This document shows, one piece after another, positions 1 through 64,000 of a DNA stretch of 64,000 nucleotides. Every line of letters begins with the position of its first letter. Within the stretch, counting starts at the first letter, position 1. Under the pieces are notes generated by a model. That model searched no databases, was not told where the DNA came from, and was given only the letters and a program-made list of their open reading frames with translations. The stretch lies in the NCBI GenBank assembly GCA_964399535.1, contig CAYNRE010000005.1, forward strand, positions 460,371 through 524,370. The letters are read 5' to 3'. Origin of the DNA: an uncultured Pirellulales bacterium. Its GTDB lineage: Bacteria; Planctomycetota; Planctomycetia; Pirellulales; CAYNRE01. Both the position numbers and the translations under genes were made by a program.

Positions 1-609
1 CGCGCCGCCGCCCAACTGGCCGCCCGGGCCAGCGAACTGCAAACGGCGCTGGTGGCGCTGTGCGCGGCGATTACCTTAACAATCGCCCCGCCGCTGTTAG
101 CCTGGTTTTTGCCGCGCTACCAGGGTGGCCTGGCCGCAACGGTGTGGCTGGTTCCCGGCACGGTGGCGCTGGTGCTGTCGCTGCCGGCCCAGCAGTGGTT
201 GGTGGCGGTCGACCGCCAGCAGCGATTCGCCGTGGTGCAGCTTCTGTTGGTCCTGGCCGGCGCTGCCTTGCAATGGGCCGCCGCCGTCACGATGCACAAC
301 CTAACCGCGGTGGCCCTGGCCGCGGCCACGGCCTACTGGCTTCAACTGGTAACACTGGTCGGGCTCTCGTTCGGTCCCGAGCTACCCGTTGCCGATCGAA
401 TTCGTTACGGCTTGGCTCACCTGCTGGCCCTGGTGCCGCTGGGAATTGCCCTGGCCTGGATCGGCACGGCCCGATGGCTTGCGCTTTCGAGCCTGGCCGG
501 GCTGTTGCTGGGTATCGCCGCGGTGCTGGCGAGCGGCTTGGCCGTGCTGGCCTTGGGCTGGTGGGTAGGTGGCTGGCAAGTGTACCTCGAACGAGAATCG
601 CGGCGATGA
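1..609 (+). CDS. Polytopic membrane protein, C-terminal part (probable MOP/Wzx-type polysaccharide flippase); 5' end lies outside the window
   Basis: Frame 1 is open from nt 1 (RAAAQLAARASELQ...) to the TGA at 607-609. The product is a series of hydrophobic helices (LVPGTVALVLSLPAQQWLV, GLLLGIAAVLASGLAVLALGWWV). The stop overlaps the next ATG (ATGA). The family call rests on composition and glycan-operon context only. Confidence 0.45.
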   Translation, partial: RAAAQLAARASELQTALVALCAAITLTIAPPLLAWFLPRYQGGLAATVWLVPGTVALVLSLPAQQWLVAVDRQQRFAVVQLLLVLAGAALQWAAAVTMHNLTAVALAAATAYWLQLVTLVGLSFGPELPVADRIRYGLAHLLALVPLGIALAWIGTARWLALSSLAGLLLGIAAVLASGLAVLALGWWVGGWQVYLERESRR

Positions 610-1532
610 TTCGACCGAGCCTCGACGAATTGGGCCATGCCTGTCACAAGCCGGGCCATCCGCGGCTGGGTAGTTGGCTCGCGCGCCACGTGGGGCGACC
701 CGCGGCCCTGCGCATCACCTGGGTCATCCTGCCCTGGGGTGTTTCGGCCCACGCCGCGACGCTCGCGGCCTGGGCCCTCGGCCTGGCCACGGCAACGCTG
801 CTCTCGCTCGGTTCGCCCCGGGCCTGGCTGGCCGCAGCGGCGACAGGTTGGCTGTGGTACCTGGCCGACCATGTCGATGGCCAACTGGCCCGCTGGCACC
901 GCAGCCCTTCGCTCGACGGCGCGCAGCTCGACTACTGGATGCATCACAGCCTGGCCTGGGCCTGGCCGGTGGGGTTCTGTTTGGGCTTGGCTCGTGCCAG
1001 GCAAGACACGGCCTGGCTCGCCGCGGGCCTGATTTGGGCCACAGCCGCTCAGGTGGTGTCGCTCGAACACGATACCCGTTGGAAAGCCTTTGAACAGCGG
1101 CTCAAACGTCTGCGCGGCTGGCTCAGGGCTTGCGGCGGCGGCGGCGGACGGCCCGAGCCGCCCCCTCAGATACCTCGCTCCGCGCGCGGCCTGATCGGCT
1201 ACCTGGCCCGCAAGTCGGGCGAGTCCGCGTTCCAACTCCTGGTGCTCAGCGTGCTGGCCGTGGGGAGCTGGGCCGCAAACGACTCTCGACTGTACTGGGC
1301 CGGCTATTGGGTCGTTGCTGCCGCGGTGGCGTCGGTGGTCTCGGCGGCTCGGGTGCTCTGGATTTCGCTTCAGCAGCAACGAACCGAGCAGGCATTCGCC
1401 CAGTGGTTCCAAGTGCCCGCCGGCTGGGAGCTCGTGTACCGCGACGGATGGTGGTATCTCGATCCTACCACGACCGCCGACCCGCCCCAGCCTGCCAACT
1501 TCGCCGAGCCTTCCCCGACGGTCTCGTCTTGA
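606..1532 (+). CDS. CDP-alcohol phosphatidyltransferase-family membrane protein (variant signature)
   Basis: ATG 606 overlaps the upstream stop. It contains ADHVDGQLARWHRSPSLDGAQLDYWMHH, which reads D-x2-D-G-x2-A-R-x8-G-x3-D-x3-H. This is the family signature with His at the final Asp position, flanked by hydrophobic helices. The first 546 nt of the listed ORF 60..1532 overlap the upstream gene and are discounted. Confidence 0.7.
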   Translation: MIRPSLDELGHACHKPGHPRLGSWLARHVGRPAALRITWVILPWGVSAHAATLAAWALGLATATLLSLGSPRAWLAAAATGWLWYLADHVDGQLARWHRSPSLDGAQLDYWMHHSLAWAWPVGFCLGLARARQDTAWLAAGLIWATAAQVVSLEHDTRWKAFEQRLKRLRGWLRACGGGGGRPEPPPQIPRSARGLIGYLARKSGESAFQLLVLSVLAVGSWAANDSRLYWAGYWVVAAAVASVVSAARVLWISLQQQRTEQAFAQWFQVPAGWELVYRDGWWYLDPTTTADPPQPANFAEPSPTVSS

Positions 1533-1680
1533 CCCTGGCCGAGTCGGCTGCCTATTGTGCTCCCCGCGCCGCGGTCGACCCAGGAGGGGACTCCGCCCGC
1601 GGCCTGGTGATTGCGCAGCGTCGTCGGTAGCGTCCACGGCGCGCGCCCAACACCATGTCTGGCGAAACGGAGTTCGCCTG

Positions 1681-2775
1681 GTGCACGCCGCTTTTGATGC
1701 CGAATTGCTGGTGCTGAACTTCAATGGCCGGGCCTTGCTCGAGCGCTGCCTTTCCAGCGTCTGCGAAGCGGCCCAGGCCAGCCGCTACCGCTGCCGGGTG
1801 CGGGTGATCGACAATTCGTCGACCGACGATTCGCTCGATCTGTTGGAACGTCGCTTTGCCCACCTGGGCGTTTTGACCTGCCCGAACCGGGGCCTGGCTT
1901 CGTTCAACCTGGCCGCGGCCCAAAGCCGCGCGCCGGTCGTGGTGCTGCTGAACAACGACCTGGTGGTGCGCCGCGACTTTGTCGACCCGCTGCTGGCACC
2001 GCTCTTGGCAAGCCGCGAGCGCGATGAAAACCTGTGGGCGACGGTGCCCCGGCTGTGGCGTGAAGATGGCCAAACTTACGAAGGGCAGCGGACCGCCGTT
2101 GCCTGGCGGTGGGGCCTGGTGCAAGCCACCTCGCACTTTCCCGGATACTCGGCCGGCGTTGCCTCGGCGGGCCCGACCGCTGCCGCCGGAGCAGCGCTGG
2201 CGGTCGACCGGGAGAAGTTTCTCAGCCTGGGGGGGTTCGACCGCCGGTACCTGCCCGGAGTTATCGAAGACCTGGACCTAGGCTACCGCGGGCACTGCCG
2301 CGGCTGGCGCATGGCGTATGTGCCGCAGTCGCAGGCCGTACACCTGGGCCGGGCCACGTTTGGCCCCCAGTTCGGCGACGCCGGCTGCCGTTACCTGGCT
2401 CTGCGCAACACACTGCTGTTTCAGTGGACCCATTTGCGACGGCCATCGCACGTCGCGCGCCAGTCGGCGGGGCTCGCGGCGCGAGCCCTGCGCGAGCTGG
2501 CCGCGGCACCGTTTCGACCCGCTGGAAACCGCTGGCAGTTCCTTCGCGCCCTGGCCGGCGCCTGGAAACTGTGGCGCCAGCACGGCTCCGCGCCCCGGAT
2601 CCCGGGCAACGCGCTGGCCGAACGAAGCTTCTTCTCTCGGTTTTCTCCTCAGTCGATGTGCCGCCCGGCGGCCGCGACCCCAGGCCGCCTTGGCGCGGCC
2701 GGCGCTGAGCCCGCCGAAGCGAGCTGGACCAGCCGTGGGGCGGCCAACGGGCAACTTTCCCTGGGCAAGGCATGA
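1681..2775 (+). CDS. Family 2 glycosyltransferase (GT-A fold)
   Basis: GT2 N-terminal pattern: LLVLNFNGRALLERCLSSV, VRVIDNSSTDDS, VVVLLNNDLVV, IEDLDLGYR. The ORF is open from 1315. GTG 1681 was chosen because it lies just before the first beta-strand, so the start is uncertain. Confidence 0.75.
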   Translation: MHAAFDAELLVLNFNGRALLERCLSSVCEAAQASRYRCRVRVIDNSSTDDSLDLLERRFAHLGVLTCPNRGLASFNLAAAQSRAPVVVLLNNDLVVRRDFVDPLLAPLLASRERDENLWATVPRLWREDGQTYEGQRTAVAWRWGLVQATSHFPGYSAGVASAGPTAAAGAALAVDREKFLSLGGFDRRYLPGVIEDLDLGYRGHCRGWRMAYVPQSQAVHLGRATFGPQFGDAGCRYLALRNTLLFQWTHLRRPSHVARQSAGLAARALRELAAAPFRPAGNRWQFLRALAGAWKLWRQHGSAPRIPGNALAERSFFSRFSPQSMCRPAAATPGRLGAAGAEPAEASWTSRGAANGQLSLGKA

Positions 2776-3545
2776 TCGAATTCGTCGCGGCGCCGGTCGT
2801 GGCCCCTCTCAGGCCGAATGGGTATTCGGCCGAGCGGTCGCGCGCGCCGCGGGCCGATTGGCTCGCGGCCGAACGCCGGTTGGCCCGCCGCCATCCGCTG
2901 GGGCGCTGGTACCTGGTGCCGGTGGCAAGTTGGTTTACAGCGCGGTTGGCCCGCACTCGCTGCCGGCCGAACCAGGTGACCCTGTTCGGATTGCTTTCAG
3001 CCGCCCTGGCCGCGGCCCTGGTGGTCGGGTTGGACGACCCCCGCTGGGCCGCGGCGGCCGCGCTGGTGGCATACGCCCTCTGCGACCGCATCGATGGCCA
3101 GCTTGCCCGGTTGCAGGGAACCGCCAGTCGGGCCGGCGCGTGGATCGACGCTCAAGTCGACGAGCTGGTCGACCTGGGACTACATGCCGCCCTGGCCGCG
3201 CGGGCAGCGGCCGACCTTGGCGCCTCGTGGCCATGGTGCCTGTGGGCCCTTTTCGCCACGAGCAAGTACTTGCTGATAACCGGCATCGACGGGCAAGAAC
3301 GCCTCGCGCCGTGCTCAACGTCCGAGGGTGCCAGCGTTCCGGGTACCGGGATCGGCACCCTCACGCTGCTCCGCCGGCTTTGGCATCTGCCGGGCAACGC
3401 CGACCTGCGGCTCCACGCCCTGATCGTGGCCTGTCTAACGGGCTACGGTCTGGTGGAACTGGGGCTGGTCGCCGGCTACTACGCCCTACGCTCGGCGGCG
3501 CGCTGGGTATGGGTTCCGCGCCGGCTCGCGGGAGGCGCGCGATGA
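2772..3545 (+). CDS. CDP-alcohol phosphatidyltransferase-family membrane protein (canonical signature)
   Basis: ATG 2772 overlaps the upstream TGA (ATGA). It contains CDRIDGQLARLQGTASRAGAWIDAQVDELVD, which reads D-x2-D-G-x2-A-R-x8-G-x3-D-x3-D. Multiple hydrophobic helices are present. Confidence 0.8.
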   Translation: MIEFVAAPVVAPLRPNGYSAERSRAPRADWLAAERRLARRHPLGRWYLVPVASWFTARLARTRCRPNQVTLFGLLSAALAAALVVGLDDPRWAAAAALVAYALCDRIDGQLARLQGTASRAGAWIDAQVDELVDLGLHAALAARAAADLGASWPWCLWALFATSKYLLITGIDGQERLAPCSTSEGASVPGTGIGTLTLLRRLWHLPGNADLRLHALIVACLTGYGLVELGLVAGYYALRSAARWVWVPRRLAGGAR

Positions 3546-4540
3546 CATCGCTCCCCACGGGAAATCGCCTCACCCCCGGGCCCGAATCTCGGCCCACTCT
3601 GACGGCCGCGCTCGTGGTTCAAAACGAGGCGACGCACCTGAGTCAATTGCTGCCCCGGCTGCGCTGGGCCGACGAGGTCCTAGTGGTCGACGGAGGTTCG
3701 TCCGACGCCACCGCGACGGTTGCGCGGGAACTGGGCGCGCGGGTGGTCGCCAGGCCGTTCGATCATTTCGCCGCGCAGCGCAATTTCGGCCACCGCCTGG
3801 CCCAGGGAGACTGGCTGCTCTGGATCGACGCCGACGAGCGCCCCCAGCGGGGTCTGGAAGACGAGCTTCGCCGGGTCATGGTCAACCCCCGGGCGGCCGC
3901 CTACCGAGTGCCTATCCGCAGCCGTATTTTCGGCCGCCGGCTGCGGTTCAGCGGCACGCAGGGAGACCGGCCCGTGCGATTCATGCGGCGCGACGCGGGC
4001 ACCTGGGTCGGCAATGTTCACGAAGCGTTTCTGCTGCGCGCTGATTTCCCCGGCCGCGGCGTTGGTCAGCTGCGCTGTGGACTAGACCATGAAACCTTGC
4101 CTGAAATCGCCGCGTTTCTGGCCAAGATGCACCGCTACACCCAGATGGCGGCCCTGGCTCGGGTCGCGGCCCAGCGACCGCCGCGGAAGCGCGATCGCTG
4201 GTGGGCCCCCTGCCGCGAAGTGTTTCGCCGCTTAATCTGGAAGCACGGTTGGCTCGACGGCCCCCAGGGCTGGCTCTTCTGTGGCCTGAGCGGCCTTTCC
4301 GAATGGGTGCTGGCCGAACGGCATGCCCGCTACTGGGCCGAGCGACAAACCGCGGACCCTCATCGCGACCTGCCGGCCGACGCGGTCTGGTTCGCTCGTT
4401 GGCGGGCCGATCTACGCCAGGTTCATACCCGGTTGGCCAGCCGCTTGGCGCCACAAGCAATGGCGCAACCAAACGCCGAACCAGATTTGGCGACCCGCCG
4501 GTTCGGCCGGGTGGGCCTGCCGGGGGAGGGGCACCGATGA
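3542..4540 (+). CDS. Family 2 glycosyltransferase (WaaE/KdtX-like)
   Basis: ATG 3542 overlaps the upstream TGA. Motifs: LTAALVVQNEATHLSQLLPRLRWADEVLVVDGGSSDAT, WLLWIDADERP. Only the last 333 codons of the listed 740-aa ORF 2318..4540 look like real protein. Confidence 0.8.
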   Translation: MTSLPTGNRLTPGPESRPTLTAALVVQNEATHLSQLLPRLRWADEVLVVDGGSSDATATVARELGARVVARPFDHFAAQRNFGHRLAQGDWLLWIDADERPQRGLEDELRRVMVNPRAAAYRVPIRSRIFGRRLRFSGTQGDRPVRFMRRDAGTWVGNVHEAFLLRADFPGRGVGQLRCGLDHETLPEIAAFLAKMHRYTQMAALARVAAQRPPRKRDRWWAPCREVFRRLIWKHGWLDGPQGWLFCGLSGLSEWVLAERHARYWAERQTADPHRDLPADAVWFARWRADLRQVHTRLASRLAPQAMAQPNAEPDLATRRFGRVGLPGEGHR

Positions 4541-6024
4541 ACGGCCCCCTACCCGAAAACTCGCTGCCGCTCTTGCCGCTGGTGCTGGGAAGCGTACCCC
4601 CCGGCTTGCGCATGGCGCTGGCCCAGGAAGGCGTTCCCACGGTCGAGGCCGATCGAGGCTTGCCAGGCGGGAAATTCTTCCTCTTCGATTCGCTGACCGC
4701 CGAGCCGGGCGAGTTGGCCCAGGGGCAAGTGCCCCTCGACGTGGCGCCGCTTCGGGCCGGCCCGGGCCCCGACCCGTTCGTCGCGTTGGTCGACCGCCAG
4801 TCGACCCGCCGCTGGTGGCAACTAGGTCCCTGGCGGGTGAGCGAGGAAGTTGCCCGGTTCGACAAGCGGCAGATCCGCCGCCGGCTGATGGACGAATTGC
4901 GGGGCCGGCTGGAGCAACTGGGAGGGATTTGGCTTCGGGTTGGTCCCTACCCGTTTCCCTTTCGCAGTGTGTTCAACCTGCGGCTGGATCACGACGATTT
5001 CGACGCCGCGGATTTCGATCGCCTGCTGACGGCGATCGACGGTCGCGAACGATCGACCAGCCACTTTATTTGCGGTTCGACCCATCACGACCAGTTCGAG
5101 GCGCTCCAGCGGCTGCGCGGCTTGGATGTGGGCTCGCACGGCTACTGGCACCACACCTACCACGACCCGGCCGAGAACCTGCGCAATGTGCGGCGGGGCA
5201 TGGAAGTGCTCCAGGCCGCGGGAATCACTCCCTCGGGATTCGTGGCCCCCGGCGGGCGATTCAACGCCGGCCTCCAAGGCGTGCTCGACCAGTTGGCGGT
5301 GAGCCACAGTTCGGAATTCGCCCTGGCCTACGACGATTGGCCCTTCTTTCCCACTGGCTCACAGGTCCTGCAGTTGCCGGTGCACCCGATTTGTCTGGGC
5401 TTGTTTCTCGAAGCTGCCCGCGGACCGCTCGTGCCCCCGGGTTCCGGGCCCCTCGAAGCCGCCCAGGCCGCGGCCCAGCACCTGGCCCAAGCCGTTCAAG
5501 CCAAGTATCGGGCGGGCGAGCCGATTCTGCTCTACGGACATCCCGACAAACGGCTGGGCCGCTACCCGCAGGTGATCGAGGCCGTGTACTCGGCGGTCGG
5601 CGAGTGTGGCTCGCTCTGGGCAACCACGCTCAGCCAATGGAACGATTGGTGGCGCCTGCGCTCGGCCGTAAAGCTTGCCGTGTGGGCCGAGCGCGACGGC
5701 TACCGCGCTACGGCCGAGGGGCTGCCCGCAAGGTTTCCCGTGGCGGTTGAATTCTGGCGCGACCAGCACGTCGCGGTGATGCCTGTCCGGGCGGCGCAGT
5801 GGAGCTTTGCTCCCTCGGCCTTGGCGTACCTGCGTCGTCCCGATCAACCTCCGACGCTGCCAGTACGGATCGACGGGGCCCATCGGGCGGTCGCTCCTGC
5901 GCAACCCATTCGGCAGCGGCTCAAGCGTTGGCTCGACTGGGAAAAGGCGACCCCGCTCGACGAAATCCCCCGCGACACGGTCCGTGGATGGCTCAAACAC
6001 CGGCTGCGAACCTGGCGAAAGTAG
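4537..6024 (+). CDS. Polysaccharide deacetylase (NodB/CE4-like) with an extra N-terminal domain
   Basis: ATG 4537 overlaps the upstream TGA. Motifs: FNLRLDHDDFD, GSHGYWHHTY and FVAPGGRFN match the CE4 Asp-Asp and His-x-x-x-His metal/catalytic pattern. About 130 N-terminal residues have no recognisable family. Confidence 0.7.
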   Translation: MNGPLPENSLPLLPLVLGSVPPGLRMALAQEGVPTVEADRGLPGGKFFLFDSLTAEPGELAQGQVPLDVAPLRAGPGPDPFVALVDRQSTRRWWQLGPWRVSEEVARFDKRQIRRRLMDELRGRLEQLGGIWLRVGPYPFPFRSVFNLRLDHDDFDAADFDRLLTAIDGRERSTSHFICGSTHHDQFEALQRLRGLDVGSHGYWHHTYHDPAENLRNVRRGMEVLQAAGITPSGFVAPGGRFNAGLQGVLDQLAVSHSSEFALAYDDWPFFPTGSQVLQLPVHPICLGLFLEAARGPLVPPGSGPLEAAQAAAQHLAQAVQAKYRAGEPILLYGHPDKRLGRYPQVIEAVYSAVGECGSLWATTLSQWNDWWRLRSAVKLAVWAERDGYRATAEGLPARFPVAVEFWRDQHVAVMPVRAAQWSFAPSALAYLRRPDQPPTLPVRIDGAHRAVAPAQPIRQRLKRWLDWEKATPLDEIPRDTVRGWLKHRLRTWRK

Positions 6025-6099
6025 GCCGGCCGAGCTGCGACCCCGATCGTGAATTGCCCGCTGATCCAATCAACCGCTTGCAGACCGAGTGCCCCGACC

Positions 6100-7251
6100 A
6101 TGACCCCCGCGCAGGCGACCACCGAACTACCCCTCGGCCACCCGCTGGCGACGGTCCGCGCGGGTTGCTCCGACCGCGGGGCGAAACCAGCCCTTGGGCT
6201 CCGGCAGGCTACGGCCCTCCCTCGGGTGCGCCTGGCCGGCCGGCTCACGGCGCTCGAGGCGCCCGGCGGGGGCGAGGTTCAACTCGAGGCCCTTGCCCGC
6301 GGGCTGGCCGAACAAGGGCTCGACGCCCGACCGTGGCGCCCCTGGAGCGACGATTGGCAAAGTTTCGACGTGCTGCATTTGGTCGGTAGCGCGCCCGAAA
6401 TGATTCCCTTGGCCGAGGCTGCCCGCCGCCAGGGCATTCGCGTCGTTGTTTCGCCCGTTGCCTGGTTCAGTTGGCGAAGCGCCTGGGGAGAAGCGCGGTC
6501 GGCGGCCGTGCGGCTGCGGGCCTTGAGCGGACTTGCGCTGCGGCACGCATTTCCTCGCCTGGGGACCTGGCGCGACCGGCTCTATCATCTGGCCGATCGG
6601 CTGCTGCCCAACTCCTGGGCCGAGGCCCGGCAGCTCGAACGGCTGTTTCGCGTACCGGTGGAGCGCATCCGGGTGGTGCCCAATGGGGCCGACCCTCGGT
6701 TGGCCCTGGCGCGGCCCGAAGCCTTCACGGCCCAGTACCTGCCGCGGGGGTTCGTGCTGCTGGCTGGCCGAATCGAGCCCCGCAAGAACCAGCTCGCCGT
6801 GCTACGCGCTTTGCACGGCAGCGGGCACCGCACCGTGGTGCTGGGCGACGCGGTGCCCGGCCACGCCGCCTACGCGCGGGCCTGCCGCGAGGCGGCCGAC
6901 GCCGACACGCTGTTCTTGCCAAGGCTCGCGCCGCGCGACCCGCGCTTGGCCGGAGCCCTAGCCGCCGCGGGCTGTCTGGCGCTGGTGAGCTGGTTTGAGA
7001 CCCCCGGCCTGGTGGCGCTCGAAGCCGGTCTGTGTGGCACGCCACTGGTGCTGACGCCGCACGGGGCAACTCGGGAATATTTCGGCCGGCACGCCCAGTA
7101 CGCTGCGCCCAACGACCTGGCCGGCATCCGCCGGGCGGTCGAGACCCAGCTTGGCCGCGGACGCGATCCGGAACTGGCCGCGCACGTGCGAGCCTATTTC
7201 ACCTGGCCCCAGGTGGCCCTGGCCACGCGAGAAGCCTATGCGTCGTTATAG
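6100..7251 (+). CDS. GT-B fold glycosyltransferase (GT4/group 1)
   Basis: Motifs: GGGEVQLEALARGLAEQG near the N-terminus, GRIEPRKNQLAVLRAL, and the E-x7-E region ETPGLVALEAGLCGTPLV. The start is ambiguous (GTG 6049, ATG 6100 or GTG 6226). Confidence 0.8.
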   Translation: MTPAQATTELPLGHPLATVRAGCSDRGAKPALGLRQATALPRVRLAGRLTALEAPGGGEVQLEALARGLAEQGLDARPWRPWSDDWQSFDVLHLVGSAPEMIPLAEAARRQGIRVVVSPVAWFSWRSAWGEARSAAVRLRALSGLALRHAFPRLGTWRDRLYHLADRLLPNSWAEARQLERLFRVPVERIRVVPNGADPRLALARPEAFTAQYLPRGFVLLAGRIEPRKNQLAVLRALHGSGHRTVVLGDAVPGHAAYARACREAADADTLFLPRLAPRDPRLAGALAAAGCLALVSWFETPGLVALEAGLCGTPLVLTPHGATREYFGRHAQYAAPNDLAGIRRAVETQLGRGRDPELAAHVRAYFTWPQVALATREAYASL

Positions 7252-8599
7252 CGATGCCCCCACCCCCGCGGCGCAGCGAGCCCCGCGCCAGAGCGGGCCG
7301 TTGAGCCGGTACCGCTATGTGCGGCTGCGCTGGCGGCTGCTGTTTGCCCTGCTCGATGCCCTGGGGGCCTGGCTTGTCCGCCGCCGGGCCAGGGGCGCGG
7401 GCGAGGCCGCCCGCCAAGCCCTGTTGGCCGAGCCGCGATCGATCCTGCTGGTGCAGCTGGACCATTTGGGCGATGCCGTCATTTCGCTGGTCATGCTGCC
7501 GGCGCTTCGGCGGCGGTACCCCAGGGCATCGATCGAGGTGCTGACCGGCGCCTGGAACAGCGAATTGTTCCGCGCCTGCCCCGAAGTGGATTGCGTACAC
7601 GTGTCCCGGTTCAATCGTTTCGCGCGCCGGGGAAACGCCTGGTGGATGCTGGGCATCGCCTGGTGGGGCTGGAAGTTGCGGGCAAGGCGCTTCGATTGGG
7701 CCGTCGACGTGCGGGGAGAGTTTCCCCTGGCGCTGCTGCTCTGGATGACCGGTGCCCGGCGGCGGTTCGGTTGGGATGCCGGAGGGGGGGGGTTCTTGCT
7801 CACCGACAGCCCCGTGTTCGTGGCGGGCCGTCCGGAGCTCGAATCGCGCTGGGCCCTGCTGGCCGAAATGGGCCTTTCGCCGCGGTCGGCCGCGCGCCGG
7901 TCGAACCCCAGTTTCAGCCCCGATCGGGCCACGCGCGAGCGCATCGGACGGGAGCTGGCCTGCGCCCGTCAAGGCAAGCGTCCGCTGTTGGTTGTTCATA
8001 TTGGTGCCGGAACGGCGGCCAAGCGCTGGCCGGTCGGGCACTGGCGCGAGTTAATCTGCCGGCTGCTCGTCGAGCATGGACCGCGAGTCATCCTGGTCGG
8101 AGACCAATCCGACCGCAAAGCCGCCGGCCAAATCCTGGCCGGGGTTCCCTCGGAAAGCGTCTGGAACTGGTGCGGCCGGCTCAACATCGTGGAACTGGCC
8201 GCCACGCTCGAGGGAGCCGATCTGCTGATCGGCGCCGATTCGGGCCCGGCCCACCTGGCCGCCGCCGTGGGCACCCCCGTAGTGGCCCTCTTCAGCGGCA
8301 CCAACGATGCCCAACAGTGGCGGCCCCAAGGCGCGCCGGTGCTCGTGGTCCGACACGCCGTGGCGTGCAGCCCCTGTCACCGCACTCGCTGCCCCTGGGC
8401 CGATCACCCCTGCATGCAGCAACTTACGCCCGAGGCGGTCGCCCGGGCGGTTGGCCGCAGCCCTTGGCGATGGTCGCGGCAAGCGCCCCTTTCGGAAACC
8501 GAGCGTGTCGCCGCTCGAAACGCCCTGGAGCGGTTCGACGAGCGATCGCGCGAGCGAGAACGAACCGGAGACGAACGCCATGATCGCCCGCTGGTCTGA
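7238..8599 (+). CDS. Family 9 glycosyltransferase (heptosyltransferase-like)
   Basis: ATG 7238 overlaps the end of the GT4 gene. Motifs: ILLVQLDHLGDAVISLVMLPALRRRYPRASIEVL, LLIGADSGPAHLAAAVGTPVVALF, and the C-terminal Cys cluster CSPCHRTRCPWADHPC. Confidence 0.75.
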   Translation: MRRYSDAPTPAAQRAPRQSGPLSRYRYVRLRWRLLFALLDALGAWLVRRRARGAGEAARQALLAEPRSILLVQLDHLGDAVISLVMLPALRRRYPRASIEVLTGAWNSELFRACPEVDCVHVSRFNRFARRGNAWWMLGIAWWGWKLRARRFDWAVDVRGEFPLALLLWMTGARRRFGWDAGGGGFLLTDSPVFVAGRPELESRWALLAEMGLSPRSAARRSNPSFSPDRATRERIGRELACARQGKRPLLVVHIGAGTAAKRWPVGHWRELICRLLVEHGPRVILVGDQSDRKAAGQILAGVPSESVWNWCGRLNIVELAATLEGADLLIGADSGPAHLAAAVGTPVVALFSGTNDAQQWRPQGAPVLVVRHAVACSPCHRTRCPWADHPCMQQLTPEAVARAVGRSPWRWSRQAPLSETERVAARNALERFDERSRERERTGDERHDRPLV

Positions 8600-8798
8600 C
8601 GAAACGCCTCGCGCGACCACCACCGACCCGCGGCTGAGACACGCCCGGCGGGCCGTGGCCGATATGGTGCTGCCCCCCCGTCGGCTGCCGCAACCCGCGC
8701 CCCCCGCGGTGGGGCGCGGATGGGCCTGGTTGGCCGCCGGCTGGATGCTACTCGTGGCCCTGGCCTATGCGGCGGCAACCTGGCGCGGGATGGGTTAG
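8580..8798 (+). CDS. Small hypothetical membrane protein (72 aa)
   Basis: ATG 8580 lies inside the last 20 nt of the GT9 gene. It has a single hydrophobic helix (GWAWLAAGWMLLVALAYAAATW). No family was recognised, so support is weak. Confidence 0.3.
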   Translation: MIARWSDETPRATTTDPRLRHARRAVADMVLPPRRLPQPAPPAVGRGWAWLAAGWMLLVALAYAAATWRGMG

Positions 8799-8876
8799 TT
8801 CGGACGGCGCGGTCGGCGCTGGCCCAGCGGCCTGCTTCACTCGGCAAAACCACCGGCGGAAAGAAAACGAGCTCTC

Positions 8877-10775
8877 ATGTTCGAATCGATTTACTCGCTG
8901 CTGGTCCTGGTGGGCATCGCCGTGTCGGCCTACGGCCTGGGACGTCCGCTGCTGGTGCGGTGGATCGACGAAGGCGAGGACCCGTTGGCCGAAACGGTCT
9001 GGTGCCTGGCCGTGGGCCTGGTGGTTGCGGGGCTGGCGCTGCTGTTGCTGGGGTTGGTGGGGCTGCTCTATCGACCGCTGTTGATCGCTTTGACCAGTGC
9101 CCTGTTTTGCTGGGGCCTGACCGAAGTGGCCCAGGCCTGGTTCACGCTGCGGTTCCATCGCTTGTCGACCAACCCCGAGCCCTGGTCGCTCGACGGCCAA
9201 CCCCCCAGCCAACCCCCGGCCATGGTTCGCCGGGGTGCCTGGGGGCTGGCGCTGGCCATCGTGACATTCTGCCTGGTCACTGCGCTGGCCCCGCCCACGG
9301 CGGGCGATGCGCTTTGCTATCACCTGGAACTTCCCAAGCAGTTCCTCCGCGAGCGGGGACTGTTCTTCTCGCCCGAGCAAGAGAACTGCACCTACCCGCT
9401 GTTGGCCGAAATGTGGTTCCTCTGGGGCTTAGCGCTCGACTCAGGGGTGGCGGCCCAACTGGTCCATGCCGGCCTGGGCGTGCTGTGGGCCCTGGCCGCC
9501 GTGGTGCTGGCGACCCCGCTGCTCTCGCGCGGTTGGGCCTGGCTGGTGGGCTTGTTCGTGTTGGCCGTGCCCGGGGTGTCGAACCAAATGACGGCGCCGC
9601 TCAATGATTTGGCCGCCGCGCTGTTCTGCACCTTGGCCTTGGCCGCCTGGCGGCGCGCCCTGGCGGTAGACCAACCGCACTGGTTCGCCCTGGCCGGGCT
9701 AATGCTTGGAGCGGCGTGCGGCATCAAGTATCTGGCCCTGCTGTTCGGCCTGGCCTGGCTCGTCACGGCCGGCCTGGCCTATGCCTCGCAGCCCCAACGC
9801 CGGCCGCTTCTGCGGCAAGGGTTGGCAATCGTCTGCGGCCTGACCCTGGCGGTAAGCGGCACCTGGTACGCGCGGGCCTGGTGGCATCGGGGCAACCCGG
9901 TGTACCCCTTTTTTTCCTCGGCGAGCACCACGCTGCGACCGAGCCTGCCCAAGACCAAACGGCCCCTGGCACTTCAGCCCGATTCGATGGCGCTGTCTGC
10001 CTGGCTGCTGACCATGGAGCCGCAGCGATTCGGCGGGCGGGGGCACCAGTGGGGTCCCTGGCCGCTGATGGTGCTTCCGGTGCTGGTGCTTTGCCGCCGG
10101 CTGCGGGGTCTGCCCGGCCTGTTGGGGCTTGCGGCCCTGTACGCGCTCGGCTGGTACCTGCTGCGGCAAAACTTGAGGTTCCTGCTGCCCATTTTGCCGC
10201 TACTGGCCACGGCGGCTGTGTGGCTTTGGATCGAACTGCTCCGATTTCCCACGGGACCGCGGTGGATCATCACCGGGCTGCTGACCGGGGCCCTGCTCTG
10301 GGGTGGAGTGATTAGCGGATGGCGCACGCGCGATACCTGGGCCGTGGCGCTCGGCTGGGAAGCTCGCGAGGCCTTTCTACGCCGCACCGAGCCCACTTAC
10401 GCGGCAGCCGAGCTGGCCAACAGCATGTGGAGCGGTGCGCCCCAGATGCGGCTCTTGAGCCAGGACTACCGCTCGTATTACTTCGCCTGCCCCGTCACTC
10501 GCGAAGTGGTGTACCGGCACCGCACCCGCTACCACGACCAGGTGCGCCAAGGCAGCGACCTGGTCGCCCAGTTGCGTCGCGACGGGTTTACCCACCTGCT
10601 CGTGGCCAGCGCGCAGGGAGAATCGGGCATTCGCTATCAGGACACGCTCGGCCAACTGGTCGAAGCGGCGCGGCGGTCGAGCCCCGATCGACCACCGTTT
10701 CTGACGCTCACCGAATACGAGTTCGCCGACCGCGACGGTGCCCGCCGGCACTACCAGCTGCTGATGCTGCGGTAA
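8877..10775 (+). CDS. GT-C fold polytopic membrane glycosyltransferase (GT39/PMT_2-like)
   Basis: The 632-aa product has about 12 hydrophobic helices in its N-terminal two thirds. An early loop motif (PPTAGDALCYHLELPKQF) is Asp-containing, as in the first-loop motif of GT-C enzymes. The C-terminus is a soluble domain. Confidence 0.7.
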   Translation: MFESIYSLLVLVGIAVSAYGLGRPLLVRWIDEGEDPLAETVWCLAVGLVVAGLALLLLGLVGLLYRPLLIALTSALFCWGLTEVAQAWFTLRFHRLSTNPEPWSLDGQPPSQPPAMVRRGAWGLALAIVTFCLVTALAPPTAGDALCYHLELPKQFLRERGLFFSPEQENCTYPLLAEMWFLWGLALDSGVAAQLVHAGLGVLWALAAVVLATPLLSRGWAWLVGLFVLAVPGVSNQMTAPLNDLAAALFCTLALAAWRRALAVDQPHWFALAGLMLGAACGIKYLALLFGLAWLVTAGLAYASQPQRRPLLRQGLAIVCGLTLAVSGTWYARAWWHRGNPVYPFFSSASTTLRPSLPKTKRPLALQPDSMALSAWLLTMEPQRFGGRGHQWGPWPLMVLPVLVLCRRLRGLPGLLGLAALYALGWYLLRQNLRFLLPILPLLATAAVWLWIELLRFPTGPRWIITGLLTGALLWGGVISGWRTRDTWAVALGWEAREAFLRRTEPTYAAAELANSMWSGAPQMRLLSQDYRSYYFACPVTREVVYRHRTRYHDQVRQGSDLVAQLRRDGFTHLLVASAQGESGIRYQDTLGQLVEAARRSSPDRPPFLTLTEYEFADRDGARRHYQLLMLR

Positions 10776-10934
10776 GCCAGCCGGCTGACCCGGCAGGGTG
10801 CACAAGCCAGGAAACCCTGGCGGGCTCGGCGAGGAAGTGCTGTTGTTGTGCTCGGCGGCGGCGTGGTATAAGCCCCCGCTTGGCCAGGGCCATTGGTGCG
10901 CGCCCTGCCGCGGAATTTTCTCGAGGGCCCGGCC

Positions 10935-11876
10935 ATGGATGGTGGGCGAATCGAACTGGCGACCGCAATGGCGGCGCGGCCCGACGCCGCCACCGGACGT
11001 TGCCAGCTCACGGTGCTGTTGCCGGCCTACAACGAAGCATTGGCCATCGAGTCGGTGCTCGATGAGGTGGTGTCGGCGCTGGCCGATTGCGGGCTGGCGT
11101 TCGAGATCCTGGTTGTCGACGATGGCTCGACCGATCCTACGGCCCAGCGGGTTCGCCAGTTTGCGGCCGACTGTTGGCAATGCCCCGTGCGGCTGGTTGA
11201 ACTGCCCGAGAATCGTGGCGCGGGCGCGGCCCGCAAGGTAGGCGTTCGGGCAGCCCGCGGCGAAATCGTGGTGATGCTCGACGCCGATGGCAGCTACCCG
11301 GCCGCGGCCATCCTTGATTTGTTGGCCTACTTTCCCGCTTACGACCAGGTCAACGGCGCCCGCACCAGCGAGCAGGGCACCTGGCCCTGGCTGCGGGCTC
11401 CGGCCAAGTGGCTCATTCGGCAACTGGCCTGTTACCTCACCGGCAAGCGGATCGCCGATTTAAACACCGGGCTAAAAGCCTTTCGCCGCGACGCCATGCT
11501 CGACTGGCTCTGGGTGGTGCCGGACGGGTTCAGTTGCGTAACGACGATGACGCTGGCCTTTCTGACCAACGGCTACGCGGTGAAATATGTGCCGATCGAC
11601 TACCGACCGCGGATGGGGCGCAGCAAGTTTCACCCCATTCGCGACACGGCGGCCTACCTGGCCACGGTGCTGCGCATCGTGTTGTATTTCCGCCCGCTGA
11701 AGGTATTCCTCCCCTTGGCCACGGCGCTGATGGGGCTGGCCCTGGTAAAAGCCTGGCTCAGTTTCCACTGGACCGGCTCCTGGCAAGAATCGGACGTGGT
11801 GCTGATGACCGGGGGCTTTTTGACCGCCATGCTCGGGCTGTTGGCCGAAGTGATCGTGGCGCATCACCGCCGCTAA
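10935..11876 (+). CDS. Polyprenyl-phosphate sugar synthase-type GT2 (DPM1/GtrB-like) with C-terminal TM helices
   Basis: Motifs: LTVLLPAYNEALAIESVLDEV, EILVVDDGSTDPT, ENRGAGAARKVG, VVMLDADGSYP. Two C-terminal helices follow. The start is ATG 10935 or the upstream start at 10893. Confidence 0.8.
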   Translation: MDGGRIELATAMAARPDAATGRCQLTVLLPAYNEALAIESVLDEVVSALADCGLAFEILVVDDGSTDPTAQRVRQFAADCWQCPVRLVELPENRGAGAARKVGVRAARGEIVVMLDADGSYPAAAILDLLAYFPAYDQVNGARTSEQGTWPWLRAPAKWLIRQLACYLTGKRIADLNTGLKAFRRDAMLDWLWVVPDGFSCVTTMTLAFLTNGYAVKYVPIDYRPRMGRSKFHPIRDTAAYLATVLRIVLYFRPLKVFLPLATALMGLALVKAWLSFHWTGSWQESDVVLMTGGFLTAMLGLLAEVIVAHHRR

Positions 11877-11893
11877 GGGGGAGACCGTTAGCC

Positions 11894-13864
11894 ATGGCGA
11901 CGACGGTCTGGAATCCCGAGCAAACCGGTCCTATGGTGCTGCCGCACCCCAGCGGGCCGCAGGCCGTTTCGCCGCAGGCCGCATTACCCAATGCCGCCGC
12001 GCAGCAGGCCGCGAGGCCGGGCTCGTTTTCGCCCAGCCTACGGAACGCCCCTGCCGACGAGCAAGGCGACCCGAAAACCGCACCGGCCCCGGCAGGCGAA
12101 ACGCTGCCCCGCGATCCGGCGCTACGGGCGCTTTACGCGCGCGCGGCGTTGGCCCAGATTCCAAGATTGCTCACGTCGCTCGATCGCCACCCCTTGCGGC
12201 CCACCTACGGCTGCTTCGACCGCCAGTACTGGCACTACCGCACGGCCGCATTCCCTTCGGGCATGTACCAGGAGGCCGCCTTGCCGTTGGCATTGGTCTA
12301 TCGCCACTGGCTGCCGGGCAACCCCTGGTACCGTCAGGAAGCGGTGCGGCTGTGGGCCGTGGCGGCGATTCATTACGCGGCTCGAAGCAGCCACCGCGAC
12401 GGCTCGTGCGACGACTATTACCCCGCCGAGCGTGCCCTGGGGGCGGCTGTCTTCAGCCTGGCGGCGCTGGCCCGGACCTGTCAGGTGCTCGAACTGCGCG
12501 AGCCGTCGCTGATCGACTTTCTGGAACGGCGCGCCGGCTGGGTCGCCGGACACGGCGAAACCGGACGCCTGGCCAACCACCAGGCCCTGGCCGCTCTGGC
12601 CCTGTGGCATGTGTTCGAGCTCACGGGCAAAGCGCACTGGCTACGGGCCGCGCGCCAGCGGCTCGATGGGCTGCTCGATTGGCAAGATACCGAAGGTTGG
12701 TTCGACGAGTACGGCGGTGCCGACCCGGGGTATCAATCCCTGACCATCGAATGCCTGGCCCGGCTGGCTCGGGCCGGAGCCCATCCTGGTTTGGCAGGGC
12801 CCTTGGTGCGAGCGGTCGAGTTCGCGCGGGCTTTCTTGCACCCCGACGGCAGCTTTGGCGGCCCGTACGGCAGCCGAGGAACCTACCACTTCTTTCCGCA
12901 CGGTTTCGAGTTGCTGGCCGAAAACAACGCGGCGGCCGCGCAACTGGCCGACGGGTTTCTTGCTTGCCTGGCAACCCAGCGAACGGCCTCGTTCGACGAC
13001 GATCGACTGGTGGCTCACCGGCTGGGCAGCTTGATCGAAAGCTATTTGACTTGGAGCCCGCGCCAGCCGCGGCGAGCGGGCGGCCTGGCCGCCCAGCGGT
13101 TTTTCTCCAGCGCCGGCCTGCATGTCATCGCCGGTCGGGATTACCAAACGATCGTTTCCTCGGCCCGCGGCGGAGCCTTGCGCCATCAGCAGGCCGGCAC
13201 CCCCGCCCGAGTGGAACTGGGGCTCGTGCTCGAACTGGCCGATGGCCGGCTGGCGACCAGCGAGTTTCATGATCGCGGGCCGGGCGCGGCGACCGCCGCC
13301 GACACCGCCACCCCGAGTGAGTCCGCGCCCACCGCGGAGTTGCAGCTTCGAGTTCAACGGCCCTTCTGCCGCGCGCGAGCCGAAACGGTCTCGCCCTGGA
13401 AGCAGGCCCTCCTGCACCTGGGCATGAGCGCCGCAGGTCGGTGGCTGCGAACCCTGGCCCGCTGGCTCTTGCAGCGGCGTTTGATTACCGGTCGGCGACC
13501 GTTGCCCATCGACTGGCAGCGAACGCTCACCTGGCAGGCCACGGCCGACGGCGGGCTGAGATCGCTACGTGTCACTGACCGAATCACGCTTCGCTCTCCC
13601 CGTTTGCAGGTGCGGCGGATGGCGTACGTGGCCGATCAACAATTGAGCTACGTGGCGGCCGCCAACGTATTTCAAGAGGCTGCCTTGACCTTGACCGACG
13701 ACCTTTCAGCCTGGGTCGAACCGCTCAACCGCGAGCGGCAGGTCGAGATCGTTCGCGAATTGAATGGCCCCTGGTCGCCCCGCTCGGGCGACGGCCCCCT
13801 GGAACCTCGGCCCACGGACCCGGCCAACGCGTCGGTGAACGCGGCATGTGGAAACAATTGCTGA
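11894..13864 (+). CDS. Conserved-looking hypothetical protein (656 aa), possibly an alpha/alpha-toroid polysaccharide-modifying enzyme
   Basis: ATG 11894 lies 18 nt after the GT2 stop. The composition is protein-like, with YGCFDRQYWHYRTAAF, DGSCDDYYPAERALGAAVFSL, LANHQALAALALWHV, GADPGYQSLTIECLARLA and HPDGSFGGPYGSRGTYHFFPHGFELLA. The repeating helix-hairpin feel is the only basis for the fold guess. Confidence 0.55.
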   Translation: MATTVWNPEQTGPMVLPHPSGPQAVSPQAALPNAAAQQAARPGSFSPSLRNAPADEQGDPKTAPAPAGETLPRDPALRALYARAALAQIPRLLTSLDRHPLRPTYGCFDRQYWHYRTAAFPSGMYQEAALPLALVYRHWLPGNPWYRQEAVRLWAVAAIHYAARSSHRDGSCDDYYPAERALGAAVFSLAALARTCQVLELREPSLIDFLERRAGWVAGHGETGRLANHQALAALALWHVFELTGKAHWLRAARQRLDGLLDWQDTEGWFDEYGGADPGYQSLTIECLARLARAGAHPGLAGPLVRAVEFARAFLHPDGSFGGPYGSRGTYHFFPHGFELLAENNAAAAQLADGFLACLATQRTASFDDDRLVAHRLGSLIESYLTWSPRQPRRAGGLAAQRFFSSAGLHVIAGRDYQTIVSSARGGALRHQQAGTPARVELGLVLELADGRLATSEFHDRGPGAATAADTATPSESAPTAELQLRVQRPFCRARAETVSPWKQALLHLGMSAAGRWLRTLARWLLQRRLITGRRPLPIDWQRTLTWQATADGGLRSLRVTDRITLRSPRLQVRRMAYVADQQLSYVAAANVFQEAALTLTDDLSAWVEPLNRERQVEIVRELNGPWSPRSGDGPLEPRPTDPANASVNAACGNNC

Positions 13865-14754
13865 AGGTATTCTTGACCGCGTTGCTGGTCGGCACGGTTT
13901 ACCTGGCCGCCGACTGGCGGGCGGTACTGCGCTCGCTGGCCAGCCTGCACGGCGTGCCACTCGCCGCGGCGCTGGCCCTCTTCGTGCCGCAAACCATTGT
14001 CTCGGCGCTGCGCTGGCAGGGCTGGGCTTCGCCCGTGCGCCGCTTGAGCTGGGGCGAAGCGATCCGACAAACGCTGGCCTCGTCGGCCGTAAACCTGGTG
14101 GTGCCCGCCAAACTCGGCGACCTTTCCAAAGGGGCCATGCTTACCTCGGGCGACACCAGCCTGGCTGCCCGGGCGACTCAGCTCGTGGTCGGTGAAAAAA
14201 TTGCCGACCTGGCGGCGCTTGCCGCGGTCTTGCTCCTGGGCGGGGCGGCCCAGCTTTGGGGCGCGCCGGTGCTGGGCGCGGCGGCGGGGTGCGCGCTGGG
14301 CGTAGCGGTGGGCCTGTGGGCAGTGCGACGCTGGTTCGGCGGCAACGCCCCGCCGGCACCCGCCGCTCAGGCCGCCCGCTGGCTGTGGTTCGATCTGGCC
14401 ACGTCGTCGCTGCTGTTGTGGTCGCTGCACGTGGCTCAAATCGACCTCTTCTGCCGCGCCGCCGGGGTGGCGGTGCCCTGGATGGTGGCCGCCGCCCGGA
14501 TACCGCTGGCCGTGCTGGCCGGCCTGGTGCCGATCTCGCTTTGGGGCCTGGGCACCCGCGACACGGCGCTGGTGCTGCTATATCAAGACGTGGCCCCGGC
14601 AGCCACGATGGCGGCGGTCGGTTCGCTCACCGCCCTGCGCTACCTGGTGCCGGGCCTGATCGGAATTCCGTTTCTCAGCCAAAGCGTGGCCGCGGCGGGC
14701 GATACGATCCGCCTCCGTCGCAAACAGCGACCCGAACGACGCCGGGCAGCCTAG
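13846..14754 (+). CDS. UPF0104 / lysyl-PG-synthase TM-region-like 'flippase-like' membrane protein
   Basis: ATG 13846 overlaps the upstream gene by 19 nt. The N-terminus (MWKQLLKVFLTALLVGTVYLAADWRAVLRSL), the later motif VVPAKLGDLSKG and about 8 helices resemble this family. Confidence 0.65.
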   Translation: MWKQLLKVFLTALLVGTVYLAADWRAVLRSLASLHGVPLAAALALFVPQTIVSALRWQGWASPVRRLSWGEAIRQTLASSAVNLVVPAKLGDLSKGAMLTSGDTSLAARATQLVVGEKIADLAALAAVLLLGGAAQLWGAPVLGAAAGCALGVAVGLWAVRRWFGGNAPPAPAAQAARWLWFDLATSSLLLWSLHVAQIDLFCRAAGVAVPWMVAAARIPLAVLAGLVPISLWGLGTRDTALVLLYQDVAPAATMAAVGSLTALRYLVPGLIGIPFLSQSVAAAGDTIRLRRKQRPERRRAA

Positions 14755-14767
14755 ATCCGCGCCAAGC

Positions 14768-16384
14768 TCAACGTGTATCCACCGCGGCGGGCTGTTGGGG
14801 CGAGAGGTCGCCGGAAACGATCTCGTACACGAGATAGCCGGGTTTCGCATCGCGCTGAAGCAACCGGCGGAGAGCCTCAGCCGGCAAGCGCTCGACCGGC
14901 GCCAGTTCGGGGCGCACCCACACCAACCAGCGCGCGCCCCGGGCCACCGCTTGCCGCCAGTGATCGGTGAAATCGGGGTGGTCGGGGTCGAGCGCCCAGC
15001 CCGGCCGGTCGCAGTAGTAAAGCAGCTCGGGCGCGGAGCCGTGGACGGCGATGACCGTATCCAGCGGGCGGGCAAGCTGCCGCAGGGCGAGACCGGCCGC
15101 CACCACCGCGCGGTCCTCGGGCGGGGTGAAGAAGGCGGGTCGAACGGTTTCGGCGGCGGCGACCAGCGCTCCGCTGACGACGAGCCCCCAGGCCCAACGC
15201 CGCGGATGTTTGAGCCGGTCGCAGAGCAAATTCCAACCAAGCCCGGTGAGTGCGGCCCCCAGCGGCACCAGCAACACGAAGTAGTAGTTCATTTCGGCGA
15301 ACTTGCGGGGCAGGCCCAACAGGAGCGCCGCGCCCCCCAGCGCCGCCGCTGGCAACCACTGCCGCCGCCCGAGCGCCACTAGCGCGAGGAGCGCGCCGGG
15401 CGGAGTCAGCGTCAACAGCCCCAGATCGCGGGCGACCCCGAACCAGAATCGCGGCGACCACCAATAGTTCAGCGGTTGATCGTGCGCGGCGGTGCTCTGT
15501 CGCCAACTATAGAACACGTGTTCGGCCGTGGCCGAGCCAGGGGCCGACCAACGCCAGGCGGCCCCGTACCAGGCCACCGCCGGTAGCATGGCCAGCGCGG
15601 CCGCGGCAAGCGCCAGGCCCCACCGCTTGTTTGAGGTGGCCGTCTGGTCGCCGACAAACCCTTCGCCGGGCTCAGCGCCCTGGGCCAGCAGTTGGCACCA
15701 CAGCCCAATCCAAACCAGCAGGTACAGCTTGGTCAGTAGCGCGGCGGCTAGGGCCACGATGGCTAGCAGTAGCCAGGCGGGCCGGGTGCATTGTGCGTAC
15801 CGATCGGCCGCGGCGCAAGCAACCAGCATCAGCAGCACGACCCAAGGCTCCAGCATGAAGCTTTGGCCGTAGATCACGCTGACCGGCGCCAGGGCCCAGA
15901 CTAGAAGTGCCGGCCAGGCCACGCGGGGGCCATAGCGATTCCCCAACCAGCCCCCAAGCACGAGCCCAGCCGCCGTGCTTGCCACTGCGGTGAGCACCCG
16001 GCCCCAGGCATCGAGCGAGCCACCTAGTGTGTGCCAGGCCGCCCCCACGGCATAGGCTGGCAGCGGCAACTCGACCAGGTGCCAGCTCCGCTCGGCTCCC
16101 CGAACCACGTCGACCGTGGGGCGCCACCAGGGGGCACGGCCTTCGGCCCAGTTTCGGGCGATCATCGCGTAGACCACGTTCTTGGTGGCGAAGTTGCCCA
16201 CCAGCGGTCGGTTCCAGCCCGGAAGCCGAACCGCCAGGCAGAGCGCGGCGGCCAGCACCAGGCTGCGCGCCGAGAGCCCGGTGCGCGGACCGCCCCCGAA
16301 ACGGCGCCAGGGCGGGCGACTGGGCGGAACCGACAAGCTCGATGGCGCCGGCGGGGCATTGCACCGTGGCTCTGGGGCATCCAT
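14768..16384 (-). CDS. GT-C fold membrane glycosyltransferase (ArnT/GT83- or GT39-like)
   Basis: The 538-aa polytopic protein carries an early motif NFATKNVVYAMIARNWAEG, as in ArnT-like enzymes. The C-terminal soluble domain contains HGSAPELLYYCDRPGW. It is convergent on the upstream operon. Confidence 0.75.
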   Translation of the reverse strand: MDAPEPRCNAPPAPSSLSVPPSRPPWRRFGGGPRTGLSARSLVLAAALCLAVRLPGWNRPLVGNFATKNVVYAMIARNWAEGRAPWWRPTVDVVRGAERSWHLVELPLPAYAVGAAWHTLGGSLDAWGRVLTAVASTAAGLVLGGWLGNRYGPRVAWPALLVWALAPVSVIYGQSFMLEPWVVLLMLVACAAADRYAQCTRPAWLLLAIVALAAALLTKLYLLVWIGLWCQLLAQGAEPGEGFVGDQTATSNKRWGLALAAAALAMLPAVAWYGAAWRWSAPGSATAEHVFYSWRQSTAAHDQPLNYWWSPRFWFGVARDLGLLTLTPPGALLALVALGRRQWLPAAALGGAALLLGLPRKFAEMNYYFVLLVPLGAALTGLGWNLLCDRLKHPRRWAWGLVVSGALVAAAETVRPAFFTPPEDRAVVAAGLALRQLARPLDTVIAVHGSAPELLYYCDRPGWALDPDHPDFTDHWRQAVARGARWLVWVRPELAPVERLPAEALRRLLQRDAKPGYLVYEIVSGDLSPQQPAAVDTR

Positions 16385-16570
16385 GCGATGGCTTTCCTGT
16401 CGTCACCCAGCCGCGGTGGTGTTGCGAGCCAGTGGGCCGAGCAAGTAGCGCAAGGTGGGCAAAAACCCGCCAGCTCGACCCGAGAATCTCGGGAGTTTTT
16501 GCGGATTATTCCGGTTTTTCAACCGAAATATACCGCCAGCGTACCCGTGTCCCCCAACGAGGCTGTCGCC

Positions 16571-17077
16571 ATGTCGCACCGCGGTTCGATTTTCGCCCTG
16601 CTTGCGGTGCTAGCAGTGTCCACGGGTTGCAAGATGTGTGCCAGCCCCTACGACTACTGCGGCCCGGTTTTCGGCAGCGACAGTTGCGCGGAATGCTACA
16701 GCGATGACCCGCGGCGCGGCTCGATTCTCGCCGGCGGCGGATGTAGCGAGTGCGGCCCCGATGGCTGTGAAGACGCGTACCACGACGACGGCGCAACCTA
16801 TAGCGAAGACACCCCGGTTGAAGCACCCTACGAGGGCGAGGTGATCGAACCTGGGCAGCCGGAAGCGGTACCCTACACCGAGGGTTCTTACTCCGACGAA
16901 ACCATCGTCGAAGAAGGCCCCTACGAGTGGGAAATGACCGAACCCGAGTTGCCCGCGCCGCCGGCGACCCGCCAGCAGATTGAAGAGGCCTTCGACGCAT
17001 CGGACGATTCGGCCTCGCTACGGCCGATTCCCGATCCGCGGACCAGCCGCCGCCGCGGCCCGCAGTTGCGCCGCTAA
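16571..17077 (+). CDS. Probable lipoprotein, Cys-rich then strongly acidic
   Basis: The signal peptide plus lipobox-like AVSTGC fits the loose PROSITE lipobox pattern. Three CxxC pairs sit in the first 60 mature residues (CKMC, CAEC, CSEC) plus further Cys residues. An Asp/Glu/Pro/Tyr-rich tail follows. Confidence 0.65.
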   Translation: MSHRGSIFALLAVLAVSTGCKMCASPYDYCGPVFGSDSCAECYSDDPRRGSILAGGGCSECGPDGCEDAYHDDGATYSEDTPVEAPYEGEVIEPGQPEAVPYTEGSYSDETIVEEGPYEWEMTEPELPAPPATRQQIEEAFDASDDSASLRPIPDPRTSRRRGPQLRR

Positions 17078-17336
17078 CGCCCCGACGGCTCCTCGCCGGG
17101 CGAGGTGGCTGAACCCCTCAGGCAGGCGCAAGCGCCACGGCGAATCAAGCCGGCCGGGCGTACTCAGACTGGCATGGATGAGCCGGGCATGTCAGGGCCT
17201 GGTCGCGGCCCGCTTCGCTCCCGCCCCTGGCCCGTGGCGCGAGTTGCAATGCCCCGGGGCATGGGTCAGAATCCCACGGCCCGCCAGGCGAGCCAATTCG
17301 CTCTCCGGCGTGTGATCTGGGGGGGGAGACAACCGG

Positions 17337-18773
17337 ATGAGCCAAGCGCCGCCAGCGCTGGTGCAAGAACCGCCGCGCGAGGTGTCTGGCATTTTGCGCC
17401 GGCTTGGGCCCGGCATGATCATCGCCGCCTCGATCGTGGGCTCGGGCGAGTTGATCGGCACCACCAAGACCGGCGCCCAGGCGGGGTTCTGGCTGTTGTG
17501 GCTGATTGTCGTGGGCTGCCTGATCAAGGTATTTGCCCAGATCGAGTTTGGCCGCTACGCCATCGCCGGCGGCAAGGCCACGATTCCGGCGCTGGACGAG
17601 GTTCCTGGCCCGCGATGGCGGGTGAGCTGGCTGCTTTGGTACTGGCTGTTCATGTTCCTTTTGGGGTTGGGGCAGTTGGGTGGAATTGTCGGCAGCGTGG
17701 GACAAACCATGGCCCTCAGCTTTCCGCTGACCGGCGATTTTCTGGCGGCCATCGACCGGCCGCCCGGTTCCACGACGGCGCCAGGCTACACTTGGGACGA
17801 CGTGTATTGGAGCGCCGGCATTACCGCCCTGACGGCGGTGTTGCTAATCAACGGCCGGTACAACCTGATACAAAACGTGGCGGCGGTACTCGTCGCCGGG
17901 TTTACCTCGGTGACCATTTTGAATCTGGTCGCCTTGCAGTCGTACCCCCAGTGGCACGTGAGCTGGGCCGACCTGCTCGACGGGTTTCGTTTTCGATTGC
18001 CCCCCTCGGTCGAGAATAAATCGCCGGTCATAACGGCGCTGGCCACCTTCGGCATCATCGGCGTGGGGGCCAGCGAGTTGATTGCGTACCCCTACTGGTG
18101 TTTGGAAAAAGGCTACGCCCGGTTCACCGGCCCTCCCACGCCCGACGCGGCGTGGAGCCAGCGAGCGCGCGGCTGGCTGCGGGTAATGCAGTACGACGCC
18201 TGGTGCTCGATGGTGATCTATACCTTTGCGACCGTGGCCTTTTATCTGCTGGGGGCCGCGGTGCTGTGGCGCGCGGGGCTCGACCCCGGCGGCATGCAAC
18301 TGGTGAACACCCTGCGGCGCATGTACGAGCCGGTGTTCGGCGGGATGTCGAGCCACGTGTTCTTGGTCGGCGCCTTTGCCGTACTGTATTCCACCTTCTT
18401 CGTGGCCACGGCGGGCAACGCCCGCATGGCCGCCGACGCGGTGCGTGTTTTTCGTTTAGGGGGCGCCACCGAGCCCGCGCGGCGGTGGTGGATTCGCGCT
18501 TTCTGCGGCGTATTTCCTTTTCTTTCGCTGGCGATTTACCTGGTCAGCAAAGACCCGGCGCTGCTGGTCTTGGCCAGCGGTATGGCGCAATCGGTGATGC
18601 TGCCGATGCTGGGGGGGGCCGCCCTTTACTTTCGCTACCGGCGCTGCGATGCGCGTATCGCCCCCGGCAAACTTTGGGACACCCTGCTTTGGGTTTCGGT
18701 GGTCGGCCTGTTGCTGGCGGGGGTGGCCGGAACCGGGCTGCTGATCGCCAAACTGCTGGGCGTTTCGCTCTAG
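17337..18773 (+). CDS. Nramp-superfamily transporter with non-canonical metal-site residues
   Basis: GGGGAGAC lies upstream of ATG 17337. LGPGMIIAASIVGSGELIGTTKTGAQAGFWLLWL aligns by eye to MntH [24 protein letters not shown]. The protein has 11-12 helices. Confidence 0.85.
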   Translation: MSQAPPALVQEPPREVSGILRRLGPGMIIAASIVGSGELIGTTKTGAQAGFWLLWLIVVGCLIKVFAQIEFGRYAIAGGKATIPALDEVPGPRWRVSWLLWYWLFMFLLGLGQLGGIVGSVGQTMALSFPLTGDFLAAIDRPPGSTTAPGYTWDDVYWSAGITALTAVLLINGRYNLIQNVAAVLVAGFTSVTILNLVALQSYPQWHVSWADLLDGFRFRLPPSVENKSPVITALATFGIIGVGASELIAYPYWCLEKGYARFTGPPTPDAAWSQRARGWLRVMQYDAWCSMVIYTFATVAFYLLGAAVLWRAGLDPGGMQLVNTLRRMYEPVFGGMSSHVFLVGAFAVLYSTFFVATAGNARMAADAVRVFRLGGATEPARRWWIRAFCGVFPFLSLAIYLVSKDPALLVLASGMAQSVMLPMLGGAALYFRYRRCDARIAPGKLWDTLLWVSVVGLLLAGVAGTGLLIAKLLGVSL

Positions 18774-19008
18774 CGCGCCCGAGCTTCTCGGTGTCTTCCA
18801 GGCACGTTCCGGCCCTGGGCGTCGCCGGTCGCCTTGGGGGCTCCGCTCGACCGGCATATTCGCGCCAGTTTTCCGCGCACCACCCTCACCGAGCGCCAGG
18901 GCCTTGGTTTTAACCGCGCCGGTGTCTCGCGAGGTTCGGTAGCGCGCCGTAGAATCGCAAGGAGGCCAAAGCCCAGGCAGGCGATGGGCCAAGAGCCGGA
19001 CCAAGGTC

Positions 19009-20031
19009 GTGGAGCCCGTGGTGAATACCTGGCGGATCATCCTGCTGGTGCTGGGACCGGTGCCAATCGTGGTCACGGCGCTTTCGGTAACGCGCTGGGT
19101 GCGGCCCGTACCCGTCGAGGCGCACGAAACCAATCGCGTCACGGTCCAGCAGCGTGCTCCCGGGCCCGCCGGCCCGCACTCGGCGGAAGTCGAGCTTCGC
19201 TGCCAGGAGCGCAGCGAACTCCTGGGGAAACAGTTGCCCCCCGACTGGCAACGGCTGGTGTGTCCTCCGTTCGTGCTGGCTGGCGACGTAACTCAAGCCG
19301 AGTTGAAACGCTGGTATGTCGAGACCGTGCGCCCCACGGTCGAGGCGTTTACAGGCAGTTTTCATGCCCAGGGGCCGACCCAGCCGCTGACGGTGCTACT
19401 TTGCCGCCAGGAGGCTACCTACCGCGAACTGGCCCGGCGGCTGTTTGGCGACCATCATGTTTCGGTCTACGGCTACTACCGTCCGCACGGCCGGGTCCTG
19501 ATCCTCAACCTGAGCACCGGTGCGGGCACGCTCGTTCACGAGTTGACTCACGCACTCGTCGATTTCGATTTTCCCCAGGTACCTGATTGGTTCAACGAAG
19601 GGTTGGCATCGCTGCACGAGGAATCGCGAATTCGCTCGGCGGGGCCCGTGATTTCCGCCCTCGGGCCCTTGCCCGCCGTCGAACAAGACCGGCCCAGCAT
19701 CGAAGGTCTGGAGAACTGGCGGCTGCCGATCTTGCAACAGGCGCTGGCCGAAGGCCGCGTGCCGCCGCTGGAACATTTCGTGGCCGGCGACTTTCGCCGG
19801 GGCGACGAATCACTCAACTACGCCCTGGCCCGATACCTTTGCTTGTACCTGCAGCGACAAGGGCGCTTGGTTGCCTTCTATCAGCAGTTTCGCGCCCGGG
19901 CGGGCCAAGACCCGGTCGGCTTGGAAACGCTCGCCGCCACGCTGGGCCCCGAGGACTGGAATACGATCAATCAGCGGTTTCGCGACTGGGTCCGCGGGCT
20001 GCACTGGCAAAGCTCGCGGCGGCGCGGATAA
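19009..20031 (+). CDS. DUF1570-like protein (MA-clan peptidase-like HExxH-type motif)
   Basis: An N-terminal TM helix is followed by GTLVHELTHALVDFDFPQVPDWFNEGLASLHEE. It has a GTG start. Confidence 0.65.
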   Translation: MEPVVNTWRIILLVLGPVPIVVTALSVTRWVRPVPVEAHETNRVTVQQRAPGPAGPHSAEVELRCQERSELLGKQLPPDWQRLVCPPFVLAGDVTQAELKRWYVETVRPTVEAFTGSFHAQGPTQPLTVLLCRQEATYRELARRLFGDHHVSVYGYYRPHGRVLILNLSTGAGTLVHELTHALVDFDFPQVPDWFNEGLASLHEESRIRSAGPVISALGPLPAVEQDRPSIEGLENWRLPILQQALAEGRVPPLEHFVAGDFRRGDESLNYALARYLCLYLQRQGRLVAFYQQFRARAGQDPVGLETLAATLGPEDWNTINQRFRDWVRGLHWQSSRRRG

Positions 20032-20047
20032 CCGGCCTCGCCGGTTT
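20030..20047. terminator. Hairpin between convergent genes (possible bidirectional terminator)
   Basis: AACCGGC-CTC-GCCGGTT(T) is a 7-bp stem starting at the TAA of the DUF1570-like gene. It lies 6 nt before the stop of the convergent MBL gene. Confidence 0.4.
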
Positions 20048-20052
20048 GCCGA

Positions 20053-20901
20053 TCAGACGACCCGGTACCGCTCGGCGACGCGCAATTCCCGCCTGGTGTC
20101 GCGCTCCAAGCGGGCCGCGGCGTGATCCGGGTCGTGTCCCCAGAGCACCAGCCACCCCTCGTCGGCCGCGCGGCCCAGCAGGGCCGGTTTACGGCGGCGC
20201 GTCTCCAGCAAGTCGACGTCGTACGCCATGCACCAATGCGAACGCAGGTGGGCTTCCATCGGGCAAAGATCGCAGGGATAAAGCGCTCGCTCGCCGGCCG
20301 ACTCCAGCAGCAAGGCCTGGTGGAAGCGCGTGTGCCCCCCGGTCACCACCAGTTGCAGCCCGGGCCAAAGCGTGGTGTCTCCCTCGACCAGTTCGAGTTG
20401 GCGGGCCTCCCATAGGGCTCGGAAGTTCTCCGCCGGGTAGGCTCCTCGCAGCTCGGGAGCATCGGAGTTGGCCGCCTCCCATTCTCCCCGCTGCACCCAA
20501 TAGCGGGCCCGCGGGAAGCTGGGCACCACGCGTCCCTGGTCGTCGAATCGGGTGCCGCCGCCGGCGTGATCGAAGTGCAGGTGCGTCAGAATCACCGTAT
20601 CGACCTGGTCGGGCGCCACCGACCGCGCGGCCAGGCTCTCCAGGAGCGTGTCGCCCGGAGCCAGGTCGAACTGCTCCTGCTCGCGCGGGCTGAGCTTGGT
20701 GCCGGGCCCGGTGTCGACAAGCACGGTGTGCTTGCCGTCGCGGATCAGCAGGCAGTTGGCCGCCATGCGAATCCGATTCTGTTCATCGGCCGGCTGCACG
20801 CGCTGCCAGAGCGGCTTGGGCACCACGCCGAACATGGCCCCGCCATCGAGTTTGAACCGCCCGCCGCTGACGGTGTCGAGTTGCCAGTCGCCAAACTGCA
20901 T
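20053..20901 (-). CDS. MBL-fold metallo-hydrolase
   Basis: Contains ILTHLHFDHAGG (HxHxDH). ATG 20901 gives the typical N-terminus MQFGDWQLDTVSGGRFKLDGGAMFGVVPK. The upstream 73 codons of the listed ORF are Pro/Arg-rich and implausible. Confidence 0.85.
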   Translation of the reverse strand: MQFGDWQLDTVSGGRFKLDGGAMFGVVPKPLWQRVQPADEQNRIRMAANCLLIRDGKHTVLVDTGPGTKLSPREQEQFDLAPGDTLLESLAARSVAPDQVDTVILTHLHFDHAGGGTRFDDQGRVVPSFPRARYWVQRGEWEAANSDAPELRGAYPAENFRALWEARQLELVEGDTTLWPGLQLVVTGGHTRFHQALLLESAGERALYPCDLCPMEAHLRSHWCMAYDVDLLETRRRKPALLGRAADEGWLVLWGHDPDHAAARLERDTRRELRVAERYRVV

Positions 20902-21053
20902 CGGGTTTCGGTTGCTCTGAGGGGGTGATCCGAAAACTCCCCCTGGGCGGCCGGGGGCGCGCGGGCCAGGGGGTGGGCTCGAGGGAGAGCGAGCGGCCCA
21001 GCATACGAAGGTTGGTCGCGGCGCAAAAGCCCTCGGACGTGCGAGAGGGGCCG

Positions 21054-21116
21054 AAACAACAAAACCACCGCGACCGCGCCGCTGACCCGTTCGGTCAGGG
21101 GCGAAGTCGCGGCGGT
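21054..21116 (-). terminator. Candidate Rho-independent terminator downstream of the alpha-oxoamine synthase gene
   Basis: The minus strand reads CCGCCGCGAC...CCTGACCgaacGGGTCAG...GTCGCGGTGG followed by TTTTGTTGTTT. This is a nested hairpin plus U-tract about 90 nt after the stop. Confidence 0.45.
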
Positions 21117-21207
21117 TCACACTCGAAACAACCGTTTTCCGACGGGGGGCCGGCTCCGTAGCGAACGCGGTCTGACGGAGTCACGCATCCCCCAGGTTCG
21201 TGCCCTG

Positions 21208-22536
21208 CTAGCTGGCGATCACTCCAGCGTTGCGGCCGGCGCGGGCCAGGCACTGGATGGCCTGCTCCAACTGGGCCGTGGTGTGGTTGGCCGTCAGGCT
21301 GATTCGCAGCCGCTCGCTGCCGTGCGGCACCGCGGGGAACGGCACCGAGTTGACGCAGATGTTGTTCTCGTGCAGTTCCAGGGTCATCTGTCGCAAGCCC
21401 TTCATGGTGCCCACGATGACCGGGATGATCGGGCTGGGGGCCGCGCTGATCTGGAAGCCCAACCGCCGCAGCTCGCCGTGCAGGAACCGGCAGTTATCCC
21501 ACAGCTTCTCGCAGCGCCACGATTCTTCGGCCAGCACGTCGAGTGCCTCGTTGGCCGCTGCCGTGACCATCGGCGAGGGGGCCGTCGAAAACATGCCCGA
21601 GCGGGCGAAGTAGCGAATGTACGTGACCAGGGCACTGTTGCCGGCGACGAACCCGCCACAGGCTCCGAGGGCCTTGGAGAGCGTGCCGACGTGCAGGTCG
21701 ATTTCGCCTTCCAAGCCGAAGTGAGCCGCGGCCCCGCGGCCTCCGGGGCCCAGCACTCCGGTCGAGTGCGCTTCGTCGACCAAGAGCAGCGCTCCGTGCC
21801 GGCGGGTGACCTCGAGAATCTGGTCGACCGGGGCGATGTCGCCGTCCATGCTGTAAATGCCTTCGACGCAAACCAGCTTCGTGCCGCGCTGCGGCAGCCT
21901 GGCAAGGACGCGATCCAAGTGTGCCGCGTCGTTGTGATGAAACACCTTCATCTGGGCGCCCGAAAGTTTGGCGCCGTCGACCATGCTGGCGTGAGCCAAC
22001 CGGTCGAGAATGACGGTGTCGTTCTTACCGACCACCGACGAGATCACGCCCACGTTGGCCTGGTAACCGGTGGCGAACACGCAGGCTTCCTCGGCACCCT
22101 TGAAGCGGGCCAGCTTGGCCTCGAGCTCGCGAGTGACGGGGAACCGGCCCACCAACAGCGGCGAGCTGCCCGAGCCGGTACCGTACTCGCCGGCAGCATG
22201 CTGGGCGGCGGCGATCACCCGGGGGTGGCTGGCCAGGCCGAGGTAATTGTTCGAGGCCAGCACGATCATCCGCCGGACGAAATCTTCGCGCGGATAGTGC
22301 ACGTCGGCTTCGGCGTCGGTCGGGTCCAGCAGCGTCCGCCCGTACAAGTTGTTGCCGCTGGCTTCGAACTTGCCCAGGCTGCTGAAAAAGAACTCGGCCG
22401 CCACGCGAATGTCGACCCCCTGCTCGCGGGCCCTGAGCAAATCGACCAGCGAGGTTTCGTCGTTAAGCGACAGGGGGTTGGTGGGAGTAACAACCGGGGT
22501 GCTGCTGACGGGGCTAATGAGCGTGGCCATGTTCAA
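21208..22536 (-). CDS. Alpha-oxoamine synthase family PLP enzyme (KBL/SPT/BioF-like)
   Basis: Motifs: NNYLGL, GSGSSPLLVG, ATGYQANVG, EGIYSMDGDIAP, LLVDEAHSTGVLGPGGRG and GTLSKALG (PLP Lys). The C-terminus is AGRNAGVIAS. The N-terminal extension is about 50 aa longer than in BioF. Confidence 0.85.
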   Translation of the reverse strand: MNMATLISPVSSTPVVTPTNPLSLNDETSLVDLLRAREQGVDIRVAAEFFFSSLGKFEASGNNLYGRTLLDPTDAEADVHYPREDFVRRMIVLASNNYLGLASHPRVIAAAQHAAGEYGTGSGSSPLLVGRFPVTRELEAKLARFKGAEEACVFATGYQANVGVISSVVGKNDTVILDRLAHASMVDGAKLSGAQMKVFHHNDAAHLDRVLARLPQRGTKLVCVEGIYSMDGDIAPVDQILEVTRRHGALLLVDEAHSTGVLGPGGRGAAAHFGLEGEIDLHVGTLSKALGACGGFVAGNSALVTYIRYFARSGMFSTAPSPMVTAAANEALDVLAEESWRCEKLWDNCRFLHGELRRLGFQISAAPSPIIPVIVGTMKGLRQMTLELHENNICVNSVPFPAVPHGSERLRISLTANHTTAQLEQAIQCLARAGRNAGVIAS

Positions 22537-22644
22537 GTTCCTCGCGTGGTCGAGTGTGCGCCGCTGGGGGATGGGGGGGTCGGGGGCAGGCTGGTGAATC
22601 GTTTGACTCCTGCCACCCTGCTGGGCGGAAAAGAGATGGGGATG

Positions 22645-23262
22645 TTACATACCCCGAGCCGAAAGCCCGGAACCCGGCGAAAAACACGCTGCGCGAGGCC
22701 GCCCGGGGGGTAGCTCTCCCCGAGCCGCCAACAGCATCTGCGTCTTCAAAACCAGCACACACGTCGGACCATGAGTAATTCGGCCATCCAAGACCTGGCT
22801 CACCACCTCGGACCAGTCTAATTCGATTCGAGCGATTTGCTCGGTACCTTCCGGAGAAATCGGCACACTGCGGAGCCCCTCAGCCAGAAAAAGCTGGGTT
22901 GGCGAGGCAACGATGGTGGTAAAGGGGTCGATCCAGCCCAGATGGGTCCAATGGGCGGCCTCGAGCCCGAGCTCCTCGGCCAGCTCGCGCCGAGCCGTTT
23001 CCCAGGCCTCTTCGCCCGGCTCAATGCCACCGCTGACCGCCTCGAGGGTTTCCCGGCCGACGGCGTAGTGGAACTCCTGGGTGAGGTAGGCCCGCCGCGT
23101 GTCGTCAAGCGCCAGGACCGAAACCCCCGGTTTCAGGTCGACTCGGCAGTGGCGACCCGACCGGCCATCGGGGCGGACCACGTCGTCCCGGCGGACCTCG
23201 ATCCAGGGATCGCGATACACCAGTTGCGAGGCCAGAATCTGCCAGGGACCGTGCGATTTCAT
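22645..23262 (-). CDS. NUDIX hydrolase (ADP-ribose pyrophosphatase-like)
   Basis: The Nudix box is GGIEPGEEAWETARRELAEELGLEA. The start was taken at ATG 23262 (MKSHGPWQILASQLVYRDPWIEV). Confidence 0.85.
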   Translation of the reverse strand: MKSHGPWQILASQLVYRDPWIEVRRDDVVRPDGRSGRHCRVDLKPGVSVLALDDTRRAYLTQEFHYAVGRETLEAVSGGIEPGEEAWETARRELAEELGLEAAHWTHLGWIDPFTTIVASPTQLFLAEGLRSVPISPEGTEQIARIELDWSEVVSQVLDGRITHGPTCVLVLKTQMLLAARGELPPGRPRAACFSPGSGLSARGM

Positions 23263-23391
23263 CCGGGCGATACCTTGGGGGCGCCAGGCGGGCGCCGCGC
23301 GACGTTCGTTCGATCGTTGACCGATTCGACCCAACCCACTCGTCGCCCGGCCCCTCGGTGCCGGGCAGGGTAGCGCCCAGGGTGCCCATGT

Positions 23392-23646
23392 TCACCGCGG
23401 CGAGGTGCCCTCGCGGCGTTTAGCGGCCAAGACGGCTTGAATCAGTCCTTCGGGGACCTGGCAAGGCGCAATCACCTCGCCGGCGTAGGCCCCCCGGGCC
23501 AATTCGATCGTCGTTCGGTAGGAATCGAGATACCGCACGCAATCGGGACAGCGCTCTAAATGACGCTCGAACGTGGCTCGCTCTCCCTCGGGAAGCGCCC
23601 CGGCCAGGTAGTCGTGTATGAACTCGCTTAGTTCCCGGCAGTTCAC
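23392..23646 (-). CDS. Small soluble zinc-binding anti-sigma factor (zf-HC2/ZAS)
   Basis: The 84-aa protein has H29-x3-C33-x2-C36 (HLERCPDC) plus Cys3 and no TM helix. Its start overlaps the sigma gene stop by 4 nt. Confidence 0.8.
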   Translation of the reverse strand: MNCRELSEFIHDYLAGALPEGERATFERHLERCPDCVRYLDSYRTTIELARGAYAGEVIAPCQVPEGLIQAVLAAKRREGTSPR

Positions 23647-24314
23647 GCCAGCACCTCGGCGAAATGTTGGTCGAGCAGCGTTCGCAGCGCTTGTCGCGCC
23701 CGATGCAGCCGGGTTTTGACCACCCCCTCGCTCACTCCCAGCGCGGTGGCCGTTTCGGCGGTGTCCAGCTCTTCGATGTCGCGGAGCAGCAAAACGGTAC
23801 GGTACGATTCGGGAAGCTCGTTAATCAGCCGCCGCACGAGCTGCCGGGTTTCGCTTCGCTCCAGCTCCTCGCTGGGGAGCGACTTCCACCCGCTCGGATG
23901 CTGCAGGTGGTGACCATCCTCGCGAAAGCCGGGTAGCAAGGGCTCCAGCGAACGCTCGGGCCGCCGACCCCGGCTGCGCACCCGCATCAGGGCCGCATTG
24001 ACCGTAATGCGGTGTAGCCAGGTGCTGAGTTTCGAGCGGCCGTCGAACTGAGCCAGGTTTCGATACGCCGATAGCAGCGCCTCTTGGACCGCGTCGTGGG
24101 CGTCGGCCGATTGCCCTGTAATGCGCTGGGCCACGACCAGCAAACGCCCCACCTGGCTGCGAACCAACTGCTCGTAAGCCGCATCGTCTCCCGCCTTCAA
24201 GCGGGCAATGAATTGTTCCTCGTCCACCGCGGGCGGGGTTTGCGACGACGGTACACGGCTGGAACTGGTTTGCTCGGCGCGGAGGGGAAGCGCGTCGTCC
24301 ATGCTCCAGAGCAT
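23643..24314 (-). CDS. ECF-type RNA polymerase sigma-70 family factor
   Basis: Region 2 (AYEQLVRSQVGRLLVVAQRITGQSADAHDAVQEALLSAYRNL, STWLHRITVNAAL) and region 4 (ESYRTVLLLRDIEELDTAETATALGVSEGVVKTRLHRARQALR) are present. The start could be 24338, 24314 or 24302. Confidence 0.85.
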   Translation of the reverse strand: MLWSMDDALPLRAEQTSSSRVPSSQTPPAVDEEQFIARLKAGDDAAYEQLVRSQVGRLLVVAQRITGQSADAHDAVQEALLSAYRNLAQFDGRSKLSTWLHRITVNAALMRVRSRGRRPERSLEPLLPGFREDGHHLQHPSGWKSLPSEELERSETRQLVRRLINELPESYRTVLLLRDIEELDTAETATALGVSEGVVKTRLHRARQALRTLLDQHFAEVLA

Positions 24315-24422
24315 ATCGGCGCCGCGGGGCCGGCACAATCTTTGCCGGTCTATCGCCGCTGGCAGGAGCGAAGCGGTTTTGTCATCCCCACGGGTAACCC
24401 CCGATCGTTCCCCTTGCCCGGG

Positions 24423-24866
24423 TCAAACTTCCTGAGCCGAGGCGCTGGTGGAGTTCGCCAGGGCGGCGTTGACCAGTGCCGAGACGATGTCGAGCGAAGT
24501 CACGATGCCCAGCGTGCAGAATTGCTGGTTCACCACCGGCACCCGGTGAATGTGGTGCTCGATCATTAGCCGGGCCACGTCCAGCAGCGAATGGTCCGGG
24601 GTGACCGCCTTCACTTTGGGAGACATGTAGAGCCGGACGGGGTCGTCGGGGGTGCCAGACCGTTCGTGCCAGATAAAGTCGGTGGCGCTGAGCACCCCCA
24701 CGCAGTGGCCGCTGTCGTCGACGACCGGCACCCCGGTAATCCGGTGGTTCAGGAACTCTTCCGCCGCCGAGTCCATCGTCTGGTCGGCCAAGACCTCGAC
24801 ACAGCCGCGGGTCATGACCTCGCTGACCCGCAGATTGGCCAGGTGACAGATCGACGATTCAGTCAT
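24423..24866 (-). CDS. CBS-domain pair protein
   Basis: Two CBS repeats are present (VSEVMTRGCVEV...ITGVPVVDDSGHCVGVLSATDF and LYMSPKVKAVTPD...IHRVPVVNQQFCTLGIVTSLDI). The start was taken at ATG 24866. Confidence 0.8.
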   Translation of the reverse strand: MTESSICHLANLRVSEVMTRGCVEVLADQTMDSAAEEFLNHRITGVPVVDDSGHCVGVLSATDFIWHERSGTPDDPVRLYMSPKVKAVTPDHSLLDVARLMIEHHIHRVPVVNQQFCTLGIVTSLDIVSALVNAALANSTSASAQEV

Positions 24867-25313
24867 GGCGGATTTATCTAGTTGGGGGGGTACCGAAACG
24901 GGCCGAACCGGCCGGGCCCAGGAGCTGGTTCCCGCCGGGGACCGGACCAACAACCCTAGCTCACAGTCGGTCGTACGGCCGGTTGGCTGGTGCCCGGCGG
25001 CCGGCCGCGCCTGGAACTACCCAAACCCACGTCGTGGACCCCCGAATCGGAAGATTCTGCCCAAACCGGACAGGACACTTTGGCTAATGAGACTGGACCG
25101 AGTGCCCAACAAATAGGCAGGCACCCTCTCGCACAATTCGCGAGCAGGGCTGACAAAAAACGGGCAATTGAGACTGGTCGTCGCAAGTGCTATCAGCTCC
25201 ATGACATACAGCAAGGCCTTGACTGCTCTGCATGATGCTGGCGTGGGCCGAGCCAGGTCGATTCGGAAATCGCCGGTCGAGCCCCGTTTCGCGATCAGTC
25301 AAAGGACCAGGGC

Positions 25314-25712
25314 ATGCTGCAGGAAAAACGTCTCCGCAACGCTCAGGAGGTACTTCGCGTCGCCGAGGACCTATTTCGCCAGGACCCCGACTGGGTCACC
25401 TTCTTTCGCGAGGTGCTCAGTATCGACGGCATCGTGCGGCAGGCCTTTCCCGAGGGGCCCGAGCTGACCCAATTCGAGGCCAGCGAAGAGTTCGCCAAGA
25501 TTCAGGAAATGCTGGCCCGGCTCCGAGAGAGGGGTGCCGAAAAGCCCACCTTCCAGGAATCGACCCGGGTCATCACGGTGCGTATGCCCCGCAGCTTGCA
25601 CCAGTCGCTGCAGGACGAAGCCCACCGCCGGCGAACCAGCATGAACAAGCTCTGCATCGCCAAGCTGCTCCAGTTGGTCGACGACGAGTTGCTGCAAAAG
25701 GCGGTGGAATAA
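25314..25712 (+). CDS. Ribbon-helix-helix (Arc/CopG/HicB-C-like) DNA-binding protein
   Basis: The C-terminal ITVRMPRSLHQSLQDEAHRRRTSMNKLCIAKLL is an RHH beta-strand plus helix pattern. The N-terminal ~85 aa are unassigned. Confidence 0.6.
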   Translation: MLQEKRLRNAQEVLRVAEDLFRQDPDWVTFFREVLSIDGIVRQAFPEGPELTQFEASEEFAKIQEMLARLRERGAEKPTFQESTRVITVRMPRSLHQSLQDEAHRRRTSMNKLCIAKLLQLVDDELLQKAVE

Positions 25713-25940
25713 GCCGGGGGCTGGGCCCGGGCTTTGGGGCTGCGAGAACCTCGGCCAGGGAGGGACCCCTCCGAGGGGGCCGGCGCTGCCAGGCAGGGCG
25801 GACTCCAGACCGAATCGCCGCCGGACGGATTTGGCGCTGAGCTAAACCGGCCACAAGGACCCCAGGGGGGTGTCGGCGGTGCGGCGCCAGTCAGGCCGCG
25901 CGAGGGCCGCGCTGCACAGGGCAGCGCCCGTGGACACCTG

Positions 25941-26416
25941 ACCCGGGCTGCGACGAACGGAGCGGACCTGTAAGCCGGGTTCTGTGCCGCCGCTTACCAG
26001 AAGCGGCGGTAGCGACCATTCCTCTAGGATGCCGGTTGCCCGACACCTCCAGCAGCCGACCCGGAAGTCGAAGGTTCGAGCCGGACGGGCTCGAGCCCGG
26101 GGGCGCGCCAGGTCCGGTGGGACCCGCGTGCCCGCGGAACTGCTTCCTGTTTGGCCTTGCTCCCGCCGGGGTTTGCCTAGCCGAGCCGGTCACCCGGCCC
26201 GCTGGTGAGCTCTTACCTCACCGTTTCACCCTTACCGGCCCGGACCAGCCGAGCCGGCGGTTTACTTTCTGTTGCACTTTCCCTGACCTTGCGGTCGGTG
26301 GGCGTTACCCACCGGCGTGTCCTTTGGAGCCCGGACTTTCCTCTCGCGATGCCTGGCCTTGCGGACCCGGAATCGCCAGCGGTCGCCCAGTCCGCTCCGT
26401 TCGTCGCAGCCCGGGC
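25941..26416 (-). ncRNA. rnpB: RNase P RNA, bacterial type A
   Basis: The minus strand contains the universal GAGGAAAGUCCGGGCUCC (revcomp of 26323-26345) and ACAGAACCCGGCUUA (revcomp of ~25966-25985). The 5' end GCCCGGGCUGCGACGAACGGAGCGGAC pairs perfectly with the 3' end GUCCGCUCCGUUCGUCGCAGCCCGGG, forming the terminal P1/P2 stack. The ends are inferred from this helix. Confidence 0.9.
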
Positions 26417-26458
26417 TTTCGATTCCAGCATGGCCGGCCCAGGCGGCGGTGGCAATGA

Positions 26459-27544
26459 CTAAGACGAGCCGATTCGGCAGTTGGTTCGGCCGGCCAGGGG
26501 CTGGGGCCCACCGGGCCCCGAATCGTGGCAGCGGCCCTGCCAGGTATCGCGGCGCAGGAATTCAGCCTCGATCGCGCGGCGCAGGGCCGGTTTATCGAGT
26601 GCCCAACTCGGCGCCAAGAAATAGCCAGGGGGCGCCTCGCCGCTGACCCGCTCGACAACGCACTCCGCCGGGAGCAATTCCAGGAAGCGCACCAAAGTCG
26701 TCACGTAAGTCTCGCGGTCGACAAGTTCGACGCGCCCCGCCAGGTAATCTTCGGCCAGTGGCGTTTTCTTGACGACGTAGAGATTGTGGAGTTTCACCGC
26801 GTCGACTCGCAAACGCACCAACTCGCGGGCCGTGGCCAACATATCGTCGGGGGTTTCACCCGGCAGGCCCAGAATGACGTGGGCGCAGATTTCGAACCCT
26901 CGGCCACGGCACCGCGTGAGTGCATCGACCGTGGCCGCGTGGTCGTGGCCGCGATTCATCCAAATCAGCGAACGCTCGTGGATCGATTGAACCCCGAACT
27001 CGACCGAGAGGTAGGTCCGCCCGGCCAACTCGCTCAGCAGGTCGACCACGGCGGGCCCCACGCAGTCTTGCCGAGTGCCGATAGCCAGGCCGACCACTTG
27101 AGGATGCTCGAGCGCGGCGTGAAACAGCGGCCGCAACCGTTCGACCGGCGCATAGGTGTTCGTGGCCGGCTGGAAGTAGGCCAGGAACTGGTTGACCGAG
27201 TACCGTCGCCTCACGCGGCGGATGCCCTCTTCCAGCTGGCCCAGAATCGTATCGCGCGGCAGCCGGCGGCTGGGGCTGAAGCTGCGGTTGTCGCAAAACA
27301 CGCACCCCCCCGTGGCTACGGTTCCGTCCACGTTGGGGCAAGTTAGCCCGGCATCCAGGCTGATCTTGTGCACGCGCTGGCCAAACCGCCGGCGGAGGGC
27401 GAAGTTGTAGGTGTGCCAGCGCAGCCCGGCTTGGCGCCACTCGGGCAGCAGGTTCGCGGGGGCGGCGGTGGGGGGTACCGAATTCGTTGACGACAATGAT
27501 CTACCCAAATAGAATAGAATTCGCGCAAGCCCTGAATGCCGCAC
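26459..27544 (-). CDS. TIGR01212-type radical SAM protein (YhcC-like)
   Basis: Motifs: LDAGLTCPNVDGTVATGGCVFCDNRSF, then YFQPATNTY, and SVEFGVQS in the TIM-barrel core. It has a GTG start at 27544. Confidence 0.85.
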   Translation of the reverse strand: MRHSGLARILFYLGRSLSSTNSVPPTAAPANLLPEWRQAGLRWHTYNFALRRRFGQRVHKISLDAGLTCPNVDGTVATGGCVFCDNRSFSPSRRLPRDTILGQLEEGIRRVRRRYSVNQFLAYFQPATNTYAPVERLRPLFHAALEHPQVVGLAIGTRQDCVGPAVVDLLSELAGRTYLSVEFGVQSIHERSLIWMNRGHDHAATVDALTRCRGRGFEICAHVILGLPGETPDDMLATARELVRLRVDAVKLHNLYVVKKTPLAEDYLAGRVELVDRETYVTTLVRFLELLPAECVVERVSGEAPPGYFLAPSWALDKPALRRAIEAEFLRRDTWQGRCHDSGPGGPQPLAGRTNCRIGSS

Positions 27545-27701
27545 CGGTTAGCTAGATCTTACCAGCCGCGTGCGGGGTCCGACAGTCGCGCCCAAGGCTC
27601 GCGCACGCGGCGGTTCTGGGCCCCCAACAAGGCAAGCGAACCAAGCGCCCCGCCTGCGGCAGTGTGTGGCCCACTTCTGCGACACTCCGATCGAGAGCAC
27701 C

Positions 27702-28199
27702 ATGTTCGGCGAACTTATCCCAGTCGGCGGCGGTGACCCGATTCCCTTGCTTAAGCAAAGCCTGGTCATCGGTCGCCGGGAAAACTGCGATATCGTGCTC
27801 CGTTTTCCCAACGTCTCGGGCAATCACTGCGAGCTCTCGCTCAGCGGCGGCTATTGGTACATGAAAGACCTCAACTCGAGCAACGGTTGCAAGGTCAATG
27901 GCCAGCGGTTCAAGGAAAAGCGGCTCGATCCGGGGGACGAATTGGCCGTGGCCAAACACCGCTACACGATTCAGTATTCTCCCAGCGAGCAAGGCGCTTT
28001 GGGCCCACCGCCGCCGGAAGAGAGCGCTGCCCAGGCCGACGACATCTTCAGCCGTTCGCTGCTGGAGCGTGCCGGGCTGGCCAAGCGCGCCCCGGCCGCC
28101 GGCAAGGCGCCGCCCGCTCGCGATCCGCGCGCCGGGGGGCGATTCGATCTGAACAACAGCGACGCCGGCCAGATCAAGAACCCCAACCGCCCGGTGTAG
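27702..28199 (+). CDS. FHA-domain protein
   Basis: SLVIGRRENCDIVLRFPNVSGNHCELSLSGGYWYMKDLNSSNGCKVNGQR is a canonical FHA core (G-R...S..H...NG). The C-terminus is Ala/Pro-rich and looks disordered. Confidence 0.85.
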   Translation: MFGELIPVGGGDPIPLLKQSLVIGRRENCDIVLRFPNVSGNHCELSLSGGYWYMKDLNSSNGCKVNGQRFKEKRLDPGDELAVAKHRYTIQYSPSEQGALGPPPPEESAAQADDIFSRSLLERAGLAKRAPAAGKAPPARDPRAGGRFDLNNSDAGQIKNPNRPV

Positions 28200-28251
28200 C
28201 CCGCCGCGCTTGGCTTGGGCCGATCGAATCCGATTCGGCGCGAAACGCCCG

Positions 28252-30846
28252 TTAGCCCGGTTGGGTCGTGCGCTGCCGGGCAACTTCGGCCTGCCACTGG
28301 TGCAATAGCTGCAGGGCGGCCAGCGGGGTCAGGCTCGCCAGGTCGAGCTGGGCCAGTTGATCGATCAGCGGGTGCTCGGGCGGATCGAAAAGCGTGAGCT
28401 GCAGACGGCCCGCGCGGCGCTCGGGCGGGGCCAACCGCGGCCGTCCGCGGCCATCGACGTGCTGGGCCTCGAGCTGCCAGAGTATTTCCTTGGCCCGCTC
28501 GACAACCTCGCGCGGCACGCCGGCCAGCCGGGCCACGTGAATGCCGTAGCTTTTGTCGGCGGCGCCGGGCACGATCTTGTGCAGAAAAACCACCTCCTCC
28601 TGCCATTCGCGTACGGCCACGTTCAGGTTCTCGATGCCCGCCAGTGACTTGGCCAGCTCGGTCAGTTCGTGGTAGTGCGTAGCGAACAACGTGCGGCACC
28701 CGACCCGGTCGTGCAGGTGCTCGACCACGGCCCAGGCCAGTGAAACGCCGTCGTAGGTGCTGGTCCCTCGGCCGATTTCGTCCAAAATCACCAGGCTGCG
28801 GTTGCTAGCGGTGTGCAGAATGCGGGCCGTCTCGGTCATTTCGACCATGAAGGTGCTTTGCCCCCGCGATAGCTCGTCGCTGGCCCCCACCCGGGCAAAG
28901 ATCCGGTCGGCCAGGCCCACCGTGGCCTGGCGGGCCGGCAGGAAACTACCGATTTGGGCCAAGATGACCAACAGCGCCGTCTGACGAATGTAGGTGCTTT
29001 TGCCGGCCATGTTGGGCCCGGTAATCAGCAGCACCCGCTGCTGCTCCAACTCGCAACGCGTATCGTTGGGCACGAACTGCCCCGGCGGCTGGCAAATGTC
29101 GAGCACCGGGTGCCGGGCGTCGCACAGCTCGAGCGTGGGCTCGTCGACGATTTTCGGCCGGCAGTAGCCGCGATCGAGTGCCAGGTGGGCCAGGCCAGCC
29201 AACACGTCGAGCTGGGCTAGCACCCGGGCGGTGCGCTGCAGCGGGCGAAGCATCCCGGCGATCAGCTCTCGCAGCGCGACGAACAGCTCGTATTCCAGGT
29301 CGTTCGCCTTCTGGTCGGCGGTGAGCACCCGCTCTTCGTACTGCTTAAGTTCCGGCGTAACGTAGCGTTCGGCGTTCTTCACCGTTTGGCGGCGCTGGTA
29401 CTCGGGGGGCACCTTGGCCTGGTTGGCGTGCGTAATCTCGATGTAATAGCCGAAGACCTTGTTGAAGCCCACCTTGAGCGTGGCGATGCCGGTGCGCTGC
29501 TGCTCGGCCGCCTGGTACTGGGCGATCCACTGCTTGCCGCCGGTGGCCAGCTCGCGCAGCGCGTCGAGCTCGGCGTGGTAGCCCTCGCGAATGAACCCGC
29601 CCTCTTTGGCGCTCAGCGGACAGGTTTCGACCAGGGCGGCATCGAGCCGGGCCCGCAGGTCGGGGCACAGGTCGAGCGCCCCCTCCAACTCGCCAAGCAA
29701 GGCCGAGCGGCGAGCGGTGAGCCGGGCCTTGATCGCGGGCAGCCGCCCCAGGGTGCGTCCTAGGTGCCCCAGGTCGCGCGGGGTGGCCCTGCCGGTCGAA
29801 ACCCGGGCCAGCAGCCGCTCCACGTCGTGAATCTCGCGCAGCCGCTCGCGCAAGTCGTTCAACAACCCGCCGTCGCGGAGCAGTTCCTCGATCGCCTCTT
29901 GCCGAAACTCGATTCCGCTCCGGTCAGCGAGCGGGGCGGCCAGCCAATCGCCCAAGAGCCGGGAACCCATCGCCGTGACCGTGCGGTCGATGGCTCCCAG
30001 CAGCGATGCCTCGCGCCGCCCGTCGCGAAGCGTGCGGGTCAGTTCCAGGCTGCGCCGGGTGGCGGCGTCGATCTCCAGCACGCTGCCCGAGCGATAGGGA
30101 ATGAGCCGGTCGAGGTGGTCCAACCGGCAGCGCTGGGTTTCCCTTAGGTATTCGAGCACGCCCCCGGCCGCGCGGATGGCCGCCTGATCGGCGTCGTCGA
30201 AGCCGAAACCCTCGAGCGACGCCGTGCCGAAGTGCTCCGTGCAAACCTTGTGGGCCGCCGCCGTGGAAAAGGTCCAGGCGGCCCGGGCGGTGAGGCAGCT
30301 TGGGGCCGCCGCCAACTCGGCCGGCCAGGAGGCCTCGTCGCTCACCAGGCACTCGGCCGGCTGCAGCCGGGCCAGTTCGTCGGCCAGTTGCCGGGGAGCC
30401 AGGCTCGCGGCGCGGAATTCACCGGTGGAAAGCTCGACCCAGGCCAACCCTACCGGGTCGCCGGGTACCACGGCGGCCAGGTAGTTGTGTTCGCCAGGCT
30501 CGAGCAAGGTGTCGTCGGTCAGCGTGCCGGGGCTGACCACCCGGGTCACCTCGCGCCGCACAATGCCCTTGGCCTGCTTGGGGTCTTCCACCTGCTCGCA
30601 AACGGCGGCTCGTTGGCCGGCGGTGAGCAGCCTGGCCAGGTAGCTTTCCAACTGGTGGTGGGGAAAGCCGGCCATGGGGACGGCGTTTTCCCCCTTGTCG
30701 CGACTGGTCAGCGCCAGGCCCAAGAGCTCGGCGGCGCGGACGGCGTCTTCGTAAAACAATTCGTAGAAATCGCCCATGCGAAAAAGCAAGAGCGCCCCCG
30801 GACAGGCCGCCTTGGCCTGGTGGTACTGCTGCATCATGGGGGTCAT
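28252..30846 (-). CDS. mutS: DNA mismatch repair protein MutS
   Basis: The N-terminus is TPMMQQYHQAKAACPGALLLFRMGDFYELFYEDA. Walker A is ITGPNMAGKSTYIRQ, and STFMVEMTETA and DEIGRGTSTYDG are present. The start was taken at ATG 30846. Confidence 0.95.
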   Translation of the reverse strand: MTPMMQQYHQAKAACPGALLLFRMGDFYELFYEDAVRAAELLGLALTSRDKGENAVPMAGFPHHQLESYLARLLTAGQRAAVCEQVEDPKQAKGIVRREVTRVVSPGTLTDDTLLEPGEHNYLAAVVPGDPVGLAWVELSTGEFRAASLAPRQLADELARLQPAECLVSDEASWPAELAAAPSCLTARAAWTFSTAAAHKVCTEHFGTASLEGFGFDDADQAAIRAAGGVLEYLRETQRCRLDHLDRLIPYRSGSVLEIDAATRRSLELTRTLRDGRREASLLGAIDRTVTAMGSRLLGDWLAAPLADRSGIEFRQEAIEELLRDGGLLNDLRERLREIHDVERLLARVSTGRATPRDLGHLGRTLGRLPAIKARLTARRSALLGELEGALDLCPDLRARLDAALVETCPLSAKEGGFIREGYHAELDALRELATGGKQWIAQYQAAEQQRTGIATLKVGFNKVFGYYIEITHANQAKVPPEYQRRQTVKNAERYVTPELKQYEERVLTADQKANDLEYELFVALRELIAGMLRPLQRTARVLAQLDVLAGLAHLALDRGYCRPKIVDEPTLELCDARHPVLDICQPPGQFVPNDTRCELEQQRVLLITGPNMAGKSTYIRQTALLVILAQIGSFLPARQATVGLADRIFARVGASDELSRGQSTFMVEMTETARILHTASNRSLVILDEIGRGTSTYDGVSLAWAVVEHLHDRVGCRTLFATHYHELTELAKSLAGIENLNVAVREWQEEVVFLHKIVPGAADKSYGIHVARLAGVPREVVERAKEILWQLEAQHVDGRGRPRLAPPERRAGRLQLTLFDPPEHPLIDQLAQLDLASLTPLAALQLLHQWQAEVARQRTTQPG

Positions 30847-31161
30847 GGGGGGCGACGACACGGGCGACGTAACCCTGGTTTCAAGCGGCGCGTAAAGCCG
30901 CTCGGCGGGATGGTGCACTGCACGGGCCGCGCTCAAGCGCAGCACGGAGCCGGGCAAGACTCAGCAGAATACCGGCGCCGGAGCGATCGGCAAATGGGCG
31001 AGGGAGCCAACCCTAGGCCGATGCGGGGCAAGTGCAAAGCACCTCGGCCGAAAGGCTCGGGCCGTGCGCTGATTCCAGCAGTCCAACGATCCGCCCCAAC
31101 GCGGAGAAATCGCGATTCGGCTTGGCCAAGTCTGCTCGAAACGAGATCGCTGCCGGTCCCC

Positions 31162-31183
31162 GGGGCCGGGGAGAACCGGCCCC
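31162..31183 (-). terminator. GC hairpin just past the repeat-protein stop
   Basis: GGGGCCGG-ggagaa-CCGGCCCC lies 4 nt beyond the stop at 31187. No clear U-tract follows, so this is weak. Confidence 0.3.
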
Positions 31184-31186
31184 CCG

Positions 31187-31888
31187 TTACGGCAGAATCG
31201 CTCGCACGACGTTGCGCAGCGGCTGACCGGGAATATACACTCGTTGGCTCACCACCACGGGCCGGCCAGTCACCACCGGCACCACGGGCGAATAGCTGAC
31301 CACGGGTGAATAGCTGACCACGGGTGAGTAGGCGACCACCGGCGAATAGCTCACCACCGGCGAATACGTGGTAACCGTCGCCGCCGGGGCGTAGTACGTC
31401 GTCACCGGGGCGACCGTGGTTACCGGAGACACCACGACGGGCGAAAAGCTGGTCACCGGCGAGTAGGCCACGACCGGAGCAGCCACAACCGGAGCCCGAT
31501 AGCTCACCACCGGGGTCCGCAGCACTTGGGTGTAGGCGGTACCCGGCGCGCGATACACCAAAGTTGGTGCCGGGCGGTAAGTGACCACCGGAGCGCTCTC
31601 GACGACCACGGGGGGCGCCGCCTCGACGACGGGAGCCGGAGCGGCGGTTTCAATCGGAAGCGCGGGAGCCGGCTCGGTCACCAACGCCGGGGCGGCCTCC
31701 GCGACTACGGTCGCGGGCCGCCAAGTCACCACGGGCGTTTCCGCAACCACCACCGGGCGCAAGGTCTCTAGCGGCGCCGGCACCTGGTATATGACTCCGG
31801 GAGCAACCACCTGGGCCCCGGCCGACGAAACCGCTGCCAGGCAAGCCGACCATGCCAACAACACGCCACACGCACGAGGGCCGCTCAT
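31187..31888 (-). CDS. Secreted Pro/Val/Tyr/Ser-rich repeat protein (YSPVVS hexapeptide array)
   Basis: ATG 31888 gives the signal peptide MSGPRACGVLLAWSACLAAVSSAGAQ. The body is V/P/A/T-rich and ends in YSPVVSYSPVVAYSPVVSYSPVVSYSPVV. No family was recognised. Confidence 0.65.
   Translation of the reverse strand: MSGPRACGVLLAWSACLAAVSSAGAQVVAPGVIYQVPAPLETLRPVVVAETPVVTWRPATVVAEAAPALVTEPAPALPIETAAPAPVVEAAPPVVVESAPVVTYRPAPTLVYRAPGTAYTQVLRTPVVSYRAPVVAAPVVAYSPVTSFSPVVVSPVTTVAPVTTYYAPAATVTTYSPVVSYSPVVAYSPVVSYSPVVSYSPVVPVVTGRPVVVSQRVYIPGQPLRNVVRAILP
31281..31370 (-). repeat. Five tandem 18-bp units inside the repeat-protein gene
   Basis: The units are accacgggcgaatagctg / accacgggtgaatagctg / accacgggtgagtaggcg / accaccggcgaatagctc / accaccggcgaatacgtg. 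They are in-frame and each encodes a YSPVV(S/A)-type hexapeptide. Confidence 0.9.
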
Positions 31889-32460
31889 CGGCTGCCGATC
31901 CTTTCCCACGGGTAAACTTCGCATCGCCAACTCGGACGACTTCCGCAACGCCTCGGCCCCCGCGCGGGGCAACTTAGGCGGCCCGGCGGACCCTCGCGAC
32001 CCAACGCTCCGCGAACTTGAGCAAACCTTCGCGGCCCGTCAGATTCGCTGCGCCACTCAGCGCTTCCGTAATTCCAATATATGGCGCACTCGTCGCTTGA
32101 GAAAGGATGCGCGCGCACCGGAATTTCGGAATCGTTCGATCTTTCGGCGCAGGCACGCGAGCCGAGGGGCCCCGGGGGCAGCGCGTCTGGTCTGGGCCGG
32201 CTCGAACGTCGCCGCCGGCAAAACCTGCCCAGTTTGACTATCTGCTGCAACGGGTCCCTCAGGCAGGGAAATCTCGCGAACCTCGGCCAGATCTCTTCCC
32301 CCCGGCGCAGGCAACTCGCCACTTCACCGGGCAGACCCCCCGCCGACCGAGGCGCCTGGGCCACCCCTTCGAGGCGCGATTCAAGGCACCGACAAGGTAG
32401 AATCGAGAACCTTCGTCCGGGCCCCATGGGGCATGGGCCCGAGAGCTGCGGCGCCGCCGT

Positions 32461-35112
32461 TTGGTAGCGAAAGCGAGACTTGTGACTTCAGCACCCCGAG
32501 AGCGATTACGCCGCGCATTGGAACGGGCCGCGCTGGCGCTCTTGGCCGCGGTAATGATCTGGGGGGTGTGGCAATCCACGCGGCCGGCACCCGCTCCGCT
32601 GATAAGTGTCGCGCGCCGGCCGACCGTTTCCACGGGCCCCACCGACGCCAGCGGCGAACCGCTTCCCCCGGGGGCCCGGCAGCGCTGGGGCGATCGCCGC
32701 TGGTTTCATGGATCGATCATCGCGAAAATCCTTTATAGCCCGGAGGGGGACCGGCTCCTGACGATAGGCTCGGACGACGCCGCGCGGCTCTGGGATGCCG
32801 GCCAAGGCAACCTGCTGGCCACCTGGCGCGCGACCGGGCTGCTGCCCGAGTCGGCCGCCGTGGCGCGCGGCGCCGAACATGTGGCGGTGGCCCTGCGCGA
32901 CGGAGAGATTCTGATCGGCCGGCGCGACGGAGCCTTTTGGCGGTTGCCCGGCCATCGCGAACCCGACTGGATGCGCTGGGCCCGCGAGGCTCGGCAGCAT
33001 TTGGGCCTGTCGGGCCCCCAGCGGCGCGACTGGGCCACGCGGCTGGCCTTCTCGCCCGATGGTCAAACGCTGGCTTCGGGCGGAGCCGATGGCCACCTGC
33101 GGCTCTGGAGTGTTGCCCGCGGCCATTTGCTCTGCGATTCGCCCGCCCATGCCGGCGAGGTACGAGCCCTGGCCTGGTCACCTCAGGGCGACCGCCTGGC
33201 CAGCGGGGGCGTCGACGGGCGGCTCCGGCTCTGGACCTCGGCCGGAGTGCGCGGGGGGCCAACGTTTCGACAGCCCGGCAGCGTTAGCCAGATTCAGTTC
33301 GCCGCCGATGGAAAGACGCTCCGCGCCGGACCCTGGGATGCGCTCGAAGTGGTGACGGTGAGCGTGCCCGAGATGGAACCGGTCGAGCGGCTGGAAATGC
33401 CGCCGCTCGTGCGGCCAGCCGATTTTGTCTTGCATCCGCGAAAGGACCGGTCGGTCTGGGTCACTCCCATGCGCCAAGTTCACGTGGGGTCGCTTGACAA
33501 CCCGCAGCAAGCCCGCGAAGTGACTCGTTACCATATCAATTACTTCGAACCACTTCCGCTGGCTCTCTCGCCCGACGGCGAACAACTGGCACTGTACGTT
33601 CCGGAAGCGCCTGGGCAAGTGTCGCTCTATGATCTAGTGGCGCCGACTGCCGAGCGCATCCACGACGTCGATCCCATCAAGGACTTCGCGTACCGAAGCG
33701 ATCAACATCCGCGAGTGGCTTTTCGTACCCATCAAGGATGGGTAACGCTGGCCGAACTGACCACCGGCGAACCGCGAAGCCAATTGCGGGCTGCCGGGCC
33801 GCTGTGGGGCCTGACGCTGCTGGCCGACGAGCGGTCGCTGGCCGCCAACAGCGTACGCGGGCCGGGCGATCCGCCCTGCGACGGGGACCTGGGCGGGCCC
33901 ATCTTACGCGTATTCGATCTCGAATCGGGCGAGTCCGGCGGCAGCTTGGCCACCAAGGCCGCTGCTGCCCAGGCCTGGGCTGTTCCCTGGGGGGGCGACC
34001 TGGTGGTGCTGGCCACCCGCCGCGCGGTCGGCCCGCCGCACCCGGACGAATCATCGGCGGCTGATCCAAGCGCCGGTCTCGACGTGAAACCTTCCGGTTT
34101 CGACGTGGAAGTTTATCATCCCGCGACCGGCCAGTGGCAGCCCTCGTGGACGCTTCCTTGGGCGCGGGTCGAAAAACTGGAGGTAACGTTCGATCAACAG
34201 CATCTGCTGTCGATCGGACTACCGACCGCGGCGGAGACACGCAACGATGACCGCGAACACGCCCCGGGGGCGCTGACCGACTCGTGGGCGCTGGCGATGT
34301 GGCGGCTGGATGGCGGCGAGGCCATCTGGCAACTCAAGCTTCCGCCAGGCCGTGTCCTGGAGACTTCGCTCTCGGGCGACAACCGCTGGTGCCTGGTGCT
34401 TCTGGAACAGGCGATCGACAGCCAGCTGAAGCCCGCGCTAATGCCCTCCGTGGACGCCGAGGCGATCCCTTCAGAAACTTCGACCCACAACGCTGCCGAA
34501 CCCACTTTGCAGCGGGTCGTGCTGGTCGACCTGACAACCGGCCAGATCCAGGGCCAGCGCGCCAGCGAACCGGGTCACAGCTTGTCGCCGATCGTGCTCA
34601 AAGGGCAACCACTGGCGGCCTGGATCTTGTCTGGACCGAAGACCGAGCCTAGGAGTCCGGCAGTCGAAGTGCTGGCCCTACCCGGGCTGGAGCCGAAGTT
34701 CGCTTGCCAACCTCCCGACCAAGATAGCACCGCCCTGGGACAGCCGCTTTCGCCCGACCAGTCGCGGCTGCTGATCGGTGGCGCTGGCGACACGATGCAA
34801 TTGCGCTCGAGTGACGACGGCCGGCTGCTGAGCGAAACCAAGGCCGATCGACCGCTGCGCGGACCCGCCGCGTTCACCGCCGATGGTCGCCAGGTACTGC
34901 TCGGCGAGAACTCGGGCGACATTTCCTGCTGGGACCCGGAGACTGGACGAGAGCTTTGGCGGCGCGAGGCTCACCGCGGGGCGGTGGAGCGTATCCAAAT
35001 CTTGCCAGGAGATTTGGGCTGGCTCAGCCTGGGGGTCGACGGCACGCTCGTTTGGTGGAGCGGCGATCGGCCCCAGGTTCCGCAGGTCGAACGGCCAAGC
35101 GGCCAGGATTGA
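32461..35112 (+). CDS. Membrane-anchored WD40 (beta-propeller) repeat protein
   Basis: An N-terminal helix (ALALLAAVMIWGVW) is followed by WD repeats such as LAFSPDGQTLASGGADGHLRLWSV, LAWSPQGDRLASGGVDGRLRLWT and a C-terminal FTADGRQVLLGENSGDISCWD. The start is TTG 32461 or GTG 32479. Confidence 0.85.
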   Translation: MVAKARLVTSAPRERLRRALERAALALLAAVMIWGVWQSTRPAPAPLISVARRPTVSTGPTDASGEPLPPGARQRWGDRRWFHGSIIAKILYSPEGDRLLTIGSDDAARLWDAGQGNLLATWRATGLLPESAAVARGAEHVAVALRDGEILIGRRDGAFWRLPGHREPDWMRWAREARQHLGLSGPQRRDWATRLAFSPDGQTLASGGADGHLRLWSVARGHLLCDSPAHAGEVRALAWSPQGDRLASGGVDGRLRLWTSAGVRGGPTFRQPGSVSQIQFAADGKTLRAGPWDALEVVTVSVPEMEPVERLEMPPLVRPADFVLHPRKDRSVWVTPMRQVHVGSLDNPQQAREVTRYHINYFEPLPLALSPDGEQLALYVPEAPGQVSLYDLVAPTAERIHDVDPIKDFAYRSDQHPRVAFRTHQGWVTLAELTTGEPRSQLRAAGPLWGLTLLADERSLAANSVRGPGDPPCDGDLGGPILRVFDLESGESGGSLATKAAAAQAWAVPWGGDLVVLATRRAVGPPHPDESSAADPSAGLDVKPSGFDVEVYHPATGQWQPSWTLPWARVEKLEVTFDQQHLLSIGLPTAAETRNDDREHAPGALTDSWALAMWRLDGGEAIWQLKLPPGRVLETSLSGDNRWCLVLLEQAIDSQLKPALMPSVDAEAIPSETSTHNAAEPTLQRVVLVDLTTGQIQGQRASEPGHSLSPIVLKGQPLAAWILSGPKTEPRSPAVEVLALPGLEPKFACQPPDQDSTALGQPLSPDQSRLLIGGAGDTMQLRSSDDGRLLSETKADRPLRGPAAFTADGRQVLLGENSGDISCWDPETGRELWRREAHRGAVERIQILPGDLGWLSLGVDGTLVWWSGDRPQVPQVERPSGQD

Positions 35113-35115
35113 TTC

Positions 35116-38100
35116 GTGGACGGACCGGTTCCCGCCATCCGCGATGCGGTGCTGACCTCGGAGAAACCGCGGTTGCCCCCCCGGCTGCGCGCGGTGGGCG
35201 AACTGCTGGCGATTTGCGTGGTGCCGGTCGCGGCCAGCGAGGCGATTTTGCCGGTCATCGGCCAAAAATCGCCCCAGGTTCGGCTGGCCACTTGGGCCCT
35301 CTCGCTGGCGGCCGTGTTGGCAAGTCTGGCCTGGCGACGGCTGCGCTGGCCGGCCATCAGCTTGCTGTTGGCGGCTCTCGCCGCGGCGCAGTTTGGGTAC
35401 GCCTCGCTGGGAATCGACGCGTACAGCAAGCCCTTCATCGGCCACGTGGCGGGGGCGGCGGTCTGCGCCTGGTTTTGGAGCTTGCTCACCTTGCTCGGCG
35501 CGGGCGCGGCGGCCTGGCGACGCGCGGCGCTGGGGGTTAGCCGGGTCGTGCTGGGACTGGGAATCGTTGTTACGCTGGCTGTCACCGGCCTGTTGCTCAG
35601 CGGCGGCGATCGCTGGCTGCGTCCTCCGCCGATCACGCGGCAAGATGTGATCTGGGCGATGCGGCTGCCGGGCGATGCCGAGCCGGGGCGGCGGCTGTGG
35701 CAACTTAGCAGCCGAACCCGGCTCGAAGCGTCGGCCAGCACCACCGATCCGCTGCGCCAGGTGCTCGAGGTGCGGCAAACGCAGCCGGCCATGCAGCCCG
35801 ACCAGGTCGTGCTGCGCCGCGCGGCGATCGAGTTCGACCCCACGCGCGATTACGAGCTACGGCTACGGGCCCGCGGTAGTCCGGCCAGGTCCGTGCATCT
35901 GGAACTGGTCGACCCCGGCCAGACCCAGCCGCCCCTGGACATCGGCCAGGCCGAGTTGAGCCCTCAGTGGCAAACCTTGGTCTTTCCGATCCGCGGCGAA
36001 GTCGCCGGGCAAGCGGGCGGCAGTGCCGATGGCCCTGCGCCGCGCGACCTGGTGCTGTCCCTGGGGGGACCGGCCGGCCAGACGGAAATTACCGACGCAG
36101 TCCTCTCGCTGGTGGCCCTGCGCGAACCGACCGAGATCGTAGCCGACCTGTGGCACGTGGAAACCTCCAATGGAAGCCGGGCGCGGTTGCTGCCACACGG
36201 AGCCGAGCCCGGTAGCGTGGGCGTGGCGATCGAGGCGATTGCCCCCGGTCCGGAAGAAGCGAGCGTCAAACTGGTCCAGGGGGGGCTTGAGCTTCGCGCG
36301 GCAGCGCGCTACCGGCTCGCGCTTCGTGCCCGGGCCGAGGGAGCACGCACCGTTGTCCTGGGCTGGGTAGATACGCAAACCGGCGCCGCGCTGGCCCCCT
36401 GGCAGCGCGTGGATCTGGGCCCCACGGCCACCGAGGTGACCTCTCTCTGCAATCCGGCGACCGGCACGGCAAGCGCGCAACTGGAAATTCACCTGGGGAG
36501 CAGCACGGCCGGCGTGACGCTCGACGCCGCGCGGATCGACGAAGTTCCGCGGCAAACTCCCACCGAGATCGTGCCCGATGGCTTTACGCTCGAGCAAGAC
36601 CCCGGGTGCAAGGCCTCGTGGGCAATTGCCGGCGGGACCGAGCCCGTACTTCGAGTCTCGGTCGAACAGACCATACCCGAGCGGATCGCGGCCGTACGGT
36701 TGGTGCAGCCGGGGCTGGAGCTTACCGCCGGCTGGCCCTATCGGCTCACGTTTCGTGCCCGGGCCGACGGTCCTCGCCCGTTGGCCTGGTCGTTGATTCA
36801 GGGCGACCAGGTCATTCTGCCCGTTCAAACGGCCTGGGCCGACGTGGACCAGACGTGGCAAAGCCTGGAGAGCCAGTTCCTGGCCCCCACCTCGGGAACG
36901 GCCAAACTGCAATTCGAATTCGGTCTGTGGACCGTGCCCTGCGAATTGGCCGACATTCGCCTCGAAGCGCCCCGCAAAGAACACCCCACCGAGTTGTTGC
37001 CCGATCGTTGGCGGCTGGAGACGGCGGCCGAGGCCCAAGCCCACCTGGAGCAAACCGGCGAGAGCCCTACGGCCCTGCGCGTGGTGGTCGAATCGGTGCC
37101 CGGCCCCGAGCCCTGGCACGTGCGGTTGGTGCAAAACCAGATCGGGCTCACCCAGGGGAATCGCTACCGGCTGCGGTTTCGAGCCCGGGCCGATGCACCT
37201 CGATCGGTCGGCTATAGCCTGCTGAGCACGCGACCGGGAACCTACCTGGGGCTGTTCGGCGAGTCGCCGGTGGGCGCGAGCTGGAGCGACTACGAAATCC
37301 CCTTCACGGCCGAGGCCGACGACCCCGGCGCCAGCCTGTCGCTGAACTTGGGGGGAACCCCCGGCGCAATCGAACTGGATTCCCTGCAAATCGTCGCCAC
37401 CGCGCGGCGCTGGCCCAGCGAGCTGGTGCCCGACCTGTGGAGGCTCGATCTTCCGCCCGGAGTCGAGGGGCGGCTCGTGCTTCCCGCGCGGTCCAACGAC
37501 GTGCTTCGGGCCGAGTTTGCCCGCCAGGCGGATACGGCGCCCTGGCAAATCGGGCTCAAGCAGCCGGGGCTAGCACTGCGCGGAGCGGTGCGCTATCGGC
37601 TCTCGTTTCGCGCCCGAGCCGACGCCCCCCGGCAGATGCCCTGCCTGATCCTGGCTTCCCAGGCCTCGCAGCCGCTGATGGAGGACCAGTTCGCGCTCAC
37701 GCCCCAGTGGCAGACCCACTCGGTCACCTTCACTTCGCCTCGGACCGACGAGGCGGCCACGCTGGTGCTGAACCTGGGGGGCGAGGATCCGGCCGTGGAA
37801 CTGGCTGAGCTGCAACTGCGCGAGGAGCCCAAAGAGTCGCCCTTGGCGCTGCCGCTGGGAGATTGGCGGCTCACGGTGCGGCCCGACCTGCGGGCACACC
37901 GGGTCCTCGACGGCGAAGCATCCGAGCGGCTGCGAATCGAGATCGACCCGTTTGGCGACCGCCCGATCGAACCTTGGAGCGTTGCCCTGGAGCAAACCGG
38001 CGTGGGGGTCGAGTCGGGCGTATGGTACTCGGCGACGTTTCGCGCCCGCGCCGACGCGCCGCGAACCGCCAGTTTCGCGATCTTGCGTGCCGACGACGGT

Positions 38101-39009
38101 GGGTTTCTGGGGCTCTACGAAGACCTGAAGCTCACCACCGCCTGGCAAGACTATCGCCTGACCTTTCAGGCCCAGGGCGATTCGCCGAACAGCCGTGCCT
38201 TTTTCAATCTGGGGCAGGCCGACGCGGCGGTCGAGCTCGAGTCGATCGAATTGGCGCGGCTGGCCCGCCCCGCCGGCGCGGTGGCGATCGACCAGCCGCT
38301 CAGCGAGAACCAGTCGCTCGTGCTGGGGGGCCTGCCGTTTGGCCATTGGCGGCTGAGGGTGCGGCCGCTGCGGCAGCTCAGTGCCCGCGTTACGCAGCCG
38401 GCCAACCAGGGCGAGGCGCTGCGGGTCGATTTGGTTCACGGCCAGCAGGGTTCGCCGCCCGACGTGCGGCTTTCGCTCGACGACTTGAGCGTTCGCCAGG
38501 GGCAGTGGTACACGGCGTCGTTTCGCGTGCGGGCTGAAGAGCCCCGGTTGATGCGGCTGAGCTTTGCCGAGCAGGCCCCCCCGTTTGAATCGCTGGGGCT
38601 CGATCGCGCCATACCGGTCACTACCCGCTGGCGCACGATCGTGCTCGAGCTGAGGGCCACGAAAAACACCACGGTCGGGAGCCTGGCGCTGGAGCTCGCC
38701 GGGCACGATGCCGCGATCGAACTGGCCGAATTCGTCTGGCAGCCCCATTCGCCGCGGGCCACGAAGATCGGCTGGGTGGTCAGCAACCTGGTGGTAGCCT
38801 TGATCACGGCCTGGATGACCCGCACCCGGCGGTGGGCGGCCTTCGCCCCCAGCGACGACTGGGAACCGCTGGGGCTGCCCGCGCCGGCCCATTCCCGGGA
38901 AATTCGCTACCAGTTGGGGGCCGAGGCACCGCAAGCCGCATCGCCCCCCGCTGGGCTTGTGCCTGACGCAGCGAACGGCGACGCTTTGGGGCGCGGGCCA
39001 CGGGACTAG
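35116..39009 (+). CDS. Giant bitopic envelope protein: N-terminal multi-TM region, seven beta-sandwich/CBM-like modules, C-terminal TM helix
   Basis: GTG 35116 lies 4 nt after the WD40 stop. About 165 N-terminal residues form roughly 5 helices. Seven modules each carry (R/W)Y(R/S)L-x-FRARA(D/E)-x-PR and a later W-(Q/S)-x-(Y/H/L) strand plus a 'LNLGG....ELD/ELA' strand. The helix IGWVVSNLVVALITAWMT lies near the C-terminus. Confidence 0.8.
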   Translation: MDGPVPAIRDAVLTSEKPRLPPRLRAVGELLAICVVPVAASEAILPVIGQKSPQVRLATWALSLAAVLASLAWRRLRWPAISLLLAALAAAQFGYASLGIDAYSKPFIGHVAGAAVCAWFWSLLTLLGAGAAAWRRAALGVSRVVLGLGIVVTLAVTGLLLSGGDRWLRPPPITRQDVIWAMRLPGDAEPGRRLWQLSSRTRLEASASTTDPLRQVLEVRQTQPAMQPDQVVLRRAAIEFDPTRDYELRLRARGSPARSVHLELVDPGQTQPPLDIGQAELSPQWQTLVFPIRGEVAGQAGGSADGPAPRDLVLSLGGPAGQTEITDAVLSLVALREPTEIVADLWHVETSNGSRARLLPHGAEPGSVGVAIEAIAPGPEEASVKLVQGGLELRAAARYRLALRARAEGARTVVLGWVDTQTGAALAPWQRVDLGPTATEVTSLCNPATGTASAQLEIHLGSSTAGVTLDAARIDEVPRQTPTEIVPDGFTLEQDPGCKASWAIAGGTEPVLRVSVEQTIPERIAAVRLVQPGLELTAGWPYRLTFRARADGPRPLAWSLIQGDQVILPVQTAWADVDQTWQSLESQFLAPTSGTAKLQFEFGLWTVPCELADIRLEAPRKEHPTELLPDRWRLETAAEAQAHLEQTGESPTALRVVVESVPGPEPWHVRLVQNQIGLTQGNRYRLRFRARADAPRSVGYSLLSTRPGTYLGLFGESPVGASWSDYEIPFTAEADDPGASLSLNLGGTPGAIELDSLQIVATARRWPSELVPDLWRLDLPPGVEGRLVLPARSNDVLRAEFARQADTAPWQIGLKQPGLALRGAVRYRLSFRARADAPRQMPCLILASQASQPLMEDQFALTPQWQTHSVTFTSPRTDEAATLVLNLGGEDPAVELAELQLREEPKESPLALPLGDWRLTVRPDLRAHRVLDGEASERLRIEIDPFGDRPIEPWSVALEQTGVGVESGVWYSATFRARADAPRTASFAILRADDGGFLGLYEDLKLTTAWQDYRLTFQAQGDSPNSRAFFNLGQADAAVELESIELARLARPAGAVAIDQPLSENQSLVLGGLPFGHWRLRVRPLRQLSARVTQPANQGEALRVDLVHGQQGSPPDVRLSLDDLSVRQGQWYTASFRVRAEEPRLMRLSFAEQAPPFESLGLDRAIPVTTRWRTIVLELRATKNTTVGSLALELAGHDAAIELAEFVWQPHSPRATKIGWVVSNLVVALITAWMTRTRRWAAFAPSDDWEPLGLPAPAHSREIRYQLGAEAPQAASPPAGLVPDAANGDALGRGPRD
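35690..38740 (+). repeat. Intragenic array of seven ~430-nt (~143-aa) modules
   Basis: The signature motif recurs at about 35853, 36306, 36736, 37162, 37591, 38023 and 38503. The spacings are 453, 430, 426, 429, 432 and 480 nt. Confidence 0.8.
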
Positions 39010-39047
39010 CGGGGCGAAACGGAAAGCACGATTCATCGGGAGCCAAC

Positions 39048-39812
39048 GTGCTCGAGAGCTTGTCGATCGTCATCCCGGTCTTCAACGAAGAGGCGACGCT
39101 GGCCGAGGTGGTCGAGCGCTGTGCGGCGCTGCTTCCCGATTTAGCGCGCCAAGGCGAACTGTGGATTGTCGACGACGGCAGCACCGACCAAAGCCGCGCC
39201 ATCGCCCAGGAACTGGCGCCTCGGCTCCCCGGCGTGGGCCTGCTGCGGCACGAGGCGAATCGGGGGTTTGGTGCCGCCCAGCGAACCGGCATCGAGGCCT
39301 CGCGCGGCGAGTTCGTCGTGGTGGTCCCCTCCGACGGACAGTTCCCGCCAGAGGACCTGCGCGTTCTTGCCCGGGCGGCGATCGACGTCGACCTGGTGGT
39401 CGGCTACCGGCAGAACCGGGGCGATGGTTGGTACCGCAGCCTGAAAACCCGGGTATTCGGCTGGGTCATGCGGCGCGGGTTTGGCGTACCGCTGCGCGAC
39501 GTGAACTGGGTGAAGCTGTACCGCCGAACCGCCTGGCAGCGATTGGCTCCGCGGATGGAAGGAATGGGGCTCGACGCCGAGGTGGTGGTCAAGGCCCTGA
39601 ACCTGGGCCTGCGCGTGGTCGAGGTGCCCGTGGGCTACCTACCCCGACGGGGCGGCGTGGCCAAGGGAGATCAGCCTTCGCGCGTGTTGGGTACGCTGGC
39701 CGAACTGTGGCGCCTGCGGGGCGTGGGCGGAACTGCGGGCAAAGCCACGGGCGGGGGCTCGGCAGCCCCTCAGCGCCCTACACCAACCGACACCGACCAG
39801 GAACCGGCTTGA
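39048..39812 (+). CDS. Family 2 glycosyltransferase (polyprenyl-phosphate glycosyltransferase-like, soluble form)
   Basis: Motifs: LSIVIPVFNEEATLAEVVERC, LWIVDDGSTDQS, ANRGFGAAQRTG, VVVVPSDGQFPPEDL. It has a GTG start. Confidence 0.85.
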   Translation: MLESLSIVIPVFNEEATLAEVVERCAALLPDLARQGELWIVDDGSTDQSRAIAQELAPRLPGVGLLRHEANRGFGAAQRTGIEASRGEFVVVVPSDGQFPPEDLRVLARAAIDVDLVVGYRQNRGDGWYRSLKTRVFGWVMRRGFGVPLRDVNWVKLYRRTAWQRLAPRMEGMGLDAEVVVKALNLGLRVVEVPVGYLPRRGGVAKGDQPSRVLGTLAELWRLRGVGGTAGKATGGGSAAPQRPTPTDTDQEPA

Positions 39813-39937
39813 CGGCCGGGCGGCCGCGGTCGAATCTGGCAACTACGGAAACTTCGAGTCCCTAGACGGCATGTCGCACGAGCCGCCCTCCGGCGCACCG
39901 CTAAACAGTCGCACGCATCCATCGCACCAAGCCAGCT

Positions 39938-40564
39938 ATGACCCGGGCCACGATCATCGACTACGCAGTGGGCAACGTCCGCTCGCTGGGCCTGGCCTTG
40001 GAGCAATTGGGGGCCCAGGTGCGCTGCTCGGACAAGCCCGACGATGTGCGCTGGGCCGAGCGGATTTTGCTGCCGGGAGTGGGTGCCTTCGGCGCCGCCC
40101 GCAAGCGGCTGGCCGAGCCCGAGTTGGCAGCCGCCCTCGAAGAAGCCCGCCAGGCCGGTAAGCCCATTCTGGGCATTTGCCTGGGGCTGCAGCTATTGAC
40201 CCGCCACAGTGAGGAAGGGAATGAGCCCGGTCTGGGTTGGTTGCCGGGCGAGACACGGCGGCTGGATGCCTTTGGGGGGTTTCGGCACCGGATTCCGCAC
40301 CTGGGCTGGGCCGCGCTGCGCGTCGAATCGCTCGACCCGCTGCTGGCCCAGCCGCTTGGCGGCTCGCAGTTTTATTTTGCCCACTCGTTCGTGCTCGACG
40401 GTGCCGCGCCGGAAGACGTATTGGCCACGGCCTGGTACGGACGCGAATTTCCTGCCGTGGTGCGGCGCGGCAACTTGCTGGGAGTGCAATTCCACCCCGA
40501 GCGAAGCCAGCAGGCCGGCCGCGAGTTCCTGAAGCGATACCTCGACGGGAGCGGCGCAGCGTGA
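39938..40564 (+). CDS. HisH-type glutamine amidotransferase subunit (glycan-cluster paralog)
   Basis: Motifs: IIDYAVGNVRSL, LLPGVGAFG, ILGICLGLQLL (catalytic Cys) and GVQFHPERS (His-x-Glu). Confidence 0.9.
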   Translation: MTRATIIDYAVGNVRSLGLALEQLGAQVRCSDKPDDVRWAERILLPGVGAFGAARKRLAEPELAAALEEARQAGKPILGICLGLQLLTRHSEEGNEPGLGWLPGETRRLDAFGGFRHRIPHLGWAALRVESLDPLLAQPLGGSQFYFAHSFVLDGAAPEDVLATAWYGREFPAVVRRGNLLGVQFHPERSQQAGREFLKRYLDGSGAA

Positions 40565-41421
40565 ACCCAACTGCCAATCAGCTCGCGACCGGCCCACTCT
40601 CGGCCGCCGCGCCGACCCCGGTGCGGATCATTCCCGTACTGCTGTTGAAACACTGGGGAATCGAAAAGAGCATCGGCTTTCGCGACTTCGTCTACGTGGG
40701 TAGCCCCGTCAACGCGGCCCGGGTACTGAGCGACCTGGGGGCCGACGAACTGATTGTGCTTGATATTGCCGCCACGCCCGAGGGGCGCGGGCCCGACACG
40801 GAAGTGGTTGCCCAAATGGCGGCCGAGGTGCGGATGCCGCTAACCGTCGGCGGGGGAATCCATCGGCTGGCCGACCTGGAATCGCTCTTGGCGGCCGGCG
40901 CCGATCGGGTGGTGCTGAACACGGCCCTGCACGAATCGCCCGGGCTCGTGCGCGAGGCGGCCGACCGCTTTGGCAGCCAATGCGTGGTCGCCTCGATCGA
41001 TGCCCGCCGCCGCGCCGACGGTAGCCACCAGGTATTTACCCGGTGCGGGCGAGTAGCCACGGGCCGCGACCCGGCCGATTGCGCCCGCCAGGCGGTCGAG
41101 CTGGGTGCGGGCGAAATCCTGGTCACCTCGATCGACCGCGATGGAAGTCTGACCGGATACGATCTGGAACTGGTTCGCACGGTGAGCCAGGCCGTAGCCG
41201 TGCCGGTCGTCGCTTGCGGCGGCGCGGGGAGCGTGGCCGACCTGGCAGCGGCCGTCGACCAGGCGGGGGCGTCCGCCGCGGCGGCCGGCGCGCTGTTCGT
41301 ATTCTGGGGCCCGCGGCGGACCGTGCTGGTCAACTTCCCGACCGAGGACGAGCTTGTCGAACACCTGGGGCGCCAGCGGGTACGGCGGCGCTGGCCGGCA
41401 GTGCCCCGTTGGGCCGAGTAG
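40561..41421 (+). CDS. HisF2/AglZ-type cyclase-like subunit (acetamidino-modification type)
   Basis: GTG 40561 overlaps the hisH-like TGA. RIIPVLLLKHWGIEKSIGFRDFVYVGSPVNAARVLSDLGADELIVLDI matches the LPS/glycan HisF2 type (PVLLLK...) rather than housekeeping HisF (RIIPCLDV). GGGI and the C-terminal GAGS phosphate sites are present. Confidence 0.85.
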   Translation: MNPTANQLATGPLSAAAPTPVRIIPVLLLKHWGIEKSIGFRDFVYVGSPVNAARVLSDLGADELIVLDIAATPEGRGPDTEVVAQMAAEVRMPLTVGGGIHRLADLESLLAAGADRVVLNTALHESPGLVREAADRFGSQCVVASIDARRRADGSHQVFTRCGRVATGRDPADCARQAVELGAGEILVTSIDRDGSLTGYDLELVRTVSQAVAVPVVACGGAGSVADLAAAVDQAGASAAAAGALFVFWGPRRTVLVNFPTEDELVEHLGRQRVRRRWPAVPRWAE

Positions 41422-41463
41422 CGCGGCAGGTCGCTGCGCCGACGTGCCACTCCGCACCCCGAC

Positions 41464-43089
41464 CTACGCCCGGCAGGGGCGCGGCTTGTCGAGCACGAAG
41501 CTGCCCAGAATGAGCGCGTCCAACCCCGTGGCGAAATAGGTCCGCAAGGCCTGAGCCGGCGAACAGGCGATCGGGTCGTTGTAGGCGTTCAGGCTGGTAT
41601 TCACCAGGGCGGGAATGCCGGCTTGTTTTTCGAATCGCTCGAGCAGTTCGGCAAACAGCGGGTTGGTTTCGGCGTGGACCGATTGCAGCCGCGAGGTGCC
41701 ATCGGCGTGCACCCCGCCGGGAATTTGCCGCTGAGCCGCCGGGCCGGCGCTGAAGGTTTGCGTCATATAGGGCGAGTCGCAATAACCGGCAAACAATTCC
41801 GGACCTCGGCTCGGGAGCAAGGCGGGGGCCAACGGGCGAAACTCCTCGCGAAACTTGATGCGCTGGTTGATCGTGTCTTTCACCGAGGGATCGGCCGGAT
41901 TGGCCAGGATGCTGCGATTACCCAGGGCTCGCGGCCCGAACTCCATTCGGCCTTGGAACCAGCCTAGGATGCGCCCCTCGGCCAGCCGCTGAGCCGCGGC
42001 GCCAGCCGGGTCGTCGGTCTCCTGGTATTCGAGCCCCGCGCGGTCGAGCACCTGGCGAATCGCCGCGGAAGAGAACTCCGGCCCCCAATAGGCATGGGGC
42101 AGCGCGGCGGGAGCCTCGCCGTGCTCGAGGGCAACCAGGTAGGCAGCCCCCAGCGACAAGCCGGCGTCGCTCACCACGGGGGGCACATACAGTTGCGAAA
42201 CCGCGGGATCTTCGCGCAGCCGCTGATTCATTTTGCAGTTCAGCGCCACGCCGCCGGCCAGGCACACGCGCGAAACACCGGTACGCCGGATGTGAAACCG
42301 AACCAGTTGCAGCACGGCCTCTTCCAGTTGGGCTTGGGCGCTGGCCGCCAGATCGAAGTGGGCCGGCTCGAGCGGCCCGCCCGGCGTCCGCGGCGCTACT
42401 TCGACCGGGAACCGATCGAAGAGGCGCTCCTGGGGCGAGGCGGCCGGCTGAGTGCCCGATACGCCCCGCAGAAACTCGCTCTGCAGGTGATAACCTTCGG
42501 CCGTAATCTGCAAGATATGAGACAGGTCGTAGCGCGGCTGCCCGTAGGCCGCCAGGCCCATTACTTTGTACTCGTCGCTGTCCTTTTGAAATCCGAGCAG
42601 TTGCGTGATCGCGGCATAGAACACGCCGAGCGAGTCCGGCTTGAAGATCTCCAGCGGCGTCTCGAGGCGGCCGGCCCGACCGACCCGAACCGTGGTCGCC
42701 CGGCGGTCGCCGGAAAAATCCATGGTCACGATCAGGGCTTCGTCCCAACCGCTGGCGTAATAGGTGCTGGCGGCGTGGGCCGTGTGGTGGTCGACCAGTT
42801 GCACGCGCGGGGCGTGGCCAAACTGGAACTGAAAGAATCGTTCGAGCAGTTCGACAAAGCCTGTGTAGGTGGCGCCCGGAAAAACAACCGCGTCGACGTC
42901 GCGAATCGAGAGGCCCCATTGGGCCAGGCAATCGGCCGCGGCGCGGCGAGGCAGCTGACCGTTGGCGAACTTAACGCCCGAAAAGCGTTCTTCCTGCCCG
43001 GCGGCCACCAGGCGGCCGTCGACTAGAAGTGCCGCCGAGCCATCCTGATTGCCCGGCTGCACCCCGCCGGAGATACCGAGCAGAATCAT
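41464..43089 (-). CDS. NodU/CmcH-family carbamoyltransferase
   Basis: Motifs: MILLGISGG...DGSAALLVDGRLVAAGQEERFSGVKF, VDHHTAHAASTYYASGW and, in the C-terminal YrdC/Kae1-like half, NTSLNAYNDPI. The start at ATG 43089 overlaps the upstream stop. Confidence 0.9.
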   Translation of the reverse strand: MILLGISGGVQPGNQDGSAALLVDGRLVAAGQEERFSGVKFANGQLPRRAAADCLAQWGLSIRDVDAVVFPGATYTGFVELLERFFQFQFGHAPRVQLVDHHTAHAASTYYASGWDEALIVTMDFSGDRRATTVRVGRAGRLETPLEIFKPDSLGVFYAAITQLLGFQKDSDEYKVMGLAAYGQPRYDLSHILQITAEGYHLQSEFLRGVSGTQPAASPQERLFDRFPVEVAPRTPGGPLEPAHFDLAASAQAQLEEAVLQLVRFHIRRTGVSRVCLAGGVALNCKMNQRLREDPAVSQLYVPPVVSDAGLSLGAAYLVALEHGEAPAALPHAYWGPEFSSAAIRQVLDRAGLEYQETDDPAGAAAQRLAEGRILGWFQGRMEFGPRALGNRSILANPADPSVKDTINQRIKFREEFRPLAPALLPSRGPELFAGYCDSPYMTQTFSAGPAAQRQIPGGVHADGTSRLQSVHAETNPLFAELLERFEKQAGIPALVNTSLNAYNDPIACSPAQALRTYFATGLDALILGSFVLDKPRPCRA

Positions 43090-44117
43090 GGTCGTTGGGC
43101 GCGGGACTGGGCCAGCGATTGTTCGGCCTGCCAGAGCGCCTCGATCACGTCGGTGGCATGGCGGCCGTCGCAAAGGGGGCGCGAGCGCCGGGTCACGCAT
43201 TCCAGAAAATGCATGGCCTGGGCCACCAGTGGCTCGGGCGATTCGGCCGGCAGCGTCACCATTCGCGGCGGCTGATGCAGCGCCGCCGGGCGCGGTTGGC
43301 TGCCCGCCGACGGCCGGATTCGCCAGCCCGCGTCTTCGGTCAACCGCAAGGCCACGTCGGTGGCCAATTCATCCCAATCCACGCCGCCATGCTCGCCCAC
43401 CAGGCTGATCTGACGCAGCTTGTGGGCCGCGATCCAGCTTAGGTGCACGTTCACCAGCACCGAATCCGGGTACTCCAACGTGAGAAACACCACGTCTTCG
43501 AGCGCGGGATTCAAATAGCAGGCCCCGCGGGCCGTGACCGACACCGGCGCGGCGCCGAACAAATAGTTGAAGATCGCCACGTCGTGGCAACCCAAATCGT
43601 AGAGCACGCTCACGTCGGTGCGCACCGGCCCACGATTGGTGCGGGTCGAAGCGGCATAGAGCAACCGCCCCAACTGGCCGGCGTGCAGGTGCTCGCGCAG
43701 CGCGTGGATGCCCGCGTCGAAACAGTAGACGTGCCCCACCATCAACACCGCGCGGCGAGCCTCGGCCATCTCGGTCAGTACGGCGCACTGGCTGGGCGCG
43801 AGGGCCAACGGTTTTTCGCAGAGGACGTCTTTGCCGGCCGAGAGCGCGGCCTGGGCAATCTCGAAATGCGTCGAAGCCGGCGAGGCGATCACCACGGCAT
43901 CGACCCGCGGATCGCCGAGCACCTCGTCGAGCTGTGAAACGATGCGAGCCCGGGGATAAAGCTGGCCGACGAATTCGCACCGATCGGCGTCGATATCGCA
44001 GGCCACCTCGAGCCGGGCATCGCGCAATCCGGCGAACACCCGCAGGTGGTTCAGCCCCCAATGGCCGCAGCCCACCACGGCGACACCCACCGGCCAGCTT
44101 TGTCGGCGTTCGGTCAT
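43086..44117 (-). CDS. Gfo/Idh/MocA-family NAD(P)-dependent sugar oxidoreductase
   Basis: Motifs: VGVAVVGCGHWGLNHLRVF (Rossmann GxGxxG) and DAVVIASPASTHFEIAQAALSAGKDVLCEKPLA (EKP motif). The start was taken at ATG 44117. Confidence 0.85.
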   Translation of the reverse strand: MTERRQSWPVGVAVVGCGHWGLNHLRVFAGLRDARLEVACDIDADRCEFVGQLYPRARIVSQLDEVLGDPRVDAVVIASPASTHFEIAQAALSAGKDVLCEKPLALAPSQCAVLTEMAEARRAVLMVGHVYCFDAGIHALREHLHAGQLGRLLYAASTRTNRGPVRTDVSVLYDLGCHDVAIFNYLFGAAPVSVTARGACYLNPALEDVVFLTLEYPDSVLVNVHLSWIAAHKLRQISLVGEHGGVDWDELATDVALRLTEDAGWRIRPSAGSQPRPAALHQPPRMVTLPAESPEPLVAQAMHFLECVTRRSRPLCDGRHATDVIEALWQAEQSLAQSRAQRP

Positions 44118-44518
44118 GCTGCACCGTCTTGGCGGAAGAACACCCGAGGCCGGACCGACCGGCCTGGGTGCGGGCACCGCCAGGCCAGCCGGTCGGCGTG
44201 CACACGGCGGGGCTTCGGCGGGACGTCGGTCGGACCTGGCCTTGTGGGCCAACGCCCAAAATGCCGGATCCCCCCGATAGTGCTATCTCCCGAGTGTCTT
44301 CCAGCATAATCAAAATGGCGGCAAAAGCACGCGGTCTGGGAGCGGCAAAACTGGTTTCTCAGGCGGGCGGGCGGCCGGCTCGAAAACCCACCTGCCCGCC
44401 GCCGAGTGGTACACTTACAGTTTCGGGGGGCCTACTGGCCCGAACGTCGCCGCGACACGTCTGCCCAATCGTTCCGAAGGCCAAAGCCGCAAACGTTTTG
44501 GCTGGGAGCCGTTTAACG

Positions 44519-44683
44519 ATGAAGCCCGGTCGGTGGATAGCGCTGGCGATTGCCTCGCTGGGCGGCGGCCTGGTGCTGGCCACCCTGGGGGCGGCCCAGC
44601 CCGGGCCGAGCACTACCGCCAGGACGAACACGGCGAGCCGATTCGAGCCATCTCGAGCTGACCCCTCGCGCGGGCTTCGGTGA
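44519..44683 (+). CDS. Small hypothetical secreted/membrane peptide (54 aa)
   Basis: MKPGRWIALAIASLGGGLVLATLGAAQPG looks like a signal or TM segment. Its TGA overlaps GTG 44680 of the next gene. Support is weak. Confidence 0.3.
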   Translation: MKPGRWIALAIASLGGGLVLATLGAAQPGPSTTARTNTASRFEPSRADPSRGLR

Positions 44684-46998
44684 TTGGTTCTTGCAAGAGG
44701 TGGGGCGTGGAACCCGGCGGCTCGCAACCCTCCTGGCGGCTCACCAGCCGAACGAGCCTGTGCCTGCTGGCGCTGATTCTCGTACTGCGGCTGGGCTATA
44801 CGGCCGCTTTCCTGCTGAATCCCGCCTGGGGTTACCCCACCTGGTCGATGATCGGCGGCGTGCCCTGGGGCGATGCCCGAGCCTGGGACGAATCGGCTGC
44901 CGAGCTGGCGGCCGGGCGCCCGGTGCCCGAGTTTTGGTCGGCCCGGCGGCCTGGTTACGCCTACCTTTTGGGCGCCGTTTATGCCTGGACGGGGCCCAGC
45001 TTCGCCGTCGCCCTGTGGTTGAACTGCCTGGCGTCGGCCGTGGGGGCCTGGCTGGCGGCGGCGGTGGTTGCCCGCGCTTGCAGCGCCCGCGTCGGCTGCG
45101 CCACGGCCCTGTGGTTGGCGGTCGACCCCAGCAGCCTGGCGCAAAGCACCGAGATTATGACCGAACCGGTGGGCTTGGTGTTTCTGATGCTGCACCTGAT
45201 CGCCCTGGGCGATCCGCGTAAGGCAAGCGCCGGGCAGCTCGGGTTGAGCGGTCTTTGGCTGGCGCTTTCCAACAGTTTTCGTCCGCTAACGTTGCTGGCG
45301 CTTCCCGGGGAAATGTTGTTGGTCGCTTGGAGCCGGGGCTGCGGGCGCCGCCACGCGCGGCACTCCGTGGCGATGTTGGCCCTGGGGGCGGCACTTGTCT
45401 TGGTGCCGCTGGCAGTGCTGCAGCGCGCGCAGCACGGCATTTGGTCGCTTTCCGACAACACGGCCGAACATTTCCTGGCGGCCAGCACGCGGCAGTTTGG
45501 CGGTACCTGGTCGCCCGAGATTTACCTGCTGGCTGCCGAGGCCGGCAAGCACACGGTCCGCGAGCGGTACCAGTACTTTCAGCAGCTTGCCTGGCGGAAT
45601 CTGCGGCAAGAGCCCGCCGTGTTCGTCGAAAATGTCGCCCGGTCGCTGGCCTATAATGTGCGCGGCGTGGGCGGGGCGGCCATCGCCTTTCCGTTGGGGC
45701 TGGCTGCTTTGGTGCTCGCCGCGGGATTGCTTTGGCGATCGGGCAGCGAGCGTCGCAAACCGGGGCTGCTTGGTTGGGGGCCGCCAGCCGCCGGCGCGGT
45801 CGTTGCGCTCGTGGCCGCCGGGGGGCTCGAGCAATTCGTCGACGATTCCTGGGGCTGGGCCGTGGTGATCTTGGCCGCCATAGTCGGCTTGCGGCAGGCC
45901 TGGCCGCGCAGTGTCCGAACTGGCTCGCGGAGCGAAAGGGACGGCGCCCTGCCCGGCGTCGATTCGCAGGCCGCCGAACCAGAGGTAGCCGCCCTCGGAC
46001 CCCGGCTGGTGCTCGTGACTCTCTTGGTCGCCAGCCTGGCGGCTTTGGCGCTAATGGTGACGCGAGAAAGCCGGCACTGGTCGTACCTCACGTGGATCGG
46101 GGTCGCGCTGGTGCTAGGTATGGTCGACCAGCTAGCGCGCAAAGTCCAGGAGTGGTTCGGCATCCTGCTCGGCCAGGGTTGGGCCGAAACCGAGCCGACC
46201 GCTGAGTTGCCACGTCGGGAAGCGAGCCGCGAGCCAGTTGCGTTCGGGCCTTCGCTCGGGTCGCTGGCCTTGTTAGGCGCGGTCCTGCTGGCGCTGGGAA
46301 TCTCGGCTGGCCGGCTGGTTTGGTTGCGGCGACATCCTCCCCTTGACCCGACGCGGGCCACCGACTTCCGCTACGACCAGCACCAGGTGCGGCTGCTCAC
46401 CGATCGAGTCGCTCGCTGGTGGCCGGCGCTGGCCCCGGCGCTGCAAGCGACGAGCGGAGTGCCCCATCCGCCCGGTAGCGCAGAAACGCGGGGTGCGTCG
46501 GCGCAGAACCTGGTGGTGCTGGGCATGTTTCCGCGCCGCTATCAATACTTCCTGCCTGCCGGCGGGTCGGCAAGCCAGCTGCCCCAGGCCTTTGGCCGCC
46601 GCGACTACGACCGGACTATCTTCGTCGCCGTCGCGGTCGACGGAAGCGGCGGCTTGTGGGAGGCCCTGGTCTGCTGGCCGGGCCGGTTTCCCGGCCAGTG
46701 GACCAACCAGCCGCTGGCCTGCCTGGGCACGGTTTCGGCCCCCTTCGGCTCGGGTCATCCATTAGTGATCGACGCCGCCGCGCTAGTACCGCTGGACCCA
46801 ACGAAGCGCGCGTGGCGATGGGACCAGGCACGCCTGGCGGCCGTGCCGGCCCATCGACAGGCGATTTACCGGCGACTTGCACCCGGCGCCGCCGCGCCGT
46901 CGACCGAGCCGGGCCCAGTCCAGGGGGACGGCGCGCAACCGCTGGGGGCGACGGGTGCATTTTCCACCCCGGCGAAATTGCGCGCCGCCGGCGGTTAG
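44680..46998 (+). CDS. GT-C fold membrane glycosyltransferase (GT39/PMT_2-like) with a large C-terminal domain
   Basis: Motifs: GDARAWDESAAELAAG, RRPGYAYLLGAVYAWTG, and many helices over ~430 aa, followed by a ~330-aa non-membrane domain. The start is GTG 44680 or 44707. Confidence 0.7.
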   Translation: MIGSCKRWGVEPGGSQPSWRLTSRTSLCLLALILVLRLGYTAAFLLNPAWGYPTWSMIGGVPWGDARAWDESAAELAAGRPVPEFWSARRPGYAYLLGAVYAWTGPSFAVALWLNCLASAVGAWLAAAVVARACSARVGCATALWLAVDPSSLAQSTEIMTEPVGLVFLMLHLIALGDPRKASAGQLGLSGLWLALSNSFRPLTLLALPGEMLLVAWSRGCGRRHARHSVAMLALGAALVLVPLAVLQRAQHGIWSLSDNTAEHFLAASTRQFGGTWSPEIYLLAAEAGKHTVRERYQYFQQLAWRNLRQEPAVFVENVARSLAYNVRGVGGAAIAFPLGLAALVLAAGLLWRSGSERRKPGLLGWGPPAAGAVVALVAAGGLEQFVDDSWGWAVVILAAIVGLRQAWPRSVRTGSRSERDGALPGVDSQAAEPEVAALGPRLVLVTLLVASLAALALMVTRESRHWSYLTWIGVALVLGMVDQLARKVQEWFGILLGQGWAETEPTAELPRREASREPVAFGPSLGSLALLGAVLLALGISAGRLVWLRRHPPLDPTRATDFRYDQHQVRLLTDRVARWWPALAPALQATSGVPHPPGSAETRGASAQNLVVLGMFPRRYQYFLPAGGSASQLPQAFGRRDYDRTIFVAVAVDGSGGLWEALVCWPGRFPGQWTNQPLACLGTVSAPFGSGHPLVIDAAALVPLDPTKRAWRWDQARLAAVPAHRQAIYRRLAPGAAAPSTEPGPVQGDGAQPLGATGAFSTPAKLRAAGG

Positions 46999-47096
46999 AA
47001 TAAACAGAAAGCCGCGGCACGGCCCGCAACGCGGTGAGCGGCTCGCACAGGCGGAGCGCTGCCGCGGGGCCGATCGCGCGAGGCCTCGAATCTGTC

Positions 47097-48632
47097 ATGG
47101 CGATTCCCACCGAACCACTCGCTCAGCAAGCGGCGCCCCGGCCCGCGGCATCCTGCCGCGCGCCGCGCGTTTCGCTTTTTTTCGATACGCTCGGCCAGGT
47201 GCGGGCTTGCTGCGTGAATCATCAATACGCCTTAGGCCACCTGGCCAGTCAGCGACTGGCCCAGATTTGGCGTGGTCCACGCGCCGAGGCGCTGCGGCAG
47301 GCCCTGGACCGCGGCGATTTTTCGCTCGGCTGCGAGCACTGTCGCTGGCAATTCGACGACGGCACGGCCCACTTGGCCCACGCCCGCAAGTACGATGCCT
47401 ATGCCCCTTCGGCTGGCGGCGAGCTGTGGCCCACCAATATGGAGTTCAATCTCAGCAATACCTGCAACCTGGAATGCCCGATGTGCAGCGGCGAGTTGTC
47501 GTCGGCCATTCGGGCCCGCCGCGACCGGTTGCCTCCCTTGCCCAAGGTCTACGGCGACGCGTTTTTTGAGGATCTGCGCGAGTTCCTTCCCCATTTGAAA
47601 ACCGCGCAGTTTCTGGGCGGCGAACCGTTTCTAATCCGCGAGCATTTCCGGGTTTGGGATCTGATGATCGAGGGTGGGCACCCGGTCCGGTGCGAGGTAA
47701 CGACCAACGGAACCCAGTTCACCGCGCAGGTCGAGCGGGTACTCGACCGGCTGCCGGTTTCGATCAATATCTCGCTCGACGGGGTGCGGCGGGCGACGGT
47801 TGAGACGCTGCGGCGAAACGCCCAGCAGGACGAAATCCTGGCCAACTATGCCCGGTTTCGCGATTACTGCCGCCAGCGGGGCACTTCGATTGGGCTGAAT
47901 TTCAGCCTGATGCGGCAGAATTGGGAGGAGTTCGGCGAGTTTCTCGAGTTCGCCGAAGCCGACCAGGTCCAGGTCTCGGTCTGCACCGTGGTTTACCCGC
48001 CGGCGTTCAGTCTGTATTCCCTGCCCTCGGACGAGCTAGGCCGCGTCGTCGACGCGCTCGACCGCCAGGATGCCCGCATTCGCCCGCGGCTTTCAGTGAA
48101 TTTGGCGGTGTGGGACGAAACCCGGCAGAAGCTCAGGCAGCGGCTGGCCCACGCCGAGGGCAGCCAGCTTGCCTTCGTACCCAGCGGGCTCTGCGATTCG
48201 TTCGCCGAGCAGGCTTCTCCGGGCAAGGAAGGCGGCGGGCTCGACCGCGCCGTGGCCGAGCTTCGTGCCTGGTCGCAAGGCAGGTCCGTTGAAGGAGTCG
48301 CCTGCGACCTGAACGACCGGGTCCGCGACATGTGGAACGCCAGCCAACACTTTCTGGGTATTCCCGCCGAGCTGTGCCTGGACCGCGCGGCCGACAGCGT
48401 GCTGGGGTTTGCCCGGGTACGACTGGGGCCGCAGGTGGAAGTGCTCCATTGGCTGGGCGAAGCGAGCCATTTGGACCGGCTGCTGCGGTTCACTTCGCCG
48501 GCGGGCAAGGCCACGCTCGTGCGGCTTTGGGTTCTGCCACGCTACGAGGCGGGGCAATTGGAGGGCTCGCTGGTGCTGGGGGCGATGCGCGACCAGCCCG
48601 AGGCCGACTCGCGCGAACCGCGCGAGGCTTAG
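47097..48632 (+). CDS. Radical SAM protein with N-terminal SPASM/twitch-like Cys motif and unassigned C-terminal domain (paralog A)
   Basis: Order along the protein: FFDTLGQVRACCVNH...LGHLASQRLAQIWRGPRAEALRQAL...GCEHCRW (auxiliary-cluster-like), then NLSNTCNLECPMCSG (CX3CX2C), LGGEPF, TTNGTQF, SLDG. About 180 residues follow with no recognised family. Confidence 0.8.
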   Translation: MAIPTEPLAQQAAPRPAASCRAPRVSLFFDTLGQVRACCVNHQYALGHLASQRLAQIWRGPRAEALRQALDRGDFSLGCEHCRWQFDDGTAHLAHARKYDAYAPSAGGELWPTNMEFNLSNTCNLECPMCSGELSSAIRARRDRLPPLPKVYGDAFFEDLREFLPHLKTAQFLGGEPFLIREHFRVWDLMIEGGHPVRCEVTTNGTQFTAQVERVLDRLPVSINISLDGVRRATVETLRRNAQQDEILANYARFRDYCRQRGTSIGLNFSLMRQNWEEFGEFLEFAEADQVQVSVCTVVYPPAFSLYSLPSDELGRVVDALDRQDARIRPRLSVNLAVWDETRQKLRQRLAHAEGSQLAFVPSGLCDSFAEQASPGKEGGGLDRAVAELRAWSQGRSVEGVACDLNDRVRDMWNASQHFLGIPAELCLDRAADSVLGFARVRLGPQVEVLHWLGEASHLDRLLRFTSPAGKATLVRLWVLPRYEAGQLEGSLVLGAMRDQPEADSREPREA

Positions 48633-48663
48633 CACCCGCCGATCCGACGCCGTTCGGACACCG

Positions 48664-49434
48664 TTACGACGGGCTTTCCAAGCCACCGAGGCGGCGTCCG
48701 CGTGCCACCAGCGCCCGGCGCACTCCTTCCCAGCCTGGCATCGCGGGCGGGTAGGAAACAATGTTTAATTCGTCGAACCAGGGCACGAATTGCTCCTCGA
48801 TCCATTCAATCTGCGGGCAAAGCATGTGGCGATGCACCTTTCGCCCCTCGTCTTCCTCGTAGGTCCAGGTGATGCCGGTGATGTAGACCCGGCCCGACCA
48901 GGGAGACGCCGCGTCGTGGTAAGGCAGAGGGCAGCCCGAGATCAACCGCGGGTCGGCCAGCGGTAAGAAACAGGTTCCTCCGGGACGGGTCCAACGGGCC
49001 AGATTCGCCAGCACGGTCCGCACGTCGGTCATCGACTCGACCAGGCCGTAGGCATACCACATGCAGGAAACCAGGTCCCAGCACCCATCCCAGTCGGGCT
49101 GGGGATCTCGAAAGTCGGCTTGGCGAAGTTCAATTTCCGGGTTGGCTGCCCGGGCTCGTTCGAGCATGGCGGGCGAAAGGTCGAGCCCGGCTCGCAGCGT
49201 GCCGGGGAACTGGGCCAGGAAGTAGCCGGTGCCGCAGGCTACATCGAGCCAACGGTGGCCATCGCTTAGGAGCTGGCCGAGCAGTTCGACTTCGAACTGG
49301 GCGTCGCTACGTCCCAATTCGGAGTGCACGAACCGGCGCTCGTAGTCGGCAGCGTATGTCGCGTCGTACAACCGCAGAATCTGCTGGCGGTCCAACGAGC
49401 CTCTCCTTATTGATTTCCGCGCCTCGGCCAGCAA
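48664..49434 (-). CDS. Class I SAM-dependent methyltransferase (TylM1/DesVI-like layout)
   Basis: The layout is YDATYAADYERRF..., motif I WLDVACGTGYF, GLDLSPAML, ADFRD and DLVSCMW, then a C-terminal lid. This is reminiscent of sugar N-methyltransferases. The subfamily is inferred. Confidence 0.85.
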   Translation of the reverse strand: MLAEARKSIRRGSLDRQQILRLYDATYAADYERRFVHSELGRSDAQFEVELLGQLLSDGHRWLDVACGTGYFLAQFPGTLRAGLDLSPAMLERARAANPEIELRQADFRDPQPDWDGCWDLVSCMWYAYGLVESMTDVRTVLANLARWTRPGGTCFLPLADPRLISGCPLPYHDAASPWSGRVYITGITWTYEEDEGRKVHRHMLCPQIEWIEEQFVPWFDELNIVSYPPAMPGWEGVRRALVARGRRLGGLESPS

Positions 49435-49498
49435 GACCGATCCCGCGGCGGGTGGCAGTCCTGCGAGCCAGGCCGCCGACCCGAGCGAATCTTGCCGG

Positions 49499-50338
49499 TC
49501 AACTCGCCGCGGGCAGCGCGGTCTCGCTGGGCGGGACCAGGCAGCCGGCGGCGATTACTTCTTCCCAGGTGCGCTGGCGAACCACGTACCCGCGCCTCCC
49601 CAGGCTGGGTACCTCGCGCGGCCGCTCGAAAAGCTGGTAATCGTGAAAGAACGCATCGCTCACGGCGAAGCCCTCGATCTCCTCGGGCGAAACGCGAATC
49701 CAGTGCTGCAAGGGTGCCTCGCACGGAACGCAAATACACGAGGCCGCCACCCGAACCCGGTCCGACTGATTCGGGGGCGAGCCATGCACCAGCCGGCCAT
49801 CGTAGAGAAGTGCCTCGCCGGCTCGCATCGGCAGCGCGACGCCGTAGGCGCTGGTCAGCCGTTCCAGCACCTCCTCGAGCGGGCAAGCATCGGCGTGGGG
49901 ACGAATCGGGTCTCCCAGGTGCTGGCTGCCCGGAATGACCACCATGGCACCGTTGACGGCATCGACGTCGACCAGCGGAATCCAAACGTGCACGGCCAGA
50001 AAGCGAGTTTCGTCGACGAACGACCAGTCTTGATGCATGCGCATCGCGCTGTCGGCCAGCCCGGGCTCTTTAACCATGAAGTTCGTCGTGCAGATTCGAT
50101 AGCCGGAAAGCAACGGCTCCAGGCGGGGCCCGAGCTGGGCGGTAAAACGCGCGTAAATCGCCTCGCGCAGTGGCCGGTTCGGGGCGTACATCGAGGCGTG
50201 GAACCCGCCCACCGGGGCTTGTCCCTGTCGGCAGTAGAAGCTCAGCAACTCGGCCGCTTCCTCGGCGCTCAGCAGCGGCACCACCGCGTAGCCGAGCCTT
50301 CGCCAGGATTCGGTGGCCAGGGGGCTCATCGTGATCAT
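49499..50338 (-). CDS. PhyH-family Fe(II)/2-oxoglutarate dioxygenase (paralog 1)
   Basis: Motifs: MRMHQDWSFVDE (HxD), WIPLVDVDAVNGAMVVIPGSQHL, LLYDGRLVHGSPPNQSDRVR (distal His, Arg). Confidence 0.85.
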   Translation of the reverse strand: MITMSPLATESWRRLGYAVVPLLSAEEAAELLSFYCRQGQAPVGGFHASMYAPNRPLREAIYARFTAQLGPRLEPLLSGYRICTTNFMVKEPGLADSAMRMHQDWSFVDETRFLAVHVWIPLVDVDAVNGAMVVIPGSQHLGDPIRPHADACPLEEVLERLTSAYGVALPMRAGEALLYDGRLVHGSPPNQSDRVRVAASCICVPCEAPLQHWIRVSPEEIEGFAVSDAFFHDYQLFERPREVPSLGRRGYVVRQRTWEEVIAAGCLVPPSETALPAAS

Positions 50339-50526
50339 GCGGGTAAAGTTCGCCGAGCCAAACCGTCGGAAAGGGATGGATGCAGCAAGCGATCGCGCCG
50401 GCGGTGCTGCCGCCGTCGAGGGGCGCCTTGGGGCGAGCCATCCTAACGAGCGCGAACGCTTCGATTATAATCGGCCAGGATGCACGTGGCGAATCCGCGG
50501 CGCGATCCAACGGACGGACCTTCGTT

Positions 50527-50564
50527 CTTCCCGAGGGGCGTGCCTGCTGGCCACCCTCGGGAAG
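50527..50564. promoter_or_regulatory. Perfect 11-bp inverted repeat in a divergent promoter region
   Basis: CTTCCCGAGGG-N16-CCCTCGGGAAG lies about 60 nt upstream of ATG 50626 and about 190 nt upstream of the divergent PhyH start at 50338. Its function is unknown. Confidence 0.4.
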
Positions 50565-50625
50565 CGACTACCTTTCGACTACGGCCAACCAACTCCACCG
50601 GATCGCTTCGCCAGGACGGGACGCA

Positions 50626-51396
50626 ATGAAACTCCGCAACTTCGGCGGGCGAGGCTATCCGCTGCTCGCGGCGGTCGCCGCAATGTTACTGGGCGGGATT
50701 CTCTGGATCGCACTGGGCCCGCGACGGACCCCGTCGCCGCCAGGGCCCCCCGCTTCGGCGCCGGGTTCGCAGCCGATCGCGGCCGGCGACGCTAGGAGCG
50801 GGCCCGAATCGCCGAATCCAGGCAGCGACGCGCCACCGCAACCGGCGGCCGCCCCGGGCCCTCTCGACCTGGAGTCGACGGGCGAAACTCTCGCGGCCCT
50901 CGACTCCCTGGTCGGCAGTCGCGTGGCGGTTGTCGTGTTCCTGGGAACCGACTGCCCGATTGCCCAGGCTTGCTTACCCAAGCTGCGCGAGGTGCAAACC
51001 CGGTTCGCCCCGCAAGGTGTCGTGTTTCTGGCGGTCTATCCGCACCATCACGAAACGCTGGCCGAGGCCCAGCAACATGCCGAGCAAGCCGGGCTCAAGT
51101 ATCGTGTGCTCCGCGATCGCCACCAACGGTTGGCCGATCGGTGGGGGGTTGCCCGGGTGCCCACGGTGTGCGTTCTCGACCGCTCAGGCCGCGTGGCCTA
51201 CCAGGGGAGCGTGGTCGAACGGATCGGGGCCCACCGTCCGGCGGGCGGCCGCGAGCACCTGGCCCTGGCCATTGAAGAGGTGCTGCGCGGAGAATCGCCC
51301 TCGCTGGCTCGGACACCGGTCGATGGCTGTCTGCTCGATCGCAGCCCCGCCGCAACCGAAGCTGTCGGCCAGGCCGAGCTGGCCCCCGCTGGGTAA
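50626..51396 (+). CDS. Membrane-anchored thioredoxin-fold (redoxin/AhpC-TSA-like) protein
   Basis: An N-terminal helix (YPLLAAVAAMLLGGILWIAL) and a Pro-rich linker are followed by VAVVVFLGTDCPIAQACLPKLREVQTRF...VVFLAVY...VPTVCVLD. It has C-x5-C rather than CxxC. Confidence 0.7.
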   Translation: MKLRNFGGRGYPLLAAVAAMLLGGILWIALGPRRTPSPPGPPASAPGSQPIAAGDARSGPESPNPGSDAPPQPAAAPGPLDLESTGETLAALDSLVGSRVAVVVFLGTDCPIAQACLPKLREVQTRFAPQGVVFLAVYPHHHETLAEAQQHAEQAGLKYRVLRDRHQRLADRWGVARVPTVCVLDRSGRVAYQGSVVERIGAHRPAGGREHLALAIEEVLRGESPSLARTPVDGCLLDRSPAATEAVGQAELAPAG

Positions 51397-51606
51397 ATTG
51401 CCATCGTGCGTCGCGCCGCGGGTCGGCTCTCCGCGTGGCGTCGACTTTTTCAGGCGACCCAAGGGCGTGCGTCGGCCTGGCGGCGGCGTTGGCTTGGACC
51501 TGCGCAGCGTGGCAACTAAACTAGCAGGATCGTTAAGCCCGCTCGTGGCCGGGGTGTGCGCCGGGGCCGCAGGGCAATGCAGCCGTTGAGGGAAGCACCT
51601 ACCACG

Positions 51607-52593
51607 ATGACCCCGCACCTGTCGGTCGTCATTCCGGTTTATCGAAGCCGGGCCACGCTGCCGAGCCTGCTTGCGCGGGTCGTGGACTGCCTCGAATCGA
51701 CGGCCGGCCGGCCCTGGGAAGTGATTCTGGTCGACGACGGAAGTCCCGACGACTCGTTCGTGGTGCTCGACGAACTGGCTCGGCGTTACGGCAGCCGGGT
51801 GCGAATCGGGCAATTGACCCGCAATTTCGGCCAGCACGCGGCCACGCTCTGCGGCATCAGCCATGCCCGGGGCCTCTGGGTGGGCACGCTCGACGACGAC
51901 CTGCAATACCAGCCCGAAGATTTGTTGCGCGCTTGGCAAGCGGCCGAAGCGGACAGTTACGACCTGGTTTACGGTCGGCCCCGTCGGGGGAATCATCCGC
52001 CGCTGCGGCGTTGGCTCTCGAGCGTGGGGCGGTGGCTCAGTTGCCGGGCCCTGGGTACCCAGGCCCACCCCAGTTCGCTCCGGGTGATGCGCGGTTCGCT
52101 GGCGCAGGCGCTGGCCGGCTCGGCGACCTCGAATCCGATTCTCGACGGCGTACTGTTGCAGTTGACCAGCCGAGTTGGCGCGGTCGATGTGGACCACTTG
52201 CCGCGGCAGCAAGGCCGTAGCGGTTACACCTACGCCAAACTGCTCAGCTTCTTTTTCACGCTTCTAACCACCTATTCGCTGTTGCCCCTGCGCCTGTTGG
52301 GGGTCTTGGGGCTGGCTTCCGTTGCGGGGGGCAGCGCTCTGGCCGCTTGGGCGCTCGTGGCCCGGCAAACCGGGCCCCTCTGGGCCGCCGCGGCGCTCAC
52401 ACTCTTGGGCGTACAGCTGCTGACCCTGGCGATCGGTGGAGAATACTTGGGGCGCATCCGGGCACTCGCCCATGGGCTGCCCCCCTACGTCGAGCGCAGC
52501 CCAGTGGCGGCTCGCTCACCGGGCGGCCATAGCCCGGCGGCCGCCGAGGAAGGCCGCTTTTGGCCGGCGGCGACGGAACCGATCGATGCCTAA
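51607..52593 (+). CDS. Polyprenyl-phosphate sugar synthase-type GT2 (ArnC/GtrB-like) with C-terminal TM helices
   Basis: Motifs: LSVVIPVYRSRATLPSLLARV, EVILVDDGSPDDS, TRNFGQHAATLCG, LDDDLQYQPEDL, and two C-terminal helices. The start could be 51556, 51577 or 51607. Confidence 0.85.
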   Translation: MTPHLSVVIPVYRSRATLPSLLARVVDCLESTAGRPWEVILVDDGSPDDSFVVLDELARRYGSRVRIGQLTRNFGQHAATLCGISHARGLWVGTLDDDLQYQPEDLLRAWQAAEADSYDLVYGRPRRGNHPPLRRWLSSVGRWLSCRALGTQAHPSSLRVMRGSLAQALAGSATSNPILDGVLLQLTSRVGAVDVDHLPRQQGRSGYTYAKLLSFFFTLLTTYSLLPLRLLGVLGLASVAGGSALAAWALVARQTGPLWAAAALTLLGVQLLTLAIGGEYLGRIRALAHGLPPYVERSPVAARSPGGHSPAAAEEGRFWPAATEPIDA

Positions 52594-52624
52594 CAGCCCT
52601 TTGAAGGTTTCATCGGGCTGCGTT

Positions 52625-52668
52625 ATCGCAGGGATGCGATGCCGGAATAACGACGTAAGTCGTTATTC
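52625..52668 (+). other. Two adjacent perfect hairpins with GNRA-type loops in an intergenic spacer
   Basis: ATCGCA-GGGA-TGCGAT (52625-52640) and GAATAACGAC-GTAA-GTCGTTATTC (52645-52668) sit in a locally AT-richer stretch between the GT2 and the aminotransferase gene. Confidence 0.5.
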
Positions 52669-52791
52669 TGCGAGCCACGACGAGCTTTGCTCGGCGCTTG
52701 GCGAGGTTGAGATTTGCCACGAGGGCATATTTCAACCGACTGCAAAGCTTGGCCAGCCATGCCCGCACTCCCCCGTAGCGGCGATCCCGGG

Positions 52792-53955
52792 ATGAACGAG
52801 CCGATTCCGTTCTCCCGGCCTTGCCTGGTCGGCCCGGAGCTTGACTATCTGGCCCAGGCCGCGCGGCAGGGGAAACTTTCGGCCGACGGGCCGTTCACCG
52901 CTCGCTGTGCCCAGTGGCTCGAGAACACGCTCGGACTCGAGCGGGTGCTGATGACCCATTCGGCCTCGGGGGCACTCGACCTGGCGCTGCGCACCTTGGG
53001 GCTGGCGGCTGGCGACGAGGTACTGCTCCCCTCGTTCACCTACGTGGCCACGGCCAACGCGGTGCTCGCCAACGGTGGCCGGCCGGTGTTTGTCGAGATC
53101 GAGCCCGAGACCCTGTGCCTCGATCTGGAAACCATCGAAGCGGCTCGCACCGCCCGCTGCCGGGTTGTGGTGCCGGTGCACTACGCGGGAGCAAGCTGCG
53201 ACCTACCGCGGCTGAGCCGCTGGGCAGCCGAGCGTCAAATCGACGTCGTGGAAGATGCTGCCCAGGCGGTCGGCTCGCGATTTGCCGACCGGGCCCTGGG
53301 TGGCTGGGGCGCCCTGGGCGTTTTCAGTTTCACCGATCAGAAGAATGTTACCGGGGGGCAGGCTGGCGCGCTGACGATCAATCGGGCCGATCTGTTCCAG
53401 CGAGCCCAGACGATCCGCGATCAGGGGACCGATCGGGCCCGCTACTTCCGCGGGGAAGTGCCCGAGTACACCTGGACGCTTGCTGGCGGGAGCTACGCGC
53501 CCAGCGAGTTGTGTTGCGCGTTTCTGCTCGCTCAGCTCGAGCAGTTCGAGGCGGTTACTAACCGCCGGCGCGAGCAGTGGCAATTTTATCGTGCCGCCCT
53601 GGGCCCGCTGGAAGCGCGAGGCGTGGTGCGGCTTCCCAAGACCCTGCCTGGGTGCGAACCCAACTTTCACCTGTTCTATTTGCTGGCGGCCGATCGCCTC
53701 GAGCGCGATCGACTCATCGCTCATCTAGCCCAGCAGGGAATTACGGCCCCGTTCCATTTCGTTCCGCTCCACTTGTCGGCCATGGGAATACGGCTGGGCT
53801 ACGGCCCGGGCGACCTTCCTCGCACCGAAGACCTGGCAGGGCGAATCGTGCGGTTGCCGCTGTTTCACGACCTGACGCGGCCCCAGCAGGAGCGCGTGGT
53901 GGGGGCCGTGAGGGAGTTCTATCGTGGGAATTTGCCGACGCGCCCCGCACCCTAA
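52792..53955 (+). CDS. DegT/DnrJ/EryC1-family sugar aminotransferase, WecE-like (NDP-4-keto-6-deoxyhexose 4-aminotransferase type)
   Basis: The N-terminus MNEPIPFSRPCLVGPELDYLAQAARQGKLSADGPFTARCAQWLE parallels E. coli WecE (IPFNAPPVVGTELDYMQSA...GKLCGDGGFTRRCQQWLE). SASGALDLAL, VPVHYAG and FSFTDQKN (PLP Lys region) are present. Confidence 0.9.
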   Translation: MNEPIPFSRPCLVGPELDYLAQAARQGKLSADGPFTARCAQWLENTLGLERVLMTHSASGALDLALRTLGLAAGDEVLLPSFTYVATANAVLANGGRPVFVEIEPETLCLDLETIEAARTARCRVVVPVHYAGASCDLPRLSRWAAERQIDVVEDAAQAVGSRFADRALGGWGALGVFSFTDQKNVTGGQAGALTINRADLFQRAQTIRDQGTDRARYFRGEVPEYTWTLAGGSYAPSELCCAFLLAQLEQFEAVTNRRREQWQFYRAALGPLEARGVVRLPKTLPGCEPNFHLFYLLAADRLERDRLIAHLAQQGITAPFHFVPLHLSAMGIRLGYGPGDLPRTEDLAGRIVRLPLFHDLTRPQQERVVGAVREFYRGNLPTRPAP

Positions 53956-53985
53956 AATCGCGCGCTACGGGCGCCGATTTTGATT
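53954..53985 (+). terminator. Candidate Rho-independent terminator after the aminotransferase gene
   Basis: AAAATCG-N14-CGATTTT starts in the TAA stop and is followed by GATTG. This is one of the few T-runs in the window. Confidence 0.5.
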
Positions 53986-54164
53986 GCCCAGCTCGGCCCG
54001 CGGCGCGGTACGCGATGGCGCCGCCGGTTGCTGGGCGGCGGCTGGGGTTCTCGATTCCCTTATTGCCGGAGTCAGCGTAGGCTAGAACCCTGGGCGCGAG
54101 GAACCACGCCGCCGTCGGATCTGAAAGATCTCTGCCCAATGCCAAGTCCTTGCGGATACCTGCA

Positions 54165-55049
54165 ATGAGCCAACCAAGCCTTTCCCAACCTTGCTCGCCC
54201 CCTGCAGGGGCTGCTACGAGCCGTTCGTTTCTCGACCCCGGATTGGCCGAGTGTATGGAGCGCGACGGCTACGTAGTGCTTCCGGTCCTCGATGCGGATT
54301 CGATCCGCGAGGTGATGGCAATTTACTGCGGGGCAGGCGTGACCTTTGAACAAGGGTGGCACACCGACATGTACAGTGCGAACCTCGATTATCGCCGGGC
54401 AACGCACGAACAGGTCGGTAAGATCTTCGCCGACAGAATCTTGCCGCTATTGAACGGGTTTCGCTTCTGCTGTGGTAATTTCGTAGTCAAAGAACCCCAT
54501 ATCGAAAACACCGTACCCCTGCATCAAGACTGGACGATTATTGAACATGACCAGTCGCGTTCACTGAACGTGATTTGCGCCATGATCGACGTTCCCCCAG
54601 ATCACGGTCAACTGCGGGTCTTGCCAGGAAGCCATCACGCTCCCAAACGCGTTAGTTTCGGTCCGGTCGATCATCTGCAGATCGCCCACCTCCTCCCGTT
54701 AATTGAGAAGCAATACGTCGTCCGGCTCCAGCAGCGAGCCGGTGAGGCGCTGATTTACGACGGACGGCTACTGCACGCCTCTGATCGAAACCGGTCGGAT
54801 CGCGTGCGCGTCTGCTACTCGGCCTCGTTCGTACCGCAGGAATCACCGCTGCGACATTATTACAAGGATCCGCAAGCGCCCGATGTTTTGGAAGAGTACG
54901 AAATCGACAGCGACTTTTTCTGGAAGCACAAGCTCGGCGAGCGCCCTCAAGAGGGAAAGCTTGTCCGCGCCATGCCTCACGTCGATTCCCCGATCACCGA
55001 ACAGCACCTCGTGCTGTGGAACCGTGCCCGACTTACAAGCCCAAGTTAA
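54165..55049 (+). CDS. PhyH-family Fe(II)/2-oxoglutarate dioxygenase (paralog 2)
   Basis: Motifs: VPLHQDWTIIEH (HxD), MIDVPPDHGQLRVLPGSHH, LIYDGRLLHASDRNRSDRVR. Confidence 0.85.
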   Translation: MSQPSLSQPCSPPAGAATSRSFLDPGLAECMERDGYVVLPVLDADSIREVMAIYCGAGVTFEQGWHTDMYSANLDYRRATHEQVGKIFADRILPLLNGFRFCCGNFVVKEPHIENTVPLHQDWTIIEHDQSRSLNVICAMIDVPPDHGQLRVLPGSHHAPKRVSFGPVDHLQIAHLLPLIEKQYVVRLQQRAGEALIYDGRLLHASDRNRSDRVRVCYSASFVPQESPLRHYYKDPQAPDVLEEYEIDSDFFWKHKLGERPQEGKLVRAMPHVDSPITEQHLVLWNRARLTSPS

Positions 55050-55247
55050 CTTCGTCTCCATTCGCCGAGCCCCGCCCTGGCCGTTGTTTCGCAGACCACC
55101 GCCCCAGAGAGGGCCGGCGACCTATTTCGACTCCGCTTGAAGATGTCAATGGGACGCGAGATCGGCAGAATGCGATACCGAAATCGCAAGATGAGTCGCA
55201 GCTTCGCGAATCGGGCCAACGCCCCAGTGCCGGTCTCCGAGCGGCCG

Positions 55248-57335
55248 CTAGGCTTCTTTTGCCGACGGAGACCGATCGCGGCCGGCCAGGATCAGAATGG
55301 TTGCAACCAGTGCCAGCGCAAGCAGCGACACGATAAGCCCGAGCCAAAGCCCGCTCGGCCAGTGCGAGATTACAACGCGATGGCGACCCGCCGATATCGG
55401 CACGCCGAGAAACGCATGGTTCGTCCGGAGCACATCACAGCGCTGGCCGTCGACCCAGGCGCAAACATCGTCGCAGTAGGAATCGGCCACGACCAGTAAG
55501 GCCGCGGACGACGTTTCCACCTCGACCAAAAGGTTGCCCGCGTCGAGCTGGCGCAGCATGACCTGGCTGGGCCAGTCCGTGGCCGATAATGCCGTCGGCA
55601 GGGGGCGCTCGATCACTGCCTGTCGTTCGGGATCGAACTGGTCGGATCGGAGCAGGGCCAGTCGATCGTCCGAATCGGCCGCCAGCTTGGTTTCACCGAC
55701 CAGCCAGGCCCGCGGATGCGTCGGCGATGCCCGCAACAGTCGCACGGGCCGCTGGGCCAGGGGGCGCCAGCGCGGATCGAGCAGGTCGTGCCCGGGTCCG
55801 GGGGCGATGGCCTGATGGGTAACCGCGGCCAGCCGCGCCGAGCGTTGCCAGGCCCCACCCGGCAGGGCGCGGTACAACTCGACCAGCCAGCGAGGGCTGA
55901 CCGTGGAATCCTGGCTGTAGAGCTGCGCCGAGGGCAGCTCGAACAGCAGGTTGTAATCGGCCGGGGCGCTTTGCAGCGCGCGTTTGGCCAGCGATTCCGA
56001 GAGCCGGAGTTGTCTGCTCTCGTTTGCTTCGAGGGGGCTCATCGACCAAAGCCGCGTGTGCTCACCCGCGGTGGCGAGCCGCGCCAGCCTGGACCCGACC
56101 TGATCGTAGAGATTCTCGTGAGAAAGGTACAAGTCCAGGCGCTGAGACGTTGCCAGCAAGAGCAGTCCCAGCGGCAGTAATGCGCGACACGGCGCGCGAA
56201 GTGGTGCGTCGGCCGCGCTCGCCGAGGCAGCGAGTGCGTCGGCCCCAAAGGCCGACACGACCGCTACGGCCAGCACCCACCAGGAGAGGTACATTGAGGC
56301 CCAGCGAAACCAGCTATAGACCGGCAAATGATCGAGCAGGTCCGACAATGGCGTGTGCGCCGCCAGAAGCAGCCCGGCCAGCCCCAGGGCCATCCACATC
56401 CGCAGCCAACGATTCCGCAGAGCCAGCACCAGGCTGATCGCCAGGCATCCGACGAGAAACCCGTTCGCGGCGGCGCCAGCGAGCGCGCGCGGCAACGAAG
56501 CGTCGGCGACGTCGTAAACCTGTTGCCCCGGCTGCCAGAATTGGTCCCATCGCAGCCGAATCATCGCGGCGGGCTGCTGGGCTCGATTCGACTGCTCGAA
56601 GTATTGGTACAGCGGCACCAGTTGCACCGCGGTCAGGCACGCTGCTGCCACGAACACGGCCGCGGGCATGAGCCATCGTAGCGGCCAAAAAACCCTGTGC
56701 AGCACCAGGCAGGCGTACGCGCCCTGGAGCGTGAACAGAACCAGGGCGGTGTCGTACGAACCGGCCAGAATCATGAGCGCATTGACCAGCGCCAGGGTGC
56801 TCAGTGAGCGCCGTCGGCCCTCGGCGACGCGGTCCCAAAGCCAGAGCGCCGTGGGAATCCAGGCCAAGACCACCAGGCGAGCCACGGCGGCGTGGACCCA
56901 CTGCAGGGCGGGCGCCGTCATGAACACGCTGGCACCCCAGACACTAGCCAGCTGCCCCAGGCCGCGCCCGCGGAGGTAGCTGGCCATGCCCAGCCCGGCG
57001 ATCAGATAGTGCAACGCCACGAACACGTCGTGAGCCTTGGGAGTAGGCCAACCTACATAGAGCAAGAACCCTGGGTAGAAGATGCCGGTCTGCCCCTCGG
57101 CGGTAAGCGGAAAACCACAGGCCAACAGCGGGGTCCACCAGGGAAACGTGGCGCCGCGGATTTGCTCGGCGGCGTAAATTCGCCGCGGCACGTCGATGGG
57201 CGCCGTATCGGCTAGGTAAAGGTTGCCCTCCGACCAAACCAGCGGCCCGGCGTAGACGAGCCAGATCACGAATACCCCGAGCCAGCTCGGCGCCAGGCGA
57301 GCGGGGTCGGGCAAGGAATGGGGCGCGGCGGTCAT
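55248..57335 (-). CDS. Large polytopic GT-C-like membrane protein (YfhO-like)
   Basis: The 695-aa protein has about 14 helices. The N-terminal region FPWWTPLLACGFPLTAEGQTGIFYPGFLL resembles YfhO-type proteins. The C-terminal ~230 aa are extracytoplasmic with a final TM helix. The family is assigned from memory of the motif only. Confidence 0.6.
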   Translation of the reverse strand: MTAAPHSLPDPARLAPSWLGVFVIWLVYAGPLVWSEGNLYLADTAPIDVPRRIYAAEQIRGATFPWWTPLLACGFPLTAEGQTGIFYPGFLLYVGWPTPKAHDVFVALHYLIAGLGMASYLRGRGLGQLASVWGASVFMTAPALQWVHAAVARLVVLAWIPTALWLWDRVAEGRRRSLSTLALVNALMILAGSYDTALVLFTLQGAYACLVLHRVFWPLRWLMPAAVFVAAACLTAVQLVPLYQYFEQSNRAQQPAAMIRLRWDQFWQPGQQVYDVADASLPRALAGAAANGFLVGCLAISLVLALRNRWLRMWMALGLAGLLLAAHTPLSDLLDHLPVYSWFRWASMYLSWWVLAVAVVSAFGADALAASASAADAPLRAPCRALLPLGLLLLATSQRLDLYLSHENLYDQVGSRLARLATAGEHTRLWSMSPLEANESRQLRLSESLAKRALQSAPADYNLLFELPSAQLYSQDSTVSPRWLVELYRALPGGAWQRSARLAAVTHQAIAPGPGHDLLDPRWRPLAQRPVRLLRASPTHPRAWLVGETKLAADSDDRLALLRSDQFDPERQAVIERPLPTALSATDWPSQVMLRQLDAGNLLVEVETSSAALLVVADSYCDDVCAWVDGQRCDVLRTNHAFLGVPISAGRHRVVISHWPSGLWLGLIVSLLALALVATILILAGRDRSPSAKEA

Positions 57336-57561
57336 CGCGACGGATCCGGGGCGGCCGGAAACCCCTCGAGCGGCCGCGCGGGATGAGCCGCCGGTTTCCA
57401 AGCGTGCGCAGGCGCCGGGCGCCGCATCAGCCGTTTGCAGGCCACGGCCAACCTCACGCGACCGCCGGCGGGAGCCAAGCGGGCTCGGCCAAGCGTCCTT
57501 GCCACGAGCCTGACAGGCGGAAAAGCGATCGGCAAAGATTTCTGCCCTAGGAAGCGGGCGA

Positions 57562-58377
57562 TCAGTTCTGCTCTTCGGGCAGCGGTGCGGCGAACACGCC
57601 CCGCGCCGACCGCCCCCGCGGGCGCTCGCCGGGGATGTAGTCCCAGTAGAAGGTGGGGTCGACCGCGAAGACCTCGACCGCCGTGGGATCGACGCGGTGG
57701 TAGTACAACAGCGACGATTGCGGCCGGGCCAGCACGCAGCCCACCGCCAACCGCTCTCGGCCCGAGCGATTGATACCCGAGCCGTGCAACAACCGCCCGT
57801 CGTACACCACGGCCTGGCCCGGTACCAGGGGCACGCTCCGCAGCCGCTCGGGACAGTGGCGCGCGACCCAACCGCGCCGCGGGCAAGGGTCTCCGTGCGA
57901 GCGGGGAAACGGGCACTCGCGGTGCGAACCCACCACCACTTCCAGGCAGCCGTTCTGCTCGTCGACCGGCATCAGCGGCGTCCACACATTAAGCGTGAGA
58001 TCGGTTGTTTCGTCGACGAAGGCCCAGTCGAAGTGCAGGGCCACTTCCGTGCCGTCGGGCTGCGGCGACTTGGCCAGGTAGTTGGCCACCACGATGCGCC
58101 AGCCGGGCAGCACGGTATCGATGGACGGTTGCAGGTGCCCGGAAATCTCCTGGAAGATCCGGCGGCGCTCCTCGGCGCTGGCCAGATACATCGAGGCTTG
58201 AAACCCCGTCACCTCCGTGGCCGCGCGCTGGTACGAACTGCGCAGCGCGCCGAGAACGCTCGGCAAGGCCAGCTCGACGACCGCGTAACCGTCGCGCTCC
58301 AAGGCCGACCAGAGCGCGCTGGAATCTCCTGGGCTAATCGAGGGGGCCGGCGGCCCTGGCTGAGGCGAACCGCTCAT
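57562..58377 (-). CDS. PhyH-family Fe(II)/2-oxoglutarate dioxygenase (paralog 3)
   Basis: ATG 58377 overlaps the wzt-like stop (ATGA). Motifs: VALHFDWAFVDE (HxD), WTPLMPVDEQNGCLEVVVGSHRE, VVYDGRLLHGSGINRSGRER. Confidence 0.8.
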   Translation of the reverse strand: MSGSPQPGPPAPSISPGDSSALWSALERDGYAVVELALPSVLGALRSSYQRAATEVTGFQASMYLASAEERRRIFQEISGHLQPSIDTVLPGWRIVVANYLAKSPQPDGTEVALHFDWAFVDETTDLTLNVWTPLMPVDEQNGCLEVVVGSHRECPFPRSHGDPCPRRGWVARHCPERLRSVPLVPGQAVVYDGRLLHGSGINRSGRERLAVGCVLARPQSSLLYYHRVDPTAVEVFAVDPTFYWDYIPGERPRGRSARGVFAAPLPEEQN

Positions 58378-59924
58378 GACATTTCCCACTCGCAGTCCAT
58401 GCCGACCAGGTCGCGGATCCAGGTGCGAATATTGCCCGACTGCGAGGGGGGTTCGGTAACCTGGAAGAAATGGGGCCGGCTTTCCCAGCCCACGTCGGCC
58501 AGGGCCGCGCCGGTGGCCGCCTCGCCCAGACCAACCTTCATGGCGTAACGGCCGGCCCGCAGCGACAACCGGTCGATGGTTCCCCGCCAGACATGGCGGC
58601 CAGGACCAACCGAGAGCGTTCGGTCGTCGATACCCGTCAGCACCGTCGCAATATGGGTCGACAGGTCGGCTGTGCACAGCGTGAACCCGCAGACGATGGC
58701 CTCGAGCGGTTCGAACACCTCAAACACCACGAAGACCCGGGCCGGCTCGCCATAACGCAGCTCGCCGCCGCTGGCCGCTTCAATTCCCACTGAGCGAATC
58801 GCCACCGCGGCCGTGGCCAGCGCCGTTTTCACCTCGGCCCGCTCCAGGGGTTCGGCGTCGGGCACGCCCTCTGGGTCCGCGGCGGCGCACCGGGCGACCG
58901 CGCCGACCAGGTCCGCGGCCGGCTCTGAATCGGGTTGTGGGTTGGGTCGCGTGGCGGGGTCGTTTTCCAGATCGCCAAAGTAAATCGCCTCCCCCCCCCG
59001 AGTGATTGGCTCGTCGGCGGTTTCCGGCTGCGGCACGGGTTCGTCGCCGGGCACTTCGGCCGCAGATTCCCACTGGGTGCTGTCCAGGGGCGCCGGCGCC
59101 GTCTGGCGGGCGTCTGCGGAGGTCGAGGGCACCTCGGGCGCGGCGGCACCGGTCAGTTCCGCATGGTCGAGCTCGGCCGAGAGCTCGACGTAAAAGTGAA
59201 TCGCGTCGGTCGCCGGGCCATCGAACACCAGGCGACCGTGATGGATCACGATTGCTCGCTCGCACAGCGTTTGAATGGCCTGCATGTCGTGAGCCACGAG
59301 AATCAGCGTACCCCGCTGTTCGTGAAAGGTTTTCAGGTGCTGGCGGCAGCGGCGGCGGAAGGACAAATCGCCGACCGCGAATACTTCGTCGATCAGGAGA
59401 ATGTCGGGTTGCAAGTGGGCAGCCACCGCGTAGCCCAGCCGTGCCCGCATGCCGGTGCTGTAGGATTGGACGGGCGAGTCGATGAACTCGGCCAGATCGG
59501 CGAAAGCCACGATGCTGTCGAACAATTCGGCCGTGCGGCTCCGCGGCAGGCCCAGCAGGGCCGAGTTGAAGTAGACGTTTTCGCGCCCCGAAAGCAGCGG
59601 GTTGAAACCCAACCCCAGCTCGGTAATGGCGGCGATCTTGCCCTCGGTGGTGACCCGCCCCCGGGTAGGCGTCAGGCGGCGCATCATCAGCTTGAGCAAG
59701 GTGCTTTTGCCCGCCCCGTTGTTGCCGATGATGCCGACGCTTTCGCCGCGCTCGATGGTGAAGTTGGCGTTCTGAACTGCCCAAAAATCGCCCGGCAACA
59801 GCTCGGTGCTTTGGGCCGGCCGGGCAAGCATCCGCCGCGCCAAGTCTTCCAGCGCGTACCAGGCCGACCCGGTAAACCGCCGGTTGTATTTTTTCCAGAC
59901 GTCGTCGACGTGGATAGCCGGCAT
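58374..59924 (-). CDS. wzt: Polysaccharide ABC exporter ATP-binding protein (Wzt/TagH-like) with long linker and C-terminal beta-rich domain
   Basis: Walker A is GIIGNNGAGKSTLLK, the signature is YSTGMRARLG and Walker B is ILLIDEVFAVGD. It has the N-terminus typical of Wzt/TagH (VWKKY...ALEDL...FWAV). About 110 aa of acidic/Pro-rich linker and about 150 aa of C-terminal domain follow. Confidence 0.9.
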   Translation of the reverse strand: MPAIHVDDVWKKYNRRFTGSAWYALEDLARRMLARPAQSTELLPGDFWAVQNANFTIERGESVGIIGNNGAGKSTLLKLMMRRLTPTRGRVTTEGKIAAITELGLGFNPLLSGRENVYFNSALLGLPRSRTAELFDSIVAFADLAEFIDSPVQSYSTGMRARLGYAVAAHLQPDILLIDEVFAVGDLSFRRRCRQHLKTFHEQRGTLILVAHDMQAIQTLCERAIVIHHGRLVFDGPATDAIHFYVELSAELDHAELTGAAAPEVPSTSADARQTAPAPLDSTQWESAAEVPGDEPVPQPETADEPITRGGEAIYFGDLENDPATRPNPQPDSEPAADLVGAVARCAAADPEGVPDAEPLERAEVKTALATAAVAIRSVGIEAASGGELRYGEPARVFVVFEVFEPLEAIVCGFTLCTADLSTHIATVLTGIDDRTLSVGPGRHVWRGTIDRLSLRAGRYAMKVGLGEAATGAALADVGWESRPHFFQVTEPPSQSGNIRTWIRDLVGMDCEWEMS

Positions 59925-59928
59925 GCCG

Positions 59929-60855
59929 TTACGGGGCCTGCTGCGAAGTGCCCGGCCGGGCGCCGGTGGCCGAGCGCTCGCGCTGGTACTGGGCCAGGCG
60001 CTGGGCGAGTTGCTCGCTGGTAAAGGGGGACTGGGGCGTGCACGCAAGTTCAAGACAAGGGCACGCCCTGGGCCGCTCGCCGAGTTGGGCTTCGCGCCAG
60101 TAGAAATCTTCCGCCACGGCATAGGTTTCCACTTCCCGCGGCGAAACGCGGTAGTAGTGCCGCAGTTGGGCCTCTTGGGGAATGCCGACCCCCACCACCG
60201 CCACGCGGGGCACCGCACCCCGGTTAGGTCCCGAGTAATGTAGCAGTCGCGAGTGGTAGATCACCCCCTCGCCCGCCCGCAGGGGCAGTTCCAACAGGTG
60301 GTGCTCGACAATTTCCTGAGCCAGCGGCGCGTACGGCGAGCAAGCGGCATCTCCCTGGCCGTTCGGGCGCAGGTTGTCGCAGAACCGGTGGCTGCCCGGC
60401 ACTACCGCCAGGCAACCCACCTGATGATTGGTGTCGATCAGCGGCGACCAGATCGTCACGCTGGCAAACCGCGTTTCGTCGACAAACGACCAGTCCTGGT
60501 GCAGCGGCACCACGCTGGCGGGTACCGCCTGCTTCACCGCAAAGTTGCCCAGCACCAGGCGGTAGTTGGCCAGGTACCGTGCCGCCGAATCGGCCAGCGC
60601 GGCGGCAATCAAGGCGTTGACGCCCGCGCGGTAGCCGGCGTCCTGGCTCCACAGGCTCGAGTAAAACCCGTCGGCCAGGCGGCTTTCGAGGCGCTCGTAG
60701 CCCGACTGCAATAGGGCCACCTGCTCGGCATCGAGCAGCGGCACCACCACGTAACCGCGCTGGTCGAACTGGGCTTGATGCTGCGGGTCGCGCAGGGTCG
60801 GCCGGTCCACGGGCGGGCAAAACAGGTTCTGAGGTAGCGTCGGGCTAGTGGTCAT
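59929..60855 (-). CDS. PhyH-family Fe(II)/2-oxoglutarate dioxygenase (paralog 4)
   Basis: Motifs: VPLHQDWSFVDE (HxD), WSPLIDTNHQVGCLAVVPGSHRF, VIYHSRLLHYSGPNRGAVPR. Its stop lies 4 nt before the wzt-like ATG. Confidence 0.85.
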   Translation of the reverse strand: MTTSPTLPQNLFCPPVDRPTLRDPQHQAQFDQRGYVVVPLLDAEQVALLQSGYERLESRLADGFYSSLWSQDAGYRAGVNALIAAALADSAARYLANYRLVLGNFAVKQAVPASVVPLHQDWSFVDETRFASVTIWSPLIDTNHQVGCLAVVPGSHRFCDNLRPNGQGDAACSPYAPLAQEIVEHHLLELPLRAGEGVIYHSRLLHYSGPNRGAVPRVAVVGVGIPQEAQLRHYYRVSPREVETYAVAEDFYWREAQLGERPRACPCLELACTPQSPFTSEQLAQRLAQYQRERSATGARPGTSQQAP

Positions 60856-60980
60856 CGCTTGGGTTCACTGGGCGTTGCTTGTCGCTCCGGGCGGGCCCAA
60901 GGCCAGCCTGGCCCCCCGTGCCGCGTCGGAACCACACCCGACAGCAGTTCGTAAGCATCTTGCCTCAGCACCTTCACGTC

Positions 60981-61044
60981 TCGTCAGTTTCATTGCCTAG
61001 CGATCAGTTTCACTGCCTAGCAATCAGTTTCACTGCCTAGCAAT
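60981..61044 (-). repeat. Three tandem 20-bp direct repeats (plus the first 4 nt of a fourth) at the wzm stop
   Basis: The plus strand reads tcgtcagtttcattgcctag / cgatcagtttcactgcctag / caatcagtttcactgcctag / caat. On the minus (coding) strand each unit reads CTAGGCAGTGAAACTGAT(T/C)G. The wzm TAG stop is the CTAG of the first unit. Confidence 0.9.
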
Positions 61045-61852
61045 TGGAGTGGTCGACGACGATCGGAATCGCCCGGCGAAACCACAAGAGGGCCAGCACC
61101 AGGAGGACCCAGGCCCCCAGGGCGACGCCGACGAACCCCCAGGGGTTCTGAGCCTGGCCCGCAACCACCCAATCGCGGGTAGCCGACAAGAGGGGCGTCA
61201 CGGGGTTCAAGGCCACGATCTTGGCGGCCAAGCCCTCGGTGGGAGGCGGGAACAGCACCGGCGTGAGAAAAAGCCAGAAGGTAGTTACCGCGGTGAGCGT
61301 TTTCGAGACGTCGCGCACCAAGGCGTTCAGCGGCGCAAGGAACACCCCCAGCGCCGTTCCCAGCACAATCAGGCTCAGCACTCCCAGGGGCGCCAGCACG
61401 ACCGTGCCGGTTACCGGCAACTGATACCACCAGATTGCCAGCACGATCAGAATCATCTTGAACCCGAAGTGGTAGATCACCTCGCCCATGCCGGCCAGCA
61501 CGAGCGCCTCGGCAGGAAAGGCGGCCCGAGCCAACATCGGCAGTTCGTCGATCAGCCGATTGATCGGCATATTGAGCGATTCGATAAAGGTGGTCCAAAG
61601 CATCATGCTGAGCAGCACAAAGGCGGGATAGGGCAGGTCCAGCTTCGGGTCTTGAATGATCCGGGCATGTTGAATCAGCGTGCACCAGGCGGCCGTTACC
61701 AGCGGAGGAATGAACGCCAGCAGCGCGCCGAGGAACGAACTGCGGTACTCCGTGAGCAACGTACGGCGGAGCATTTCCACCGCCAGATGGCGCGAGGCAA
61801 CCAGGTCGCGGCCCAACTCGCGCAGGGCGACTTGAATTCCGGCGGTGTTCAT
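61037..61852 (-). CDS. wzm: ABC-2 type polysaccharide exporter permease (Wzm-like)
   Basis: ATG 61852 gives a 271-aa protein. The N-terminal LRELGRDLVASRHLAVEMLRRTLLTEYRSSFLGALLAFIPPL is the ABC-2 permease entry motif. Six helices are present. Confidence 0.85.
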   Translation of the reverse strand: MNTAGIQVALRELGRDLVASRHLAVEMLRRTLLTEYRSSFLGALLAFIPPLVTAAWCTLIQHARIIQDPKLDLPYPAFVLLSMMLWTTFIESLNMPINRLIDELPMLARAAFPAEALVLAGMGEVIYHFGFKMILIVLAIWWYQLPVTGTVVLAPLGVLSLIVLGTALGVFLAPLNALVRDVSKTLTAVTTFWLFLTPVLFPPPTEGLAAKIVALNPVTPLLSATRDWVVAGQAQNPWGFVGVALGAWVLLVLALLWFRRAIPIVVDHSNC

Positions 61853-62336
61853 CGCCGGCGCGCGCAGGCCGCGCCCCCCGGCTGGCTCGCACCCGCCGCC
61901 GGCCACACCTTCGCCAGGCACACCTTCGCCGTGCGCAAACTCCGTCCCCCTGGGTTCGCAACCCAGCTCACGGGCACCGAGCGCCAAGGCCCCCGGCGCG
62001 GAACCAAACCACGCCCTTTCCCGACCCCGCGGACTACCCCGCTCGCCGCGAGAAACCCAGAACCGGACAAATCGCCTAACTCAACGCTGGCAATCGACTT
62101 TCGTCTCCGAGTATACTTGCCTCCAGGGTCTGAATCAAACCACGCGACTCAGGCGCCATGACCGGCGCGGGGGGCACCGCGAGACGAAAGTTCGCGGAGA
62201 GGCCAGCTACCCAAGAACCGCCCGGCGACCAAGGCCTCCGCCACGGCACCGATTGCCTCCGTAGGTGAAAACCGCAGTTCGGGCCAGGGCGCGCCGACCC
62301 CGCCTTGCCGATCGCACTTCGGAAACCGGACTGCCC

Positions 62337-63872
62337 ATGGCCGACCCCGCCGTCAGCCGCGAAGCCGCGACCGCGCCGGCCGAGGCGATCCAGCCACGCC
62401 CGGCCCATCAACCCTTTGCGTCGGCCTGCTACGCGCCGTTTGTGTCGATGTATTTTGACACGCTTGGCTTCGTCCGCGCCTGCTGCCAAAACTGGACCCA
62501 AACCCTGGGCAATATCGCACACCAGCGGCTGCCCGATATCTGGCGCGGGCCACGGGCCGAGGCGCTGCGCGAGGCGCTACGAAACGGCGACTATGGGCTG
62601 GGTTGCCAGTATTGCGGCTGGCAAGTGGCCGAGGGCCCCCCGAGCGCCGTGTTCGCAAGGAATTTCGATCACCTTCCGGCCGGCGCCGAACCCGCCGATC
62701 TCTGGCCCGCCCAAATCGAATTCTCGCTGACCAACCTGTGCAATTTGGAATGCGTGATGTGCAACGGCGAATGGTCGTCGCGCATCCGCGCCGGCCGCGA
62801 ACGACTTCCCCCGCTGCCCGAGATGTACGGAGACCAATTCTTCAGCGACCTGGCGCCGTTTCTGCGTCGGGTGCGGTATCTGAAGTTCCTGGGGGGCGAA
62901 CCGCTGCTGGCCCCGCACACGTATCGCATTTGGGACCAGCTCGCCGCCGAAGGGCTATCGGTCGCCTGCCATGTAACGACCAACGGCACCCAGTACAATC
63001 GCCGCATCGAGGCGGCGATGGAAAGCCATCCGATTTCCTTCGCGGTCTCGGTCGATGGCGTCACCGCGGAAACCGTGGAGAGCATTCGCCGCGGCGCTCG
63101 CTGGTCCACCATTCTTGAGAACCTGGCCCGCTTTCGCGCCTATGCGGCCGAGCGGGGCACGACGGTCACGCTGACCTATTGCCTGATGCCGCAAAACTGG
63201 CACGAGCTGGGGTCGCTCATGCTCCAGGCCGACGACTGGGGCTGCGACGTGGTGGTAAACACGGTGCTGTTTCCGCCGGCCCACAGCCTGTATCACCTGC
63301 CGACCGCGCAATTGCGCGAGATCGTGGCGGCGCTTGCAACCGAGTCGGCCAGCATCGAGTCGCGGCTGACCAAGAACCGCCCGCGATGGCTGGATCAGCT
63401 CCAGCGGCTGCGGCAGCGTGCCGAGCACGGCGACCAGGCCTGGCTAGCGCAAATACCCCGGCGAACCACGGAGTTTTTTGCGGATTTGGCGGAGCCTGGG
63501 GTACCCGATGCGGCCCGACCGCCCGCGCCTTCGCTGCCCGTTGAAAACGAGATCTGGCTCGACGCCGACGACCGAGTCGTGGCCGCGCCCCCCGGAGCCA
63601 CCCTGGCCGATCTGCCGCCGGGCGAGCTGCTGGGCCGCCCGCTGGACCAGGTCTACGCGCTGATGCGAAACCGCTGGGGCGGGGTCATGCAGATCGATCC
63701 TCTCCGGGCCGATGGCGACTCGGTTTGGCAGCGGTGGTCGTTTCAAAATGCCCGGCTGCAGACCGTTCAGTTCCTGGCTCAAATCGCGCCCCGGCGGGGG
63801 GCCCAGGGGGAATTGCTGGGCACCCGGCTGTTGTTGATGCCCGCGCCAAGCGAAAGCGAACTCACCTCGTAA
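62337..63872 (+). CDS. Radical SAM protein with N-terminal SPASM/twitch-like Cys motif and unassigned C-terminal domain (paralog B)
   Basis: The order matches paralog A: YFDTLGFVRACCQNW...LGNIAHQRLPDIWRGPRAEALREAL...GCQYCGW, then SLTNLCNLECVMCNG (CX3CX2C), LGGEPL, TTNGTQY, SVDG. The ~170-aa C-terminal region is divergent. Confidence 0.8.
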   Translation: MADPAVSREAATAPAEAIQPRPAHQPFASACYAPFVSMYFDTLGFVRACCQNWTQTLGNIAHQRLPDIWRGPRAEALREALRNGDYGLGCQYCGWQVAEGPPSAVFARNFDHLPAGAEPADLWPAQIEFSLTNLCNLECVMCNGEWSSRIRAGRERLPPLPEMYGDQFFSDLAPFLRRVRYLKFLGGEPLLAPHTYRIWDQLAAEGLSVACHVTTNGTQYNRRIEAAMESHPISFAVSVDGVTAETVESIRRGARWSTILENLARFRAYAAERGTTVTLTYCLMPQNWHELGSLMLQADDWGCDVVVNTVLFPPAHSLYHLPTAQLREIVAALATESASIESRLTKNRPRWLDQLQRLRQRAEHGDQAWLAQIPRRTTEFFADLAEPGVPDAARPPAPSLPVENEIWLDADDRVVAAPPGATLADLPPGELLGRPLDQVYALMRNRWGGVMQIDPLRADGDSVWQRWSFQNARLQTVQFLAQIAPRRGAQGELLGTRLLLMPAPSESELTS

Positions 63873-64000
63873 GGGCCGAGCCAGGCATGGCGCTACCCAG
63901 GGCCGACGTAACCTTGCCTTCGTCTGATGGGCACAGGGGCGCTACCCTGGTCGCCAGGCGGCCAAGCGCGCGGCAACGGGTTGCGGCCATCGCCGCGGTG

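Follow-up and report, generated by a model that had tools for sequence, protein, structure and literature searches.

The window analysed here is a 64,000-nucleotide stretch of DNA with 68% GC, and a 1297-aa open reading frame with a GTG start, P0001, lies among its glycan-related genes (35116..39009, forward strand). Its codon-position GC content (0.73/0.53/0.82) agrees with that of the other genes of the window, and the same product appears among the gene calls of three independent Logan assemblies and of one NCBI contig; P0001 is a genuine gene from a Pirellulales-type planctomycete, with the extent given in the first-pass annotation. From the N-terminus, the protein comprises five hydrophobic helices, seven modules of ~143 aa, one further hydrophobic helix, and a 62-aa tail. 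Features of P0001 and its neighbours are listed below, with i-Evalues from the module HMM described further on.

32461..35112, forward: WD40 beta-propeller protein, ~880 aa, N-terminal signal-anchor (Pfam WD40 families)
35116..39009, forward: P0001, predicted membrane-tethered CBM4-array gene (ORF, GC3 0.82, Pfam CBM_4_9, independent assemblies)
35116..35667, forward: N-terminal membrane domain, aa 1-184, five predicted TM helices (hydropathy, AF2)
35668..36126, forward: module 1, aa 185-337, most divergent, lacks cleft Trp (column 59 is D), i-Evalue 3.6e-16
36127..36558, forward: module 2, aa 338-481, lacks cleft Trp and WQxx strand motif, i-Evalue 7.7e-28
36559..36984, forward: module 3, aa 482-623, lacks cleft Trp, i-Evalue 2.7e-26
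36985..37413, forward: module 4, aa 624-766, keeps cleft Trp W667 and loop Tyr, i-Evalue 8e-45
37414..37839, forward: module 5, aa 767-908, keeps cleft Trp W810, chosen for AF2 modelling
37840..38274, forward: module 6, aa 909-1053, keeps cleft Trp W954 and loop Phe, i-Evalue 3e-40
38323..38751, forward: module 7, aa 1070-1212, membrane-proximal, net-basic, i-Evalue 2.1e-36
38764..38820, forward: C-terminal hydrophobic helix, aa 1217-1235, followed by TRTRR (Kyte-Doolittle 1.43 over 19 aa)
38821..39006, forward: predicted cytoplasmic tail, 62 aa, (K/R)EIRY motif (E, I, R, and Y invariant in P0001, P0004, and P0008)
39048..39812, forward: GT2, 254 aa, polyprenyl-phosphate sugar synthase-like (Pfam Glycos_transf_2, E 2.4e-28; NCBIfam)
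39938..41421, forward: HisH-like amidotransferase and AglZ/HisF2/WbuZ-type protein, sugar acetamidino modification pair (NCBIfam)
44680..46998, forward: PMT_2-type GT-C glycosyltransferase, 772 aa (Pfam PMT_2)
58374..61987, reverse: Wzt/TagH-like ABC ATPase, PhyH gene, and Wzm-like ABC-2 permease (Pfam ABC_tran, Wzt_C, ABC2_membrane; NCBIfam)

Pfam and NCBIfam annotations agree with the earlier statement that glycan genes flank P0001. The operon order is WD40, P0001, GT2, HisH, WbuZ, and the WD40 stop codon lies 4 nt before the P0001 start codon. The GT2 is nearest to ArnC, PpgS, and AglJ-like synthases, all below NCBIfam family cut-offs; the HisH-like gene matches TIGR01855 (E 2.9e-57), and the WbuZ-type gene matches NF038364 (E 1.1e-88) and TIGR03572 (E 3.1e-79), both just below cut-offs. 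The wider cluster adds a carbamoyltransferase, a UDP-GlcNAc-3-dehydrogenase-like oxidoreductase, PMT_2 and YfhO GT-Cs, a DegT aminotransferase, a second GT2, and Wzm/Wzt. The PMT_2-type GT-C is a candidate periplasmic user of polyprenyl-P-sugar. The Wzt/PhyH/Wzm trio, in which the Wzt-like protein has a weak Wzt_C match (22 bits, below cut-off), indicates an ABC-transporter-type glycan export pathway, and the same trio adjoins the UbiA-array protein P0002.

Similar neighbours recur elsewhere. P0004 has a WD40 ortholog as its immediate upstream neighbour (27% full-length identity, E 5e-58), and the P0010 cluster contains another, which is 34% identical in the N-terminal 250 aa. The membrane-anchored WD40 protein is a conserved upstream neighbour and a putative partner of P0001. 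In the thin synteny sample of three loci with the same layout, two have WD40 adjacent and two have GT2 and/or GT-C nearby. A GT2 and/or PMT-type GT-C adjoins P0001 homologs at loci L005, L007, and L008, and clusters of module-bearing relatives contain GT4, GT2, PMT_2, GT-C, Wzm/Wzt, and PhyH, and in some cases the WD40 ortholog as well.

P0001 contains exactly seven copies of a relaxed signature, xYxxx[FL]R[AV]R[AG] (nt 35848, 36307, 36736, 37162, 37591, 38023, and 38506), within a few nucleotides of the positions first reported. The modules share 27-34% pairwise identity. To avoid circularity, an HMM was trained on 300 modules taken from other proteins, with P0001 and its two orthologs left out; it detects all seven (i-Evalues from 3.6e-16 for module 1 to 8e-45 for module 4) and therefore rules out chance. 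The count of seven ~143-aa modules thus stands, as does the xYxxxFRARAxxPR signature in each of them, but the other per-module motifs of the first-pass annotation hold only in part: module 2 lacks the W-x-x-(Y/H/L) strand, and modules 2, 3, and 7 have a degenerate LxLGG...EL strand. Module 7 is the only net-basic module (+2, vs. -4 to -6 for the others).

A conserved P-(T/S)-E-(I/L)-(V/L) motif, set in a Pro-rich linker, opens each of modules 2-5 and is one of several features that would fit an array that is itself glycosylated. P0001 would then be a periplasmic glycoprotein decorated via the neighbouring GT2 and PMT-type GT-C, with actinobacterial protein O-mannosylation as a parallel; the GT2 is directly 3' of P0001, the PMT_2 protein is 5.7 kb downstream, and PMT/PMT_2 GT-C plus GT2 pairs are located beside P0008, in the P0010 cluster, and near P0006. 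However, the linker motif was not found across the wider module family, residue counts (15-21 S+T per module) revealed no Ser/Thr-rich tracts, the window's PMT_2 match is marginal (26.7 bits vs. a cut-off of 26.1), and lipids or glycans are common acceptors of PMT_2-type GT-Cs. We regard this reading as improbable.

The modules are true CBM4-type beta-sandwiches, as had been proposed from their sequence pattern. Pfam CBM_4_9 (PF02018) matches P0001 in five stretches (105 bits, E 3.9e-30), with modules 4 (33.4 bits), 5 (34.5 bits), and 6 (27.0 bits) reaching the gathering score singly. A seven-module profile matches PDB entry 1GUI, the CBM4-2 of T. maritima Lam16A (E 9.4e-12), and the YxxSF(K/R)A(K/R)ADxPR motif is near-identical between the two. 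An AF2 model of module 5 is all-beta (pLDDT 87.6), and its top Foldseek matches are all CBM4, with 1gui_A first (E 1.6e-9, TM 0.75). P0001 is thus a fairly unusual variant of a well-known domain and a member of an uncharacterised family of arrays.

Putative binding residues are less evenly retained. In our own alignment, a Trp corresponding to W69 of RmCBM4-2 and to the Trp of 'DTWHIQF' in TmCBM4-2, where a surface Trp is critical (PMC4175358), is present only in modules 4-6. Columns 59 and 116 are both A in module 2, and the second conserved aromatic of the module family, in the 'PW' loop, is not conserved in P0001. The absence of the cleft Trp from four of the seven modules, the very short linkers that join them, and the range of 2 to 19 copies in relatives (as expected were length the selected trait) would suit modules that serve as rigid beads in a periplasmic strut or a layer of the envelope, which might fix a distance or hold envelope layers together, with no specific glycan binding. 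Yet modules 4-6 have canonical CBM_4_9 scores and still carry the Trp, the module family consistently occurs on glycan-modifying enzymes and within glycan clusters, and a loop with both ends in the same membrane makes a poor strut. A purely structural role is therefore unlikely in our estimation, though somewhat less so than glycosylation of the array.

Hydrophobic segments flank the array at both ends, in keeping with the anchors first described. Several TM helices had been noted in the ~165 N-terminal residues, and both hydropathy (about aa 26-50, 55-73, 80-100, 108-134, and 136-165) and the AF2 model (long helices at 22-48, 53-73, 78-103, 110-137, and 143-167, with a pLDDT of only 58) give five. 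This domain has no Pfam or NCBIfam match; it is homologous to the N-terminus of P0004 (phmmer E 2e-10), and a relation to the N-terminal anchors of SGNH-class relatives was not detected by hhalign (probability 24%). The C-terminal helix is borderline hydrophobic in P0001 (KD 1.43) and stronger in P0004 (2.26) and P0008 (1.95); a basic cluster follows it in all three. Contrary to the first-pass annotation, this helix does not end the protein: it is followed by the 62-aa tail (TRTRRW... REIRY...), whose (K/R)EIRY motif spans aa 1261-1265 (nt 38896-38910).

Lys/Arg clusters of P0001 lie in the N-terminal stretch (5), in loop 2-3 (RRLR), in loop 4-5 (RR..R), and after the C-terminal helix (TRTRR), a pattern repeated in P0004. 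Applied independently at both ends, the positive-inside rule is obeyed with the array outside, and we therefore infer, from hydropathy and charge only and with a low-confidence N-terminal model, that the array is periplasmic, in agreement with its earlier placement outside the cytoplasm. The module alone does not establish this location, because it also occurs on proteins without any TM or signal peptide, namely P0009 and sulfotransferase-like fusions with an RSGTT P-loop; P0001-type modules can thus presumably also function in the cytoplasm, the site at which ABC-transporter-type glycans are built. In Wzm/Wzt-type export pathways polymerisation is cytoplasmic, and since the cluster uses such an exporter the array could act there on an undecaprenyl-linked polymer before export, as a terminator-associated ruler or substrate-recognition device (cf. 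the WbdD coiled-coil ruler and the Wzt C-terminal CBM). This orientation would, however, require two violations of the positive-inside rule, given the N-in charge bias of the five helices and the basic cluster after the C-terminal helix, and the non-catalytic relatives closest in design (P0010, P0034, and P0035) have signal peptides. We give it as little weight as glycosylation of the array.

An exhaustive search found the P0001 layout in only two other proteins, P0004 and P0008, one of them from a Pirellulales MAG. The layout is thus not unique, although no characterised protein with a double-anchored seven-module arrangement was found, as the first-pass annotation had stated. The five-helix N-terminal domain, terminal module 7, and EIRY tail are common only to these three proteins. 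Module 7 best matches, by position, the last module of P0004 (score 332) and of P0008 (268), and conservation among the three is highest in module 7 and the tail, which suggests a specific membrane-proximal function. In other contexts the module is widespread, and its fusion partners include UbiA-type enzymes (with up to 19 copies of the module), SGNH hydrolases, LtaS-like sulfatase-fold transferases, and cytoplasmic sulfotransferase-like domains. Many related arrays consist of a signal peptide, the array, and a C-terminal TM; in P0010, P0034, P0035, and P0087 the signal peptide looks cleavable and a basic tail follows the TM.

Taking as observed the module fold and family, copy number, hydrophobic anchors, recurrent genomic association, and orthologs, we read P0001 as a non-catalytic, membrane-tethered periplasmic scaffold that would bind the cluster's polymer, an interpretation with about an even chance of being correct, in which both binding and ligand are putative. 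The five-helix anchor and the single C-terminal helix would hold the seven-module loop in the periplasm, tethered to the cytoplasmic membrane, with the short conserved (K/R)EIRY tail facing the cytoplasm. Probably in concert with the cluster's glycan genes and with the WD40 propeller protein, which is membrane-anchored and co-transcribed, P0001 would bind multivalently, on the periplasmic side of the inner membrane, the surface polysaccharide that the cluster itself makes. Binding could keep the polymer in place or present it for modification in the periplasm or for hand-over.

A narrower version of this scaffold makes P0001 a functional analogue of Wzz or KpsE, which would either determine polymer length or connect the exporter with the outer membrane, with the EIRY tail signalling to the synthesis machinery. 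Polysaccharide co-polymerases (PCPs; Wzz, Wzc, and KpsE) have TMs that flank a large alpha-helical periplasmic domain, a topology that the predicted one of P0001 matches; the cytoplasmic tail motif is conserved, and the Pfam scan of ORFs in the window, which covers only part of the genome, showed no Wzz/PCP or OPX gene. Against this, P0001 has no sequence or fold similarity to PCPs, its Pfam scan returned no Wzz match, and the near-constant copy number of 6-7 modules in the three orthologs offers no spread for a length correlation. Such a dedicated role seems to us a long shot, on a level with the cytoplasmic array.

For the broader scaffold, the closest known systems each share some features. 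P0001 modules have the beta-jelly-roll fold of CBM4 (TmCBM4-2, 1GUI), belong to PF02018, and share Y-x-x-S-F-(K/R)-A-(K/R)-A-D-x-P-R ... W-Q-x-F ... L-G with 1GUI. Known CBM4s, however, are appended in one to three copies to secreted glycoside hydrolases, whereas P0001 has seven and no catalytic domain, is anchored at both ends, lies in a biosynthetic rather than degradative cluster, and keeps the aligned cleft Trp in modules 4-6 while missing it in four. BcsB, the periplasmic subunit of bacterial cellulose synthase that is thought to guide the nascent polysaccharide, resembles predicted P0001 by analogy (non-catalytic, periplasmic, carbohydrate-binding beta-sandwiches, C-terminal TM helix at the inner membrane), with no homology detected. 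BcsB combines a signal peptide with two CBD-like and two flavodoxin-like domains, without a polytopic N-anchor or seven repeats, and serves a synthase-dependent pathway, whereas the P0001 cluster has Wzm/Wzt. PCPs are likewise analogous in their TM segments at each end, large periplasmic domain, surface-glycan cluster, and role in modulating polymer length or export, which would resemble that proposed here, but have an alpha-helical domain instead of seven beta-sandwiches and one N-terminal helix instead of five. The Wzt C-terminal domain (PF14524) is also a beta-sandwich, dedicated to recognising the cell's own polymer in an ABC-transporter-dependent pathway as proposed for P0001, but it is a single cytoplasmic domain fused to the ATPase, in contrast to a separate protein with a predicted periplasmic CBM4 array. 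The uncharacterised planctomycete relatives have the same module subfamily (30-36% identity), the same cluster type, and partly the same WD40 partner. Unlike P0001, the majority have either an enzyme domain or a simple signal peptide: P0002 combines UbiA with 19 modules, P0059 (a 'carbohydrate binding domain-containing protein [Planctomycetota bacterium]') has 4-5 TM, 2-4 modules, and an SGNH hydrolase, and P0010 has a signal peptide, array, and C-terminal TM where P0001 has its five-helix N-terminal domain.

The array protein examined here is encoded by an ORF at 35116..39009 on the forward strand that starts with GTG and yields a 1297-aa product. Its codon-position GC (0.73/0.53/0.82) is in line with that of the other genes in this 68% GC window, and gene calling on three Logan assemblies and an NCBI contig of 829 kb gave an identical product. 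A relaxed signature pattern recovered the seven repeats counted in the first-pass annotation (nt 35848, 36307, 36736, 37162, 37591, 38023, and 38506). Modules 1–7 were delimited by cuts at a recurring start motif, P-(T/S)-E-(I/L)-(V/L)-P-D, which gave seven units of 142–163 aa that align with one another at 27–34% identity. All seven were also found by a non-circular module HMM, built from 300 modules of other proteins with the target and its two orthologs left out (i-Evalues from 3.6e-16 for module 1 to 8e-45 for module 4). No second CBM4-like gene was detected within the window, where the target is the sole carrier of the module. The window's MutS shares 66–70% identity with MutS proteins named as Pirellulales, Thermoguttaceae, or Planctomycetia, which assigns the window to a Pirellulales-like planctomycete that lacks close sequenced relatives.

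The Pfam family CBM_4_9 (PF02018) scored 105.4 bits against the whole protein (E = 3.9e-30; cut-off 25.9 bits). Taken singly, modules 4, 5, and 6 each exceeded the gathering score (33.4, 34.5, and 27.0 bits), module 7 alone reached 14.8 bits, and modules 1–3 gave no CBM_4_9 detection. Searched against the PDB, a seven-module profile retrieved CBM4 structures, the best of which was 1GUI, CBM4-2 of T. maritima laminarinase 16A (E = 9.4e-12); the alignment to it includes the motif Y-T-I-S-F-K-A-K-A-D-T-P-R, near-identical to that of the modules. An AF2 model was made for module 5 only, with the other six modules serving as its alignment, and is all-beta with ten strands (pLDDT 87.6). Foldseek ranked CBM4 structures in all of the top 11 positions for this model against the PDB (1gui_A first, E = 1.6e-9, TM 0.75), followed by CBM22, CBM16, and CBM11 structures. 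Taken together, the Pfam, PDB-profile, AF2, and Foldseek results bear out the earlier reading of the repeats as CBM4/9/22-type beta-sandwiches, and module 5 is modeled as neither non-beta nor disordered. The target thus belongs to CBM4 (CBM_4_9) by both sequence and fold, with partial conservation of the binding cleft.

Binding sites of CBM4 modules are on the concave sheet. TmCBM4-2, which depends critically on a surface Trp (PMC4175358), binds along internal parts of a glucan chain (PMC3975366). In our sequence alignment the cleft-Trp column holds W667, W810, and W954 in modules 4, 5, and 6, and D, A, A, and P in modules 1, 2, 3, and 7. The three tryptophans align with W69 of R. marinus CBM4-2, a key residue there, and with the 'DTWHIQF' Trp of 1GUI; their equation with the critical CBM4 Trp was made from sequence alignment and the role of W69 rather than by structural superposition. 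Trp occupies this column in 51% of 345 related modules, and a second family Trp, in a 'PW' loop, is present in 61% and is not kept in the target. With Trp in modules 4–6 only, canonical binding appears plausible for these three modules and uncertain for modules 1, 2, 3, and 7. The four modules of the latter kind would fit a structural spacer acting independently of any glycan; weighed against the three that carry the Trp, we consider such a spacer unlikely.

When 1.84 billion cluster representatives were searched exhaustively with HMMER, 1616 matched at E < 1e-3 and 44 at E < 1e-30, and the whole target design recurred in two further proteins. Both align colinearly with the target over their full length: P0004 (1161 aa, six modules) at 37% identity, and P0008 (1271 aa, seven modules), whose contig belongs to an uncultured Pirellulales MAG, at 29%. 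Both carry a multi-helix N-domain ahead of the array and, behind it, a C-terminal TM helix and a tail in which EIRY is invariant. The traits found in all three proteins are a five-helix N-domain, 6–7 CBM4-like modules, a conserved terminal module, the C-terminal TM helix, and a (K/R)EIRY tail. The N-domain of the target matches that of P0004 (phmmer, E = 2e-10); similarity to that of P0008 was not significant by phmmer. Module 7, the sole net-basic module of the target, is by far the best kept among the orthologs (scores of 332 and 268 vs. 120–260 for other positional pairs). In a word-indexed homolog search, the full target retrieved only itself among the matches listed, and an alignment of module 7 plus tail retrieved nothing among those listed. 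A search of genome contigs gave no match with the target alone and only four loci with a target–ortholog alignment (A2); a second such alignment (A3) gave none in metagenome contigs.

Hydropathy indicates five hydrophobic segments at the N-terminus, and the AF2 model of this domain, at low confidence (pLDDT 58), has five long helices (22–48, 53–73, 78–103, 110–137, and 143–167). The C-terminal hydrophobic segment (aa 1217–1235) is borderline (KD 1.43) and, contrary to what was first proposed, does not end the protein, since a 62-aa tail comes after it. Basic residues (K/R) cluster in the first 25 residues (five), loop 2–3 (RRLR), loop 4–5 (RR..R), and after the C-terminal helix (TRTRR), with few in loops 1–2 and 3–4; the pattern in P0004 is alike. 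Five helices with the N-terminus inside would place the array outside the cytoplasm, and the basic cluster past the last helix would, independently of the N-terminal end, give that helix an out-to-in orientation. Hydropathy, charge bias, and AF2 helices therefore predict two anchors, the N-terminal one of five helices, flanking a periplasmic domain, and the predictions from both ends agree on a periplasmic array with a cytoplasmic tail.

No Pfam family matched the five-helix domain, nor did hhalign relate it to the N-terminal anchors seen in relatives of the SGNH class. A GtrA-like flippase role for the domain was considered and dropped, as there was no Pfam signal. A sorting signal of the PEP-CTERM/LPXTG/sortase type was also rejected: no signature motif precedes the TM helix and TRTRR, the tail is long and conserved, and the target had no sorting-domain match, or any other meaningful match, in NCBIfam. 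The arrangement R-x-x-x-(V/I)-(V/L)-N, TM helix, and basic cluster ends many short array proteins, and is seen in P0013, P0024, P0034, P0035, P0010, and the target (aa ~1213–1240). These C-termini are loosely sorting-signal-like, yet without a known signature motif. Within the predicted cytoplasmic tail, (K/R)EIRY (window 38896–38910, aa 1261–1265) is invariant in the target, P0004, and P0008, whose tails otherwise diverge around it; its single Tyr might be modified or serve in docking.

The target is part of a five-gene run on one strand, which encodes a WD40 protein, the target, a GT2, HisH, and an AglZ/HisF2/WbuZ-type protein. Features of this run and the genes downstream are as follows.

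Features of the window surrounding the array gene (coordinates, strand, description).
32461-35112, +, WD40 protein, ~880 aa, with N-terminal signal-anchor; stop 4 nt before the target start
39938-41421, +, HisH and AglZ/HisF2/WbuZ-type acetamidino pair
41464-43200, -, NodU-like carbamoyltransferase, downstream of the run
43086-44252, -, UDP-GlcNAc 3-dehydrogenase-like oxidoreductase, downstream of the run
47034-48632, +, radical-SAM paralog 1; SPASM aa 41-103, core aa 139-307
49499-50338, -, PhyH-family gene (phytanoyl-CoA dioxygenase-like)
54150-55049, +, PhyH-family gene
58374-60218, -, Wzt/TagH-like ABC ATPase, 614 aa as listed; ~290 nt overlap with the next PhyH gene
59929-60855, -, PhyH-family gene
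62265-63872, +, radical-SAM paralog 2; SPASM aa 55-117, core aa 154-319

Given its N-terminal signal-anchor, the WD40 protein probably has periplasmic propellers, and a periplasmic WD40 partner within a glycan cluster is unusual. In three loci (the window, L004 1300-3945, and L008 1558-4215) the gene is conserved beside CBM4-array genes or close to them; one ortholog lies directly upstream of P0004 (27% identity, full length) and another in the cluster of P0010, a shorter array protein.

The GT2 of the run (254 aa) is nearest to polyprenyl-phosphate sugar synthases, at scores under all family cut-offs. Together, the HisH/WbuZ pair and the NodU-like and UDP-GlcNAc 3-dehydrogenase-like genes suggest that the polymer of this cluster carries acetamidino-, carbamoyl-, and 3-amino-modified sugars. 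A PMT_2 GT-C follows the carbamoyltransferase and oxidoreductase, and past it are two radical-SAM/SPASM genes, a methyltransferase, three PhyH genes, a second ArnC-like GT2, a WecE-like aminotransferase, a YfhO-like protein, and a Wzm/Wzt-type exporter. On the upstream side of the window are GT4, GT9, and GT2 genes and another PMT_2 gene. A PMT-type GT-C and then a GT2 also follow P0008, a recurrence that would suit an array that is itself a glycoprotein, glycosylated by the neighboring GT2 and GT-C enzymes, a reading we consider very unlikely.

Both radical-SAM paralogs, inside the glycan cluster, have SPASM N-terminal to the core, the reverse of the usual order. A PhyH gene is also found beside Wzm/Wzt in the P0002 locus (L006 20315-21130), and its presence there and across the present cluster points to hydroxylation of the glycan or its lipid as a recurring step. 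The overlap with PhyH indicates that the true start of the Wzt/TagH-like ORF is probably further downstream. The C-terminal ~250 aa of this ATPase have a weak Wzt_C match (22 bits) and may form a divergent glycan-terminus-binding domain.

Relatives sharing the module subfamily occur in similar settings. Within a single 20-kb stretch, the P0010 locus has WD40, GT4, PMT_2, GT2, an enzyme-free array, GT2, GT4, CBM-SGNH, and a UbiA-array; the P0002 locus (UbiA with 19 modules) has GT4 genes, Wzm/Wzt, PhyH, and CBM-SGNH, and in the P0006 locus a small array protein accompanies PMT_2, GT2, and GT4 genes. A glycan cluster of this type recurs in planctomycetes and employs several array proteins.

Among the top 150 representatives, ~18 join a UbiA-type prenyltransferase domain to 5–19 modules, and ~11 combine 4–5 TM helices, 2–4 modules, and an SGNH/GDSL hydrolase. 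The UbiA-array proteins (P0002, P0003, P0005, P0006, P0011, and others) are giants of 1300–3000 aa whose UbiA-type domain is N-terminal and has the motif NDxFDIExDRxAGK, and they lie in GT4/Wzm/Wzt clusters.

UbiA-array genes in GT4/Wzm/Wzt clusters.
L006, 5850-14834, P0002
L007, 10001-15937, P0006

To our knowledge, no UbiA–CBM4-array fusion has been described. In four LtaS-like proteins (P0077, P0091, P0112, and P0145) the modules are preceded by N-terminal TM helices and followed by an LtaS/EptA-like transferase domain made up of five TM helices and a sulfatase fold. Four others (P0010, P0034, P0035, and P0087) consist of a signal peptide, 3–6 modules, and a C-terminal TM helix with a basic tail. 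Three modules follow a sulfotransferase-like N-domain (RSGTT P-loop, identified by eye) in P0051, P0052, P0074, and P0140 (~660–680 aa), and seven follow a soluble N-terminal domain in P0009 (1323 aa). These last five proteins have no TM helix or signal peptide, so their modules are presumably cytoplasmic and the module able to work in that compartment; the proteins may be enzymes that terminate or modify chains in an ABC-transporter pathway. They lend some plausibility to a target array that faces the cytoplasm and acts before export, an orientation opposed by the charge pattern at both ends of the target and in our judgment very unlikely.

In the textbook setting, CBM4 modules are attached to secreted enzymes that degrade glycans. 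The present ones are used on the biosynthetic side, in large tandem arrays that are tethered to the membrane and either fused to envelope-glycan enzymes or encoded next to them. The domain is ordinary; such arrays, and the enzyme-free double-anchored form with a WD40 partner, are undescribed. Our literature search, which included combinations of CBM4, UbiA, and Planctomycetes, found no description of large CBM4 arrays, and the sole name on any relative is 'carbohydrate binding domain-containing protein.' The family also provides a set of CBMs whose specificity is probably novel.

We propose, with about an even chance of being right, that the target acts as a non-catalytic scaffold anchored in the inner membrane, whose seven CBM4-type modules would be displayed in the periplasm and bind the polymer of the cluster itself multivalently. 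The likely purpose would be to retain or present the polymer during periplasmic modification or hand-over, with the WD40 protein as partner of the array and the conserved tail as a cytoplasmic contact. Little is understood of how Planctomycetota build their envelope, and should the arrays bind the polymer of the cell itself, they would represent a new mode of organizing periplasmic polysaccharide assembly. The enzyme-free double-anchored member offers the simplest handle on that idea, with three Trp-bearing modules, a conserved terminal module, a conserved motif predicted to be cytoplasmic, and a conserved WD40 partner open to experiment.

A broader reading joins the array, the membrane-anchored and presumably co-transcribed WD40 propeller, and the sibling array enzymes (the UbiA, SGNH, LtaS-like, and sulfotransferase fusions) into planctomycete-specific machinery, whose common 'address tag', directed at one envelope polymer, would be a dedicated CBM subfamily. 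The enzyme-free double-anchored member would then be a periplasmic organizer or length-setting adaptor in place of the PCP/OPX of classical ABC-transporter pathways, signaling to the cytoplasm through its EIRY tail. We regard this combination as distinctly unlikely.

Of known systems, BcsB and the PCP (Wzz) proteins resemble the target in its predicted topology and in genomic setting, and it is a member of neither family. A PCP-like chain-length or export adaptor would be a sub-case of the scaffold reading. The likeness in predicted topology and in setting speaks for it, as does the result that no PCP/OPX-type components were found among the ORFs scanned in the window; the target had no Wzz or GNVR match even at E up to 10, and we give this sub-case very little weight. 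The target also differs from the PCP proteins in fold, as the periplasmic domain of Wzz/PCP proteins is alpha-helical, whereas that of the target consists of seven beta-sandwiches.

Follow-up and report, generated by a model that had tools for sequence, protein, structure and literature searches.

Four PhyH-family oxygenase genes of separate ancestry in a surface-glycan gene cluster of an uncultured Pirellulales bacterium

Enzymes of the PhyH family act on very diverse substrates, among them acyl-CoA, amino acids, terpenoids, and ectoine. Sugar tailoring is represented by SnoK and SnoN (PDB 5epa, 5ep9), the nogalamycin carbocyclase and C4'' epimerase, which abstract hydrogen from a sugar carbon of an already attached amino-deoxysugar (PMC12006828), and by the orthosomycin oxygenases EvdO1/EvdO2, AviO1, HygX, and EvdMO1 (PDB 4xab, 4xaa, 4xca, 6ec3), from clusters in which several PhyH paralogs tailor one oligosaccharide. 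EvdO, AviO, and HygX act on oligosaccharides, their large clefts suggesting late-stage action on the assembled saccharide, and HygX carries a variant HxG...E triad (PMC13374393). PhyH-family genes such as XAC3597, sometimes in more than one copy, are also found in the wzm/wzt LPS cassettes of Xanthomonas, in hypervariable, ABC-transporter-dependent O-antigen loci (bioRxiv 10.1101/2022.03.02.482478; PMC3130047); these are known from annotation and a transposon phenotype only, and are likened to the proteins described here at the family level. The same concept of a 2OG oxygenase within carbohydrate clusters underlies the model TIGR04324 ("sporadic carbohydrate cluster 2OG-Fe(II) oxygenase").

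The window analysed here, a stretch of 64 kb, encodes four such proteins (table 1). A sequence-only reading had reported four PhyH genes within 11 kb, and their coordinates, strands, and family all hold: Pfam PF05721 is matched by each at 68-86 bits (gathering cut-off 22 bits), with E-values from 1.4e-18 for PhyH2 through 5.9e-20 for PhyH3 and 4.3e-20 for PhyH4 to 5.8e-24 for PhyH1, and the public gene calls contain exactly the same four proteins. An HMM built from the four found exactly these copies in the window and no fifth in the remaining 52 kb, so that their clustering inside 11.4 kb is not due to chance. The HxD...H iron triad is intact in all four, with the 2OG-binding Arg at the distal His +11. 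The HxD blocks read, from PhyH1 to PhyH4, HQDWSFVDE, HQDWTIIEH, HFDWAFVDE, and HQDWSFVDE, so that the Asp is present throughout and the proteins are not of the HxA/G halogenase type, as had been recognized. Invariant positions (PhyH1 numbering) are H102, D104, G137, S138, R182, L183, H185, S187, N190, and R196; an Asn and a Lys are also invariant. The shared motifs given earlier had the catalytic residues right but were slightly over-generalized: PhyH1 has GSQH for "GSH" and DGRLVH for "DGRLLH", while PhyH4 has HSRLLH for the latter and N-R-G-A-V-P-R in place of N-R-S-x-R. Across 294 family members drawn from 64 further loci, both His, the Arg, the Asn, and the Lys are kept essentially throughout; the few departures are gaps in the alignment. 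An AF2 model of PhyH4 (pLDDT 91.6) matches MysH, SnoN, SnoK, EvdO2, AviO1, EctD, HygX, PhyH, and KanJ with a Foldseek probability of 1.0, and none of the four translations shows a visible signal peptide. While family and active sites are firmly established, we predict from these sequences, with reasonable though not high confidence, that the four gene products are Fe(II)/2-oxoglutarate oxygenases that reside in the cytoplasm and are competent for catalysis.

Table 1. Coordinates of the PhyH genes and their neighbours in the window, with the matches behind each assignment
Feature	Position	Strand	Length	Orthogroup	Details
NodU-like carbamoyltransferase	41464..43368	-			Carbam_trans_C E 2.8e-61, Carbam_trans_N E 1.1e-44; NodU-like match; coordinates are stop-to-stop, the real start lying further downstream on the minus strand
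GFO/IDH/MocA sugar dehydrogenase, UDP-GlcNAc 3-dehydrogenase-like	43086..44252	-			NCBIfam NF040723 E 7.7e-43, below cut-off
PMT_2 / ArnT-like GT-C glycosyltransferase	44680..46998	+			PF13231 E 7.5e-6, 26.7 bits (cut-off 26.1)
Radical SAM paralog A, N-terminal twitch/SPASM domain	47034..48632	+			Radical_SAM and SPASM
Class I SAM methyltransferase	48664..49434	-			Methyltransf_11/25; directly downstream of PhyH1
PhyH1	49499..50338	-	279 aa	H	Fe(II)/2OG oxygenase; triad H102-x-D104...H185, R196
Membrane-anchored redoxin / ResA-like thiol-disulfide oxidoreductase	50380..51396	+			Redoxin E 5.9e-13; ResA-like match; divergent from PhyH1
ArnC/PgfS-like GT2	51556..52593	+			Glycos_transf_2 E 2.8e-28; NCBIfam ArnC (E 1.8e-39) and PgfS best, both below cut-off
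WecE-type sugar aminotransferase (dTDP-4-amino-4,6-dideoxyhexose)	52714..53955	+			DegT_DnrJ_EryC1 E 1.3e-80
PhyH2	54165..55049	+	294 aa	O	Fe(II)/2OG oxygenase; low-GC gene
YfhO/PgfM1-like GT-C membrane glycosyltransferase	55248..57401	-			Pfam YfhO E 3.8e-10; weak PgfM1 match; convergent with PhyH2
PhyH3	57562..58377	-	271 aa	S	Fe(II)/2OG oxygenase
Wzt-like ABC ATPase	58374..59924	-	516 aa		ABC_tran E 2.6e-20; start and stop read directly
PhyH4	59929..60855	-	308 aa	J	Fe(II)/2OG oxygenase; between wzm and wzt
Wzm-like ABC-2 permease	61037..61987	-			Pfam ABC2_membrane E 4.4e-10
Radical SAM paralog B, N-terminal twitch/SPASM domain	62265..63872	+			Divergent from wzm; N_Twi_rSAM 154.7 bits

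SnoK and SnoN share the PhyH-type fold and HxD...H triad with the window proteins, and are their best PDB profile matches (E ~1e-18) and among the top Foldseek matches; however, they have only 20-22% identity and TM-scores of ~0.5, and belong to a Streptomyces anthracycline antibiotic pathway, whereas the window genes lie in a wzm/wzt surface-glycan cluster, where there is no evidence of cyclization or epimerization of the SnoK/SnoN kind. EvdO2 is the best single-sequence PDB match of PhyH4 (E 2.3e-10), with the orthosomycin enzymes at 22-24% identity. EvdMO1, a methyltransferase-oxygenase fusion, echoes the conserved adjacency of PhyH and methyltransferase genes in the window; unlike HygX, the window proteins are canonical HxD, and the orthosomycins are secreted antibiotics rather than polyprenol-linked polymers, their orthoester/methylenedioxy chemistry being unproven for the window enzymes. 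KanJ and EctD, the comparators proposed earlier, share superfamily, fold, and triad but are not the closest characterized relatives, with profile E-values of 1e-4 and 4e-8 against 1e-18 for SnoN/SnoK. None of the window proteins matches the NCBIfam EctD model, and the locus gives no sign of ectoine chemistry or of oxidative deamination. PhyH1 matches TIGR04324 weakly and falls outside it, scoring 27.7 bits (E 1.8e-6) where 150 are required, and PhyH2, PhyH3, and PhyH4 do not match it. As the nearest solved enzymes (SnoN/SnoK, MysH, EvdO2) have identities of at most 24% and TM-scores of ~0.5, specificity cannot be transferred from them.

The amino-sugar and glycan setting of the cluster, which the sequence-only reading had also proposed, is real: besides Wzm/Wzt, GT-C enzymes, and a carbamoyltransferase, it encodes a WecE-type aminotransferase above the equivalog cut-off (NCBIfam NF008687, 435.8 bits against 375), a methyltransferase related most closely, among solved structures, to the NDP-amino-sugar N-methyltransferases CalS10, DesVI, and TylM1 (E 1.7e-9 to 2e-7), and an ArnC-like GT2 with two C-terminal TM helices, the hydrophobic pair visible in the translation, which is likely a polyprenyl-phosphate sugar synthase. 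A TM segment is likewise visible in the redoxin. The two radical SAM paralogs have 48% identity to each other, A scoring 145.5 bits against N_Twi_rSAM (NCBIfam cut-off 170). The Wzt-like ATPase, whose best NCBIfam matches are TagH and galactan Wzt ATPases, continues through a Pro/Glu/Ala-rich linker into a C-terminal domain of ~145 aa. The public gene call for the Wzm-like permease is 271 aa, ~61037-61852 (L001/L002). Several of these genes have counterparts in another Pirellulales MAG locus (L004): the carbamoyltransferase (62% identity, syntenic), the dehydrogenase (synteny kept), and radical SAM paralog B (54%, likewise adjoining wzm).

The start ATG of PhyH3 overlaps the wzt stop codon (ATGA), and 4 nt separate the PhyH4 stop codon from the wzt start; PhyH3 is translationally coupled to wzt, and PhyH4 lies within the wzm-wzt export operon, which is tight. 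The order wzm-J-wzt is common to the window, L004, and L006, the latter two showing wzm-J-wzt-H-methyltransferase. A methyltransferase always follows the PhyH1-type gene (window, L004, L007, L008), and a DegT-GT2-GT-C-O module is found in L010, L068, and L069, with a membrane protein of 690-730 aa, homologous to the YfhO-like GT-C, adjoining the PhyH2 orthologs in L010 and L068. This firmly established pairing, in which each paralog keeps its own conserved module, speaks for distinct substrates or steps rather than for consecutive positions on one sugar. The wider subfamily comprises 2,394 representatives at E<=1e-30, and multi-copy PhyH genes in surface-glycan clusters recur across many bacterial Phyla; in the Bacteroidota, 5-9 paralogs surround wzm/wzt in fixed order, and fusions of two to three domains also occur. 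These habitual arrays and fusions argue that the paralogs cooperate in one pathway. The literature searched holds no biochemical or genetic data on any subfamily member.

The sequence-only reading had interpreted the four genes as a lineage-specific expansion, here taken as local duplication, whose enzymes act at successive positions of a sugar or amino-sugar. Their proximity and the amino-sugar pathway are compatible with this, as is their common membership in a loose super-group (H/J/O/S/T/N, 30-36% identity) apart from the Bacteroidota groups A-G. However, the siblings have only 34-37% pairwise identity, each being nearer to proteins of other genomes and Phyla (64%, 58%, 46%, and 44%), a result that refutes the expansion on the terms which the sequence-only reading itself had set, and no pair, triple, or quartet of them is monophyletic in any of 300 bootstrap replicates. 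PhyH1 is closest to P0004/P0005 (64%; clade in 282/300), with the L004 relatives at 52-54%. The PhyH2 orthologs (P0003, 58%; L010, 56%) form a clade in all 300 replicates and sit in DegT-GT2-(YfhO-like)-PhyH modules on contigs of 51-52% GC; the GC content of the PhyH2 gene itself is foreign to the window (56.9% versus 67.5%). For PhyH3 no close ortholog was found, the best non-self matches, from a Vicinamibacterales MAG and P0249, having 44% identity and grouping with it in 186/300 replicates, whereas PhyH4 falls in the J clade in 213/300. The MAG JAIEPU01 carries J and H on one contig and O and T on another, and the conserved partners differ between paralogs. As judged from these comparisons, the four PhyHs represent four separate, old orthogroups and neither recent duplicates nor a local burst; we therefore regard the expansion as very improbable. 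PhyH2 was probably acquired horizontally within a module containing the WecE-type aminotransferase, the ArnC-like GT2, and the YfhO-like GT-C.

In an alternative reading, PhyH4 and PhyH3, perhaps together with PhyH1 and the methyltransferase, would form a non-reducing-end cap that ends chain growth and is read by the Wzt C-terminal domain. The model for this is the methyl or phospho-methyl cap made by WbdD in E. coli O8/O9a. PhyH genes and a methyltransferase lie between or just after wzm and wzt here and in other Phyla, and the extra Wzt domain is conserved in the syntenic L004 and L006 (38-39% identity), although its Wzt_C match is weak (22 bits, under the Pfam cut-off of 30.4). That a Wzt can read a terminal modification through its carbohydrate-binding domain is well established (PMC9445017). 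No oxidized caps are known, however, and the five to nine oxygenases of each Bacteroidota cassette are far more than one cap should need, and we consider a cap unlikely. It is also unlikely that the enzymes merely lie among the glycan genes and act on something other than a carbohydrate: an acyl or isoprenoid chain such as the polyprenol carrier or a lipid anchor, a substituent of amino-acid or N-acyl type, or a peptide that the adjacent radical SAM enzymes mature. The PhyH family is named after a hydroxylase of an isoprenoid acyl-CoA and counts GriE and other amino-acid hydroxylases among its members, the cluster is flanked by two radical SAM/SPASM-type enzymes, and a Fluviicola cassette holds FabH-like and GNAT genes; but the annotated neighbours include no precursor peptide, NRPS, PKS, or acyl-CoA ligase, Wzm, Wzt, GT2, DegT, GT-C, and methyltransferase are the partners that recur from phylum to phylum, and sugar-acting enzymes top both sequence and structure matches. 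That some paralogs are noncatalytic scaffold or regulatory partners in hetero-oligomers might be suggested by the natural fusions, by PhyH-family heterodimers such as TlxI/J (7vbq), and by one Bacteroidota orthogroup with Asn for Asp (HxN). Yet every metal and 2OG ligand is present in all four window proteins, and the near-universal His and Arg residues of the 294 relatives indicate selection for catalysis, making such a role improbable.

The role that we consider most likely, with moderate confidence, is that the four enzymes oxidatively tailor an amino-sugar glycan in the cytoplasm while it is linked to polyprenol. The nearest characterized enzymes likewise work on sugars that are already joined to a scaffold. 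In each PhyH, the Fe(IV)=O species would remove a hydrogen atom from a nucleotide- or polyprenol-linked glycan intermediate at the cytoplasmic face, the site attacked being a different sugar or amino-sugar carbon, or a substituent, for each enzyme, and we infer that oxidation would precede outward movement of the product by Wzm/Wzt or the GT-C enzymes. As GT-C enzymes work outside the cytoplasm, the PhyH2/YfhO pairing limits this timing, without revealing the substrate. The outcome may be hydroxylation, or epimerization or oxidative cyclization as in the nearest solved relatives. The four genes fall in a large, biochemically uncharacterized branch of the PhyH family that is probably specialized in surface-glycan gene clusters.

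All four predicted open reading frames were recovered in the window at the coordinates and on the strands first assigned to them, and public gene calls are identical to their products (279, 294, 271, and 308 aa, here PhyH1 to PhyH4). Each scores 68–86 bits with Pfam PF05721 (gathering score 22), which bears out their placement in the PhyH family, and an HMM built from the four finds exactly four copies across the 64-kb window; since the remaining 52 kb contain no copy, the four within 11.4 kb form a real cluster. A four-way alignment gives pairwise identities of 34–37% and shows H102, D104, H185, S187, N190, and R196 (PhyH1 numbering) plus one Lys to be invariant. H102, D104, and H185 make up the HxD...H iron triad, and in all four proteins R196 lies 11 residues past the distal His, a spacing that we take to match that of the 2OG-binding Arg in human PhyH (H264/R275). 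The sequence-only reading had slightly over-generalized its shared motif strings, as the sequence is GSQH in PhyH1, and PhyH4 reads HSRLLH and N-R-G-A-V-P-R; its claim that Asp is kept in all four is right. This Asp rules out a halogenase of the SyrB2/CytC3 type (HxA/G), and the chlorinating-enzyme model TIGR01762 of NCBIfam reached 19–22 bits, far too low against its cut-off of 226.

An AF2 model was calculated for PhyH4 alone from a 57-sequence alignment (mean pLDDT 91.6, pTM 0.90). Its probability-1.0 Foldseek matches in the PDB all belong to the PhyH superfamily, at 14–24% identity and TM-scores of ~0.5, and include MysH, SnoN, SnoK, EvdO2, AviO1, EctD, AndA, EvdMO1, HygX, SyrB2, human PhyH, GriE, and KanJ. 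As had been expected, the four thus fall inside the PhyH-type 2OG oxygenases, by Pfam in four of four cases and by fold for the PhyH4 model. When the family profile was compared with PDB sequences, SnoN and SnoK came out on top (E about 1e-18), followed by PHYHD1, MysH, EvdO2, and PhyH, then EctD, and then KanJ. SnoK/SnoN and EvdO/AviO are the best PDB relatives, yet they share only 20–24% identity with the window proteins at TM-scores of ~0.5; neither EctD (profile E 4e-8, 17–19% identity) nor KanJ (profile E 1e-4; Foldseek rank 49, 18% identity) is close. The NCBIfam scan of the four proteins returned no equivalog match and, at E<=1e-3, no match to the EctD model; the sporadic carbohydrate cluster 2OG-Fe(II) oxygenase model TIGR04324 was matched by PhyH1 alone, with 27.7 bits against a cut-off of 150. 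Judged by sequence, the four would be genuine PhyH-family oxygenases, hydroxylase/oxidase in type and far from every characterized enzyme. SnoK and SnoN act on the amino sugar of nogalamycin, that is, on a sugar already attached to its scaffold (PMC12006828), and EvdO, AviO, and HygX act on orthosomycin oligosaccharides (PMC13374393); the nearest characterized relatives are enzymes for sugars already on a scaffold. The genes belong to a known kind of enzyme, and their interest lies in the uncharacterized, widespread multi-paralog cassette around them.

The four copies had been interpreted as a lineage-specific expansion, which proved wrong: each has closer relatives elsewhere than among its siblings. 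To collect relatives, 5.8 billion proteins were searched with a profile, and the paralogs were then compared with the matches by BLAST. Non-self identities were 64, 64, 54, and 50% for PhyH1, 58, 57, and 58% for PhyH2, and 43–46% for PhyH4; for PhyH3 they reached ~40% at first and 44% in a search of its own, where one match came from a Vicinamibacterales MAG. When 281 subfamily domains taken from 64 genome loci were clustered, PhyH1, PhyH2, PhyH3, and PhyH4 fell into four different orthogroups, labeled H, O, S, and J, respectively. In neighbor-joining trees (300 bootstrap replicates, capped distances), no pair, triple, or quartet of the window paralogs was monophyletic in any replicate (0/300). 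PhyH2 instead formed a clade with its homologs at locus L010 and proteins P0003, P0006, and P0020 in 300/300 replicates, PhyH1 with P0004 and P0005 in 282, PhyH4 with the J group in 213, and PhyH3 with P0249 and P0269 in 186. The orthologs come from Pirellulales, Candidatus Kuenenia, Chthoniobacterales, and unclassified Planctomycetota MAGs, one of each, and from contigs of 51–63% GC. The GC content of PhyH2 is 56.9%, against 67.5% for the window and 66–69% for its neighbors, and the contigs of its closest orthologs have 51–52%, suggesting that this one gene was acquired horizontally and recently. At a deeper level, groups H, J, O, and S join T and N in a loose super-group at 30–36% identity, apart from the Bacteroidota groups, and this is the sole sense in which the four are mutually related.

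Searched exhaustively with the profile, a set of 1.84 billion representatives gave 2,394 proteins at E<=1e-30; the best-scoring of them carry two or three PhyH domains each. Fusions of two to three domains, 550–1000 aa long, occur in many family members (proteins P0124–P0260 and L040 17667–19532), and such natural fusions suggest that the paralogs work together physically. MAGs of the Bacteroidota (Crocinitomicaceae, Flavobacteriales, Fluviicola, Dokdonia, and others) and some Proteobacteria encode 5–9 paralogs within about 10 kb (loci L013–L062, e.g., L040 9114–20449, L046, and L036). The order within these arrays is conserved as wzm–B–E–C–A–D–methyltransferase–wzt, with G and F coming next on the other strand, and identity is 49–63% inside orthogroups versus 24–32% between them. 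Among 294 relative domains, the first His and the Lys each occur in 294, the distal His and the Asn in 293 each, and the Arg in 292; alignment gaps account for the exceptions. The HxD position has Asp in 258 and Asn in 36. The 36 HxN domains correspond to one orthogroup per Bacteroidota array (E; e.g., L040 11000–11956 and L016 11013–11960), which retains the distal His, Arg, Asn, and Lys; we know of no characterized HxN Fe/2OG enzyme. Multi-copy PhyH sets around wzm and wzt, which encode the ABC permease and ATPase of glycan export, are thus a recurrent, ancient, and catalytically conserved arrangement. PhyH-family genes are routinely annotated in O-antigen and capsule loci. The literature searched contained no biochemical study of PhyH genes in O-antigen or polysaccharide loci; mentions were limited to annotation, of PhyH genes in Xanthomonas LPS cassettes.

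In the window, the surrounding genes were mapped with Pfam and NCBIfam scans. The genes wzm, phyH4, wzt, and phyH3 lie close together: the wzt ATG comes 4 nt after the PhyH4 stop, and the wzt TGA and PhyH3 ATG overlap as ATGA, read directly. An ABC2_membrane permease and an ABC_tran ATPase in one operon constitute a Wzm/Wzt pathway, with TagH and galactan Wzt ATPases, under their equivalog cut-offs, as the best NCBIfam matches of Wzt. Among solved proteins, the cluster methyltransferase is most closely related to CalS10, DesVI, and TylM1, which are NDP-amino-sugar N-methyltransferases. The cluster serves a decorated surface glycan with amino sugars and joins an ABC-transporter route with a polyprenyl-phosphate sugar/GT-C route.

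Genes of the glycan cluster in the window.
Feature	Position	Strand	Match
NodU-like carbamoyltransferase	41464-43368	-	
GFO/IDH/MocA sugar dehydrogenase	43086-44252	-	
PMT_2 / ArnT-like GT-C	44680-46998	+	
N-terminal-twitch radical SAM	47034-48632	+	
Methyltransferase	48664-49434	-	
PhyH1	49499-50338	-	
Membrane redoxin	50380-51396	+	
ArnC/PgfS-like GT2, two C-terminal TM helices	51556-52593	+	
WecE-type aminotransferase	52714-53955	+	435.8 bits vs equivalog cut-off 375
PhyH2	54165-55049	+	
YfhO/PgfM1-like GT-C	55248-57401	-	
PhyH3	57562-58377	-	
Wzt	58374-59924	-	
PhyH4	59929-60855	-	
Wzm	61037-61987	-	
Second twitch radical SAM	62265-63872	+	

The paralogs keep distinct partners in other genomes. 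The nearest syntenic locus, L004 of a Pirellulales MAG, is a compact version of the cluster with a radical SAM gene and wzm–J–wzt–H–methyltransferase–GT2–GFO/IDH/MocA dehydrogenase–carbamoyltransferase; L006 has the order wzm–DegT (sugar aminotransferase family)–J–wzt–H, and L007 and L008 have the H–methyltransferase pair. The PhyH2 orthologs at L010, L068, and L069 sit in a module of DegT, GT2, a YfhO-like membrane protein of 690–730 aa, and PhyH, and the MAG JAIEPU01 carries J and H on one contig and O and T on another. With L004 as the reference, the window resembles a two-PhyH core cassette that received a second module, made up of PhyH3, YfhO, PhyH2, DegT, GT2, and the redoxin. Different paralogs thus occur in different functional modules, and these partnerships argue against the earlier proposal of four successive steps on one sugar.

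Several further features of the window were noted. Wzt has a ~120-aa Pro/Glu/Ala-rich low-complexity linker between its ATPase and a ~145-aa C-terminal domain, and conservation of the latter is confined to L004 and L006, two cassettes of the planctomycete type. The two radical SAM paralogs flanking the cluster are 48% identical, have a Cys-rich SPASM/twitch-like domain N-terminal to the radical SAM core, and fall just under the N_Twi_rSAM cut-off of NCBIfam; L004 also has a copy, adjoining wzm. At the edge of the glycan cluster, a HisH-type glutamine amidotransferase (39905–40564, above the NCBIfam hisH cut-off) adjoins a 207-aa ORF without a family match (40840–41463); in some O-antigen clusters, HisH/HisF-like pairs are responsible for amidino sugars. 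Two very large neighboring ORFs at 32401–39009 encode a 903-aa WD40/beta-propeller protein and a 1298-aa protein with three carbohydrate-binding modules (CBM_4_9), with a GT2 gene directly downstream (38967–39812). Further upstream, a second envelope-glycan/lipid group (1195–14754) includes GT2, CDP-alcohol phosphatidyltransferase, GT4, GT9 heptosyltransferase, another PMT_2 GT-C, GT2, and an LPG_synthase_TM protein.

The PhyH genes are operonic with the exporter, and their partner genes are conserved across phyla. No signal peptide is visible in the four PhyH translations, so the enzymes are probably cytoplasmic. A sugar or amino-sugar substrate is plausible for them: in each paralog, the ferryl intermediate would abstract hydrogen at a site of its own on a nucleotide- or polyprenol-linked sugar, amino sugar, or substituent, and would do so before export. 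Hydroxylation would be the default outcome. Epimerization or oxidative cyclization may be considered as well because of the nearest relatives and the conserved PhyH–methyltransferase adjacency, and cyclization would, by analogy to EvdMO1, run by methylation and then oxidation. Tentatively, and with the balance still against it, we read the window as a four-gene form of a glycan-tailoring system that would be widespread yet undescribed, and in which sets of 2–9 anciently diverged PhyH enzymes encoded in wzm–wzt operons act as a team, possibly as hetero-oligomers, multiply oxidizing a polyprenol-linked polysaccharide before its export. The marks left by such a team could be C-hydroxylations, epimerizations, or orthoester or methylenedioxy bridges.

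The PhyH enzymes might instead make a cap that is read by the C-terminal domain of Wzt, which we regard as unlikely. Reading of a terminal modification by a Wzt carbohydrate-binding domain is an established mechanism (PMC9445017), and conservation of the C-terminal 145 aa in L004 and L006 speaks for such a role here; the Wzt_C match of the protein is weak (22.1 bits against a cut-off of 30.4). Slightly less likely again is a non-carbohydrate substrate. Least probable among these alternatives is that some of the paralogs serve as non-catalytic partners. The radical SAM/SPASM and ABC genes also brought up a RiPP or peptide reading, which was dropped as the main reading since the ABC pair is of the Wzm/Wzt type and the conserved partners are sugar enzymes.

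Each of the four copies in the window represents a conserved enzyme type of its own with a distinct set of partner genes. What was a vague annotation thereby becomes a hypothesis that can be tested, namely one paralog for one defined oxidative mark on a lipid-linked glycan. The analysis also points to culturable carriers and to candidate substrates, dTDP-4-amino-4,6-dideoxyhexoses and their N-methyl derivatives. If true, this would mean new sugar chemistry on bacterial surfaces and more C–H-functionalizing enzymes for carbohydrates; should the PhyH sets indeed act as teams, they would produce a class of heavily oxidized surface glycans chemically unseen so far.

Follow-up and report, generated by a model that had tools for sequence, protein, structure and literature searches.

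Gene organization of the exporter locus

In the window, the whole 64,000-nucleotide stretch analysed here, a minus-strand run of genes places a PhyH-type Fe(II)/2-oxoglutarate oxygenase gene between the permease and ATPase genes of an ABC transporter. It runs from wzm across a 181-nt spacer to PhyH-4 and, 4 nt further on, to wzt, whose stop overlaps the start of PhyH-3 (ATGA), and has the following features:

62110..62138, minus strand: sigma-70-like promoter match (TTGATT-17-TATACT) in the divergent wzm/radical SAM region
61037..61852, minus strand: wzm, ABC-2 permease, 271 aa (ATG 61852, TAG 61037)
61036-60856, minus strand: wzm/PhyH-4 spacer, 181 nt
59929..60855, minus strand: PhyH-4, 308 aa (ATG 60855, TAA 59929), between wzm and wzt
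PhyH-4/wzt gap, minus strand: 4 nt, CGGC
58374..59924, minus strand: wzt, ATPase, 516 aa (ATG 59924, TGA 58374)
58377-58374, minus strand: ATGA overlap of the PhyH-3 start with the wzt stop
57562..58377, minus strand: PhyH-3, Fe(II)/2-oxoglutarate oxygenase, 271 aa
57531..57546, minus strand: terminator-like hairpin with T-run, 16 nt past the PhyH-3 stop
55248..57401, minus strand: YfhO-like GT-C membrane glycosyltransferase (Pfam YfhO, 3.8e-10), start at 57335 or 57401

Every coordinate of this order given by the sequence-only reading, the account that preceded our analysis, proved correct, and an independent gene call on a second assembly of the same organism (L002) returns identical lengths for the four genes and the same 226-nt spacer between PhyH-3 and the YfhO-like gene. 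That spacer assumes ATG 57335 as the start; with TTG 57401 it shrinks to 160 nt. The repeats that the same reading placed between wzm and PhyH-4 are likewise real: three 20-nt direct tandem copies, GCTAGGCAGTGAAACTGAT-like, lie at 60983-61041, the first overlapping the wzm stop codon, and within the window they are confined to this site (0 expected by chance). Predicted folding of the spacer RNA is no stronger than that of shuffled sequences (z = -0.72). The promoter match is weak evidence, with one minus-strand match found against 0.7 expected, as is the hairpin, since terminator-like sites overall are not above chance in number; the hairpin may possibly mark the end of the four-gene unit.

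The 4-nt gap and the ATGA overlap are ordinary operon packing and lend no support to the stoichiometric or physical association of the oxygenases with the ATPase that they were once taken to suggest. Close spacing ensures co-expression and is by itself no sign of a complex. Similar packing is seen in the L027 cassette, with gaps of 41, 6, -1, 1, -4, 5 and 6 nt. The window spacing is also not conserved, the gaps being 66, 25 and 20 nt in the closest relative.

The following genes also lie around the exporter:

62265..63872, plus strand: radical SAM protein with N-terminal twitch/SPASM domain (Pfam), divergent from wzm
54150..55049, plus strand: PhyH-2, third PhyH paralog, in a lower-GC region
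52714..53955, plus strand: DegT-family sugar aminotransferase (Pfam, 1.3e-80)
51556..52593, plus strand: ArnC/GtrB-like GT2 with C-terminal hydrophobic (predicted transmembrane) stretches
50380..51396, plus strand: redoxin/AhpC-TSA-like protein, of a family recurring in related loci L036 and L065
49499..50338, minus strand: PhyH-1, ortholog (54%) of the PhyH after wzt in L001/L003
48664..49554, minus strand: SAM methyltransferase just 3' of PhyH-1, the ORFs overlapping
47004..48632, plus strand: second N-terminal-SPASM radical SAM paralog
44662..46998, plus strand: PMT_2 (ArnT-like) GT-C glycosyltransferase
43086..44282, minus strand: GFO/IDH/MocA sugar oxidoreductase
41464..43368, minus strand: carbamoyltransferase (NodU/CmcH type)
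38967..39812, plus strand: soluble GT2 glycosyltransferase, left edge of the glycan region

The ArnC/GtrB-like GT2 is probably a polyprenyl-phosphate sugar synthase, and the closest solved relatives of the methyltransferase are amino-sugar N-methyltransferases of the TylM1/CalS10 type (NDP-amino-sugar). A PhyH-1-type gene also comes after wzt in L005, and the PhyH-1-type and methyltransferase pair recurs in L006 and L007. The YfhO-like gene adjoins a PhyH-2-type gene both here and in L010, a neighborhood that suggests oxidised donor sugars. The radical SAM protein divergent from wzm scores 154.7 bits against the NCBIfam N_Twi_rSAM cut-off of 170, and homologs are found inside or beside Bacteroidota cassettes.

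A Wzm/Wzt-type exporter

Wzm matches Pfam ABC2_membrane (2.9e-10), has several hydrophobic segments and shares 59% identity over 270 aa with the Wzm of the planctomycete locus L001, a match that supports ATG 61852 as its start. Wzt matches ABC_tran (1.8e-20), while its Wzt_C score of 22.5 bits lies under the family cut-off; an AF2 model divides the protein into three parts:

59924-59151, minus strand: Wzt NBD, aa 1-258
~aa 267-367, minus strand: disordered acidic/Pro-rich linker
58817-58377, minus strand: C-terminal beta-sandwich of carbohydrate-binding domain (CBD) type, aa 370-516

The best Foldseek match of the model is full-length Aquifex aeolicus Wzt (7k2t/8dku, 3e-33, ~519 columns). The NBD shares 39% identity with 6m96, and a profile search with the CBD returned Wzt CBDs as its top three hits (5hno, 8dky, 6o14). 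Together with the predicted fold, these matches show Wzm/Wzt to be a genuine exporter of the Wzm/Wzt type, whose O-antigen-type ATPase carries a C-terminal domain of carbohydrate-binding type.

The PhyH oxygenases

PhyH-4 and PhyH-3 match Pfam PhyH (4.3e-20 and 5.9e-20), and all four PhyH proteins of the window retain the HxD...H...R iron/2-oxoglutarate site. In PhyH-4 the residues H119, D121, H206 and R217 are invariant across 35 sequences, and the motif is present in 229 of 263 PhyH ORFs of related loci. PhyH-3 has few close relatives. A search for hydrophobic segments in PhyH-3 and PhyH-4 found none, and both enzymes are probably soluble and cytoplasmic.

The AF2 model of PhyH-4 (pLDDT 90.4) has SnoN, MysH, SnoK, AviO1 and EvdO2 as its top Foldseek matches in the PDB. 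By sequence and structure combined, its nearest solved relatives are oxygenases of glycoside antibiotic pathways: SnoN/SnoK (nogalamycin), EvdO1/EvdO2/EvdMO1, AviO1 and HygX (orthosomycins, hygromycin B) and KanJ (kanamycin). They share the HxD..H..R site with the window proteins, although identity is only ~20-23% and TM-scores are near 0.5, and they belong to secondary-metabolite clusters, whereas the setting here is a cell-surface glycan exporter operon. SnoN/K, EvdO, HygX and KanJ act on already glycosidically linked sugars, not on NDP-sugars. EvdMO1 (6ec3) is deposited as a methyltransferase-domain protein, and its match to PhyH-4 lies in a PhyH-like region.

Conservation of the layout

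Comparison of synteny in related genomes, as the sequence-only reading had proposed, found the wzm-PhyH-wzt order again in two other planctomycete genomes. L001/L003 read rSAM< wzm> PhyH> wzt> PhyH>, with protein identities to the window of 59% (Wzm), 45% (PhyH-4), 42% (Wzt) and 54% (the equally placed radical SAM protein), and L005 reads wzm-DegT-PhyH4type-wzt-PhyH1type; the wzm-(DegT)-PhyH4-type-wzt-PhyH order thus persists where proteins are ~41-59% identical. At such distances saturation of synonymous sites is to be expected, so the order is kept beyond what chance would give.

The arrangement is expanded elsewhere. Same-strand wzm and wzt with 1-6 PhyH domains in between occur in 31 of 61 PhyH-retrieved loci (among loci of at least 12 kb, PhyH lies between same-strand wzm and wzt in 30 of 48), and a methyltransferase directly precedes wzt in 29 of the 31. 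Twenty-nine Bacteroidota/Proteobacteria genomes carry 4-6 PhyH domains and a sugar-O-methyltransferase-like gene between wzm and wzt. In every one of these large cassettes the methyltransferase-like gene separates the PhyH array from wzt, and its product is closest to the sugar O-methyltransferases 3bus and 6uv6 (D-glucose O-methyltransferase). PhyH domains number five to ten per locus. Moreover, in four loci a ~600-aa ORF with both PhyH and methyltransferase homology stands directly upstream of wzt, both domains being Pfam-confirmed in three; ~610-aa PhyH-MT proteins directly upstream of (rSAM-)wzt are found in L016, L047 and L058. These fusions are paralleled by EvdMO1 but differ in their domain order, with PhyH first and methyltransferase second. 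Double-PhyH fusions are also present, directly beside wzt in L070 and directly beside wzm in L064.

Within the Wzt clade, PhyH is an immediate neighbor of the transporter genes in six of the ten loci examined, window included. The premise that wzm and wzt are normally adjacent is a weak one for this clade: it holds in L067 and L070, where PhyH still flanks the pair, but in L064, L065, L066, L068 and L069 the two genes are apart or wzm is missing nearby. Separation is thus common here. In L065, L066, L068 and L069 the CBD is kept, with a methyltransferase in some and no PhyH nearby, so PhyH is not required for such a CBD. The functional link between oxygenases and exporter is nonetheless supported by the order across phyla, the six of ten flanking cases and the PhyH-MT fusions upstream of wzt, and the gene orders show that PhyH genes have been inherited together with wzm/wzt across phyla.

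Comparison with known systems

The window shares its ABC-2 permease, its NBD/beta-sandwich ATPase and its exporter-associated methyltransferase gene with known Wzm/Wzt O-antigen exporters (Aquifex aeolicus; E. coli O8/O9a, WbdD; Klebsiella O12 / Raoultella terrigena, WbbB). Unlike in these, wzm and wzt stand apart with Fe(II)/2-oxoglutarate oxygenase genes beside them, Wzt has a ~100-aa disordered NBD-CBD linker, and a coiled-coil ruler protein like WbdD was not identified. To our knowledge, no described system has an oxygenase in its termination/export module, and we found no functional study of this wzm/PhyH/wzt layout in the literature.

KdoO belongs to the Kdo hydroxylase family and LpxO is of the Asp/Asn beta-hydroxylase type, whereas the window proteins matched only PhyH-type Pfam models. 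Like the window proteins, both are Fe(II)/2-oxoglutarate oxygenases, and they modify LPS by converting Kdo to Ko and by 2-hydroxylating lipid A acyl chains, respectively (PMC5462993, PMC5767591, PMC6434125). However, they are single genes, not paralog arrays, and their targets are the core or lipid A, outside any exporter operon. Another parallel is a Xanthomonas PhyH-superfamily gene (e.g. XAC3597) in a wzm/wzt LPS cluster, recovered as a transposon mutant in a biofilm screen (PMC3130047; bioRxiv 10.1101/2022.03.02.482478); it too lies in an ABC-transporter-type O-antigen cluster, but is not reported between wzm and wzt. The window also shares the ArnC/GtrB-like GT2, DegT, YfhO and PMT_2 with GtrB/GT-C (YfhO, ArnT) decoration systems; unlike them it has no GtrA/Wzx flippase among the genes scanned, and PhyH-2 adjoins YfhO.

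A model for oxidative tailoring and its alternatives

We give about even credence to a model in which wzm-PhyH-4-wzt-PhyH-3 form one transcription unit whose PhyH enzymes tailor the glycan before export, possibly building an end-cap with the methyltransferase. The unit would serve an ABC-transporter-dependent (O-antigen-type) glycan of a Pirellulales-like planctomycete. Acting on the undecaprenyl-linked glycan once it is assembled but not yet exported, on the cytoplasmic side of the membrane, the enzymes would oxidise its sugar residues by hydroxylation, radical epimerisation or oxidative cyclisation, in keeping with the action of their nearest solved relatives on finished glycosides. More speculatively, PhyH and the SAM methyltransferase might build or finish a non-reducing-end cap, which the Wzt C-terminal domain might recognise. 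Wzt proteins that bear a CBD recognise a terminal cap, and wbdD, the terminator gene of E. coli O8/O9a, adjoins wzt. The earlier proposal that oxidation is linked to chain termination or export recognition is plausible in view of the carbohydrate-binding-type domain of Wzt and of the sugar-O-methyltransferase-like gene before wzt in the large cassettes.

A somewhat unlikely alternative is that PhyH tailors repeat units, N-acyl substituents or nucleotide-sugar precursors, its place in the operon reflecting co-expression only, with no role in termination or export recognition. The many paralogs favor it, with up to ten PhyH domains per locus being more than one cap would need, as do the nearby precursor genes (DegT, GFO/IDH/MocA, carbamoyltransferase, GNAT, KAS III) and the Wzt relatives that have the same CBD type without PhyH; the likeness of the window methyltransferase to NDP-amino-sugar enzymes hints at precursor-level chemistry. 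Against this stand the action of the nearest solved PhyH relatives on assembled glycosides, the terminator gene beside wzt in E. coli, and the fixed position of the PhyH array and methyltransferase between wzm and wzt, with PhyH-MT fusions abutting wzt. We regard as improbable a scheme resembling Arn/Gtr with an ABC flippase, in which Wzm/Wzt flips a polyprenyl-phosphate-linked tailored amino-monosaccharide instead of a polymer: DegT and the ArnC-like GT2 would make the sugar, PhyH and the methyltransferase would oxidise and methylate it, and GT-C enzymes (YfhO, PMT_2) would transfer it to a periplasmic acceptor. Its appeal lies in the GT2 and DegT genes common to the window and the Bacteroidota cassette, the two GT-C genes of the window, the lack of a GtrA/Wzx-type flippase among the genes scanned, and the absence of GT4-type polymerising enzymes from window and cassette, the conserved Bacteroidota cassette having an ArnC-like GT2 only and no obvious polymerising glycosyltransferase. 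Yet a CBD-bearing Wzt is characteristic of capped polymers, GT4/GT2 polymerase-type genes stand beside wzm-wzt-PhyH in L067 and L070, no Wzm/Wzt pair is known to us to flip monosaccharide carriers, and exporters normally co-occur with GtrB/GT-C decoration, for example in streptococcal rhamnose polysaccharide clusters.

Export of a non-glycan, such as a modified peptide or isoprenoid lipid, with PhyH, radical SAM and methyltransferase as natural-product tailoring enzymes, is highly improbable. It would fit the type-2 cassette of L036, which has no glycosyltransferase and combines a Cu-monooxygenase-like protein, redoxin, SPASM and B12 radical SAM proteins and an integrase, as well as the polyprenyl synthase and UbiA beside PhyH-wzm-wzt in L067 and the acyltransferase-P450 fusion between permease and ATPase in L072. 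However, the window and type-1 cassettes abound in sugar-pathway genes, the similarity of Wzt to O-antigen Wzt extends over both domains, and no precursor peptide gene came up in an unsystematic look. Finally, wzm and wzt are often scattered in planctomycete relatives, but we find it scarcely credible that the order is a functionally meaningless accident of genome shuffling: this is contradicted by its retention across phyla and where proteins are 41-59% identical, as well as by the gene fusions, and, as a rough estimate from the few PhyH genes per genome, a PhyH neighbor in six of ten loci lies far above plausible background.

For the tailoring model, the recurrence of this layout in distant phyla points to a hitherto unstudied step of oxidative tailoring linked to glycan export. 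If the cap reading is true, oxidation would be the licence for export.

Gene order and spacing

The window carries a minimal form of a conserved and apparently unstudied exporter-plus-oxygenase cassette, in which the ABC-transporter genes wzm and wzt are interleaved with genes for PhyH-family oxygenases. Reading of the minus strand bore out every coordinate of the gene order first described from the sequence alone:

61852 (ATG) to 61037 (TAG), minus: wzm, 271 aa; Pfam ABC2_membrane
181 nt, minus: spacer between wzm and PhyH-4
60855 (ATG) to 59929 (TAA), minus: PhyH-4, 308 aa; Pfam PhyH
4 bases, CGGC: gap between PhyH-4 and wzt
59924 (ATG) to 58374 (TGA), minus: wzt, 516 aa; Pfam ABC_tran and a sub-threshold Wzt_C
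58377-57562, minus: PhyH-3, 271 aa; Pfam PhyH; its start shares ATGA with the wzt stop
Start 226 nt past PhyH-3 if at ATG 57335, or 160 nt if at TTG 57401: YfhO-like gene; Pfam YfhO

Gene lengths and spacers recur unchanged in a second assembly of the organism, whose genes were called independently (L002; L numbers denote loci from related genomes). The spacer repeats comprise three tandem, direct 20-nt copies (60983-61041), the first of which takes in the final codon of wzm and its stop codon; their copy number is equal in L002, and no further copy occurs anywhere in the 64-kb window. They are possibly a protein-binding site or a slippage-prone tract, and as RNA the 181-nt spacer folds no better than shuffled sequence (z = -0.72). 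A promoter-like site (62138-62110) and a terminator-like hairpin (57546-57531) flank the four-gene unit on either side, matches that are suggestive only, because their like is no commoner than chance.

Exact spacing is not conserved, the corresponding genes of a Pirellulales MAG locus (L001) being separated by 66, 25 and 20 nt; in L027, an example of the Bacteroidota-type cassette, the intergenic gaps are 41, 6, -1, 1, -4, 5 and 6 nt. A physical complex of Wzt with the PhyH proteins, which the sequence-only reading had proposed, does not follow from close spacing.

The transporter

The window Wzt is a genuine O-antigen-type ATPase, and the transporter passes as a predicted Wzm/Wzt exporter of the subclass whose Wzt bears a C-terminal carbohydrate-binding-type domain (CBD). 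Wzm has several hydrophobic segments and exceeds the Pfam cut-off for ABC2_membrane (2.9e-10). In Wzt, the Walker A (GxNGAGKST), signature (YS(S/T)GM) and Walker B (DE) motifs are invariant in the alignments, the best NCBIfam matches are TagH and galactan Wzt, and the ATPase domain (NBD, aa 1-258) is 39% identical to Aquifex aeolicus Wzt (6m96/6amx). An AlphaFold (AF2) model of Wzt comprises this domain, a disordered linker and a beta-sandwich (aa 370-516) with block-mean pLDDT of about 84-97, and the best PDB matches in Foldseek are the full-length A. aeolicus WzmWzt chains 7k2t/8dku, with both domains aligned (E 3e-33). The window Wzt reaches only 22.5 bits against the Pfam Wzt_C cut-off of 30.4; in a profile search with the CBD, the top three PDB matches are all Wzt CBDs (5hno, 8dky and 6o14; E 0.003-0.08).

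The linker (aa 267-367, window 59124-58824) is an acidic, proline-rich and disordered stretch of ~100 residues between NBD and CBD. Its length varies widely in alignments of relatives from the Wzt clade, and A. aeolicus Wzt in the solved chains is ~120-140 residues shorter than the window Wzt.

The PhyH oxygenases

Besides PhyH-3 and PhyH-4, the window holds two more paralogs:

54150-55049, plus: PhyH-2, third window paralog
49499-50338, minus: PhyH-1, fourth window paralog

Judged from sequence and modelled structure, the window oxygenases pass as PhyH-family Fe(II)/2-oxoglutarate enzymes with an intact active site. Residues H119, D121, H206 and R217, which form the HxD...H triad and the 2-oxoglutarate arginine, are invariant, all four window paralogs included, and HxD..H..R is complete in 229 of 263 PhyH ORFs of related loci. 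The AF2 model of PhyH-4 is confident (pLDDT 90.4), and a fold search of the PDB with it gave 397 matches at E<=0.001, with PhyH-fold enzymes and their double-stranded beta-helix at the top. No hydrophobic segment was found in PhyH-3 or PhyH-4, so both are probably soluble and cytoplasmic.

By sequence and structure, the nearest solved relatives of PhyH-4 are SnoN/SnoK, AviO1/EvdO2/HygX/EvdMO1 and KanJ, which oxidise sugars that already form part of a glycoside; MysH and EctD were also among the matches. The likeness of the window proteins to the orthosomycin cyclases (EvdO/AviO/HygX) is one of fold and sequence only, at 20-23% identity, and membership is not claimed; no NCBIfam model specific for the window PhyH proteins was found.

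Two side observations concern individual paralogs. In one position-specific paralog of the Bacteroidota cassettes (27 cases), HxN replaces HxD at the iron site; this second-position gene (L027 11069-11995 and its equivalents in about 27 loci) may, to go by its residues, have altered chemistry or serve as a non-catalytic partner. A halogenase reading, with HxA/G for HxD, was rejected, as all paralogs have Asp, or Asn in that one position-specific paralog. The PhyH-2 region (54001-55049) has a GC content of 0.584 against about 0.67 in its neighbours, and a third-position GC of 0.65 against about 0.78-0.80, which suggests recent acquisition; a close relative of PhyH-2 (367 bits) adjoins a YfhO gene in locus L010.

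Conservation of the cassette

Placement of PhyH genes between wzm and wzt recurs in related genomes. The closest relatives of Wzt (P0002) and PhyH-4 (P0122) lie together on one 17-kb contig of a Pirellulales MAG (L001/L003), in the order radical SAM (divergent), wzm, PhyH, wzt, PhyH and a methyltransferase-GT2 fusion. Identities of L001 to the window are 59% for Wzm, 54% for the radical SAM protein (6176-7759), 45% for PhyH-4 and 42% for Wzt, the radical SAM protein being better conserved than Wzt or PhyH-4. The PhyH in the gap is the PhyH-4 ortholog, and the one after wzt is an ortholog of PhyH-1 (54%), not of PhyH-3. A second planctomycete MAG (L005) has the order wzm, DegT, PhyH-4 type, wzt, PhyH-1 type.

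A search for the PhyH clade, limited to one genome per species and annotated with custom profile searches, recovered 61 loci. In 31 of these (30 of the 48 with a length of 12 kb or more), PhyH genes separate wzm from wzt on the same strand; 29 of the 31 have four to six PhyH domains and then a methyltransferase gene immediately ahead of wzt. The 29 are mostly from Bacteroidota (Crocinitomicaceae, Flavobacteriales, Saprospiraceae), with a few MAGs labelled Hydrocarboniphaga or Henriciella; a locus labelled Arenicella (L060) has the same upstream genes, wzm and four PhyH before its contig ends short of wzt. Often, loci with the large cassette also have one to three extra PhyH genes on the opposite strand, together with a homolog of the radical SAM protein with N-terminal SPASM domain. 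In the compact Bacteroidota example L027 (cassette at 9141-16856; GenBank JASJHD010000014.1), Pfam recognises ABC2_membrane, seven PhyH genes that exceed the threshold, a methyltransferase and a Wzt with Wzt_C. A one-to-one match of the four window paralogs to the seven L027 positions was ruled out: every pair is 20-38% identical, hence there is no positional orthology across the phyla.

Gene fusions occur in the same places. The final PhyH forms one protein with a methyltransferase (~610 aa) in L016, L047 and L058, directly upstream of wzt or of a radical SAM-wzt pair, with both domains recognised by Pfam; a similar, putative PhyH-methyltransferase ORF runs off the contig end in L054. Double-PhyH fusions adjoin wzm in L064 and, with an overlap of 16 nt, wzt in L070. 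For the cassette methyltransferase, the nearest relatives are sugar O-methyltransferases (3bus and the D-glucose O-methyltransferase 6uv6). Conserved order and fusions with a methyltransferase beside wzt support the functional link between oxygenases and exporter that had been proposed from the window alone, and chance gene order is excluded by this conservation and these fusions.

Several further features of these loci merit mention. A conserved 297-aa protein without Pfam match (L027 8162-9055, minus) has counterparts in about 25 loci; in the type-1 cassette (the form seen in L027) it is without exception encoded divergently from wzm, after KAS III, an ArnC-like GT2 and GNAT. The type-2 cassette of L036 adjoins a phage-type integrase (features at 3197-4405, 13716-15164 and 17904-20491) and includes a copper type II monooxygenase-like protein, a multihaem cytochrome c and a B12-binding radical SAM protein; it may be mobile, with a broader redox chemistry. 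In L072 (3470-8810), the gap between an ABC-2 permease and a Wzt-like ATPase is filled by another kind of oxygenase, an acyltransferase-cytochrome P450 fusion, with a PhyH-3-like gene next.

Ten loci of the Wzt clade delimit the pattern: the window, L001/L003, L005 and seven loci whose full-length Wzt is among the nearest homologs (38-41% identity), reached via single-protein context look-ups. PhyH is an immediate neighbour in six (window, L001/L003, L005, L064, L067, L070), and no PhyH lies within 8 kb in the other four (L065, L066, L068, L069). The premise that wzm and wzt are normally adjacent holds for L067 and L070, where PhyH flanks the pair, and fails for L064-L066, L068 and L069, where they occupy opposite strands, have several genes between them or do not occur together; a split pair is therefore no rarity in this clade. 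The striking feature is that PhyH recurs within or beside the gap.

Surrounding sugar-pathway genes

The unit lies in a sugar-pathway region that runs from about 38.9 kb to the window's right end; between 14 and 32 kb, every scanned gene is housekeeping or without family match. Glycosyltransferases of the region are two GT2 enzymes, one of them ArnC/GtrB-like and with hydrophobic, predicted transmembrane stretches towards its C-terminus, and two GT-C enzymes (PMT_2, YfhO), accompanied by DegT, GFO/IDH/MocA, carbamoyltransferase, methyltransferase and redoxin proteins and by two radical SAM proteins whose N-terminal domain is of the SPASM/twitch type:

62265-63872, plus: radical SAM protein, divergent from wzm, paralogous to 47004-48632
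47004-48632, plus: radical SAM paralog, N-terminal SPASM/twitch domain
48664-49554, minus: methyltransferase adjoining PhyH-1 with overlapping ORFs; the pair spans 48664-50338

Both radical SAM paralogs score just below the NCBIfam N_Twi_rSAM cut-off; with 154.7 bits against a cut-off of 170 for the N-terminal-twitch radical SAM model NF033640, the protein at 62265-63872 is a relative and is not called a member. Homologs in the Bacteroidota cassettes lie between the methyltransferase and wzt or divergently upstream (L016, L033, L036, L054 and L058), and these radical SAM proteins may work alongside the PhyH enzymes as an oxygen-independent partner. The methyltransferase beside PhyH-1 is closest to amino-sugar N-methyltransferases of the CalS10 and TylM1 type. 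Its pairing with a PhyH-1-type gene is also found in Kuenenia and Chthoniobacterales MAGs (L006 9785-11621, L007 8048-9671), and the PhyH-1 type is the paralog after wzt in other planctomycete loci.

Other proteins recur in such neighbourhoods. Redoxin/AhpC-TSA-type proteins occur in the window (50380-51396, plus), L036 (15161-15730) and L065 (14501-16870), and may serve the redox upkeep of iron or iron-sulfur enzymes. At the left edge of the glycan region, the window encodes a 1298-aa protein with three CBM_4_9 domains (35113-39009, plus), CBM-type relatives of which lie beside wzt in L064 and L066. Planctomycete wzt loci repeatedly encode a polytopic membrane protein of ~670-700 aa that has no Pfam family (27-50% identity): L002 1954-3993, just past the window's right end; L065 3912-5966 and 12378-14477; L066 3816-5933; and L068 4102-6108. 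It may be an unrecognised GT-C-like glycosyltransferase or polymerase.

Proposed role and alternatives

We infer that the oxygenases act on a cytoplasmic lipid-linked glycan after its assembly and before export, because of the behaviour of their nearest solved relatives and the compartment they would have in common with the NBD and CBD of Wzt. More speculatively, and by analogy, oxygenases and methyltransferase would build a terminal cap read by the Wzt CBD, since CBD-bearing Wzt proteins recognise a cap and the terminator gene of E. coli O8/O9a adjoins wzt. Candidate chemistry would be hydroxylation followed by O-methylation or, alternatively, O-methylation and then the oxidative closing of a bridge, in the manner of the orthosomycin enzyme EvdMO1. 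Set against the WbdD/WbbB paradigm, the window has a methyltransferase (48664-49554) and the cassette one directly before wzt, both at most possible terminators, and no kinase or coiled-coil ruler was found.

In its fullest form, which we consider rather unlikely, the proposal has the window contain the minimal form of an undescribed cross-phylum cassette class (wzm, one to six PhyH, methyltransferase, wzt) whose PhyH battery would oxidise C-H bonds of the lipid-linked glycan, the oxidised structure being the signal that the Wzt CBD would need to start export. The oxygenases, sometimes fused to the methyltransferase and possibly docked on Wzt, might then yield sugars that are first hydroxylated and then methylated, or else orthosomycin-like bridges of the orthoester or methylenedioxy type, and would impose an oxygen-dependent checkpoint on surface-glycan export.

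A rival explanation has the PhyH enzymes tailor repeat units or precursors, in line with the sheer number of paralogs, the N-methyltransferase-like neighbour and the existence of PhyH-free relatives with the same CBD type. Another follows an Arn/Gtr-like scheme, in which Wzm/Wzt would flip a tailored polyprenyl-phosphate monosaccharide for the GT-C enzymes; the ArnC-like GT2, DegT and a conserved cassette devoid of polymerising glycosyltransferases speak for it, although GT4/GT2 genes do occur in L067 and L070. A non-glycan product is hinted at by the layout of L072 and by the L036 cassette, which combines the Cu-monooxygenase-like protein, redoxin and B12 radical SAM protein with no glycosyltransferase.

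Significance

For a handful of model O-antigens, with methyl, phosphomethyl or Kdo groups as their known end-caps, export through ABC transporters is well understood. To our knowledge, and from the literature searched, KdoO and LpxO are the established 2-oxoglutarate oxygenases of LPS biosynthesis; they belong to families other than that of the window PhyH proteins and have the core or lipid A as targets. Full-text literature searches that combined PhyH, phytanoyl-CoA dioxygenase or 2-oxoglutarate with wzm, wzt or O-antigen found no functional study, nor any that took PhyH genes embedded between wzm and wzt as its subject; in Xanthomonas wzm/wzt (LPS) clusters, PhyH-family genes are mentioned in passing, with no function assigned.

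Oxygenases inside an exporter module would bring oxidative C-H chemistry into surface-polysaccharide biosynthesis, would lead one to expect novel sugar structures in planctomycetes and in Bacteroidota of marine and freshwater habitats, and would offer a testable example of tailoring linked to export. The cassette also presents clear targets for heterologous expression and enzyme discovery. Through the O2 requirement of the PhyH enzymes, the system could make the structure or export of surface glycans depend on the oxygen supply, a link to which the radical SAM partners may be relevant.
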